From NCBI RefSeq assembly GCF_009834535.1, contig NC_045696.1, positions 83,020,001-83,084,000 of the forward strand: 64,000 nt of DNA, read 5' to 3'. Shown piece by piece: positions 1-64,000 of the stretch. The notes beneath the pieces were generated by a model, which saw nothing but the letters and a program-made list of their open reading frames with translations, was not told the DNA's origin and did not search any database. The DNA comes from Camelus ferus. Taxonomy: Eukaryota. The first letter of the stretch is position 1; the number at the start of each line of letters is the position of its first letter. Position numbers and translations under genes: made by a program.

Positions 1-1140
1 TCATTATTTTGCATTTGTTTTTGAAAATATTTTACAAGGTATAGAATTCTCAGTTGGCAGTTATTTTTTTTTTAGCACTTTAAAAATGTCATTCCTTTGA
101 TTTCTGAACTTCATCATTAGCTATCAGTCTGCTTGTTGCTAATTTGTAGGAAACATGTCTATTTTCTTTGGACTATTTTAAGATAGTCTCTTTATTTTGG
201 TTTGGAGTTTCACTGTGAACAGCCTAAGTGGTGTTTTCTCTATACTTATTCCATTTGGAGCTCACAGTACTTTTGAGTAAAGCTTAACAACATTTTTGTT
301 CAGATTTAGAAAATTCTTTCTTTTCTTTCTTTCTAGGACTCCAATTACAGCTATGGTAATCTGCTCTCCCCTACCCTTCCCCACCCCACCCCATCATCTT
401 ATGTTATTTTCAGGTTTTTGTTTTTTGTTTTTTATTCATCCTTTATTTCTCTCCATGGTTCAGTCTGGATATAATTTTTACCCTCAATCTGTCTTCCAGT
501 TCAGTAATCCCCTCCTTAGCTATATCTAGGTTGATACTAACCTCATCTATTGTGTTTCTAATTTTAATTATTATATTTTTAATTTTTGTAATTTATATTT
601 TATTATTTTTGATTTTTAATTCTATGCTGAAATACTCTTATTATTTAATTTCTTAAATATATTAATTATGATTATTTTATAGGTCTGTGTCTGATTACTA
701 TATCTGGATTTCTCTGGAGTTTTTTCTTTTTATTTATTTTTTGGGGTTATTTTTTGTTCATTTGTTTTGGGGTCATATAATCTTGTAGGCAGTTAAGGTG
801 GGGATAGATAATCTTAAACTATCAAGTAAACTTTAGCTTTTGTTAAGTTCAGTCTAATTCCTATTTATCCCTGCATATACAGTGTTACCCTTTGGGATGT
901 CCCAGCTGAAAGCCTGGAGTCTTTTGGAGGACTCCTTACTGGTGAGGCCTAAACTTTGATCTTTGCCACTCAGCTCTTCTAGATCTGTTCACCCTCTCAG
1001 CCTCTTAGCTTTTGCTTGTGAGTCAGTACACAGTAGGAAAAAAATGCTCCAGGACTTTGGGTTCAGCTTTCTAGGTCTCTGTACTTCTTTTGCTTTGAAA
1101 ATTTTGACTTCTGTTAACCTCACTGCCTTAATAGCTCCCA
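1..1140 (-). mobile_element. Old L1M 5'/ORF1-region fragment
   Basis: Typical antisense L1M ORF1 text (ggtatagaattct...ttggcagttattttttt...cactttaaaaatgtcattcc); boundaries approximate. Confidence 0.6.
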
Positions 1141-4100
1141 ATTCCTAAGCACAAAAATTATCTATCTATCTATTTATCTATACAGGGAGAAAGAGAGAGA
1201 GAGAGAGATGTAGTTATGTGTATATGAGTGTCTGTGTTGTCCATTTTTGCTTATTTTTGGTGGAAGGGTTCATCTCCAATAAGCTAGTTCACCATTACCA
1301 GAAGATGAAAATGCCTGCTGTTAACTCTTAAACATTAATTGTTTGTTCACTTAAAAAAAGTCCTCTAAAAATAGTTTGCAAGAAATCCTAATGTGTAATC
1401 CTAAACTTGAAATTGTGTTCATAGAATTGTTGCCAAAAACAGAACAAAAAAAAAAAATAAAGTGAAGGGGCAAGGGAGAAGACCGAGAGTTTTGCCAGAG
1501 AAATGGGAGGCAGAAGAAGAGAAAGAGGAAGAAAAAGAGGAGATACCAAGGCAGAGCTGAGACAGCAGATCATTACAAATCTCCAGACAGGTTTCATCTG
1601 TTTTTCTGACTTTTTGCATAATGTGTCTTGCTTACATCTGTTACTTCTTGTTGCCCCAACCAACCCATCTGGGAAGTTCATGGCCAACTTAGGCACTGGA
1701 TGCAACCCACTGTCCTTTATTCAGACTCTCTGTTGGACTGTAGATCTGAGGCATATATATACTGCCAGCAACTCTTGTATGTACTCCAGCTGGGAATGGG
1801 ACTGACTGAGCTCTCCTTTTTTCCCTCCTCCACCTCTGACCCTCCTTCAGGCCTTTCTTGGTGTTCCTGGCCATCTGCCTGACATCCAGCATTGCTTGCC
1901 TTCTGACAAGACAGAGTGGCTCACCTACCTTCGGAACAACATCAGAGGTGCCAACACAGAGTAGACCAGATGCACCATCCAAAATACCCCTCCATCATTA
2001 TTCCAAGCCCAGGACTAAGCCAGGAGTTGTTCCAAAAATACATCACTATATTTTGGCCTGAATGTCACTTCCCCACTTGGCAAGCTTGGGCTCAAGAAAT
2101 TGGAACAGATTTCTTGTTAGTCTCTCTTATATTTTCTCCTTTGGGATATACATCTTTTACTTGTTTTGTCTCTAATATGACACAGTTGCCTCAGCTTTTA
2201 CAATTATTTATAACAAATGAGAAAGTAGGGAAAGCTTTACATTTTGTCTCCCATCTTCTCTGAAAGAGTTTCAGCCAAATTGCTCTCTTCAAATATTTTT
2301 GAGTAAATAAACAAATATTTTTGAGTAAATAAATTATCAACCAAGTGAATATCTATTGTATATTTGTACTTTTATACTGTGGTTTACAGACCTCCCCCAA
2401 CTACCTGTTTTCTCTTTTTCTTGGTTGAATGCAATTGTCCCATCTTCTGCGGTCCTCTGAAATCCTGAAGCTTCCACTTACTCTCCTAGTTCTCTTGATG
2501 TCATAGTGAATTTAATAAATACAAGTTGCTTTTTTTTTACTACTCATTGTGATGTATCAGAAACCTCCTTTTGAAGTACCCAAACCATTTTATGTAAAGA
2601 TACTTTGCCTCCAGAAATGGCTGGGAAGTTCCGTAGCAGCAGGAAAATGTCATCTCCTTATAATGCCTATGTTGGCCCCACATTTACAAACAATTGTTAC
2701 CTATTTAGTATTTTCTCCCTGAATCCTCAAAGACCAGAGTAGAGTAGTGTTGTGGCTTTATTTCAATTTTTAAAATGATGAAACTGAAATACGGAGAGAA
2801 TAAGTGATTTCTTCAAGGTCATAGCCTTGCTAAATGAAGAAGCCAGGATCGAACCATTCTTATTCCAAGACTGTGACTCTTCTGCTGTAGCATACTGTTT
2901 TTTCATTTTTAAAATTCCTTTCAGCCTCCAACACAAGTTATAAGGGCTCAACAAAGAATTAATGGATAAGTGACTAGATGTATACTTTTTTTCAACTCAC
3001 TATTTATATATCTATTTAGAAATAGATCTAGTTAATATTTGCTTCAAGTAAAAGTAGAATTTCACTAAGGAAATGAAATACATGTATAACATATGAGCAT
3101 TAATCTATGTAAGCGGTAACTAGCAACAACTTAAAATCCCAGTGCAAAAGATGAATTCCATGGTGTGATGTCAGTGTTTCTAAGTTTTGAATCGAGCTGT
3201 TCCCAGACTTGGGTAAATGGACTCTAACAAACAGGCAACTTTCTGATCTTGTGCCTTAACTTAGTCTTATCTTATGCCTTACACTAGTAGTCCCTGCCTT
3301 GTGCAAGGGCACACGTGTAGACATCCAGAGCACATATGGATAAACAGTCAAACTGATAGCATCTTTCCTGGCCCAACTCTCTTGGAGATGCTATGAGGCA
3401 TTTTGAATAAGTTCATATTGCATGGGAAAAAAAAAGTTGTTTTTGCAGGCTGAGACCAGATCTTCCAGGAACTGACTTCTCCAGTTCCTGGAAGGTTTTG
3501 AAAATGTTAGACTATCTGTACATTGTCTTTCTGACATGTCAGTAGAGATTGCAAAGTATTATCACCACCACTAATTTACTTTTCTGACAAAAAAAAAAAT
3601 TGTACTTAAAAAAAATGAGAAGAGAGAGAGAAATCTTAATGATAGGTTCTTGAACGTTATCAGCATTACTATATATTAGCTTTTGTGTTAGAACAGCCTG
3701 TTTGGTGCCAGGAACCGTTCAAAAGCTTTATAATACAAAACGGTGAGGTTTTAACACAATGTAGTCTAGACAGAAATTGTGTTACAGTTGGATCCTTATT
3801 GTGAAGCTAAAAAACAAAATAAAATAAAGGATGCAAAATTACTCTTAATTACTTCTTGGTGCCAAATCCTGCCCGCCTACACTGAACTACTTTTAACCGT
3901 TATTTCTTCTAACCCAGCAGATTATTTTTCAAGTAACTGCCCTGGCCAAAGGCAGTGCTTTAAATACTAGAGTTGAGGCTACAATTTTTCTTGTGCCCAA
4001 ATTCAGATTGGCCGTCCACTCTTCAGCTCAGCTCTGCATCGCCAGCTCTGCAATATACCTGTGTTGGGGAATTTAGGGCCACAGCCCTGCCAAGACCAGA

Positions 4101-5689
4101 GCCAATTGTTTCCTTAGTTGGCAGGCAGGAGGGCTGCTGCAAGTCAGGACAGTGTCCTAGCAACCAAGTGACTCACCTCTTAAATTATCTCATTATTCTC
4201 TTACCCTAAATTGGGAGAAAGCTCATAATTTCCTTCCAATATATTTTCCTGCCACAATTTGGTTTCTCTTTTAATTATATGCAGGGAAAGAGGTTTTCAT
4301 TGTGGTCAAGGCTTTCTTTTCTTACCATTTGGAGTCTTTTAAATTAGAATACATTCTCCATGAATATATACATATACACACACACACACATACACATACA
4401 AATTAAAACTTCATCTGTTGCTTCCTTTAATCTCTCTATTTTAAAAATATACATTTTTTTCTGTTAGTTTAGGACTAGTTCCAACTTCCAATCCCCAATT
4501 TAGATTACATGCTCTGAAACTAACTCCAAACATTTACTGAGTTTGAAGGTCACAGTGCTATTGATTGATTTCTAGTTATAATGTATGTTGTCCTAACATG
4601 AGTTGTGCTTTTTTCCTATAACTTTGGGCTGAATCCAACAATGCAAGGATCAAAGCATCTGGACTTGTTGCTTTCATGTTTGGCATATAAAGGGGCTGGC
4701 AGTCACCAATGTGGTCTTGGCTGGGCCCTACTTGTTTTCATTCTCTGATGTGAAACAGTTGGGAATCACAGACCCTCCAACGGCTAGAGTGGACTCAATA
4801 AAAATTGGCTTAATAATCTGCCAAGCTTTTGGAAGTGCCAGTCTCCACAGTTTTTCAGCAGTTATTGGCCATGACATGTTTCTTTCTTCCTTTTTTTTTT
4901 TTTAGGGAAAGAATTTGTTGTGAAATTAGTTTTGAGATCAACATTTGCAATAGGTAAACTATTCATCTTTGTAAACTGACTTTATCATCTTTGGTCTTAT
5001 TTAATTCATTATTTCACATATTTCGTTTTTTTTACACGATCGTTCCTTTTATCCATTTGTTTCTCTGTTTCTAATGAAAATCAAATGTAAAATTATAGCA
5101 AATGATGAGGCCAGGTTAAATATTTGACAATTCTATCTAAAGTTCATTATCTAGTCATCTGAAAGTTTCCAGTTACTTAGATGTAAAGCCTTTCACATGA
5201 AATAATTGAAATTTGATTCCAGTAAAAAATATTAAACATATTTATAAAACTCTATCGTATATGTGAACATCTATTTTGATTAACATGAGGAATTTTCCAA
5301 ATAGATTTTTTTTTTTTACATTAAACTCCAGGGAAATACTGTTCTTATATTGAACTTTATTCCCATGAATACTATTTTAAAAGGTGGAATTGTTAGCTAA
5401 GACTTGTAAATATTTTCATTATTTAGGAATTTCATTGGCTTTCATTATGGTTTTTTAATTTATCACCATTTTTACCTTTCTCTACTGTCTTGTTTTTCAC
5501 CAAAAAATAGTTGTAGTTAACATACATTTTCTATGGATTGTTAAGCTCTTCCAAGAGAAGGCTATACCAGGGTAAATATAATAGCATTGGGGGTGGGGGA
5601 TAGGGAGCAAAGTTGGGAGAATGTATTAGTATATTTTTAGTTAAAATATAGCCCTAATTTGAATTTGAACTTCTGCTCTAGCCATTGCA

Positions 5690-7230
5690 ACTGGATAAAA
5701 AGGAAGCAATAATAAACTTAAAATTTGGAAAGAAAGAAAATTACCACTATTTGCTAACAATACATTTATTCAGAAAGTTCAATAAAATGAATTAAAAAGC
5801 TTCACAAGCAAGAAATGCATTTGGTTAAGTTTGTTGGGGAAATGTTAAAAATCTGAAGTCATGTATAAAAACAATGGCATGCTAAGAGATCAAATGGATA
5901 CCTCTTTTCAATAAGAATAGCAACCAAAAGTGAAAAAATAGAATAGATTAACAGAAAATGCATAAGACCTGTAAGGAGAAAATGCTGAGAAGAAGGTGCT
6001 GAGGAAATAAGATTAAAATAAATGAAAATGTACAAAATATTTTTGGATAAGAAGACACAACACCTCAAAGATTTTTCCTTATATATTTTATATATTTAGT
6101 GTTAAAAGAGATATTTTTCAGAAGCAAACATGCTGATCTTAAGTTCATATGGAAAAATTAAGCAAGAAGAGCAAGAACAATTCTGAAAAATGAAAATAAT
6201 GAGGGCCCCAACCCAATATGGAAGCTTAGTATAATGCTACAATAATATTAAAACAGTGCAATTCTGGCACATGACTAGACAGGCTGATTAATGGAATAGA
6301 TCAAAATGGCCATGAATAGACTCAGAAATGGATAAGCATCTAGTGTATGATAAAAGTGGTATTACAACTTAGTAAAGAAGAAAGATTTTATTTAATAGCT
6401 ATGTTCGAACAACTGAGTTAACATACGGAAGAAAACAACTTGAAACCCTACCTTGTTTGCTACACCAAAATGAATTCTAAAATGGACCAAACATTCATAT
6501 CCATAGGATAATTTTTATAATCTGAGCAGAGAAGGCCTTTTCAAGTACATAAATTGAATTCAATTGCATAAATAAATTCAATTAAATGTAAAAGAATCTG
6601 CATGGATTAAAAAAACATAAAACATTAAATATGAATTAAAAGCTAGGACTCTATAAATTATATAAGAATAAAGGGGTATTTTCCTAATATCTGAAAATTT
6701 GTTGTGAATAATTAGGTAAAAATGAGCACAATGAAATTTGAACAATGTCAAAATCTGTGGAGAAATGAAAATAAATGGCTGTAAAGCAAATTAAAAATTT
6801 TCTCCCTTGCTTATAATGACAGAGATTTAAATTAAAACTATATATGGGTATATCTTTTACTTTTCAGTTTGGAAAACAAAATCTAAAAATTTTATGTGCT
6901 ACATTAATAAGAATATGGAGACACCTGCTTTTTCATGAACTGATGTCAATAAACTGGAAGAATTTCTATGAGAAGCAATTTGGTAACATCCTAAACTTTC
7001 TAAATGTGTGCACCCTTTGACCAAGCAATTTTGCTTCTAGGAATTTATTGCACAGTTATGCGTGCTTATGCACAGATGACAAGAACCTCGATATTTATTG
7101 CAGAATTGTCTTTAATGAGAGCATTAAAACAACCTAATCAATATTTAATGGGAAATGAGAAACAAATTGTCCTATATCCACAAAATAGAATATTATGCTG
7201 TGGTTAAAAAGATGAAGCATAAATTAAGAA
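5690..7230 (+). mobile_element. Old L1M ORF2 3' half and 3'UTR, decayed
   Basis: Remnants such as aagttcatatggaaaa, aatggaatagatc and ccctttgaccaagcaattttgcttctaggaattt. Confidence 0.75.
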
Positions 7231-7249
7231 TTTTATTTTTCTAACATAA

Positions 7250-7610
7250 AAGCTGTGTGGTGATACAGTGACACAATTATACCAGCAGAGATCCAGGCTT
7301 CTTTCTTTCTCTCACTAATTCTCACCATGTGCCTTACCACCCACTTAGTAAGAGATGGTTGCTCCGTGTCCAGCATCTTACTCATATTTTAGCCTGAGAG
7401 AAGTGAAACTGTACATTTTGCAGCCTTTTAAAGAATATTCCCCAAAGCCCCAACTATCAATTTCTGTTTTCTACTCATTGGCCAGAACTGTACTGAATAA
7501 TTACTAATGGCAAGGTAACTTGGAAATACTACATTTTATCTGGGAACAATTTTTTTTCCCCAGAACAGAATGAAATTCTATTATAAAGAAGGAAATCTTG
7601 TCAGGGGTTA
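7250..7610. mobile_element. Ancient ERVL-type LTR fragment (LTR33-like)
   Basis: Motifs aagagatggttgct...ccagcatc and ctcattggccagaactg; family assignment is from memory. Confidence 0.45.
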
Positions 7611-9018
7611 GGCAAGGAAGAACAGGGTGTGTGTGTGTGTGTGTGTGCATGCGTGTGTATGCGCTCATGCACATGCCAGTGCTTATAGATCCAGTGGGCA
7701 TCTAGGAGGAGGAATAAGAAACAGGTGGTTTTTAGTTTCCTCTAAGGTGGGGAGAACAGGATTACAGGTAAGAGTAAAGATATCCTTTTTACTGTATAGG
7801 CTTTTCTAACTTGAATTTTATACCTCATTCATGTATTGTTTATTATAAAAATATTTTAATTAAAAATTATACCTTCTTTTAAAATGCTTTTTAATGAAAT
7901 TCTTCAAAACTTCTAATAATTTTCTTAATCAAGTGCTCTAATATTACAAGGGTAATTTCTACCATACAATTTGCATTGTTATTAAAGTCTGTTAACCCTT
8001 TCATAGAGAAGGATTTGGGTTAAACTTCAGTTTTGTCACTTGCGGGTAGTAGGGCTTAGAGCAAGTTACTTGTAATTTCCCTAGGCTTCTGTTTTCTTAC
8101 GTACAACATGGGGATAAGGTTATTGTTGGAGCATTATACCAGATAATGTATGTAATGCATTTAACATAGTACCAGACACAGTGTAGATGTTTCACAAATG
8201 GTACCTACCATTTCTATTATCATTAAAATAATTACTACTTCTGAGAACATTCAGATGAGACTCTATATCTTATCTCTAAATAGTAACATAAAGATCAGCC
8301 AGTTTAGAACTAATAGAGAAACAAGAGATCTGTAATAAGGAACAATAGCTTATTTTAGGTCTTAACCACAGTCTAAGAGCGTCATAGTTTCTACAAGCTT
8401 CGTATCATGTGATATGAGCAGTTACGCTCCTAGACTCAATTCTGTAAAACATCTATATATTCTCGAGGTTAAATACTGTTAATGCTAGACTCTAGACACT
8501 GCAAGTGGACAATCAGTCTCGAACACACTTATGCCAGATTAAAAGGGAATTGAAACTTCCGACTAAACTCTGTATTTGTAACACTCTAATAGTCATTGGT
8601 AATTGGTTGCAAAAACTGACTTTCCAAAAAGTCAGAATGAGTCAAAATATAGAAAGATTATAGTTAATATAAGTGAGAGACATTTGAAAAGTGAACCTAA
8701 GGTAGGAAAACATACTTGCACTTTGACATTCATAGTGGGTCCAAATTCTAAGTAGCACTATTGGTATATGTCCCACAACTCAAATGCAATACATTACAAT
8801 TTAAAAAAAAAAATAAAAAAGCCCTAAGTGTCTCCTTTGGATTGTTAATGGTTTTATAGAAAAAAGACTAAAGTCATTTGGTGAGCAGGTTTTTGTGTGT
8901 GTGTGATCTATTTCTCACAAAGAAACAAAGATTTTCTATGGCCTGAAAAGACAACTTTGCCAGTAGGGGTGAGAGAAGAAAATCAGCTGGACAAGTAGGT
9001 AATGACTAGTCTGTGAAG

Positions 9019-9118
9019 NNNNNNNNNNNNNNNNNNNNNNNNNNNNNNNNNNNNNNNNNNNNNNNNNNNNNNNNNNNNNNNNNNNNNNNNNNNNNNNNNN
9101 NNNNNNNNNNNNNNNNNN
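9019..9118. other. Assembly gap (100 N)
   Basis: Run of exactly 100 N, probably a placeholder of unknown size. Confidence 0.99.
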
Positions 9119-9507
9119 AACATATTATTACCAATTAGCCACAATCTAGCTACAGCCCTTTTAAATTTATTGAGACTAATGGTTCTGTGTCCACAATGAA
9201 ATTAAATTGGAAATAACTAACAGAAAAATACATGGACAAACTCCAAATCTTTGTAGAATAAACAACCACTTCTACACATACAGTGAGTCAAAAATAAACC
9301 ATAATTAAAATTAGAAAATATTTTAACTAAGTAAAAATGAAAAAAAGATACATCAAAATTTGTGGGATGCAACTAAAGCTGCCATTAGAGGAAAAACTAC
9401 AGTTTAAAAGTTACTATAAAGAAAAAAAAAGCTTCAAATTAAATTATCTTAGCATCTATCTTGAAAATATAATAAAGAGGAGCAAATTAAATTCAAAGTA
9501 AATAGAA

Positions 9508-9667
9508 GGGGGGAGGGTATAGCTTAAGTGAGTAGAGTAGCTTAAGTACAGCTTAAATGAGTAGAGCACATGCTTAGCATACACAAGGTCCTGGGTTCAA
9601 TCCCCAGTACATCCTCTAAAATTAAGTAAATAAGTAAACCTAATTACCTCTCCCCCCAAAAAAATCA
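9508..9667 (+). mobile_element. tRNA-derived SINE (camelid Vic-1-like) inserted into an old L1
   Basis: GGGGAGGGTATAGCT...GCTTAGCAT...GGTCCTGGGTTCAATCCCCAGTAC head with a B-box and an A-rich tail. Flanking direct repeat CAAAGTAAATA at 9494-9504 and 9668-9678. Confidence 0.85.
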
Positions 9668-10540
9668 CAAAGTAAATAAGGAAATAACATAGATAATAGC
9701 AGAAATAAATAAAATAGAAAACAAATAATATAAAATAGTAATTAAGACAACATCTGGATTTTTTAAGTCTTGAGAAATATTTTAAAGAATTGATGAATCT
9801 TTAACTAGAAAGATCAAGGAAAAAGGAATGAATACTCAAATTACTAACGTAAGGACTAAAGCAGAGGAGATTGTTACAGATACTAAAAGGATAAGGGAAT
9901 ATTATGAACAACTTTGGAGTAATAAATTTGACAACTTCAATGAAATGGGCAAAGACTTTTAGGACACAGATTACCAAAACTGACAGAAAGAAAAAAAACT
10001 CACTAGTTCTAAATGAAAGAAATTGAATTTGTAATTAAGTCTCCCCACCCAAAAAATTCCAGACCCAGATAGCATTACTAGTTTATTTATGCCCAAAATA
10101 AGACTTTTTAAGAAAACTGCAGACCAATAACCCTCATAAACATCAACATAAAAGTGTTAAATAAAATTTTAGTGAATCTAATTTAGTAATTTAAAAATGG
10201 CTAATACCACTTTTATTACATTAGGGTTTATTCCAGTAATGCAACTTTGGTTTTCTGTTTGAAAAGCAAACAGTACAATTCAATGTATCAACAGAATAAA
10301 GAGAAAAATGTTATCTTCAAAGTAGATGCAAAAAAAGCATTCGACAAAAATGCCAAAGTCACTAATGCTTAAAAACACCTGAATTAGGAATAGATATGAA
10401 CTTTCTCAACCTGATAAAGAGCTTCTAAGAAAAATCTACAGCTATCACCACACTTCTTGCAGAAAGATTGAAATCTTTCACCTAAGATTGAGAACAATCA
10501 CTATTCAACATTGTACTAAAAGTTCCAGCCAGTTAAGTGA

Positions 10541-10637
10541 GGAAAAAAGAAAGAAAGAGAGAGACAAGAGAGACAGAGAGCAAGGAGAGAAAAAGAAAGG
10601 GAAAGAAAAGAAAAGAAAAGAAAAGAAAGGAAAAGAA

Positions 10638-10693
<56 letters not shown>

Positions 10694-10789
10694 AGAAGAA
10701 GAAGAAATAAATTAAGGAAGGAAGGAAGGAAGGAAGGAAGGAAGAAAGAAAGAAAGAAAAAAAAAGGAAGGAAGAAAGAAAGGAAGGAA

Positions 10790-10823
<34 letters not shown>

Positions 10824-10864
10824 AAAAAAAGGAAGGAAGGAAGAAAGAAAGAAAGGAAGGGAGA
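10541..10864. repeat. Compound polypurine microsatellite (GAAAA/GAAA/GAA/GGAA)n
   Basis: About 320 nt of almost only A and G on the + strand. Confidence 0.95.
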
Positions 10865-12827
10865 GTAACACCACAAAAAATTAAAAGAAAAATACAAAAC
10901 TTCTTTTTGACATATTCATAAATAAATTCATAAGGAAGCCACAAAATTTCTCATAGAGCTAGTAAGAGAAGTTATCAATGTTACAGGAATGTAAGATTAA
11001 TAAAAATTAATTATATTTCTACATACATGCTAAAAACAAATAGAAATTGAAGTTAGTGTTTACAAGAATATCAAAAATATAAAATATTTGGGGGTAAACT
11101 TAATAAAATATGGGTAAAATACAGTCTGTACTCTAAAAAAGTATAAAATATTTTTGAAAGCAAATAAAGACCTTAATAAATTGAGCAATTATACCATGTT
11201 CATAGGTTGGAAGGCTCAATATTGTTTAAATTGATGTATAGATTCAACACAATTTAAATTAAAATCCTAATAGGTTTAAAAAAAATAGAATTTGACAAAC
11301 TAATTCTAAAATTCAAATGGAAAGTCAGAGGACCTAGCATTTGCAAAAGAATACTGTAAAAGAACAGCAATGTTAGAGAACTTGAACTAACTGACTCAAA
11401 GGCTTACTTATTACGATGCTGTAGTAACCAAAACAGCATAGCACCAGAGTAAAAACAGACAATAAGTTCAATGGAACGAAAGAGAGATTCTAGAAATAGA
11501 TCCATGCATATATGGCTAATTGATTTTGAATAAAGGTGCCAAGTAATTCAATGGAGAAAGGCTAGTCTTTTCAACATACAATGCCAGAAAACTGGATAGC
11601 ATATGGAAAAAAAAAAAAAACCTCATTCTTTAACTAAAACACATGCAGAAATTACCTCAAAATGGACAGTAGGTTTAGACATAAAAGCAAGTATAAAAAT
11701 ATCTAGAGGAAAGCACAGAATTAAATCTTTGTAATCTCGGAGGTCAAGAATTCTTACGATACAAAAAATAGAAACAATAAAAGTTGATCAATTTGACATC
11801 TTCAAAATTAAAAATTTCTGCTCTTCTAAAGTCACCATTAAGAAAATGAATAAGTAAGCCATGTGCTGGCAGAAAATCTTCACCATACATATATCTGAGA
11901 AGGACTTATATTTCACTCTGTAATAATAAGAAAATAAATCCAATTAAAATAAGTAAAGGAGTTGAACAGACATTTTATCAAAGAAAAGTTCATGAAAAAA
12001 CACTCATGCTTATTTGTTCTCATCTAAATGCACATTTAAGCCACAGTGTGGCATTAATGAGGGTGTGGATATGGAGAACCTGGGCCTCATATGTTGCTGA
12101 TGGGAGTGTAAAATTGTACAATTCTTTGGAAAACATTTGTGCAGTTTCTTATAAAGTTAAATATACACTTAACATATGACTCAGAACATCCATACCTAGT
12201 AATTTACCTAGAGAAACAAAAATATGTCTAAACAAAGACCTGTGATAACAACTTTATTCTATAACTGGAAACAAAGTGTCAAGCAGGTGGTTGTGGTACG
12301 CCCAAATTAATCAAATTTAAAAAATCACTTTATATTAAAGTAATGAAGGGAATGGCAAAGCACTTTCTGGAGGACGTCCTGCCTTCTTTGATGCTGTGCT
12401 CTTTGCATCGGCTGTGAGAGGATGAGATGATCTTCTTCCTCCAGAACAGAGGCAGGGGTGTGCTTGATGAAGCAGACCTGTAAACAATTGCTTGTGGACC
12501 TGGAATCCAATCCAGGAAGGAGAAAGAAGGACTTATTTGAATGGATGAAATTAAAAGTGAACAGGTTTGATTAAAATAACAACAGACAGTTATTTTGACA
12601 AGTTTCACAGTGACAGAAAGTATTGTCTTTACCCAGCTTGGGATCTGTCTTCCTTCTCACATAAGACTATTGACATGAGAAGGAGAGATGGTAGATAACA
12701 CCAACGTGAGAACTAATATTTAGAACATGTCAGACGGTCTTCTGTCTACTCTTCCATTATAATTTTATGTGCTTGCATTGCATTCTTACGAGTAGGGAGC
12801 AGAATACAGAACAAAAATTTCCACTTA

Positions 12828-14517
12828 GAGAGAGACGGAGAAGATGGCGGAGTAGAAGGACACTCGCAGGTCACCCTCTCCCACAAATACACCAAGACCC
12901 ACATCTACAGACCCACTCAGCCAACCAGAGCACCTGCAGAACTCCGACAGAACATCGCCCTCTTCAAAAGATAAACACGCCAAAAATCTGGTAGGAGAAA
13001 AGGAAAAAAGAAAGAACAAAAGGCAAAGCAGCGCGGGACGGGTCCCGCGGGGAGGGAGCGGCAAAGGAGGACTGGCGCTTGCTCGCTGGGTCTCCCCTCT
13101 CCAACTGAGAGGCCAGCGGGACGGAGGGGGAGCCTCCGAGGCTCGGATCTGTACAGAGCAGCCCTTGACTAACAGAACTAAGTTAAACGGCACAGAGCGT
13201 TCCCCCGACACCCAGCCTGAGACGCGGGCCGGCAGCGACGGGCAGGGCCAGGCTGCACAAGCCGGGCGGAGGACGGGGGCGGCTGCACAGAGGCAGCTCC
13301 GGGGGAACGCAAGGGGCTGCACGCTGTGACTGTGGGTGCACAGGGCAGAACAACCTGGGCCCTCCAAAAAACAGCAAGGTTGATGTGCTCTCGGGGGGAA
13401 GGGTGCACACCCCCATCTCTGAAAACCCGCGGAAAGTTTTCGGGGGAAGAGAGGCGGGGCTCAGGCACAGCCGCCATATCCTCCGTGCTGAGCACCCAGG
13501 CGGGGGCGGGGTGGAAACCTGCATCCGCACGGAAGGGCTTAGCAGCCTCAAAGGCCAGACTGAGACTGGCCTGCAGCCCGGGGCAGATAGGATCCTTCCA
13601 TCCTGGTCCCTCAGAGAACTTGCTCCACAAAGACAAACAAGGAGCTGGGTTTTAGCTCGGAGCAGGGACAGGGCTGTCCCTCGGTCTTCCCCGAGCCCAC
13701 CCTTGGAGCGCCGACCAGAGTAGAGCGCCGACCAGGGCGGAGCGCGCAGCTGCATAAAGAGCGGAGCTACCGGCGGCGCAGGTGGAGGGAGAGAGGCCCC
13801 CCGCCTTTTGGGCAGGAACACAGCCCCTGACCGAGGTGCTGGGAGGGGGCACGACCCGCCTTCCTACCTGGCCAGTCTGCAACATCTGACTGCAGCATCC
13901 GGAGGGGCAGCGACCCGCCCGCCCACAGCAGAGAGCTGCACCTGACCCAGTGTTAGGAGGAGGCGCGATCTGCTTGCTGACAGGTGCTGGGAGCAGCACA
14001 GAAGAGGGCGCCAACGGAGGGCCTCTGAAAACAGCAAGCTGAGCTTCCAAAACAGGACGAAGACAGAAAGACTTCACATTAAAAACACACAGACTCCAGG
14101 AGAACACTGACAAACCCCCCCCCCCTTTTTTTTAAATCTGTTTTTACCTGTTCTATTTTCTATTACTCTCTTAATTTTTACTTCTTAATTCATTTCTATT
14201 TCTCTGGGGTTTTGATGTCCTGCTATTGATTAGACACAGGTTTCAAATACATCTATTCACCCCCCCCCCCTTTTTTTGTAAAGGTTTTAAAAGGACGTCT
14301 CAACCCGATTAATACTCTGCTTCAACTCACTCTTCTATTATTCATTATACACTGTTTTCAAACCCTCTTTCTCCCTTCTTTTAAAATTCTTTCTCTCTCT
14401 CTCTAATTTTTTTTCTTTTTTTCTTAAGTTCTATTCCTAAATAGGCATCAGATAGATAAAATCTTTAAGGACCAAAATAAACAACTGATACTCCATAAAC
14501 CACAGTGCCAAAGAGGT
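12828..14517 (+). promoter_or_regulatory. L1 5'UTR / internal Pol II promoter, CpG-rich
   Basis: YY1-type AAGATGGCG at 12841-12849 near the 5' end. High GC and CpG at ~13020-14030, followed by an AT/pyrimidine-rich segment before ORF1. Confidence 0.85.
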
Positions 14518-15407
14518 ATGAGCAAGATGAAGAAGCAGAAAAACCTTTCCCAATTAAAAGAACAAGAGAAATCCCCTGAAAGAAAGATCAACGAAATAGA
14601 CATCGATAGCCTACTAGATCAAGATTTCAAAAAAGGAGTGATCGAATTGCTGAAGGAATTAAAAGAGATAGTGTTTAGAGATATAAAATATGTCAAAAAT
14701 GAAATTGAAGCTATAAAGAAGAGCCAGGTAGAATGGGTAAACTCACTGACAGAGATGAGGAATGATCTAATAGCTGTGCAAAGCCGACTAGATAATGCAG
14801 AGGAACGAATTAGTGATCTAGAAGACAGGGCAATAGAAAGCACCCATTCAGAAGAACTACAAGAGAAGCAAATAAAAAATAATGAAAATAGCATAAGGGA
14901 CCTATGGGATAATATAAAGCGTCCCAATCTTCGCATAATAGGGGTCCCAGAAGGAGAAGAAAGATCAAAGGGGATTGAAAAGGTTTTTGAAGAAATCATG
15001 ACTGAAAACTTCCCAAACTTAAAGAAGGAATCAGATATCCAAGTACAGGAAGCTCAGAGGGTCCCAAATAGACCCACACCAAGACATATCATAATCAAGA
15101 TGGCCAGAGTCAAGGATAAAGAAAGGATTCTAAAGGCAGCAAGAGAAAAGCAAAGAGTAAGTTACAAGGGAACCCCCATAAGGCTCTCAGCTGATTTCTC
15201 TACACAAACACTACAGGCCAGAAGGGAGTGGCAAGATATATTCAAAGCCCTGAATGAAAAAAAAGATGCAGCCTAGGATCCTTTATCCAGCAAGGCTATC
15301 CTTGAGGATAGAAGGAGAAATAAAGAGTTTCACAGACAAAAAAAAAGCTGCAGGAGTTTAGCAACACTAAACCCATGCTAAAAGAAATATTGAAAGGGCT
15401 ATTCTAA
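14518..15407 (+). pseudogene. L1 ORF1p (coiled-coil/RRM/CTD RNA-binding protein), frameshifted in A-tracts
   Basis: Motifs LWDNIKRPNLRIIGVPE and YKGTPIRLSADFS...ARREW. The frame slips at A-runs ~15257-15264 and ~15338-15346. The C-terminus ...KEILKGLF ends at TAA 15405-15407. Confidence 0.9.
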
Positions 15408-15812
15408 ATAGAAAAGCAGCAGGATGCTACAGAAATGAGAAACACACAACTGGAAAGGTGATAACTCATGAATTACAAATAAAGTAAACATGAAATTATA
15501 AAAGAAGACATACAAATTACTGAGAGTGGGAGAGGGAGGCAGGGAAATATAGAATATTTTTTTCTTTCTTTTTTAAATTTTTTTTAACAGTAGGATGGGT
15601 TTGAGATTATGTTACTATCAGTTTAATAAAAACAGTTATAGTAATGGGTTGATAGATTTACAAAAAAGGGTAATCACAAGCCAAAAATTTACAAAGGAGT
15701 CACAAAAATTAAATAAAATCCATGATAATACAAAGGAAAATTACCAAACCACAAAAGGAAGAAGAAAGGAACAAAGAGGATATACCAATTCAACTGCAAA
15801 GATAAGTTCAAA

Positions 15813-18800
15813 ATGGCAATAAACACACATCTATCATTAATTACTGTAAATGTTAATGGACTAAATGCTCCAGTCAAAAGACACAGAGTGGCAGACTGGA
15901 TAATAAAGCAAGAACCTTCAATATGCTGCATACAAGAGACCCACTTTAGGGAGAAGGACACATATAGATTGAGAGTGAAAGGATGGAAAAGGATATTCCA
16001 TGCAAATGGAAAAGCCAAAAAAGCAGGTGTTGCAGTACTGATTTCAGACAAAATAGACTTTAAAACAAAGGCCATAAAGAAAGATAAAGAAGGACATTTT
16101 ATAATGATTAAAGGAGTGATACAAGATGAGGATATTACACTCGTTAATATATATGCACCCAATATAGGAGCACCTAAGTACATACAAGAATTACTAACAG
16201 AGATAAAGGGGGATATTGATGGGAATACAATCATAGTTGGAGATTTTAACACTGCATTAACATCACTAGACAGATCTTCCAGACAGAAAATAAACAAGGC
16301 AACAGAGAAATTAAATACTACAATAGAAAAACTAGATTTGGTGGATATTTTCAGAGCATTACACCCCCCCAAAAATAGGATATACATTCTTTTCAAGTGC
16401 ACATGGAACATTTTCCAGGATCGATCATGTACTTGGGCACAAAAGAAACCTCAACAATTTTAAGAAGATACAAATTATCTCAAGCATCTTTACTGACCAC
16501 AATGCCATGAAACTGGAAATCAACAACAGAGAAGCAAAGGAGAAAAAAAGGAAAGCATGGAGATTAAACAATATGTTATTGAAAAAACAATGGATCAATG
16601 AGGAAATCAAAGCTGAAATTAAAAAATACCTTGAGACAAATGATAATGAAAGCACAACCACTCAAAACCTATGGGACACAGCAAAGGCAGTGCTAAGAGG
16701 GAAGTTTATAGCGATACAGGCCTTCCTCAAAAAAGAAGAACAATCTCAAATAGACAATTTAACCCACCACCTGAATGAATTAGAAAAAGAAGAACAAAAA
16801 GCCCCAAAAAGCAGCAGAAGGAAGGAAATAATAAAGATCAGAGAGGAATTAAATACAATAGAGATTAACAAGACCATAGAAAAAATCAACCAAACCAAAA
16901 GCTGGTTTTTTGAAAAAGTAAATAAAATCGACAGACCTCTGGCCAAACTCACAAAGAAGAAAAAAGAGAGAGCACAAATTAGCAAAATAAGAAAGGAAAA
17001 TGGAGAAATTACAACAAACAAAATAGAAATACAGAATATCATATGAGAATATTATGAAAAACTATATGGAACCAAACTGGATAATCTAGAGGAGATGGAC
17101 AAGTTTCTGGAAACATACTGTCCACCAAAACTGAATCAAGAAGAATCTGAACACTTGAACAATCCGATCACTAGAAAGGAAATAGAAATAGCAATTAAAA
17201 ACCTCCCTACAAATAAAAGTCCAGGACCAGATGGCTTCACCGGGGAATTCTACCAAACATACAAAGAAGAACTCATACTAGTCCTTCTCAAACTCTTCCA
17301 GACGATTGAAAAGGAGGGAATACTCCCAAACTCATTCTATGAAGCCACCATCACCCTGATACCAAAACCAGGCAAAGACACAACAAAAAAAGAGAATTAT
17401 AGGCCAATATCACTGATGAACATAGACGCCAAAATCCTCACCAAAATTTTAGCAAATAGAATCCAACAACACATAAAAAAGATTATACATCATGACCAAG
17501 TGGGGTTCATCCCAGGGACACAAGGCTGGTTCAACATACGCAAATCAATCAGTGTAATACATCACATCAACAAGAGAAAGGACAAAAACCACATGATCAT
17601 CTCAATCGATGCAGAAAAAGCATTTGATAAAATTCAACACCCATTTATGATAAAAACTCTCGCCAAAGTGGGTATAGAGGGAACATATCTCAACATAATA
17701 AAAGCTATATATGACAAACCTACAGCCAGCATAGTACTCAACGGTGAAAAACTCAAAAGCTTCCCACTAAAATCTGGGACAAGACAAGGATGCCCACTAT
17801 CACCACTCCTATTCAACATAGTCCTGGAAGTCCTAGCCACAGCAGTCAGGCAAGAGAAAGAAATAAAAGGGATCCAAATTGGAAAAGAAGAGGTAAAAGT
17901 GTCATTATATGCTGATGACATGTTACTATATATAGAAAACCCTAAAAGGTCCACACAAAAGCTACTAGAGCTGATTGAAGAATTCAGCAAGGTAGCAGGT
18001 TACAAAATTAACGTTCAAAAATCAGTTGCATTTCTTTACACTAACGATAAATCAACAGAAGAAGAAAGTAAAGAAACAATCCCCTTTAAAATAGCACCCA
18101 AAGTAATAAAATATCTGGGAATAAATCTAACCAAGGAGGTGAAAGAATTATACACAGAAAACTATAAACCATTGATGAAGGAAATTAAAGAAGACTTTAA
18201 AAAATGGAAAGATATTCCATGCTCTTGGATTGGAAGAATCAATATTGTTAAAATGGTCACACTGCCCAAGGCAATCTACAGATTTAATGCAATCCCTATC
18301 CAATTACCCAGGACATATTTCATAGAACTAGAAAAAATCATAATAAAATTCATATGGAACCATCAAAGACCTAGAATTGCCAAAGCATTACTGAAGAGAA
18401 AGAAAGAGGCTGGAGGAATAACTCTCCAGACTTCAGACAATACTATAGAGCTACAGTCATCAAGACAGCATGGTATTGGTACCAAAACAGACATATAGAC
18501 CAATGGAACAGAATAGAGAGCCCAGAAATGAACCCACAAACTTTTGGTCAACTCATCTTTGACAAAGGAGGCAAGAATATACATTGGAATAAAGACAGTC
18601 TCTTCAGCCAATGGTGTTGGGAAAACTGGACAGCAGCATGTAAAACAATGAAGCTAGAACACTCCCTTACACCATATACAAAAATCAACTCAAAATGGAT
18701 TAAAGACTTAAACATAAGACAAGATACAATAAACCTCCTAGAGGAAAACATAGGCAAAACATTATCTGACATACATTTCAAAAATTTTCTCCTAGAAGAA

Positions 18801-19610
18801 ACAAAAGCAAGAATAAACAAATGGGACCTAATGAAACTTACAAGCTTCTGCACAGCAAAGGAAACCAGAAATAAAACAAGAAGAAAACCTACGGAATGGG
18901 AGAAAATTTTTGCAAGTGAAACCGACAAAGGCTTGATCTCCAGAATATATAAGCAGCTCATACGACTCAATAAGAAAAAAATAAACAACCCAATCCAAAA
19001 ATGGGCAGAAGACCTAAACAAGCAATTCTCCAAGGAAGACATACAAATGATCAAAAAGCACATGAAAAAATGCTCAATATCACTAATTATCAGAGAAATG
19101 CAAATCAAAACTACAATGAGGTATCACCTCACACCAGTCAGAATGGCCGTCACTCAAAAATCTACAAATGACAAATGCTGGAGAGGCTGTGGAGAAAGGG
19201 GAACCCTCCTACACTGCTGGTGGGAATGCAGTTTGGTGCAGCCACTATGGAAAACAGTGTGGAGATTCCTCAAAAGACTAGGAATAGACTTACCATATGA
19301 CCCAGGAATCCCACTCCTGGGCTTGTATCCAGAAGGAAATCTACTTCAGGATGACACCTGCACCCCAATGTTCATAGCAGCACTATTTACAATAGCCAAA
19401 ACATGGAAACAGCCTAAATGTCCATCAACAGGTGACTGGATAAAGAAGATGTGGTATATTTATACAATGGAATACTACTCAGCCATAAAAACCGACAACA
19501 TAATGCCATTTGCAGCAACATGGATGCTCCTGGAGAATGTCATTCTAAGTGAAGTAAGCCAGAAAGAGAAAGAAAAATACTATATTAGATCACTCATATG
19601 TGGAATCTAA
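15813..19610 (+). pseudogene. L1 ORF2p (APE endonuclease, reverse transcriptase, CCHC domain), disrupted
   Basis: NVNGLN, QETH and GDFN endonuclease motifs; QGCPLSP and YADD (17908-17919); [18 protein letters not shown]. Lesions: frameshift in a C/A run at ~16364-16376, TGA at 17044-17046, 1-nt frameshift at ~18425. Confidence 0.95.
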
Positions 19611-22411
19611 AAAACAAAAACAAAAACAAACAAACAAAAACAAAGCGTAAATAAAGGACAGAAATAGACTCACAGACAGAGAATACAGGCTTGTGGTTAC
19701 CAGGGGGGTGGAGGGTGGGAAGGGATAGACTGGGATTTCAAAATTGTAGAATAGACTACACTGTATAGCACAGGGAAATATACACAAAATGTTACGATAA
19801 CTCACAGAGGAAAAAATGTGACAATGAGTGTGTATATGTCCATGAATAACTGAAAAATTGTGCTGAACACTGGAATTTGACACAATATTGTAAAATGATT
19901 ATAAATCAATAAAAAATGTTAAAAAAAAATTTCCACTTACCCAGAAATCATTTAGCAATTGACTCATCCTTCAAACTGGTTCCTGTGGCCTTGTTTTTCT
20001 CCTCCTAATATGTGGATGATGTCGCCAGACTCTTGTCTTGGTTAGTAATACGCACTATCAGCTCTTATTTCTCCAGTAGTCTTATTTATAAGAATCCAGG
20101 GAAATACAAAAATAAATATTCATCAAGAGAAAGTCAGTAATGTTACTGATGACAAGTACAGTCCATGCACTGGTCTGGGGGAGTCCAGAGCACGGTGACT
20201 ACACCAGCAGTTTGTGAATGAGGCAGACTTGGGTTTGCACTCTGATTTTCTGAAGCCTGCGCCTTCATATTTCGAACCAGGTTCTAATATATTCCTTCTA
20301 GTGTCTTGTGAGGATTCACCCGAGAGAGAAAGAATGTAAAGCACTGACCGTGGTTCCTGGTACACTGTTCCATATACAGTAGCTTTGATTATCATTATGG
20401 GCATATTAGGAATAAGGACTCCTGCCCTTGAATGCCCATGGACAACTCCAGAAATGGACAATTCTTAACCTTTGCACCTGTTTTCTTCTCTCTAAATTGG
20501 GGAAGAATACCTTTCTTATCTATCTGATGAGCTCATCTAAAGGATTAAAGGTGAAGGAATTCTGACAATTGCAATGGGCTGAGCAAACATGTGCCCCCTT
20601 ACTGTGTTTGTGGTAGGACCAAGGGTGAGAGCAAGGAAAAAGTAAAATTTTAAAATACCTTTGTCTTTTAATTGGGTGAGAGAACATTTTGGAGAAGAGA
20701 AATTTATAATTATGTAATTGATTGAAAAGTTGAGTGGGATAAAGAAGGTGAAAAACATGATCCTAATAAAATCAGAATTGAAAATCATGGATTATCATGA
20801 AAGTGTAAACAAACTAGGAGAAAATTGGACTCCAGGAAATCATTGCTTAAGACTGCTAGGAAGTGGTTCTTTATTTAGCCTACTCGAGCACACACGCACA
20901 CACACACACACACACACTCGATTCCACGTGATTAAGCAGCTTTGCTCTTGTCATTTTCAACATGCCACTGCTTCCCAGAACTTGGGGAGGTTTTACGGGA
21001 TAAGGCTCCCTGGCTCTCAAGTGTCCCTCCTTGCATAACTCTGGTTTTTGAAGAGGTGCACCAGAGGCAAAGTGCACACTGTGTCATTTCCAGGATTTAT
21101 GGGGAACCAAATACTTGAGTCAGAAGTTGCCAAGTACACATTTCATTTTGATTTAAAAGACAGTTAATGTCTCAAATTGAAAAGAACACAAGTGATTATT
21201 AATAAAATAGGTAACAGGAACTAACAACCGAAAAGCCGAGCTCTTTCATATGCAGCAGATGACGCTGATTCGCCGTGAGGTGGCTAAAGCAGGCTCCTAA
21301 TAAACTGAGAATCAGGTTTCTGAATGGTGGTATTCTGTGACTGAGCTTTGGATCTTCTCTGATGATGAAGAGGCAAATGGGGCATTTTGATATGTTGCTG
21401 GAAAGATCATTTTCCCTAGCTGTTCTGTAAAGCTCTGTTCATTCCCCTGACTTCACTGCCACAATCACTTGGCAAGAAGCTACACTGGCTCACAAATGGA
21501 TGCTTAGAGAGGCATTTAAATTGTCCAGACTTAGTTGCAGCGTGGAGAAAATGAAGGGGCGCATGGTTACTGTAAATGTGGACCTTTCCATTGAATGGTG
21601 ATATATAAGACTGATGACTAATAAACACACCCTACACGGGAAACATTTGAGTGATGACATCTTTTTTCTTTCACTCTTTTAACCAGCCACGATGGCTGGG
21701 ATTTTACTTAAGGAATATATGGGAAACAGACTAAGCCCCAAGGCAGATCACCCTGGCAGCTGTAGAAAGAGAAGGGTGTACTTTCCCATGTATGTTATCT
21801 GCATTTTTCTATCATTTTAACATCTGCCAGTGAGATCAGAGTGATTCCCTGCATGCTGCTCATTGAATGCCCAAGTTTGGTAGACAACTGTGGCTTCCTG
21901 TCTTAAGAGAAAAAAAGAGACAGGCTACTAGTCTGTGCGGCCTTTGAGCACTACCGCGAGCCCTAGCCACACTGCTTAGCTTTTTGGACAAATGTCCTCA
22001 CAAAGGTTCCAAGTAATCTTGGGCACAATTCATTGTTCAGCCATCTTTTCCCCCATGTCCCCAATAAGGAAGATACTTGTACTTCCTTGATCCTCAGGAG
22101 ATTCATCACGATCAAGTGACAGGATGATTGTAATTTTGCAAAACAAAGCAAAATGTAAAATGTCCTATTATTGGCTAATGCTACTTTGAAACAAAGTAAG
22201 GAGTTTATTATACCTTCTCCATGTGATTTATTATGTCCAGTTACCTAATTTTTGCCTGCAGAGATGCCTTTCTGGCTGCAAAATTAGCCTGGTTTGTCAT
22301 TAGACCCTGTCATGTCACTGAGCATGTTCCTAGTCTCTTATATGCTCTGTTTTCTCCATGTTGCTGAGATTTTCCATGATTTTCTATATTAGTACATGTA
22401 GACCTGCCTCA

Positions 22412-24470
22412 TTCTTTTTTTTTTTTCAGTGCGATAATTGACATATAATGCTGTATTAGTTTTAGGTATACAGTATCATGATTTGATATTTGTATATATT
22501 GTGAAATGATTACCTTAATGTCTAGTTGACATCCATCATCTCACACAGAATTTATTTTTTCTTGTGATGAGAACTTTTAAGATCTACTGTCTTAGTGATT
22601 TTCAAATATACAATATAGTATTGTTAACTATAGTCATGCTTTACACTATATCCTTAGGACTTACTAATCTTATAGCCAGAAATTTGTACCTTTTGACCAC
22701 CTGCATCCATTTCTCCATGTGCTGCCCCCTACCTCTGGCAACCACCAGTCTGTCCTCTACTTCTGTGAGTTTGGTTTTTATTTACGATTGCATATGTAAA
22801 TGAGATCATACAGTATTTGTCTCTCTCTCTCTGTGTGTCTCTCTGTCTGATTTATTTCATTTAGCATAATGCCCTCAAGATTCATCCATGTTGTTGAAAA
22901 TGGCAGGATTTCCATTTTTATGGCTGAATAATATTCCATTGTGTGTTTGCATTTTTTTTTTTTTTTTTACTTTTTTATCCATTTATCCACCAGTGAACAC
23001 TTAGGTTGTTTCCATGTCTTGGCTATTATAAATAATGCTGCAATAAACATGAGGGTTCACATCTCTTTCAAGATAGTGATTTTGTTTCCCTCAGATATAT
23101 TCACAAGTTAGAATAGCTGAATCATATGGTAGTGCTATTTAATTTTTTGAGGAAACTTCATACTATTTTCTATAGTGGCTGCACCAATTTATATTCCTAC
23201 CAACGGTGCACAAGCGTTCTTCCCTTTTCTCCACATCCTTTTTGACATTTGTTATCATTTGTCTTTTTGATAAAAGTCATTCCAGTAAGTGTGAGGTGAT
23301 ATCTCATTATGGTTTTGATTTGCATTTGCCTGATGATTAGTGATGCTGAACAAGTTTTAAGTATCTGTTGGCCATTTGTATGTCTTCTTTGGGAAAACAT
23401 CTATTCAATTCCTCTGTCCATTTTGTAATTTAACTGTTTTTTGTGTTTTTTTTTCTTTTGCTACAGAGTTGTATAAGTTCCTTATATATTTTGGATATTA
23501 ACCCCTTATCAGATAAATGATTTTCAAGTATTTTCTTCTATTCACAGGTTCCCTCTTCTATTTGTTAATGGTTTCTTTTGCTGTGCTAAAGGTTTTTAAT
23601 TTGATGTAGTCCAATGTCTTTATTTTTGCTTTTGTTGCCTTTGCTTTTGTGTCAAATACAAAAAAAATTTTTTTCTTCCAGAAATTTTATGGTTTCAGGT
23701 CTTTCATTCAAGTATTTAATCCACTTTGAGTTGATGTTGGTTTATGGGGTAGGATAGGGGTCCGGTTTCATTCTTTTGCATGTGGCTATCCAGTTTTCCC
23801 AACACCATTTATTGAAGAGACTGCTCTTTCCTTATTGTATATTCTATTTTATTGTGTATTCTCGTTTGTCATAAATTCATTGACCATAAATACTCAGGCT
23901 TGTTTCTAGGCTCTCTAGTCTGTTCTATTGATCTGTGTGTTTTTATGCTAATACCATAGTGTTTGATTACTATACCTTTGTAATATGTTTGAAATCAGTA
24001 AGTGTGGTTCCTTCAGTTTTGTTTTCCTTTCTCAAGATTGCTTTGGTAATTCAAGATCTGTGGTTCCATACATATTTTAGAATTGTTTGCCCTATTTCTG
24101 TGAAAAATGCCATTGGAATTTTAATAGGGATTGGATTGAATTGTGGATTATTTTGGGTAGTATGGATATTTTAATCATATTAATTCTTTCAATCTATGAG
24201 TACAGAATATATATCCATTTACGTGTGTCTTCTTCAATTTGTTTTATCAATGTCTTATAGTTTTCAGTGTGCATATCTTTTTTTACTTTCTTAGTTAAAT
24301 TTATTCCTAGATATTTTATTATCTTTGATATAATTATAAATGGATTGGTTTCTTAATTTCTGTTTCTGATGGCTTATTGTTAAGGTATAGAATCACAACT
24401 TGTTTTGTATATATTGACTTTGTATCTTGCAACATTACTGAATTCATTTATTAGCTCCAACAGATTTTGG
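22412..24470 (-). mobile_element. L1MA9-like LINE-1, 3' ~2 kb
   Basis: Poly-T start; 3'UTR motif gtgatgagaacttttaagatctact; ORF2 C-terminal remnant in minus ORF 23197-23400 ([17 protein letters not shown]). Confidence 0.85.
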
Positions 24471-25305
24471 TGGCCATTTTTCTATTAAAAAATAACTCAC
24501 TTAATCTTATTTCTTTCTATTCCTGAACCTAAATTAGATTAATTTTTAGCACACAGACAAGTTAATGTAGTTTTCTAGATTCTCTCCACATCTTGTTTCT
24601 TTGCTGCTAGAATTAGTTTCTTTAGAATAAAGAAGAGCATATGCCTGCATCAGGATCTGGTCCTTCTAGGACCACATTAGTTTTAGGGGAGGGAAGGGGA
24701 ATATGTCCTTGTATAGATATACAGTCCTGTTATATCAACATGAATATGCTTAGATGTCTAGAGCATCTCAACCTCTATGAGCCTTCTTATTTTACTTTGT
24801 ATTATATGCCACTCAAAGCAGTTTACAGGGTCCAGCCTCCTAAGAATTGAATAGAAGATGTTGAGGCCAGCATGCCTTATAATTAGTAGGTTAACGGTGA
24901 CCATTTTCAGGACTAAGTGCTAATCTTGTGGTCAGCTCAAAGAATAAAGCTGTCCCCTCAGTCCTTCCTTTTATCACATTTGTTGCTAAGACAAATGTGC
25001 ATTTAGAATCAAGATTGCATGCCTAAGGTGATGCGGAAAAAGAAATTGTAAAGTTATAAAGTTAAAAGCTCTTGCTCCCTACTCTCCACTCTCCACCCCC
25101 ATCCTACCCAACTACATAAACATTAAAAGACTATCTAGACATACTTCATTGTGAGCCTTGGGAAGGTATGTTTCTATTGGCAACCAAGCTCCCAAACATC
25201 ACTGCACACAGACTAGGAAAGAATCAGGACTGATGAAAACACAAAGGTAAGATTTGTTCAAGATGATTTATTCTTCTGTAATTTCTTACAACCCGCCACC
25301 CCCCC

Positions 25306-25307
<2 letters not shown>

Positions 25308-25352
<45 letters not shown>

Positions 25353-25358
25353 ACACAC
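25308..25358. repeat. (CA)n microsatellite
   Basis: About 25 CA units with one interruption. Confidence 0.95.
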
Positions 25359-26019
25359 CCCTTTTTCTCTTAAATAAATAATAAGCTTTAGAAGTCTTTT
25401 AACCTTTTTTTCTTATAGACATCCTTCTCAAGGAAAATAGAAACCCGTGTATTTTGTAAGTTTATATAAATTCCAAAAAAGGAGTCGCTCTGGTGCAGTT
25501 TCAACCCTCACTACAGCAGGTTTCTTTATGGTGAATATGACAAAGGGCAGGCTGTGTTGCAAAAATGCCAACCATCTCTGTGTTCGAAAACCTTCTATCA
25601 CTCTTCTTGATTTGACATGAAATATTAAACATCAGTTACCAGCAAAAAGTTATTGAACACAGATGTCCACTATCACTTTCAAATTGCTAAAGTCATTTTA
25701 GGTTTATATATTTTCTTTGCTTAAGCATTCGCATGCAACGCAAATGTTCTGTGACAGTAATGATTTCACAATATACCCTTTCAATTAGGAAAGCACATCG
25801 TATATGCATTTTCATTTTTAAAATGCCTGTGTTTTTATTCAAAAGTTCTGTGTCCCTCACTAAAAATGAGACCTGGGATTGAAAAATAAATGAAAAGAAA
25901 GAGCTCCACCTACTGATTCATTTAAAAAACTTTTTTTCTACTCTCCTTTTGAATTGAAAATGCTCTTTGGCACGACAGAGATCTGGTGTGAATGTAGCTC
26001 AAACTGTTTGATTTTTTTT

Positions 26020-26170
26020 TAAATCTTGTAATAACCTTTAATGAAAAAATATGAAAATGAACATATGCATATATATGCATGACTGGGACATTATGCTGTA
26101 CACCAGAAATTGACACATTGTAACTGACTATATTTCAATAAAAAATATATATATATATATATATATACAC
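26020..26170 (+). mobile_element. Heavily 5'-truncated lineage-specific L1 3' end with an (AT)n tail
   Basis: cttgtaataacctttaatg...atgctgtacaccagaaattgacacattgtaactgactatatttcaataaaaaa resembles the 3'UTR end of the full-length L1 at 19790-19920. Confidence 0.75.
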
Positions 26171-28542
26171 ACCAGAGTTGCCCCTATGGAAAGAAGTGGA
26201 TTAGAATGGAGCTCTGTCTCTGTAACTAAAAAAGCCCCTCTACCCTTGCCCTTGCTGTGCCCCTCAGAAGCCCTAATTAATAAGTCTGCTTCAGGGTTAG
26301 TACTCCCCAGGGATATGGGTTAACTGTAGCATTCACTTTTACTGGATTTAACCGAATCCCCATGAGTCACACATTTTGCTCTATTACAATAATCGTATTC
26401 ATGTCACTGGCTGCCTCTTCCTTCTGAAGGAGCTGGTGGGCCCTCTTTGAAAGGATTTACAGGGCCATTGCTCCCACTGGTGAAACCGGGATTGTTCAGC
26501 ACCTACCGTACTATTTCCTTGCCCCCACCGCTGCCCAGACTCTCGTGATTTCATAAGGAGGGTGAAGAAAAACATCCACTGGGAACCTGGGGGCAATTTA
26601 CGGAGGCCAGGAGTAATTACTTAAGGAGGAACTACTGTGCCAGCCTCCTGGGGGCAAGGGTTGAGAGCAGCAGCTGGAATGGTGGCTCTCTGTGATTCCT
26701 GCCAGCTCTCCCCTACCTCTGTTGTTGAGAAGCTTCCAGAACCACTTCCAATTTCTTCTTGGAGCTTCTTTTGAGAAGGGCGTGTTCCCATGCGTCTCCC
26801 ATTGTGTGCCAACCCAGGCAGCTTCTTTGGGATACAGACAAATGTGACTTACTGGGGGACTTTCCTGGCTGCTCCAAAGGGTCACGATGTCCTGGATCTT
26901 AGGCACCCACTGCTTCCAGCTTGGACCCTGCTTCCTGTATTACAGAATGTCTCTTAAGATGAACAAACACCAAACTGTATTCACCGCATGCATTTGAGCA
27001 GTGGGTTTAGAAAATATTACCAATGGGCAACAAGATGGTATCTGGAAACACACAATGGAGCAATTTAGATTAAAGGCTCCTACCTTTGACTCTGTCTGCT
27101 CAGTCATGCATTCCTATAGACATGATTAACTAACCATAAGACCCAGGAATTCAAAGTCTGAATAGAAAATGTCTATTCTTCCCCAAGTGAATCACACATC
27201 ACCTATCACTGCAGAGTTGCCAAACTCTATGGTTTTCTTGTCAAACATAAATTCAATAGCTGACCACAGCAAGGGACAGAAATTTCTTATAAATCAAGTA
27301 ACTACATACATTAGAGGGAGATGCAGGGAACCCACTGCCACATTTCAGTCAATCAAAAATACATGTAATGAGCATCTGCCATATTCAGGGTGCTGGGCTT
27401 TGTGCTGGGGAGGTATTTAATGAAATATGACCTGGCCCTAACCCTCAACCACAGAAATATCTACTTTACATTGCAGCTATGAGGATTGCCTGGCACACAG
27501 TCAGTGACTGGTCAATGGCCACTGTTATCACTACAAGTAATGTAATATAATATGTAGGTAATATTTAAGACATAAATGCAGGAGATGTCACATGATGGAT
27601 GGGTTACCAAACAGCTCACCCAGACACTAATGGTTCTGAGATCAGAAGAAAAGGGAGTTCCTGGAGTCTGAAGCAGGTGAGGTAATTTTATGCAGATGAT
27701 TTCAGCCCTAATTATAATTTACCATTTTGAAAGTTCATCAAGACCTAAATGCCAGGCAGAGTGACTGAAAATTTCATCTCTTTTTAACTTTCACAATCAA
27801 ATGATGTAGATATAATTGCCCCCATTTTCCAGATGAGGAAGTGAGGCTCAGAAAGGCTAAGTAACATATTCTGTGTCACAAAGGCCTGATGCTAATGTTT
27901 TTCCACTTAATCAGATGGTCCCCATCATAGAATTAGAGACGATTAGAGCTGGAAGGAAATGCAGAGAACACGTTGTCCTAATTGCTTGCTTGACAGGTGA
28001 AGAAGCAAAGGTCCAGAGAAGAAAAGTAATTTGCATCATTTCGCACACCTAACTAGTGACATAACTGAAATTAGAAACCAAGGCTCTGGTTCCAAGTTGG
28101 TGCCATTTCCAATATTTTTTCCAAGTGGTCTCCAATATTTATTCTAAGCCAATAGCACTTTTTAAATACAAATATAAAAAGATTATTCTGAGAGAAATCT
28201 TTGTGCTCCAAGTCAATTTTACATAACCTGTCTTCTCTACTGGGTAGGTACTTAATGATTTCCTGTTAGTGAGAAATCATTCTCCACCTCCCATCCCACC
28301 CCACTCCATTCCTTCCACTTGCACACACACTCATACTCAAAATACGTACACCCTCTTTTTATTCAGAAGGTAAAATGCAGGCTAAGTTTATATCACAGCA
28401 TTTGAGATTTTTATTTAAGCCAAGGCTTAACTGAACCATTACTTCCCCAAATTCACCTTTTAGCAGGATTTGGAGTTAATTTGTTTCTTGGGAATTGTAT
28501 AATTTAGGAAAAGTATGGCAAACATCTCCTAACAGTAGAGGC

Positions 28543-28892
28543 TGTGGTCTGAAAATTGCCCACCCTCCCCCAAATCATATGTTAAAATTCTAATGCTCAG
28601 TATGATAGTATTAAAAGGTAGGACCTTTGGGAGGTCATGAGGGTGGAGCCCTCATGAATGGGATTAGTGCCTTATAAAAGAGGCCCCCCAGGGCTCCCTA
28701 GCCCCTTCCACCATGTGAGGACAAAGAGAGAAACACTGCTTATGAACCAGAAAGAGGGTCCTCTCAGAAAGTGACCATGCTGGTTCCTTGATCTTGGACT
28801 TTCAGCCTCTTAGAACTGTGAAAAATGAATTCCTGTTGCTATAAGCTCCCCAGTCTGTGGTATTCCAATCTAGCAGCGTGTATGGACTAAGA
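28543..28892 (+). mobile_element. MaLR solo LTR (MLT1A-like)
   Basis: tgtggtctgaa...gagggtggagccctcatgaatgggattagtgcc...ttgatcttggacttt...atggactaaga. Confidence 0.85.
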
Positions 28893-29239
28893 GAGTAAAT
28901 ATTAATAATTGATTTCAAAATGCTTTCCTTTTTGGCTCATGTGTGGTTCCAAGATCAATGAGAATGCCTATCCACTGGATTGCCAAGTGAGAAAACATTC
29001 GCTCTCTCTGATCACAGGCTTTTCCTCTGGGGCTGATACGATCATGCTACTCTGTGTCCCTCTTTTGTTTTCTTTTCTAGTGCTCTACCAGTTTCTAGAA
29101 TAGACCCCATAAAGTAAAAAGAAACATATAATATGACATTGCAGTAAGCAGGCTTTTTAAACTTGGGAAATTCAGCAACAATTTGTAGCTGATCTTTTAG
29201 TTTACTAATTCAACTATTTTTTCTTTTCTGAGAGTGTAA

Positions 29240-30530
29240 TTATCACTTATCACAAAATAAATACCCATGTAACTATCATTACAACCAAAACACAATATTG
29301 TCAGTACCCAGGAGGCTCCTATGTGCCCCCTCTCCCTCACTCTCTCCCCCATCAAAATCAGCAATACTTTGAACGTTAAGATAATAATTTCCTTGCTTTT
29401 CTTAGTACCAAAGCCCGTATTGTTAAAAACTCCAGTCTTTCCTGGTTTTAAATGTTATTTATATTGAGTCATATAGTATATACATATATATTTAATTCCT
29501 GGCCTGTTTCACTCAACATTACACCCATCCATTCATGAATATGCCACAAGTTATTTAGCTGTACTGTTAAAGGACATTGTTCCAGTTTTGACTATGGTAA
29601 ATAATCTTGCTAAGGACATTTTTTGCATTCTCCTGGCATGCATGTTCTGCATTATCTTGGGTATATATTAAAGGGTAAAATTATAGGGTCATAAAATATG
29701 GTTAGCTTTAGCAGATACATTTCCCCAGAGTAGTTGTAGTAATATACTACCCCATACTAGTGTATGAGAATTCCCATTGCCCCCTAATATTTATTATTAT
29801 CAGTATTCTAAGATTTAGCCGTTCATTAGGTGATCTCAGTTTGTACTTTCTGAATTACTAATGAGCTAAATATCTTTTCATATATTGTATCTATTTACTG
29901 GATATTTGCTACCATTGTGTGTGTATGTGATGCCTTTTCAGTTATCTTTTTTTCTTTTTCTGTTGAGTTGTCTGCCTGTCTCTTATACCTAGGTGAGAGT
30001 TCTTTGCACAAACTGAAAAAAACCTCTTTGCCAGTAACATGTGTCTCTCTTCTTGGTGTTTTGTTTTTAACTCTCTTGACCGTATACTTTGATGAACGGA
30101 AGTGTTCAGTTTTAGTCTATATCCTCATTTATTACTCTTTTCCTTATAATTAGTGCTTTTGTTTTCCACTTAAGTTTTCACTTACAGTAAGACTATGAAT
30201 ATATTCTTCTGTATTATCTTCTAGATGCGTTTTTGTTTTACCTTTCACATTTAAGTCTATAATACATACAGAACTGGTGTTTGTGTACAGTGTGAAATAA
30301 GGTTAAGTTTCTTTTATTTTTCCTAGGCACAGCCAATTTTCCCAATACCATGTTTTGAAAAGCCCACCTTTCCCCTCTGCTGTAGTACCACTGTTGTTGG
30401 AAATCACGTGCCCATATATGCATCTGTCTGTTGGCGAGAATCTTGATGCTCTTCATTTGATTGACTTATATCTTTATCAACCAATACTATGCTCTTTAAA
30501 TGACTGTAGCTTTATAAATTTGACATACAG
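29240..30530 (-). mobile_element. Old L1M 3' fragment
   Basis: Antisense L1 motifs (tgtatgagaattccc, tttcacatttaagtctat, ccaattttcccaataccat). Confidence 0.7.
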
Positions 30531-30669
30531 TTGAGCAAGGCCAACCGTTAATGGTTATTTGTAAAGGAGATTAGTCTGCAGAAAATACACAGGAGGAACA
30601 TCAGAGGAAGGTTAAAAATTAAGAGTTGTTGGGGGGCACAGTCTTTGGAACACTTGTCTTTTCTTCCTA

Positions 30670-31630
30670 CACTAACTGCTTAGGTCACTTTATCTAGTCT
30701 CATGTGTGAAATACCATCTATATGCCAATGGCTCTGAACCCTAAGTCTCCACCCTGGAATTTTTCCCTAAATCTTGAACTCAACTCTCCAAGAACCTATC
30801 TGACATCTTCATTTGAAAATCTAATAGGTATCTCAAACTTAACTGGCCTCCTGATATCTGCCTCTCCCCAATAAAGTTCTAACTCTTTCTTTAGTCATTC
30901 CCAACTCAGGTAAATAGCAATCAATTCTTTCATAAATCTTGCTCTTTTTAAACTCTCTTTCTCACTCTCCACATGCGTTGTATCAGCAAATTCTTTGTTC
31001 TGTATGAGATTACATCCAAAATTAACAACTAACAACTTCTTCCCACTTCAATCTTGACATCCTGGACACCATCTTCTCTTGCCAAGATTAACACAATAGT
31101 CTCCCTTATCTGCCCCTAGTTCACCATAATTTATTCTCTACCCAGAAAGCATAATCATTTTCCTGTTATTCCTCTTTTCAAAAAAAGTTCAATGGATGTC
31201 CACATCACTCCAAGTAAAAACCAAAATATTATGTTGAACAACCTCCTAAATGATCTGGTTTCCTGACAGCTCTTTGATGTCACCTCTCAGTGTTCTCCCC
31301 TCCATCCTCTCTGTTCCAGCTGCCTGGTCCTCAAGCATCCTAGGGACGCTCCCTCCCTCATGCTTTCACATTAGCTCTTCCCTCTGCCTGGGACACTGTT
31401 GGTTGTCTCCCTGCTGGTATCCACACGTCTGAATTTCCCATTTCTTTTAGTTCTTTGCTCTGTAGTTACCTTCTCAGTGAGACCATCCCTGGAAACCTCA
31501 TCTAGAATTTCATAGACTAACATTTCATATTGCCTTTCCATGCTTTATTTTTTATCCTTAATAGTGATTACTACCTAACATACTGTCTAAAATACATATT
31601 TTACTTATTTATATTGTTTACTTTGTGACT
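30670..31630 (+). mobile_element. LINE-2 fragment
   Basis: taccatctatatgccaatg (HLYADD remnant), tctaataggtatctcaaacttaac, ccttctcagtgagaccatccctg. Confidence 0.75.
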
Positions 31631-32276
31631 TTTTGAAGTGATGTGATTTGAAGCCCAAATGGAGAAATTCACCTTAAAAGGAGTGATAGCAGGACACCCA
31701 TTGTAACAGGGGTGAGGTGGATAGGGTAACTGCCTGCATAAGGGGGTTTACAAGTCTGGTTGGCTGAGCGGCCCGCGGTTTACTCCACAGGCAGTGCTCC
31801 TGATTACCTGCATATCATCCCCAAAAGGCCTGGCTGGGCTGAGCAGGTGTTTTGAAATTCTTTATGATTGGTCAGTTTCTGTGCTTTATAATCATATTAG
31901 AACACTTTGACTATTGAGTATGGTTGGAAGTGGGGAAGATGGACAAGTGGAGTGGGGACAAGAAGAGAGAAATATGCGTATAGAAGTCCAATATACTTAT
32001 ATTCATTTGAGTTTTAAATTCTTGTTAATGTAAGTAGCTAAAAGTTCTATCTGTAGCTTTAGCTATGATTGTGTCAACTCAAATGCAGTACAGCCTGAAA
32101 TCTGGCCCTACAAAAGGGTCAATAGTTGGTTAAATCCAAGATCACTGTCAGCAAGTAGCAGTTCCAGGCTTACAAGACAATTTTAGTACTGTCCTTCTCT
32201 ACCACTTTCATATGATAACCTCATGAGTAAGGTGACTTCCTAGATGAACAGAAATTTAGAATTGAAAGATTGTGTT

Positions 32277-32725
32277 TGTTATAGGTTGAACAGTATCCCT
32301 CCAAGAGATATTGAAATCATAACATCCAGTACCTATGAATGTGACCTTATTTGAGAATAGGGTCTTGGCAGATGATTTAAGTTGAGGTTATTAGTGTCAA
32401 CCCTAATCCAGTAATGACTTGGGTCCTTATAAAACAAACATTCAGACAGAAGCAGATATGTCTGTGGGGAGAACACCACACGAAGATGACAGCAGAGATG
32501 AAGGTGATGTATCTACAGGCTAAGGGATGCCAGGGATTGCCAGCAAACGCTCAGAAGCTCAGCAAGAGGTAAGGAACAGGTTTTCCTTCACAGCCCTCAG
32601 AAGGAACCAGCCCTGCTGACGTCTTGGTCACAGGCTTCTATCTACCAAAAATAAGAGGAAAATGTTGTTGTTTAAACCACACAGTTGGTGGTACTTTGTT
32701 ACAGCAGCCCTAGAAAACTAATGTA
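32277..32725 (+). mobile_element. MaLR solo LTR (MLT1C-like)
   Basis: tgttataggttgaa...gaatgtgaccttatttgagaatagggtc...gtactttgttacagcagccctagaaaactaat. Confidence 0.85.
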
Positions 32726-32829
32726 GTCCCTATTCTTTTCAGAACAATGAAAGTAAATAGAATTCAACTCATGACCACAAGAATTTTAATCTCATAAAAT
32801 TTCTAAGGTTTGAAGAGTCATTTAAAAAC

Positions 32830-33420
32830 TTTCTAAATTAGAACAATTTTAGATTTAAGGAAAAATTGCAAACCTACTACAGAGTATTCCTCTACACAGT
32901 TTCCTCTGTTACCATCTTAACTATAGTAGGGCACACTTGTCACAACCAATGAACTGATATTGATACATTATTACTGACCAAACACATACTTTACTCAGAT
33001 TTCTTAGTTTTTACCCAGTGTCTTATCCCACCCAGGGCACCATGTTACATTTAGTTGTCATGTTTCCTTAGGATCCTCTTGGTAGTGATAATTTCTGACT
33101 TTCCTTATTTTTGATGACGCTGATCATTTTGAGGAGTACAGGTCGGGTATTTTGTGGAATTTGACTCATGCTGTTCCTCATGGTGGTGATGAGCTTTAGG
33201 GGGAAGGTCACAGAACTAAGGTATCTTTTTCACCACATCCTATCAAGGGTATGGACTACCAGCATGACTTATCACTGTCACTTTAACCTTGACCACCTAC
33301 CTGATGGAGTGTTTGTCGGAATTCTCCACTGTGAAGTTACTCCTGTCCCCTGTCTTTCATGCTATATTCTTTGGCAAGAAGTCACTATACACAGCCCACA
33401 CTCCAGAAATAGGGAGTTAT
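32830..33420 (-). mobile_element. Old L1M (MC/MD-like) 3'UTR fragment
   Basis: ttagaacaattttagattta...gatattgatacattattact...catttagttgtcatgtttccttagg. Confidence 0.65.
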
Positions 33421-36400
33421 GTAAAAGCTTATGCTTCAAAAACTCCGAGTATATTTAATGCATCAATTCTAGTCATTCGATGAACATTTATGGAGGGCTA
33501 GTCATGTGCAATGCACTATGCTAGGTTCTGAGGAAACAGCACTGAGAAAACAGATAAAGTTTCTGCTTCAACACAGTGTTAAAGTTGGTGGAGAAGACAG
33601 GTATTGAGGAAGGATTAAAAGCGTGCTAAGTCATGAAGAAACTGAGGGTAATATGAGGGTGTAAAACATGATGAGGGAGTGGGGTGGTGGGCTAGTTAAC
33701 TTAGTGCAGGAAAACAGAAAGTTTCATCAAGAAAATTATGTTTAAGCGAAATTCTGCAGACACATAGGAGTCAGGTAAGCATGTGATGTCATGTTGGGGA
33801 GTTATCATATTAACTGATACAGTCCTGCTTGGCTGAGAATTAAGCTTCTCCTTGTTTTAGAAGGCAGGAAGAAACTTTAGAAAAGATCTCAAATAAGGCT
33901 AACACTAGAGTTTATAATATTTTTGGAAAGCCAGTTGAAAACTCCTAACCTTGGAAATTTATTATGAATAGTTAGGGACAGCTCATACTGGAACTCTCTC
34001 TTCAAAAAAACCCATGGAAATAGCAACACTACAAAGCTTTTATCATCTGGATAGTGGTTTACGATAGCCATTGTCTCATGCAGATGACAGAATTGTGTGG
34101 TTTTCAGGATGTTTGCTACCAAGGGAGAAAAAAATACCTGAGGAAGCCATTTCCCCAAATATGGTGACAGCCTAGTCATTAAAGAACATTCTACTTCATT
34201 ATTATGAATATATGAATCACTCCAGTGGTTTACTGTGAATATTTCTTACCATTTACAAGAAAACATCTGCTACAACTAGATGAATGATTAGCTGCAAAGT
34301 ATATAGGAATTTTATTTTTAAGGATTACTTTCCAAAGTGCCCCCATTTCACCCTTCACTTCATTCAGGTGCATGTTTAGTGATGTAGGAGGTCATTTCCA
34401 GAATTTCCTGGGTCGGTAGGAGCAAATTCTTGAAGAGGCTCATAAGATAAGGTTTTTGCACCTCTCAGAATCTGAGCATTTTTTTGAGATTACTCCATCT
34501 CATTTTCAAAGAACTCTGTCCCCTGTCTCTGGCCCTCCCAGGACATACCTTCAAGGTTAATGTTTAAGTGTTAATTAAGCCTAGCCATCCCTTAAGAGAT
34601 AAGTAAGTAAACAGGCTAGCCATGATAACAAGGTTTCGAAGACTGGCCATAAAGGAATGTTAATGCATCTTTCATAGTGGAAACAATACATTTATAATCT
34701 TAGACTTGGAGTAACTATGGTTACCAAGACTCGTGCGGCTTTACCTTCACTTGGTTCCTTTCACTGGGGATCCACCTCTGTCATCAGGAGAGAGTCTCCT
34801 TGGCTAATGGCCTTCAGTGTGTCATCAGGAGAATACAAAGAGTAAATACCTCATGAATAGAGAGTGTAAATTTCTTTATCTGCTTCAGAAGTGTCTTTTC
34901 AGTAAGGAAGACTTGGTCAACAAAGGAGAGAGAAGTGTTCTCAGTTTAAACCAACTTTCTGAATAAAACAGCACTGGCTTTCTATTGTACCTGAAGTGTT
35001 GCGTTATCAGTGATTACCTGCCAAGTACTTCAAGTCTTTAGAGCCATAGTCCTGATGTGGACTACGTGCTTCATAAAGAATTTCTGCAGATACTTAGGGT
35101 GAAGGGGTCAAGAAGAAGATATAATCAGGACAGAATCTAGACTCCTAGATTTAAGATGAATTACTGCGAGCAGCTTCTCAAAGAGTGTTAAGGAGACAGG
35201 AAATTGTTGAAACCTAACATTAGAAACAAAGCAGGGCTCAAAAGTATATATCTAATCTGCTCTATAAAAATGATATGAAATATATTAAGATGAAAAGAAG
35301 CACATGAAAATGTAAACAGTGGTTATCTTAGGGTTGAGATTACAGATGATTTGACACACACAAAATTATAACTTAAATATTTATGAAAGGCAATTAGTTT
35401 TATATAATAATGTATTTCACACAGTAGCTACAGCGTTGGCAATTACGAGGACTCACTGTTAACTGGGACACTTTCAAAGTTGCTTCGCAAATGATAACAG
35501 GAGTGATTAAAGCACTGATGCTTTTCCACCTGGAGGGAAAAAGCGTGATGAAACATTAAAGCTGGCTTCAACCGTTTGGAAGACTGTCAAGCAGAGACGT
35601 GACAAGGCTTATTTCCCAAAGACTGGAAGTTCTATGGAGTTTAGCACTCGTCTTAATTTAAGAAAAGGATTTCTAACAGCAAGGGAACAGATTGAGAGTC
35701 AAGAATTACATAGGGCATTCAAGAAGAGGTTGGAGGGATAGCAGACATATGGTTACAAAAATAATTGCTTCACTGAGTGAGAACTGACTATGGGGTTTTT
35801 AAGGTCTTTTCAAGCCTTGGATTCTATTATTTTAAACATTGCTAACATATTTGCCCAACACTCTAGAGGTCAGAAGTCTTGGTTTTTCTTTTCCTCACTT
35901 TCTTTTCCTCCACCCCACTCTCACTTCCCTCCCATATTGACAGAAAATGCTGACTTTTGCTGGGAGTCACAGGGGCAAATCGCCCTTAAGAACAATGCTA
36001 AAAGAGCAGTAAATTCCTCATGATAAAGCTTCTGATTTAAAGACAGGAACTGAAAGAATATAGTGACTTGTCTAATTTATTACCACAACATATTTTGTAC
36101 CATAATGGTAGGGCGGAGTTCCCTTGGCTTGGGGTTTGCAGGAGCTTAAGACAAATGGGAAAGAATAAGATGGGCTCATGTTTCTAACGCTCATCTGATC
36201 ACACATTTAGACACGATCCATGCTATCCATTCTTTTCTCTAGTCCATCAATTTCCACACCATGTTACTCAAAAATGGTCAAAGACGTTCTTGAATCAACC
36301 TTCCCAGACATCTCAGCCCTCTAGTTCAGGAAGCCCATTGTATGATTCCCCAAAGAGTGCGACATCCTCACCTCTTCTTCAACCCAGATAGGAAGCAAAT

Positions 36401-39400
36401 ATTCTTATAACACCATTCTTTTAGGAACTAGGCAAATAGTATTAGAAACTTTGTTCCAAATACCAATAACCATTTATCTTCTAGTAAAAATAACAGTATA
36501 GATATTTAGAATTCTGGGCAATTTCAATATTTAGACAACTTATTCTACTCAAAGACGTGAATACTAGAGGGATGACTTAGCCTTTTGGACATGTTTCTTT
36601 GATAAATATTAAATATGTAAATTTCTTTTACTTTGCTTCAGGAATATAAAGACATATCATAGAAGGAAGAACTGTAATTCATAATTCTCAATTTTCTGAA
36701 AGGGCCTCTAATTTCAAATAGATCATGTTAAATTTTCCACTGTCACTTTCCATGTTTTGATTTTTTTTTTAACTTGGAACATTCTGCCCTGCACAAGACA
36801 GTATTTAGAAGAGACTGCAGATTGGCTTTATATAAATAACAGAATAATTAAAGTAACTACCTCAAAAAAGGAGTTATGGAGCTAATACCCAACAGGGCTT
36901 AGACCAGCTTTCTGTATTCAGTAAGACTGCAAGATCAGGTCACTGTTATTATTGTGGTCAATGATATTACTATTAAGAGGGGAACTTACCCTGCACAGTT
37001 CAGATTCCACTTATATTTATTATCTATGTGTTTCAGGCGCTGTGCTCTCTGTTTTCATTTAAATTTCTTGTTAACTTTGAGTGAAGAAATTTGTCCATCT
37101 CTATCCAGAGGAGAAAAATGTAGTTTAAAAGATTAAGTATTCTGCTGCCCAGAGGTAGAGCTGGGATACAAACTCAGGTTTCCTGACTCTAAGACTGAGG
37201 CACAGAATTTTTAAAATGCCTTCATGTACAATTACTCGAACAACCTGTAGGGCTTCACTGTGATAGCATGAACATGCCCACAACACCCTGTAGGACAAAT
37301 GGGACCTGAGTTGAGTTATCCCCTTCCTGAGACAGGCGTGTTAAACTGCTCTCCAGGATCGTCAATTGGTACAGGACAAATGAATGATTCAAAGCCACAT
37401 TTCTGCAGAGTTCTCCATGCTGTGAAGTATTAAGGAGAACAAAGCATCTCAGTAGTAACAGGACCCAAATACCTCTGATTGCTTGCAATGTCTTAGCTTT
37501 TCCATGATGTAAATTATAATTAATTTTTATCAATACAGGGAATCTTTCTTTGTTAACCAGAAAAATCCTCTGAATTAGTTATATTTTCAATGAGTCTATT
37601 AGTAGGAAAGAAGCATTCATCAAAATGGTAGTCTGAAAATGGAGATGGACAATGTTGGCCAAGAAAGAAGAAAGAACAGGTGTTTGATCTTATCCCACAC
37701 TCATTCGGAGTGGAATACGGAAGAGAAACACTCTTGTTTTTGTGGACATGTGCTAAAGAAAACAGAGAAATCCAGCCAAGTCGCACAGTGAGTTTCATGA
37801 ATATATGGAGAAATGTTTACTTGTCTTGAATTGAGGATGGAATTCTAGTCCCTTGGACAATAAGCCCGATTTTCGAAGGCCAGCATAAGCCCACTTGTGT
37901 TGTCTATCATTCTCTCTTCTGGGAACATTCTAATTTAGCTAAAACCAGGATTTGGATTTAGCCTAGCTATAAATTAAAAGTATACTATATGGCTATGCAG
38001 CCCTGCCCAAGAGTTTATTTGCTTTTACATTAAAAAATAACTCAAGTTACTCTCAGTGGATTCATTAAAAGCTTGATTTCTCCACTTTATAGCTATTTTG
38101 CCTGGCAGATGGGATCTGGGTTTTTCCTTATGCTGCATTTTTCGAACCATGTATATGTGCTGGGATAGCAGTATAGTTTCCCGCCAACACAAAAGCCACA
38201 TGAATATTTCAATAAAATTGCATTATTTGGCATCTACTGTCCACACATGTTCACTTGGCTATTGCTAGTCCAAGCCAATTATAGCCACAAGGGGAATGAG
38301 TGTTTGAAATTTAAACAAGGAGCTTTAAATTTTGTAAGAGAGAAGAGGCCTCCTGACAGATAGATCAGTCTCTAATTCATTTTTAATGTAGTTGACAATT
38401 CCATAAATCACTGTTTCCCTCTCATTATGTGCCAGCTTCTGGGCTGTAGGAGCCCAAACAGAAAACTTCTTTATACTTTTGGGTGGGGAGTTTAGGACTA
38501 GGTTAGACTTTGAACGAGCTTTTAAGGGTGAATAACTTCACCATGCAGAGAATAACGAGTATTTGAAGTCGAGAGGATGGCATGAAGGCATGACGAATTC
38601 AAGGGAAGAGCAAGTTCTCTGATGTGGCTGGAGATCACGTGGCAGAATGGATGGAAAAATGCAAGTTGGAAGGAGATGGTAGAGATGATGGATCTCTCGT
38701 GCAGTCAAAGGGTCATCATCAAAAGTTTTAAAATGAGGAGTGTTAAACTTTAGCCCTAGGAGTCTTGAGAAGTGGAGTATTACATTCCCACAAATGTGAA
38801 AAGAAAACCTAACACCTTTCCCAGTAAAACGTGTCTGTAAAGTCTGAAGTTAAGTGGACAGATAAGTAGGAGAGAAAGCTGTTTGGAAATATTGTTGTCA
38901 GCTAAGAACCAAAGCATGTAATACCTTAGTTAGATTACCCTAGGAATATTTTTTTTTTATTCTGATTTTTAAGAATCTGGTTGGGAATTGGGAGAGAACA
39001 AGGTACAGATGGAATTAATGTGAACGCTCTCTGTCTAATGTTAAGGCCACTCGGAGATACCATTTGTTTAATCATTGTCTGTATACATGTCAAGAAAAAA
39101 AAAAGACACACACTTTTTTTTTTATGTGCCAAAAATGATCGTGGTTGAAAATGATCCATGTGTCTTGATCAGAATCTGAAATATGAACCTACTCTCATTT
39201 TCTTACCTTCCCAGATTTTCAGCTATGTATGGATTTTCATCCTCTGCAGTAGTGTTTTAGAATTGTATGTACAGCACAGTCAAGAGCTTGGTCCCCAGAA
39301 TCAGGCAAACCTGAGCTCTGTCCATGTAGGAGCTGTATGACCTCAGCAAGAGATTAGATTCCTTTGAGTCTCAACTTTTCCAACTGTTAAAAAGAAAAAT

Positions 39401-42400
39401 CAGATGCAAACTCATATCTATCAAATAATTATTATGAAGATTAAGTAAATTGTTTGAAAAATGCTTATTACGGTGTCTGGTGTATATTAAGGACTTGATA
39501 AATGTCATTAGCCAATTAAATAATTATTGTTATTATCCAAAGATAAACACATATAATCAGTTTGAGAAGAAACATCTGTAAAAACCACTTTATCTATACA
39601 CTGAGTCAGTTGATTCACTGCATTTTGCTTGATTAAATAATAGTGAAATGGGTAATAATAACATACATGTGATACTACAGCGTTTAAGAAGTACTCCCTC
39701 ATGAACAAATAATTTGGCACCAACTCTGTGAGTTAGAAAAGATAAAATGTTCTTATTTACAAAGCAGGAAAAAAAAAGGAACCAAGATACAACATCCAAG
39801 AGAAAAAACAAAAGAAAAAACTATAAATACCAGAATAGACCAAGGAGATTAAGGGGAAAGGAAAACCTCTCAAAAAGATTAATTTGTCACAACAAACACA
39901 GTCAAATAATCAGAGTGGAAAAAACATCGTATCAGTTAGTGAATTGATGTTGTCAAATCAACTGATGGGGACCAAAGAAATGTCAGACTTATTTAACCTT
40001 TTTGTCTTATAAGCTAGCTACTGACATCTCAAGTTTAAACAATTCAGTCCACAATATTTGTTATGCTTATGACTCTTAACACATACATTATCACAGATAA
40101 AATATATCATAAAAACATTTATATAAAAAAGCACCATTTTTATAATACACAAGTTTGTAAAAAAGTACATTATTGAGTAAAGTTTTACATTTTCTACTTT
40201 TAAAAATTATACATTTGTAGATGGAAATACAGTTACCGTATTTACCTATTATTTAAATTACTGATCAACAAAACACAATATAGATTTTGGAGCAACAGTT
40301 CTCACACTGAACGATGGTGGGCTGGAAGCTTGGGAAATGGTTTCCCTCCTTAGTTGAATATGGCCAGTATTTTCTCAGTTCACATTTATTTAAATTTTCT
40401 TTAACATTTTGACCAATAAAAGTTTTTCCTTTAAAAAACTGATGCCTGATAATTGTTGAGTCTGACAAAGTGAATGTCCTACTATCATAAATTATGTATT
40501 GATAGAATTTTTTAGGTGATACTGTGCCTATTAGACAGTTAATAAATGTTTGTGGTCACATACATTTGTGTCTAAGATTTCTGTACCACATACCTATCAC
40601 AGAGTTATAGTTTCTCTAAGTTCTGATTCCCCATCATGTAATATAATCTAATATTCCAATAATTCATATCCCACCTTGGGCACCGTGATACTCAGATGCT
40701 TCTTGATCAGGTTTGATAACCATTGCTTTTGAAGTATGCACATATTTGGATCATCCATTTTTGTTTAATTATTCTACATTTCCTTGAATATATCTTTGAT
40801 GAGTAAGTATATATAAGGCAGCACACTTGGTTAGTTAAATTTATTTGGAATAGATTCATTGTTATCACTGAGGTTTCCACTTCAAGCGGTCTTACACTAA
40901 TGGAAAAAAAAAAAGTTAATGCAGCTTTTCCTAATGGCTACAAGAGGAGGTATTACTAATAAAGCTTCTCAGAGGTCTCTTTGGCTCTTATATAATAAAC
41001 TTAAAGAATTCAGGTGTGTGTGGCTTGAATCTAGGAACTATGCTTATCATTTATTGCAGAAATTGATAGCTGAGGCAAATAAGATATTGCCAAAGTATGA
41101 AGGCAAAACTGTCTTTTAAACATATAAAATATAAGTGTTGAATAAAATATGCTAAAGAAGTTATAAAAATGTTTAAAATTCAGATTACTTTTTGGAGGAG
41201 GCAATGAAATCATTAGAGGACCGTGAACCTCTCACTGGCTTCAGCCCCTTACATCTGTTATAAAACTACAGCTCCCAGATACAGCATAGACATTTAATAA
41301 ATGGTGACATTGCAAGTTTGGAAGGTCTCTGACGCTAAAGCTAAAATTCAAAGGGATTTCTGTAAAGCAAAGTTCACTGACCCTCCTAAGCCAGAAGAAT
41401 TTTTCATACGTCTTGGAAAAGACAGAATCCAAAGGCAAGAGATGAAAGACATGAGACCAGAGATAAGAGATAAAATGTTTTGGTTCTGTGAGTCTCAGTT
41501 TCCTTCCTCAGTTTCCTGTGAAAAATGACTAGAGGAGCTTTAAGGTCTTTTCCAGTTCTGTGTTTCTATGATTCCAAGTACAGAGGATTCTCTATTCCAG
41601 AAGGGTTGATCCCCTTGTTTTGTTTGATGACCTGACACATAATACAGCTAGGTTAGAGCATCTCAAATTTTATGAACGGAGGATATATTTTAGCCTGATC
41701 CGATATGAGCTGTGTTTCATATGGGATTGCATCTGATTAGTTTTTAAGTTTAAGTAAGTATACGTACATATACAAGTCATGTAGAAATGGAGGTGTTTAC
41801 AAGTGAGAAAGATTTTTTTTTTTCTGAATACTACGGTCGACACATTTATTTGGAATAATTTGGAAATTTTAATGGATTTTAACAGAACACGTCTAAATAT
41901 ATAATCCAAAAGGAAACCCTCCACAACCTTTTCACCACCGTCCACATAAATAGGTCTGTGTGTGTGTGTCTGTGTGTAGCTGGGGATAATTTATGTTAAA
42001 CATTTAGTAAATGATATGATGATCATTAGTGAACAAAAGATCTTAACAACTCTAGTATTACTAGAATCCATACACTTCAATTATGACATGACAACAACTT
42101 ACATAACCATTTAGCAATTCTCAAAAAGAAGTGATACTCATTCCAATGTGCTAGTAAACATTCTTGCTTTGGAATTTTTAATGCATTTAAATAACCCCCC
42201 TGGGTTGTTCAAAATATGGTATGTAAAACTCCTATAAAATGCCCAGATGTTAGCAAAACTATAGTCTTGTATTTTCTAACACATATTTCTGTATAACTTT
42301 TACAATGTTTCATTTTAAAAGAATACAACTTATTTCACACCTTCCTAACTGTCTTTAATGTTTTTAAAAAGTATTCCCTTAATTTCTCATATTATTTAGA

Positions 42401-45400
42401 CAAAAAAAGAAAGGCAGATCTCTTTAAAAAGTTTCATCAACATTTTACTTTGCATTTCAAAGCTCCTTTTTGAGAAATACTTACCAGCTCATAGCTGATC
42501 TGTGGGAAACTATAAAGTAATACAAGCCTCGCTTAGAATTCTCTCAGGCAATTAGTAGAAACACCATAAAAATGTGTGATCAGGGTATCCAGACCAAGCA
42601 TTTTTTGAGGACTCACTCAAGTATACATTTTCCCCCATTTTTAACAAAAGATATTTCTTGAGACACTAGTTTTTCAAAACACCCCTCAAAAAAGGAAATA
42701 CCTAGTTAAGCAATTTGGAATTCTTTGCATACTGTGCCTTCCTATTTGAAATTCACAAATCTATATTAAAGCTCCAAACAAGTATTACAGTGAAGGACAC
42801 TATTTACATGTTTAACCCAGAGTATTCTAGGTGTTGTTATTGACTATAAGACCCAAGCAATTCTCCTCTTCTGCCCACTTTCTCCTTATTAAATATCATT
42901 AATTTGTAATTCCATGGAATACTCATTGCTTGAGGCCTCACGGCCTGGGAGCTGCCATACCATAGCCTTGATACTGTGTCTGCCTCAAGGCCACAGTCGA
43001 GTCCAGGAAGCAGATATTTAGGAAAAGGGTACAAATACGGAAAATCCATGAGGGTCGTTCAAAGCAGAATTACAAGCTTGCTTGATATTTCATAGCACAC
43101 AATGAGCTTGCTGATTGTTTACTGTTTTTTCAGTAACTTTAGAAATGCAGTGAAGTGGATGAGCTACAAGTGTGATTTGCTAACTGAACAGTGACTGCTT
43201 TTCTAGCTGCACAATCTTTAAAGGAAATTCTAACAGTTTAAAGATGAAGTATGTCTTTGTTTCAGAAATGCCTAGCAAATAGGAAGAAACTGATAGACTG
43301 TATGTTTTCAAATAATCAAAGTATTCACAGAATATGAAAAATTTCACAAGTTTAGGCAGGACATGAGTTCAGCTATTCAGGTGGACCAAACTGTCCTGAA
43401 GCCTCTGCATGTTACTCAATTGGCATCAAGAAGGTCTTCCATGTTAAAAGAAATAATCTTTGATGACTATAGCCCAACAATGCAATGTTTTCAATACCAC
43501 TGAACTGTACACTTAAAAAGGGTTAAGTTGGTAAATTTTATGTTGTGTTTTGCCACAATTTAAAAAAGTAATCTAATGTTGCTTTCAGACAACATTAAAA
43601 TAGCAACATATTTTTTATTGCTTGAGAGAATTACTTGCCTTGTTATAAAACCAGATTCTTCAAAATGTCTAAATACTCTCCCCTTTCACTGGGAAACGCT
43701 TATCTTGACCAACAGAGAAAGCAGCAGTGGTTACTGAAAAGAATAAAAGAAATATTTTCTTTTTTCTTCTACTTCCACTACCCAAATCTCCATGCTATTA
43801 GAGCTACAATAACAGATTTGAAAGTGGACTTCCCTTTCACATTGCAAAAAATAATATAGTTTTCTATAAATGTAAAATGGTGTTTCATGAGTTTTTAAAA
43901 AAATATTTCATTTCCTGTAGTGGCATTAAGAGTAAAACCTGGTGTGTGGATTTTTTTAAGGTTAGGTAAAATACATTTGTTTTATCAAAGTGTGTATTAA
44001 TATAGGAGAATTAACAAATTTGTGAGAAATAGACTTAGGAAAGGATTAATGAACTATAAAAGGATTGATGAACTATAAAACTCACTGCAAAGCTAAGAAT
44101 GTTTTAAAAACATTGTTCTCCTTGGCTAATATCATATACTAGATTGTAAGTTTCTGTGGGCAGGGAACACATCCATCTTGCTGACCACTATTTTTTTCAT
44201 GCCCCTAATTGTACCTAGTGTTGTAGACAATAAATACTTCTGAGTGAATTAGTAAATTCAGGAGAGAGCTAAAATACAGAAAACTGCTTCTTAAGTAATG
44301 GTTAAAATGTGACACTAACGAAGGCCATTTTTCAATTAATAAATGATTTGAAATATTACCAATGGACCATTTATACATCTCATCAGTCACAGGCTCCATT
44401 ATCCATCAAATGCATGTTAAACACTCACTACCAAATTTATCCTAACCTTACATATGGAATTTTATTCACAAACCAATGCTCTACATTTCAAGAGACCAAT
44501 ATTGTCAACACTTAAGCGCTTCATATCCAATTCTTCACATGAATCTTTTGGTCTGATGGACTATTGTTGACCTTTTCTCATGAAGTCTGAATAATAAAAT
44601 TATATTTGATAGATAATCTTGTATTTTTTAAGTGGAGGCATTACTATAAAATTTTCTATGTAGCTTTAAGATATTCACTGGAAGAATATTAATAAAAGTA
44701 TTAATATTAGTCATTTGAATGAATATTCTTCAGAATTTGAGCTATTTGCACGTAAACATTAAAATGAGGAATATTTAAATGGTGTTTCATGTAATCCTGA
44801 CAAAAGATTTAGAGATGAAAATGTATGTCAGTATTTGGAAGAATATATAAAAAAGAGAAGTGTACTACTTTTAAATATATCTCCTAGACTTTAATTATTG
44901 GCTTTTGTGTTTTTTTGATTTAGAAAAGCTAAAATATAAGCAGAAAAAGTAGAACATAGTTTCCACATGATTAGCAAAGGGTCCAAACTTTGGAATCACT
45001 TTGAAATCTATTTTAAAAGCTCAGCTACTTTGATTTTTTTTGTTGTTGTTATAGAACCATGAAAAGTTATTTCAACTGAATTGCATACATAACTCCTAGA
45101 GTGTAGACAGTTGCTATTATTTGTTCACTTCATCAAAATGCTTTTTTAAATTCTTGCTACATCTGTATTACCAGGTCCTGGAGAAGCCAAGGTGAAGGAG
45201 GCCCAGGAGAAGCCAAACCCTCTTTGCTGTTTCTAACAAAGGAAATGCCATTCTTGCCACTAACTCTTGGAATGATTTCCAAGTTCTCTAAAAATAATTT
45301 AACCTGTGTCAAATAGCTGTCTCATCTGGAAAACTCAATAAATGAATGTAGAAGTTAGAAAGAGTAGGGGGAAAGTTAGGTGTCAAATTGAAATGGTATA

Positions 45401-47273
45401 TCCCAGGCATTTTAGACTGAAACTCCAAATTAGCCAGTTCACTTCCATCCATCTGCTCACTTTTCTTTAAACATGAGCTATATTATTGCAGAAAAGCACA
45501 GTAATCCCCACTCTGATCTTGTATTTCAAATAAAAGAGACTGAAACATTACAGCGTAGGCACCTTTGTAAAGGGGTATTATGGGTAGACGAATTTCTGTT
45601 GGGGTCAGCATTTCTACATTCAAAGGGCAGCTTATATAGGGAGGAAAAGTAGAAGGAGTTATATGAAGTATTTCTACCCAATGACAATGATTCTAATTTG
45701 TCATCGGACTTTAGTTTAAAGAGAATATGCCTATTAAATCATGCTTCACTTTAAACAGTAATTGAATTTTTAAAAATTTTGTACAAATTATATCTTGGTA
45801 GCCAAATTACATTTCACTGTACCTGAATAGCTGTTGACATGCAGAAAGCTCAGGTAAATCCTTGTAGAAGTAAAAAAGTATGCTATGTTTCTTTGTTCAG
45901 AAATGTGAGTCATTATAAGATACTGAAAAAAATTAATGAAGAAATATGGGTCATTGTATGCTATTTTCTTAATTTAAAGCATTTTAACATGCCAGTTATT
46001 AAAAGTGAATTTTTAAATTCTGTTATATGACTTTGCAAGGAAATTCTATTTTATAATTTTCCATCTGTTAAATTATTTAAGATTAACATTTATTATATGC
46101 TGGTCCATGAATGAAATGTCATTGCCTACAATGATTTTTAGACATCTGCTAGTGTCCTCAAAGAGAAGAACTGAAATATTTTTAGAAGGGATGACTTACC
46201 ACATGACTATTAACTTTTGCAGGGTCCCACTTAAGATTTTTTAAGGTGACTAAAAGAAAAATGGAAACCTCCTGGGCTTTAAATATTTTTCTATTTTCTT
46301 TTTGATATGAAAAATAAACCTATAAAAATTTTGTAAAAAAAAAAAAAAAAGGTGGGAGGGTGCTGCAGTAACTTGCATTAATTCCTGTTGGCTGGTATAA
46401 CAATGAAAGCAAAACTCAGTTTGTCTAACCCGTCAGGCATTAGTGCAAATACAGGTGCACGCTATGACTCTGCTTTCCCACTCTCATAATTTGTTTTAGA
46501 GCTTGAGGTGGAAAAGAGGATGAGAGGAGATAATATATGGGCCATCTGCCATTTGCCAAGAACTGTGCTTAACATTTTACATATGGCTTCTCACTTATAA
46601 AGAGTTAAGCAATACACAAGAAAAAAAAAATTCAACCTAAAGAAATCTCTTACTTTTCTTTTTCCTGCCAAATTCTTGTCTGTCTTAATAGGTGACAACA
46701 TCTCTAATAAGGAAGAGAAACCTGATTACTTATTTTTTTCCTATTTGCAGTCACTGTGTGTGTGTGTGTGTGTTTTAGTCTTGAAATGGAGTCCAGTGGT
46801 GGATGGCAGCCCAGAAAAGAATGCTGCTTTTATATATCCTATTCTCTTTGCAGGTCAGATGAGGATAGTTGAGAGAAGCTTGAAAAATAAAAGGTAAAGA
46901 AGATGAGCAAATAATCACAATAAAGCATAGCTCTCAGTCAATCAGATACAAATAGTTAAAGTGAATTTAAATATAAACAGAAAATTTTAATTCCAAATAC
47001 TGTAGATGGAGGATAAAAAAGGATAAATTGATTGCAGCTCTTTTAAGACCAAAGCAAATTTATAAGTAATTTCTTAGAGAGCTAGCTAATCAATTCCTTT
47101 ATATTACTTAATAATGTTATATTTGACATGGCGGCCTATTGTAGTCATGCTGTATCTCTGTTATACGTGCTGAGATATAGGAAGATAAATGTTAAGTAGA
47201 GATCAGAACTATACTGAATCGATAACACCAAGTATTTTTCATAAACCTTCCATCAATTCTATCTTAAATAAGT

Positions 47274-47413
47274 TTTTTTTAATTCTTATTTTTTATTGAA
47301 GTGTAGTCAGTTTACAATGTTAGTTTCAGGCACACAGCAAAGTGATTCAGTTATACATATATATATTATTCAGTTTCTTGTAATGAGCTGTAATGGAAAA
47401 GAATCTGAAAAAA
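47274..47413 (-). mobile_element. Short L1 3'-end insertion with an inverted 5' segment
   Basis: Antisense 3'UTR at ~47274-47371, followed directly by the adjacent 3'UTR piece in sense orientation (cttgtaatgagctgtaatggaaaagaatctgaaaaaa). Confidence 0.7.
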
Positions 47414-48475
47414 ATCTTAAGTTTTGCTTTAAAAGTTACACTAGACATTATGCATTAAGTCAAATATCTAGTCAGATAATTTCAGTATTCTCTATTTTTA
47501 TCCCCCAAAGGATGGGTAACATGAGTAACAACATTTCCAATCAAGAAAATTATTCTTCTTTCATGTGAATTAACCTGTCATATGAAATGCTAAATACTGA
47601 TCAACTAGTTGAGAGCAAAAACACGATGATATTTATTGCTGTATCTTTCTGGGGCTTATCAAAGGACTCATGCTTACAAATGGCTGTAGAACTGACCCAA
47701 AGGATGAGCCATGTGAGTCAAGACTACAATGTGGATTAAAAACCTGATTCCAATCAGGCCATATTCTACGGGGAATCTGTGTCCCCCAGAGCAGGCTAAG
47801 CACTTGTCTTGATCACTTCTACTCACTTTTCCTTCCTGTCCACTGACCAGTGAAGGGGAGAACACCACTAAACATTTTGATGATTCATTGTAAGTGTGGA
47901 CGTCATGCTTTCACCCTGATCTTTATGTGGCTAACGTCTTAATGGTCTCCCACACCAAAAGCTGTGTTTGAAATACAATACCTTAACAATCTGAAGCTGA
48001 CTGAGCTGTGAAGCAGGATACTGAGAATAAATAGATGAAATTCTAGACATTTCTAAAGAGGATCCAGCTACTTAATGGCCACTGAGGTCTTCAGTGAATA
48101 GGTGTGAATATTTCAGTGTAGTCCAACCTGAACTGAAAAGCAGTTCTTACTTCCAAATTTAAATACCGCCTGTGCATATAAAAAAGGAGTTTCATTTATT
48201 AGTCCAAAATGTTACTACAATTGGGATCTTGAAAAAACATTCTCTTTTTCTCGGGCATGTTCTTCAGCAAAAGGAAGTCGGGAAGGGTAGGCTAGAGAAT
48301 GGAACGTATGCTTGGAGGCCATAAAGTTGAGACGTCCTGTTTTTCACCTCACAACAGGCGAGGTTGGGCCGAAGATGGTTGGGTAAGTACGTTTCTCTGC
48401 CAAAGTTAAGATGATGAACCGTGGGTGAACCTCAGCAACATTCTATTCATCCACTGAAAAGCTGTTAGTATTTGG

Positions 48476-48627
48476 TTATTGAGGGTTGTCCAAACCATCC
48501 TCTGCACAGGTTGGTCCCATTCTCCTCGCAGGGAAAGTGCAGATCCCGTTGAGGGGGTTACAGCCAGCTGTGTGGAGACACTGGCACTTCAAAGAGCAGT
48601 TAGGTCCATACTGGCCTGACCTGCATT
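48476..48627 (-). pseudogene. EGF-like exon E (last EGF repeat): ECRSGQYGPNCSLKCQCLHTAGCNPLNGICTFPARRMGPTCAEDGLDNPQ*
   Basis: Acceptor tttcacctcacag|AA. It ends either at a weak donor G|gtttgg (48496) or at TAA 48476-48478. CxC has become CTF. A minus-strand AATAAA lies at 48195-48200. Confidence 0.85.
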
Positions 48628-50927
48628 CTGTGAGGTGAAAAGTCAAAATAAAACCAATTGAAATATGCTTTTCTATCACACAGTCTTTTTACTACTATTT
48701 CTTGGAATTCAGTAAGATAATGATAGGCTTGTAAAGAATTCTGGTTAACCATGTCGTATCTTTTCCCCATGCAAGAATGTTATATAAGAAAAGTAAGGAC
48801 TTTAATGGAAAACAGGAGGAGGCTGGGGAGTGCCAAGGAAGTTAGTGACAAAGTTGAAAAAAGAAAACAGGACAGCAACTTATATTTTTCCAGTGTCTTT
48901 TCAGAATTAGATTATTCAATAGAGCTGATAGCAGTCCATTGTGAGGGACACGGAGCAAATGGATTAGGTGTCTTAAGGTCCAGAAAAGGCGATACTTACC
49001 CAGAGTACACAATTATAGGAAATTCGTCCTTAAGTTAAAAACACAATTATTTGTGCTTATGTTATTGAAAATGACATGACTTTAAATTCAACTCTTTCAT
49101 CTGTTAAACTGTGTCAAAAGGACCATGGATCCCTCTGTGTGAAATCCTGCTATATGTACTAAAGGGAGGTAACTATCTTTAAGTTGAATTGCATTGTGGT
49201 TGCAATCGGGAGAGAAATGAAGAAAGGGGATTAGAAAGTGTCAGCTTTATCAAAATAACAAAACGTGGACTGAAAGGGGTCCCCCCAGACATCACATCCC
49301 AGCCTGCGTCTCTGGTCTCAGTCTGATATCCAGCAGAGAATTAGCAGAGAATTAGCAGGTTCTGTTTCTGAAGGATTGTGAGGTCAGGAAGAAAGCCAAG
49401 CCCAACCCATGGAAACAGAAAATGGTTTCATATTTCCCAGGCAGTCAGGCAAGACTGGGAAATAACTCAATTTACCAACGTTTAAGGACCAGAGAAACTT
49501 AACTTTGCAAGAACAACAGTCACCTAGCTCTATACCATTTTTCAAAATGGGCTCCTAATACATTATCTTAATTGGTTCTAACGAATTCCTGTGAGGTAGG
49601 AGAGGCAGTGAGGTAAGCTCTCATTCTAGAAAGAGATAGACTAAGGTTTGATGTGTCTTAAGGGACCTTCTCAAATCCCTGATAAATGACAGAGCTGGAT
49701 TTCTAAATTCTCACCTAGTGCTCAGTCCTCATTCTGCCCTACAATCTGGAAAGACAAAAGATGTCAAGCATATGCAGAAGAAAGCCCAGATCAGAAAGTG
49801 GAAGGCTGGAAAGTGAAAACTTCAGAGACACCAATACAAATATAAAGATACAGGTGGTAGAGCAAAGTCCGAATCTGTGAGCAAAAGTTTGCTAAGCATT
49901 TCTTTATTGCCTCAAAATTCTCTTTGCTAGGTTAGAGATCCACCCTAAATATTCCATGAGCAGTTGGATATTTATTCGATTTTATTTTTCCTTCTTGGAT
50001 AAGGAAGGTAGGATAGGGTGTGGACTAGCTCTCATTTTAATTAACTTGTTAGATTTTAAATACGAGATCAAGGGAAACATACCAATTCTGCAATTTACCC
50101 TTTTTACATAGGTGCAATGTGAGCAAACAGTAATTTAATCCCTTCTAAATCAAGGAACACCATGTAGGTAAAAGAAGCTGTGAAGGTGATGCAAAAACTG
50201 CTCTGAAATGAATCTGTTCTTTAAACCATCAAACTTCATGGGGAAAAAAAAAAGCCTGTGTCATTTCAAATTTAACCTAACACATCTCCCTCTGCCCAGT
50301 GTGTGGGATGATTACTTAGTTTGGTGGTGAGACCTAGTTTTCTTGCTTGAAACAGTTATGAGTCAGGATCTCTCCTGAGGAGTTCAGAATCTGATTTTAA
50401 TTTTTAAAAATACCACATTTTCATGTTAATAACGATGTGTATTTAAGACATCTGTTTGAATGTCTGCAAATGTTAATTTACCAACGGGGTGGGGAAGTAA
50501 TCCAATAAAAAGCTGCTACATTCTTTTATGAATTAATATTATAGCTGTTTAATAGGGTCTTTACCAGAGTTCAAATTAAAATGAGGTCTTTTATCTTTAT
50601 AGTGCCTGCATAGACACAGCTGTTCACAGTTAATATCACAGATGAACTAGGCCTAATTGAAAATAAAAATGCAAATAAAAGATCCTGCAGCACGTCTGTG
50701 TAGCCGTGGGTACCCCAAAGAGCTCACAACAAGAGAGGCCTTGAGGTGCCCACTGAGAATGGACACGTTAATACATAGGATCCAAGACCACATGACAATT
50801 TACTTGTGGATGAAGAAGACAGTGTGATAGGAAATTTAGTCCACAGAAATTCCATCGAGTGAGGCTTTCATTTCCAGCCTGTCCATAAGCTCTTCTGGTT
50901 TACTGCTTTGTTTTAAGCCACTGCTAA

Positions 50928-51105
50928 ATGCTGTCCAATAGAACTTTCTGCAATGACGAAAATCTTCTCCCCTGACCTATTCAATACTGTAGCCACTAGC
51001 CATGTGTGGCCACTGAGCACTTGAAATGTCATGTGTGACTAAGGAGAGGAATTCGAAATGGACCTAAATTTAAATTAAACAGCACCCGTGGTTAATGGAC
51101 AATGC
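50928..51105. mobile_element. MER3-like hAT/Charlie DNA transposon fragment
   Basis: ctgtccaatagaactttctgcaatga...gtagccactagccatgtgtggc...gagcacttgaaatgt...tggacaa. Confidence 0.75.
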
Positions 51106-51149
51106 AGGCAGACAACCAAAAGGGATTCCTAATCCTTTCTTTCCCTTGA

Positions 51150-51385
51150 GAGGCAGTAGAGTGGGGCTGTTCAAAGTCTAGCTCTGGATCCAGACTGCTT
51201 GTTTCAGATCCCCAATCTCCCACTTAACTAGCTGTGTAATCTTGAGCAAGTTACTTAACCTGTTTTGAGGCTTCAGCTCCCAGCTTCCTCATCTATAAAA
51301 TGGGAATGGTGATAACAGTAAAGGTGCTATACTATAGTATAAATAAAATGCCTGCCATGTAACATGCATTCAATAAACATGAGTG
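51150..51385 (+). mobile_element. MIR SINE
   Basis: Core actagctgtgtaatcttgagcaagttacttaacc...ctcatctataaaatggga. Other MIRs at ~2760-2880(-), ~8010-8220(+), ~27790-28090(-), ~39280-39510(+), ~51930-52130(+) and ~60850-61010(-). Confidence 0.85.
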
Positions 51386-52883
51386 GTTTTCTCTAAGATT
51401 TAATGAAGCCACACATACTATAAGCACTCTGCCTTTAGTGAGCACTTTACTGGTGCCATGTGTCATGCGGCTTCATCAAAATGTCATGTGGATGTTTATT
51501 CTGAAAGATTTAGTTTATTTGACAAAGTTCAGGTATTCTGTCTATCATGACTCTATGAAGAATGCTGAGTAGGGAAGCAAGAATCACCTCCACAAAAATT
51601 TGCTGAAGGCTATCATGTGCTAGACTTTATTCTAAGCATTTTTGATAAAAGACAGACTCAAGCAGCTTGCAGTGCAGTGAGACACAAGGATTAGAGACTT
51701 AAATGAAGAGTCTCTGCAGAAAAGAAATGTCGGTATCTATAAGCTCCTGAACTGGAAGATCCTAAAGGATTCAGAGTCAATATCGAAAACCCCTTGGCCT
51801 TATTCTGTAAGTCTACAAAAAAAGGGAAGACGTAGGGATAGGAAGGGATACAAGACTCTAATGGGCCATTGGAGGCTCCTTATTCTGGACCACATACAGA
51901 TACTTACATCACACAAACGGTATGGTCAACCAATAGCATCACCCAAGATACGAAACCAGACTACTTTGGATCTCATCTTGGCTCTGCCACTTTCTTCCTC
52001 TCTGTGCCTCAGTCCCTTTATCTGTCAAACAGGAATAGGAACAGCAACACCCCCACAGGGCTGTGCTAAGGATGAAATCAACACAAGTGAAGTGTTTGGG
52101 GTGATGCCTGGCATTCAAAGAAAGTAGCCATCATTGCTCTTTCTCAGAAGGAAGGTGGGGTGTGGGAGATGGTGCTGCACAAACAGCCCTCTCCTGTAGC
52201 CTGGACGGTTACCACGACTTTCTCAGCGTTATTGAAATCCCAGGTTGCGTAATCATAGATTTGTACTGCAAATGATCTTAGAAATACATAGCCTCAACCC
52301 TTCTTTTTGGCGGATGAGAAAAGTAAATTTTGAGGTTAAAATCTCTATTTTGGTCATATCTGTGGCAGGGTCAGTCCTTCAGGGCTATTTCGAATTTAAT
52401 ATAAAACCTTTTCACCTAGTAAGCATGCATTAAGTTTAATAGCAAGGGATAAGTCAATGATTCATTCAATCTACTTTCTCCTTTTTTTTTTAAAAGCTTC
52501 TTCCTTGAAGAATTTGAACTTTACATTTGAGGGTATTCTGTGAGTGGAAAGAAAAAGTATGAATTTCAATTCCCAAAGAATAGTTGAGAACTGGGTTCTT
52601 AAGAGCACCACCTGGACCGAACCTTAATTGCCTTCATTCTAGTTATTTCTCCGAATCGCAGTTTTTAACTGCATCATTTTGGGGTCTGTCTTCTGCCAGC
52701 TGTGGTGCTGGTTTGGGGTGCCAACAATGGAACAACTACCTACCCTGATTAATCAGACTAAGGCAAGGTGACCAGCAGTGGTAGGGCGATGTTCATCGAG
52801 TAACATTTTCAGTATGGAAATGTCTGTATATCTCCAAATATCCCATGAGTCAGGGGGACATCCTGAGGTGCTTTGGTTCATAC

Positions 52884-53011
52884 CAACATCACATCTGGCT
52901 CCAGTCCTCCAGGTGAGCAGAGGCATTTTCCAGTTACTGGGTGGCAGGAGCTTTCTCTGTCACTGTCACAAAGTTGGTGGCAATTGTCTCCAAACAGTCC
53001 AGGTGAACACT
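52884..53011 (-). pseudogene. EGF-like exon D: ECSPGLFGDNCHQLCDSDRESSCHPVTGKCLCSPG/RTGARCDV (frameshifted)
   Basis: Acceptor tcctctttcctgggtag|AG, donor TTG|gtatga, 128 nt (1 short of 129). The terminal GxxC motif is in a shifted frame after CCT GG, and CDC has become CDS. Confidence 0.85.
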
Positions 53012-54213
53012 CTACCCAGGAAAGAGGAATGCTGAAAATTTAACCCCTTGAGTTTTCACTGATGCATCTAAATTGAGACGAGAGATAAAATTGCCACAAG
53101 ACTGAGCCCCAAAGAGCAAAGTGAGATGATAATGTGAGATGGATTAGTCAGAAGAAGAGAGGAAAGTTTTGGAATTCTCAGAAAGAAACTTCATTTGATA
53201 CATGGTTTTACATGCAGCCCTTAAAATTGATTTCCTTCAAGACTGGTTTGTCCCTTTTAACCATATGTAAGCTTTTTGAAGATAGGAATTTAAGGAATGA
53301 GATTGAGTCTACTAGCGAAGTGTATTACTTTCAACATTTTTCCTTAAAATGTTATTTATTTATTTACTGTCTATTTCTCCAGAAGAAGTAAGCTTCACTA
53401 AGTTCCCAGAATTTAACACAGTAACAGGCACATAATAGGGGCATGTCATATAGAGCTACTAAACAATAAATGAGTGGATTAAAGGCTGGACAAGAGACGC
53501 TTTATGTAAAGTTCTAGTGACATATGAAGACATTGTATGGGACTAACATATAGTTCCTTTTTAAAGGTAAGAACTTTGGTTCACACAAAGTCAAATGACC
53601 ACCATCATTGTATCATCATTATCACTCTTATGGTTGGTGTAACCATATGCACAGGAGCGAACAGTATAGACTGAAATGAGACTTGGAGTTTTTCACTGAG
53701 AGCTAAGCAATTTGGCATTGCTTTGAAAGGGTCAGGGATTCATCATATTTTATTTCAAACTGAGTGGCCCAAATTCTCACCTCTATACCTCCATCCACAT
53801 TCATGGCTGCCGTATGATGAATGCCTAATTCACATATTTAGATTTGTTTTGTAAAGCTCTTGGGTCTGTTTCAGTACCACTGAACTCAGTGCATGCCATT
53901 CTTTTAAAAGCATTTAATGAAAGATTTCTCATTCAGAGCAGAATCTTTGTCCATTGAAGACTAACTGCTTTAGTGGTGTTTTGAGACATTAAATAGTTTC
54001 ATTTAGGGGAGAATAAAAAGTTTCACCAACTAGCGATAAAATCAGAACTCGTTATATCAACCATAGAGTGAATTCCTGTCAGTGTCCGAGTCAGAGGCTT
54101 AGGTGATTATTCCATGTTTCAGATTTGGGTGTACATGTTTGCCCTCAGATGGAAGGATCTCACAGTCACACAGGGTTCTCACATTCACATGCTTAAAAAC
54201 ACTCTGGCTATAC

Positions 54214-54342
54214 CTTTTTCACACTGGCTGCCATGGAAACCAGCTAGGCAAATGCACTGTCCACTTGCTGCATCACAATTGGCTCCATTTCTGCAGTCTC
54301 AGATGTGGGCACAGTTCAAACCATAAAATCCAGGAAGGCAGG
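54214..54342 (-). pseudogene. EGF-like exon C: xCLPGFYGLNCAHI*DCRNGANCDAASGQCICLAGFHGSQCEK
   Basis: Acceptor ttccactttctag|CC, donor AAG|gtatag, 129 nt. In-frame TGA at 54299-54301 replaces a conserved Cys. Not in the ORF track; read manually. Confidence 0.9.
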
Positions 54343-56376
54343 CTAGAAAGTGGAAATGTCAAAATGCTATTTCAGCTCTAAGAATAAATAAGGGGAAAAT
54401 TAAAGGATATGTTCTAGGTCATTTGTTTCCCAGGACCAAGAAGGAGATGGGAGCAGAGAATTGGAAGGCAAGGGAAAAATTTCATGGAGAGGCATGTTGC
54501 TAGTATTTCAGTCATACAGATAAGTGACTATTTAAGTGCCATTGCCCACAATGAGTCTAGAAAGGTCCAGAAGAAAATTTAAAATATCTTCAAGTAGATC
54601 AAATTTATTTGCTATGATGTGCTATAGTCTGACAAACACTTCACCAAAACTGTCTAATAACCTAAACACCTAAAAGAACCATGTTTTCAAACTTCATATG
54701 CAGGCGAAATTTAGCGAGAATTTAAAACTCTTTAAATAAATAAGATAGTGTCTGGGGGAGGTGATTCATACAGCTGTTGATATTTGAAATCCTACAAGTG
54801 GATGACAGAAGCGGGTGTGATGGGGGCAGGTAGGGGGAGAAAGAAGGAGAAAGGGAAAAGAAAACAGAGAAAATATGATGCATACACAGTAGGTTCACAT
54901 CTTATGAAGCAGTTACATTTTAAAGTCAGTGAAATTTAATCTTTGAAAAATTTCCTAAATAGCCCATAGAGTACAACAGAGAACTAGTTCTTAGTAAGTC
55001 CAGTGTAACCTGTCTTTCCTACACAGTTGGAGAAGATCAATACTTTTGTGGCTGAACATCAGAAGTGATTGGCTTAGATTTAGAGACCATATGGTCCAAG
55101 CAAATGCATTTCTTCAAATGCTCAAATTGTCCTCTGCCCAGGGGATGCTTGCCTGAGGGAGGTACATGAGAGCTACATTTGACTGCAGACCAAGGATTCC
55201 CATTTCCTACCTTGAGTTTTCTCTGGGGTTGTGCTCACCACCCACCAACGGGACTAGAAGGGGCACACAGTTTCCTCACCCTTCAATTATCCTCTCTCTC
55301 TTGCTCTCTTTTTCTCTCTCTGTCCCCCAATCCCCCTTCCCCAGCACCTAGAGTTGGATTTGCCTAGGCTTCACGTGGGTGACAGTTCTTCAGCATGAAT
55401 GGAGCTACTCAGGACAGATCCAACATTCGGAAAAACTCACAGAGAGTGGAAGAAGGAAGCCAAACCAAAACCAGATAAGGAATGAATGATTTTATATAAT
55501 ATACACTCTTCCATTTTCTAATCTTATTTACTCTTACAAAATGAATAATAAAGGAAGATCCAGTGCAGGGTTTCTTCTGTTTGTTCTTGTACAATAGTTG
55601 TTGACAATACATTAAAAAGTCATATCTCCTTTATCTCCCTTATTTTAATTGTATATAAAACTGAGCTCATAAAGGTTGGCTTGCTTGACTTTTTCATTTG
55701 TCTAAATAATTCTCCCAGGTTGCTTGGCTTAGAACCTTGGAGTTAATTTTGATTCCTACATCATCCTCAGCTACGTGTCCAAATCAATTGTCAAATACAG
55801 TCAATTGTTTTTCCAAAATATTCTTCTGTTCATTCATTTCCATTTTGATCCCAGGATAGATTTTTGAAATCCCAGACTATCACTGCAGTTTCCTACATGG
55901 ACACTACTAGTAGCTCCTTTTCCTCATGATTAATAATATCCCCACGTTACATGTTTATTTCACCAGAGTGATGTCCCTTGTCTACTCAAAATCTTCCTTG
56001 ATATTCCACTGCATGTAGGATAAAATTTATGGACGTTGAGTAGACATTTTTCCTTCTTTTGTATCTCTTAGTCTAATTTTGAAAACAAAACAAACAAAAA
56101 CTATAAGACTTTGCTTCTACGTTCTCTAACACAAGAAACATCAGTGTGGTTGGCAAGAGATCTAACCCTCGAAAGGCTTAGTAGGATTTGACAGTTGACA
56201 ACATCTAAAACTTAAATTAGAGCTTTGAAATATGTTGCAAAAATATATATTAAAATCTTAGCAGTTTATCTAACTTGATATAATGGGAATGTATTACTTT
56301 TATGATTTAAAAAAACAGTTTTCAAAGCTTAAAACTTAACAGCACCATAACATGCACATTCATCTTCTTGGTTTCC

Positions 56377-56505
56377 CATGTTCACAGTTTCTTCCATAAT
56401 ATCCTGGGAGGCACTCACAGCTTCCAGAAATCCTGTTGCAAATCCCATTGTTCTGACATGTGCAATTAAAATGGCAGCCTGGACCATAATAACCAGGAAA
56501 ACATT
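56377..56505 (-). pseudogene. EGF-like exon B: ECFPGYYGPGCHFNCTCQNNGICNRISGSCECLPGYYGRNCEH
   Basis: Acceptor tcctttttcag|AA, 129 nt, open frame with all 8 Cys. The expected donor position reads G|ggaaac instead of G|gt. Confidence 0.9.
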
Positions 56506-56574
56506 CTGAAAAAGGACCCACCCAAGCAATAATTGAGTTTGTAATGAGTTTGAAGACAGAAAAAAACACTAGAA

Positions 56575-58670
56575 TTAATTAAAAAAAAAAAGGCAGACAA
56601 ATCATTAGCCAACAAAAGCAAGGTAAAAAAAGAGAAGGCACCAATATACCCAATTTTTTAAAAATATGGAATGATTATCAAAAGGAATAAATATAAAAGT
56701 ATAATACAAATAAATATAAAAATGTAAATGAAATGGAAAAGTTACAGAAGACAATTTACCAAAATGGTCCTAATTTGAGGCAGAAAACCTCAACAGGCTA
56801 ATTGTAATAAAAAAAACAATGGAGCAAATAGTAAAATAGTCCAATTAAAAAAAAATCCCAGCAATCCTAGGCTTCAAGGAGAAATTCTGTGACCTTTACA
56901 GTTCAGATAATCACCTTACTGCTTACACTGTTCCAGAGCATTGACAAGGAAAGAAAATTTCAAATACATTTTATTAAGTGAGTATAACATCAATTCCAAA
57001 GCCTGAAAAAATGTGTGAAAAACTACATCTCAATTTTACTTATGGATTATCAATGCCACATTTATAAAAAACATAAGTACACTGAAATCAACAGCATAAT
57101 TTTTAGTAATATAGCACAACTAAGTAGTATTTATTCTAAGAATGTAAGGTCTTGCAATAATATAAAAATTCATTGATAAATCCATCATATTTACCGGTCT
57201 AAAGAGAAAAATCATATTATTAATTTCATAAATGTAGAAGATACATTTGAACAATAATGTCATTAAAAATTGAGTAAAAGCATTGAATAAATTGAAAAAT
57301 TAATAGCCATATCATTAAAATCCAGCATTTTACTTATTGGAGGAAAAAAGCTTGAATAGATGGAGAAATAGACCATATTTATTCTTGAATAAGATGAGCT
57401 AATATCATAAATATACTAATTCTTCCTAAAGGAGTAAACACAGAGGACAACAAAACAGTAAAAATCAAAAAACAAACAAACAAAAAAACCTGACTTTTTT
57501 TTTGCACCTAGACAATCTGATTATAAATTTCATTTGGGACAAATAAATAAGAATAGTACTAGGGAAACCCCTGAAAAAGAAGAGTAGTGAAAGGTGGCTA
57601 GCCCTGTCAGTTTCAAATATATATAATAAAAGACTTCATATTAAAAACAGTATTGCATTTGCACAGAAATAGACAGATCAATAGAACAGAGCATCCAGAA
57701 CCATACTCAACTGCATGTAAATGTTTAGTATCTGACGCATCCTGCATCTCAAATCAGTGGGGAACACAGACTTGTAAAAGCTGCATTATGATAACTGAAA
57801 AGCCATGCAAGGGGAAAATGGATCTATTCCTCACACCATATGCCAGGAAAAATATTTAAAATTGATCAGAGAATTGAATGTCAAAAATGGTATCATACAA
57901 GTGTTAAAAGAAAACATGGTTGAATTCCTCTAAAGCCTGAGAATGGGGAATACATTCCTAATTATAACTCAAAAAATAGAGAGAAGAAAGATATATTTTA
58001 TTACAAAAAAGAAAAAATCTTCTGAATCATGCAGAATCTGAAATCCAAGATGCTCTTAATGAAGAACATGTTCTAGGATGGTTCACACCTTTAAGTGTTA
58101 TCTTCTCCCTGGTGGAATCCGAGCTGAATCCACGATGGGCTAGAACCAATAGAATGTGGTGGCAGTGATATTACATCACTTCCCTATCTTAGGAAGGCCT
58201 GACAACTTCTGTTTTAAGAGGCCAGCTGTCATGTAAGAAACCCAATTATCCAGTTGGAGAAATAAAGCCATGCAGAAATGGTAATGGTCAAGATGTTGGG
58301 GTAGAAAGACCCTGAGTTCAACTCTTTCCATAGGCACACCAAAATTACAACTATTTACAGTGTAAATAGACAATTAATAGAAAAAGAAATGCAAAAAGTC
58401 CTTACCCATTAAAGATGCTGAACATTATTTATAATAATAAAAATGAAAATTAGAACTCCACTAATACATTTCTCACCCAAATTTTGATAACATACTCTTT
58501 TGATAACCCTGCAGGGAAACAGGCATTCTATGTAAAGCTTATGAGGCTGCAATATGGTACAACCCCACATGGAAGAGAATTTGTCAATCAGTTGCAAAAT
58601 TACATTTGTCTTTACCTATGACTCAGTAACTCTTGTATGTTTGAAAAGTTCCATAATAAAAAGTTTAAAT
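56575..58670 (+). mobile_element. Old L1M ORF2/3' fragments in the intron between exons A and B
   Basis: Decayed ORF2 motifs (aatgaaatggaaaa, cagatcaatagaacag, ctcacaccatatgcca). Confidence 0.7.
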
Positions 58671-59938
58671 GATAGAGTCAAAAGTTAAAATGTCCCACAT
58701 CCCAAAATGATAGAGAATTATCCAACTTTAAAGTTAAAAACAAAACCAATGTGAACACATCTATTCCAAACACACTGCTATTCCTCTCATTTAGTAGTCC
58801 CAAATGTCACAAAATTGATAGGAGCTGGCTCCCATGAATTAGGGAGGGTATCCAAACTTGAAAAAAATTCCATGAAAAAATGGTCTTAAATGTTAGATTT
58901 AGAAGAGCTGTCATTTCAAAGTGTCATCATCCTGACTTTCAGGCGGGAAAATCATGGAAAGGTTGTGAATTAACAGAAGCACAGAGTATGGTATCAGCGG
59001 AGCGAGGCTTGGCATACGGGGCCGTCCGCTCCCCCTGCAAGGGGCTTTCATCTGTGCCGACTTCCGTGACAGTCAGATTAATGGTGAAGGACGGGGGTAA
59101 TCACACCCGTGTGGGAGCAGGTCAGGGCGGCAAGTCTGAAGAGCCAGAGCCCCCAGAGTTGGAACCATCTAGGTAGAAGTTCACTGTGGATTATTTTTCA
59201 CTCAGGGTGCCCCAAGTTTAGGCCCCAACACGGTGTTCTCACCCATGCTCTCCCTCACTACCCTTTCTGGCTTCTTTGGCCAAAACACAACACTATCTCC
59301 TGCAATAGTGTGCCCTAATTAGGATGCACGCTTTCCAGTGTTGTACAAAATAATCTATCATGGTTCCAAATGGAAGCAGTAGAACAGCTCTCAGTATTTA
59401 TCTTTATCTATTCTTTATCACCTTAAACCTTTATAATACACATATGAATGGAGAAACATAGGAATGTCACTTTTAATAAAAATACATTTATGACAGAGTG
59501 TGATTAAATTTTTCCCAAGGAGGTGGAGTTTGGAGACCTCTGCTCCCAGAGTCTTCCTCTTCACCCTCTGCAACTGGGCACAAGCTCCCAGTGAACTGGC
59601 TCTGCCCAAGGCCCTGCATCCTCCACCTTGCCCTCCTCAAGCATTGGCTGGAGGGGGAGTGGGACTGAGCTCTCAAAGGAGCTGTTTCATATTAATACTA
59701 TTCCAATTACTTAAGAGTTTTAAGAGTTTTCATGTGGTATTCTGGTAACAAGGTAACAAAATCAATCAATCAAGTAGTAACATAACACTATTTTTACTGG
59801 AAATGCAATCATAGTTACAAACAACTTGTGTAGACTTATTGGAAAATAGCCTCTTTACAGGCCTCTTCTATATTTTATCAACCATCAGCAGTCTGCTGTA
59901 GATCTGTACTGAATGAAAGAAGGTAGTCATCAACTTAC

Positions 59939-60050
59939 CTCTGTCACAATCATCTCCTGTCCATCCAGGGGCACAGTTGCAGCTTCCATCCACAGGACTG
60001 CAAAGGCCACCAGTTTTACAAGTACATTTTAACTTACAACTGGGGGCATC
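59939..60050 (-). pseudogene. EGF-like exon A: (G)CPQ[deletion]CKLKCTCKTGGLCSPVDGSCNCAPGWTGDDCDR
   Basis: Acceptor tttttactacag|GA, donor AG|gtaagt. It is 112 nt versus 129 nt for its neighbours. The phase-1 frame reads xGA TGC CCC CAG TTG TAA (stop at 60034-60036). Confidence 0.85.
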
Positions 60051-61599
60051 CTGTAGTAAAAATAAAAAATAACAAGCTGCATAAAAATGTCCCATAAGCA
60101 AACGTTTTTCTCTGTTTCAGGGACAGTAATCATTTCTACATAGCAAAAACATTGTTTTTAATGTTCAAATTAAAACAAATTAACCCATCAGCTGTATCCT
60201 TCACGTGGTAGCACGCCACTGTCATTCATTCATGTTTTCATTCACTCCTGTAATATTGACCGAACTCATAACTATGTACTCTAGGAACTGGAGATGCCCT
60301 ATAGAGAAACAGAGGTCAGTCCCAGATTGGCAGTGGGAGATTTTATGCATTTAATCTTATAATCAATAAAGAAGACAGATGAGTCATTTGCTTCTTCATG
60401 TCTCTGTGCTGTAATCTGAAAAACATTTCAGCACAGAGTAGTGGGTGACACAAACAAAAATGCACTAGCAAGAGGAGCTAAGCTACAGGTGAGAGAAGCT
60501 GACCAGACATAATGGAAACTGAGCCTTCATTGTCAGGGGGGAATAACTGAATGACAGGACGTACCAATGGGATAGTAACCATTACTCACATTTACTTGGT
60601 TTTGCCATGAAGAATATGGGCCCGATATAGCCAGCTAATATGATTTTTTTTTCAGGCAAACTCAAAATCCATATTTTATATGAAATCATCCAATATTTGA
60701 AAGCTGGCAACTAATTAAAATTGTTTTATGGCACTGTGGAAGCCAAAATTATGTCAGCCAAACCAAACACATTTGCGGCTAGATTTGGCCAAAGGCCTGC
60801 CATTTATACCCTCCAGTTTATAGTATTTTTACATAATGATATTTTCCACATGAATTATCTCATTTAATGCTTACACATATTTCTCTGATGTGGGTAACAG
60901 TATTCTTATTTTACACTTGAGAAAACTGAAGCTGAGGAACTGAAGTCTTGCTCAGGCTTAAGCAGCCAGTAAAGATAACCAAGATTCAAATCTAGAACTT
61001 CTGACTTCTCATCACCTATTCTTTCTATCTGAGCTAGCAGGAGAGACATTAGAGAAAGAAACACAATTTAGCTTGCCCCAGAGCATTTGGTTATAATAGA
61101 ACAGAGCACATACTTGGATTTAATTTGCATGACGCTTTCTTTCTTGTCTTTAACTAAATAGGTGTGCTTAACTTTAGTATCAAGTGAAGGAAGCATTTTG
61201 AGTTCGTTTAGCTAAAAAAATACAGTATGGCTGTACAGTTAATGGCTGAATCGTCATCGTATGTGCTTTTGGTTTTTTGCCTTTAAGGCAAATTAAACAG
61301 GATCAATGATACTAAGTCTTATACCATTAAAATAAAATTTCTTTGTCTCTCCTTCACCCTTCTAAAACAGCCTAACCAGCCAAGAGGCCTGTTCATTTTC
61401 CAACCTGAATGCGGAAATGCATTGTTGAAGCTGGTGAATCTATGAAAGTATGGGACTTCAAGATAAGACTTTGGACAAAAAAACATAACTGGAAAAGTGA
61501 GGAGCACTTAGAAATGTTTCTTTCCACAGGTCTAAGTCTCAGAAAAAATATTCACACAGAATTGTGCAAATAACTTTACTGCTTTCTGAAAGTTATTGT

Positions 61600-61704
61600 T
61601 GGGATGGGGGTGGGTAATAGCTCAGTGGGAGAGCACATGGTTATCATGCAGGAGGTCCTGGGTTCAATCCCCGGTGCCTCCATTAAAAAAAAAAAAAACT
61701 TTAA
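61600..61704 (+). mobile_element. tRNA-derived SINE (camelid Vic-1-like, short form)
   Basis: A-box TAGCTCAGTGG, B-box GGTTCAATCC, poly(A), TSD AAAGTTATTGT at 61589-61599 and 61705-61715. Confidence 0.88.
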
Positions 61705-62039
61705 AAAGTTATTGTAATTACACGTTAAATATTTCAAACAGTATATAAAGGTATATTATGGAAAAAAGTATTCCATCCTTGTGCCCTGGTCTTCCAGTGT
61801 TCCTTCAAAAAAAAAAAAATCATTGTCATCAGCTTTTTTCTGTATCATAGGCCTCACTTCTTTCAAAGAGAATTAATTACGCTGACCACTTGATTTAAAA
61901 TTTCAACCCACCTGGCACTCTCAAGCCCCATCTCATGTTCTTTTTTTCCCTCTTACCATAGATTTTATTCCCTGTTAACATACACATAATTGACTTATTA
62001 ATTATGAAAACGGGCACTGTTGGATATTGATGCCGTGAC

Positions 62040-63790
62040 CGCTGCGTTATTTTTGCTCCATGTGCTTGGTGTGTCTGTCCCCATTTATTTAGCTTCGTTT
62101 TATTCTGGACGCTTTTTTTCTAGGCTAAGGTGGGTGTTATTTCTCTCTTGCTGTTTTCAAGATTTTTTTCTTTTTCAGAATTCCAAAGTTTGATGTTGAT
62201 ATGTCTTCTGTGGATTTCTTTCGGTTGATCCTGTTCGGCATTCACACAGATTTTTCGATTTGTAGGTTTACAGGTTTTTTTGGTCATCTTTAGGACATTT
62301 TTAGCCGTCATCCCCTTGACTCCTTTTTCAGTCCTGCCCCCTTTCATCTCTACCTGGACTCTGATGACACAAATGCTCGAGCTCTTCTTCAGTCCTACAG
62401 ACCCCCAAGCTCTGTTCTTCTTCTTATTTCTTTCGTCATTTTCATTTCCCTCTCTGCTGTTTCGATTCGGTAATATTTGTTTAATCTTTGAGTTCACTGA
62501 TGTGTTCCTCTGTCCTCTCCATTCTGCTGTTAAGCCCAAACATTGAGTTTTGTTTAAAGTTTTGGTTTTCTATTTTCCAGTTCTAAAATTTCCACTTGGT
62601 CCTCCTGTATGTCTCTTATTCTTTGCTGAACCTTCCTATTTAACAAAAAAATTGCTTTAGGTATGTTCAGAGCTGCTCACTGAATCGTTTGTATGATGGC
62701 TGCTTTAAAACTCTTATCAATTAGTTTTAACATCAGTGTCATCTGAGTGTTGGTGTTTGTTGATTATTTTTTTCTTATTCAAGTTGGAATTTTCCTGGTT
62801 GTTGACAGAGTGAATAATTTTGGAATGGACCTGGACATTTTGAATATTATGGTATGAGACTCTGGATCTTGTTTAAATCTTCTGTTTTAGCAAGTCTCTT
62901 ATGATAGTACACTGGCAAGGAAAGAGGTCCATCTGTTAGAGGGTGAAGTCCAAGTTCCCCACACTGTCTCCAAGGGGGGAGCAAGGATAAGTGTGTTTCG
63001 TCTCTGCTGGGCCAGGGCCCGAGCCCAGGCTCCCAACGAGGCCTCTGCTGACACCCACCTGAGGGGTAGAAGGGCCGCCTTATGGCTGCCACTCGACTTC
63101 CACGGACGCTGGTGGCCTTGCTGCTGCTTGGTGGCTGTGAGAGTCCTGACTGTCCCCACGACCTCCTCGGACACCACCCTAGCATGGAGCGGTGTGGGCT
63201 CCCTACCATCTGGTAGAGGCAGAGGCTCATGCCTTCCACGTGGTTTCCACTGTCGCTGCCGTGGTGGCGGGTACATGCCCACCTGGCAGGGATGGAAGTC
63301 CCAGCCCCACCAGGCCTGCTCTCACTCCATCCTGGTGCAGGGTGCGGGGGCCTCATACACCCCAGCGGCATCTGAAGGGTAGAATCCTCACTTGGCCTTT
63401 GCTAATGGAGCTGGGGTGGAGGAAATGGTTTTAGTCTGTTTGCTGGGAATAGACCCGTTATTGTCTAAGAGTTTCCTGTCTTGCTTGGCTGCCCTTTTCC
63501 TGATATTTTAACTAGAGAAAGCAAGCTGACCTTGGACCTTTTTCTGTCTGCGCCTATTGACCCTTCTGGGTTAGAGCCTCTCCAGCAACCAGTCCAGCGT
63601 ATGAGACAAGAAAGGAAACTCAGGGAACTCACCATCATGCTGACCCTAGGTCCCCAGAATTGTAGCAGTTCTGCTGTCTTCTCTCCACACTTCAGAGTTC
63701 CGTATGTTTTCTATATAGTGTCTAGAATTTTTACTGTGTTTAGAGAGAGGAATAGGAAAATGGGTGTGTACTCCAGTTCTTCTAAGTGCA
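62040..63790 (-). mobile_element. Old L1M 5'UTR/ORF1 fragment
   Basis: Minus ORF 62120-62539 resembles ORF1p (ICVIRVQ...QPKEIHRRHINIKLWNSEKEKNLENSKRE), followed by a GC-richer 5'UTR remnant. Confidence 0.75.
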
Positions 63791-64000
63791 AGTCTTATAA
63801 TTTTATGTAATCTTTAGACAGTGCATTAATATAATGAATTTATTTGTTTAGTATATGTTGACTCACCAGTATGAGTGGTGATGGAATTAATATGCTTCTG
63901 CTTTCTCCAAATTTTTCTCATTCCTCTTTTCCCCTGATTTTACTGGGCTGTATTTTTTATTCTTACATTCTCAATGACAGCATTCTGAATTCCAGCATTT

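Follow-up and report, generated by a model that had tools for sequence, protein, structure and literature searches.

To which gene do five damaged EGF exons in the wild camel genome belong, how much of that gene has been lost, and when did the loss occur? The exons lie in a 64,000-nt stretch of Camelus ferus (NC_045696.1, positions 83,020,001 to 83,084,000), referred to here as the window. A sequence-only reading had taken them for the pseudogenised C-terminal end of EGFEM1, a paralogue of MEGF6, with a different lesion in every exon. When the coordinates were recomputed, all five exons were found on the minus strand, spread over 11.6 kb, with every one of the listed changes present in the sequence (Table 1). 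They are not chance resemblances: fish EGFEM1 repeats used as the query give 44.7-66.2 bits for the five exons, while the best of 30 hexamer-shuffled windows scores 28.9. EGF-type Pfam families are recognized on all five exon peptides at E<0.01, and three of them (A, B, and C) reach the curated cut-off. An AG acceptor precedes each of the five exons, a GT donor follows A, C, and D, and GG stands in its place after B.

Table 1. Features of the EGF exon region in the window, with positions counted from the first letter of the window and exons in transcript order
Feature	Position	Strand	Details
Exon A, fifth-last EGFEM1 EGF repeat	60050-59939	minus	112 nt vs 129-nt unit; 17 nt deleted near 5' end, which shifts the frame; early TAA, at codon 6 on phase-1 entry; AG acceptor and GTAAGT donor intact
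Exon B, EGF repeat	56505-56377	minus	129 nt; open frame; 8/8 Cys; donor GT to GG; read-through into the intron meets a stop after 6 codons
Exon C, EGF repeat	54342-54214	minus	129 nt; Cys14 to TGA
Exon D, EGF repeat	53011-52884	minus	128 nt (1-nt deletion near 3' end); Cys16>Ser
Exon E, last EGF repeat, probable terminal coding exon	48627-48476	minus	Cys31>Phe; open to TAA at 48478-48476
First AATAAA after the terminal stop	48195..48200	minus	~275 nt past the stop
Piece of the intron before exon A whose orthologue is spliced into the yak EGFEM1 model	61913..61972	minus	65% over 23 columns, E 4.6e-05
Conserved non-coding element, candidate enhancer, D-E intron	50545..50680		~135 bp; matches yak model and two ORFs

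The description of the damage needs two corrections. The Cys>Phe change in exon E is only a missense, so hard lesions are confined to four of the five exons; the claim of a different lesion in every exon stands as a list of changes, but not as a list of disabling ones. The exons had also been described as five symmetric phase-1 units, but E is no symmetric internal exon. It is most likely the terminal coding exon, since the yak model and the mammalian model P0014 end at the same position, and its stop is conserved. An off-frame bat model is likewise compatible with this stop and lacks the GT that would make E a 132-nt internal exon. The AATAAA that follows may be an old polyadenylation signal. 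No more exons were found in the window, either downstream (1-48400) or upstream (60100-64000), and the first three repeats of the tail are absent from it, as is the 5' part of the gene, where an EMI domain and calcium-binding EGF repeats would be expected beyond position 64,000.

The identity of the gene follows from several lines of comparison. A search with exon B found five proteins among ten candidates, the best being a 1317-aa model from Myotis lucifugus (86%), and exons A to E are colinear with residues 1104-1317 of bat G1PLR7, its last five repeats. Over these repeats, G1PLR7 and P0014 share 158/202 and 151/202 residues with the window, compared with 102/202 for a pangolin MEGF6-type protein and 66/124 for bat MEGF6. 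Exon by exon, identity to the bat protein is 24/36 for A, 36/42 for B, 38/41 for C, and 29/41 for D; exon A matches vole EGFEM1 at 22/36 residues, and exon E matches the last exon of yak EGFEM1 and of sheep at 32/42 each. Among proteins that bear the name EGFEM1, the vole one holds exon A, and yak XP_005908235.1 holds exon E and shares its C-terminus, while the 590-aa mouse Egfem1 (Q8C088) ends long before A-E. In addition, two window intron pieces (61972-61913 and 50646-50566) match text of the yak EGFEM1 model, which argues that this is the EGFEM1 locus itself rather than a paralogue. The human pseudogene EGFEM1P, or C3orf50, at 3q26 is the same gene.

EGFEM1 and MEGF6 also separate at the N terminus. 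The wider homologue search covered the best 120 of 192 matches and a search with the vole N-terminus the best 120 of 1465, and together they yielded named EGFEM1 proteins among the matches listed. In the N-terminal tree, seven named EGFEM1 rows and six named MEGF6 rows split at 100/97, and the long models of bat, P0014, owl, quail, and Gambusia fall on the EGFEM1 side. The tree holds 25 of the 30 chosen rows and is unrooted, because the five rows dropped for want of an anchor included all three invertebrates. The tail alone cannot resolve the deep paralogy, as fish EGFEM1 (98/202) is no closer to the window than MEGF6 is, and the tail tree was not interpreted at its deep nodes (support 52-89, with the MEGF6 label of the minnow row assumed). 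MEGF6 has the same architecture and the same order of its last five repeats, which bears out the parallel drawn earlier, but with ~50% identity and a separate N-terminal clade; a mammalian MEGF6-type model keeps 40/40 cysteines where the window keeps 37/40. Together, these comparisons support placing the five exons at the 3' end of EGFEM1, and not in MEGF6, MEGF10, or MEGF11, as the sequence-only reading had proposed.

How long was this gene originally? Reading the cross-species history from predicted proteins, we found that models of the EGFEM1 clade with the same last repeats reach 1321-1770 aa in fish (1770 aa in Gambusia) and 1483 aa in an owl. Under a strict pattern, fish and owl models contain 10-14 intact eight-cysteine repeats and mammalian models 0-8. 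These long forms support the earlier proposal of an ancestral EGFEM1 of MEGF6 length, which we would place in the bony-vertebrate ancestor. The mammalian models at hand already lack the middle of the array or show it in garbled form. Models from mouse, rat, deer mouse, mole-rat, manatee, and two marsupials end just past the same early repeat, long before A-E, which leaves the tail outside the reference protein.

Where mammals do keep the tail, its state differs from species to species. All 40 cysteines of A-E are present in the bat and in P0014, compared with 28/39 in the mammalian model P0025. In the NCBI model of the same bat genome, however, B and E are off-frame, which makes intact splicing of the tail uncertain in the bat as well. 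Vole isoforms splice onto the tail and carry its first four repeats in frame with all cysteines, followed by B and C off-frame, in a text that is compatible with 8/8 cysteines in B and 5/5 in the covered part of C. In yak, an off-frame exon B is compatible with 8/8 cysteines and exon E is intact, while sheep exon B has its own Cys>Tyr and an apparent frame change at positions other than those in the window. The claim that the tail was lost in this lineage therefore needs a narrower form: the lesions are present in the sequence, but there was no simple single loss, as the bat and P0014 keep their cysteines, vole models splice to the tail, and the ruminant lesions differ.

Which of the camel lesions are shared with other species? 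A search of metagenome contigs for orthologous mammalian DNA gave 196 pattern matches and four loci with 32-42% identity, none of them mammalian-like or an orthologue, so sharing was judged solely from predicted proteins. In the yak and sheep models, splicing proceeds from the end of exon B, showing that the lost donor is not common to them, and both retain Cys31 in exon E; the lost donor and the Cys>Phe change are thus private with respect to these two ruminants. The lesions in A, C, and D fall outside the exons that could be compared. C and D are missing from both ruminant models, as is the 5' half of A, and the three lesions there may therefore be shared.

The amino-acid sequence itself suggests that constraint on the tail has weakened. 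Over 202 sites, private changes number 28 in the window, 6 in the bat, and 13 in P0014, an excess in the window that is significant against the bat (p 2e-4) and against P0014 (p 0.03) on the assumption that P0014 is not the sister of the bat. At the amino-acid level, this supports relaxed selection on the tail in the window. With typical mammalian rates, the loss of 3/40 cysteines corresponds to ~0.03 substitutions per site and 12-24 Myr, within an interval of ~2.5-75 Myr. With 0.10-0.15 neutral substitutions per site, more losses than these three would be predicted (P 0.03 to 0.0003); at 0.05 substitutions per site, the difference is not significant (P 0.3-0.4). Of the 16 window-specific changes that can be compared with ruminants, 5 are shared, 8 are not, and 3 are ambiguous, so that relaxation could have begun earlier. 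On balance, the evidence favours a separate and fairly recent decay that would postdate the camelid-ruminant split, with an earlier relaxation possible.

Several other explanations have to be weighed against this. That the exons derive from MEGF6, MEGF10, MEGF11, or PEAR1, or from a duplicated copy of one of these, is extremely improbable: NCBI labels the bat model 'MEGF6' and UniRef labels the long owl form MEGF6, yet both models group with named EGFEM1 in the N-terminal tree, and MEGF6-type proteins are only 50-53% identical to the window. The best single-exon matches of MEGF10, MEGF11, and PEAR1 reach 40-61% but are scattered and out of order, and exon E closes with a stop, unlike the transmembrane segment expected after their repeats. 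What this explanation retains is that GOLIM4, MIR551B, and MECOM, sought as synteny markers in the 64-kb window, do not lie there. The spacing of the five exons and introns orthologous to those of yak speak against a processed pseudogene or a transduced exon. It is also highly improbable that some or all of the lesions arose as errors of the assembly or are alleles peculiar to the animal that was sequenced. Word shares of 0.96-0.98 in 14 of the 24 listed runs cannot decide the matter, given that just ~2.3% of the words there contain any of the three lesions of that stretch; however, five lesions of four kinds, combined with an amino-acid excess of 28 against 6, form a pattern of decay unlike that of sequencing error.

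More room is left, if not much, for residual use of the region or for an older loss. When exons were skipped in silico, 14 of 16 combinations stopped early, and only E alone and B+E reached the normal stop; B+E is open, yet its exon B has no donor. The remaining way to use the tail region would be a direct splice into E, with A-D skipped as dead cassettes. The open path to a stop common to yak and P0014, the AATAAA beyond it, and the freedom with which vole models skip EGF cassettes all speak for such a residual product, but E itself has lost a structural cysteine and gathered several other private changes; we therefore consider continued translation very unlikely. Somewhat less unlikely, though still clearly disfavoured, is a single inactivation of the tail on the cetartiodactyl stem or earlier, with the camelid, sheep, and yak lesions added later. 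This would account for the avoidance of the 5' half of A and the omission of C and D in both yak and sheep, for a bison model that stops after tail repeat 2, for cetacean models that are decayed throughout, and for the five residue changes that the window shares with ruminants, and the wide interval of the cysteine-based date accommodates it. It sits poorly with yak, which has 8/8 cysteines in E and a text compatible with 8/8 in B, with the window having lost just three of its cysteines, and with the two comparable lesions being private.

The reading we prefer is a piecemeal loss from a modular gene. EGFEM1, as a paralogue of MEGF6, would have consisted of internal exons that are each a phase-1 cassette encoding one eight-cysteine EGF repeat, so that repeats could be skipped or lost singly without breaking the frame, as the vole isoforms illustrate. 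Mammals would then have shed the EGF array piece by piece, and early placentals, judging from the vole, bat, and bovid models, would have spliced the N-terminal half to an eight-repeat tail. In the camel lineage, selection on this tail would have lapsed, after which the 17-nt deletion, the lost donor, the nonsense codon, the 1-nt deletion, and the cysteine losses would have accumulated in its exons, for the most part once this lineage had parted from ruminants. The tail protein would no longer be made, while its DNA stays in place together with at least one conserved non-coding element. With its lesions in place and its introns kept, the tail, as far as this part of the gene goes, resembles a unitary pseudogene. 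That the loss is real and that its mechanism is ordinary mutation is well supported, and the explanation as a whole, from the assignment to the 3' end of EGFEM1 through the piecemeal mammalian loss to a decay mostly after the ruminant split, appears probable to us.

What stands out against this decay is a short stretch in the D-E intron, which the sequence-only reading had passed over. Translated, window positions 50646-50566 agree with part of the yak model at 27/27 residues, and AG...GT signals delimit an 88-nt cryptic exon here (50652-50565) that two gene models use. Compared with yak, the protein text forces no nucleotide difference in these 81 nt but 27 in 306 exon nt (Fisher p 0.002), a comparison made post hoc on an element noticed for its conservation; in P0014, at least 5 of the 81 nt differ. 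In two ORFs, the match to 50680-50545 runs through both would-be splice sites but does not extend into the flanks, suggesting a distant source. They come from five matches to the element, of which three were read (two are the element, one is an unrelated repeat) and two came without a matched stretch. A coding exon was rejected here, as the second codon is TAG and the conservation spans both would-be splice sites, and a structured RNA was rejected for lack of a fold (z 0.04 and 0.06). No Rfam family was found in the element beyond one chance snoRNA match (24.6 bits against a cut-off of 60), and its octamer motif is at chance level (7 found, 5.4 expected). The simplest reading would be a conserved non-coding element. 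The window also contains a tRNA-derived SINE, which we take to be Vic-1 and which points to a camelid, just as residues common to the window, yak, and sheep point to a cetartiodactyl.

In genomic regulatory blocks, a large bystander gene lies beside a developmental transcription factor, and MECOM is a regulator of blood and limb. EGFEM1 resembles such a bystander in that an intronic element is better conserved than its exons; no literature linking EGFEM1P to a genomic regulatory block was found. The element may thus be considered a candidate MECOM-domain enhancer, and the tail and the element would correspond in human to the gap between EGFEM1P and MECOM. Excerpts of PMC4396373 call human EGFEM1P a pseudogene ~250 kb from MECOM, place rs2201862 downstream of both genes, ~153 kb from MECOM and 99 kb from EGFEM1P, and report that variants in the MECOM/EVI1 region affect myeloproliferative risk. 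Those of PMC8740935 describe an EVI1-regulating human variant ~100 kb downstream of EVI1 and inside the EVI1 domain, whose boundary at chr3:168.6 Mb may leave the element outside. In further excerpted sources, C3orf50 is named as a neighbour of MECOM (PMC7985498), human EGFEM1P is also studied as a lncRNA (PMC9650597), and a pig copy of EGFEM1 is annotated (PMC11344843).

EGFEM1, its human pseudogene, and the pig copy are therefore known, while the partial loss of the tail is apparently undescribed: supplementary gene-loss tables and subscription papers aside, no literature on the ancestral length, the tail, or the mammalian loss of EGFEM1 was found, and the main text of PMC2864566 does not mention the gene. 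Unitary pseudogenes and repeated gene losses in mammals, such as GBA3, PON1, and CHIA, likewise show decay in place, with the exon-intron layout intact and with lineage-specific lesions. The loss in EGFEM1 differs in being modular, exon by exon along a repeat array, and what remains may be a shorter protein that still works. Screens for gene loss that start from human, where the gene is a pseudogene, or from mouse, which has the short form, would probably miss the loss of the tail. More speculatively, mammals may be dismantling EGFEM1 repeatedly and independently, cassette by cassette, unseen by such screens, with the dead tail kept as host of a MECOM-domain enhancer whose human counterpart would lie in the EGFEM1P-MECOM gap with its EVI1-regulating variants; we hold this wider picture to be possible but doubtful.

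Finally, we would like to state what the camel exons mean for this poorly studied gene. No phenotype is tied to the loss of the tail, and the element at 50545-50680 provides a concrete enhancer candidate near MECOM/EVI1. The 590-aa mouse protein would be the remnant of a far longer one, whose missing tail can be read, and dated, in other mammals, and EGFEM1 may serve as a test case for modular gene decay in arrays of phase-1 exons.

One conserved stretch is non-coding. It lies in the intron between exons D and E, the last two of the decayed EGF exons of EGFEM1, and its conservation exceeds that of these exons. Part of it has been incorporated as a false exon into the gene models of yak and of P0014, a mammalian long EGFEM1-clade protein.

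Features of the window outside the EGF exons
Feature	Position	Strand
Assembly gap, 100 N	9019-9118	
Long purine-rich simple repeat	10516-10950	
L1, near full-length	about 12800-19900	+
L1 ORF1 piece	14428-15276	+
L1 ORF2, several frame-shifted pieces	15729-19610	+
Conserved non-coding element	50545-50680	
tRNA-derived SINE with poly-A tail	about 61601-61698	

The 5' part of the L1 is GC-rich (GC 0.525 at 12001-14000). The SINE, which is similar to the camelid Vic-1 family, is bounded by an 11-nt target-site duplication identified by eye (61589-61599 and 61705-61715).

In the models of two vole species (P0132 and P0122), an identical short insertion after exon A throws the repeats matching exons B and C out of frame, even though the EGF frame of both repeats appears intact. 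P0013 (Myotis lucifugus, NCBI) and P0022 (a 1483-aa owl UniRef model) are labelled MEGF6, yet cluster with EGFEM1, and such mislabelling of long EGFEM1 forms is probably frequent.

The EGFEM1 models of manatee, two marsupials, mole-rat and deer mouse (P0145, P0149, P0224, P0266, P0274) all terminate 3-4 residues past one common early EGF repeat, with near-identical C-terminal ends. Gene predictors may have read through one and the same donor; alternatively, a short form of EGFEM1 may go back to the therian ancestor.
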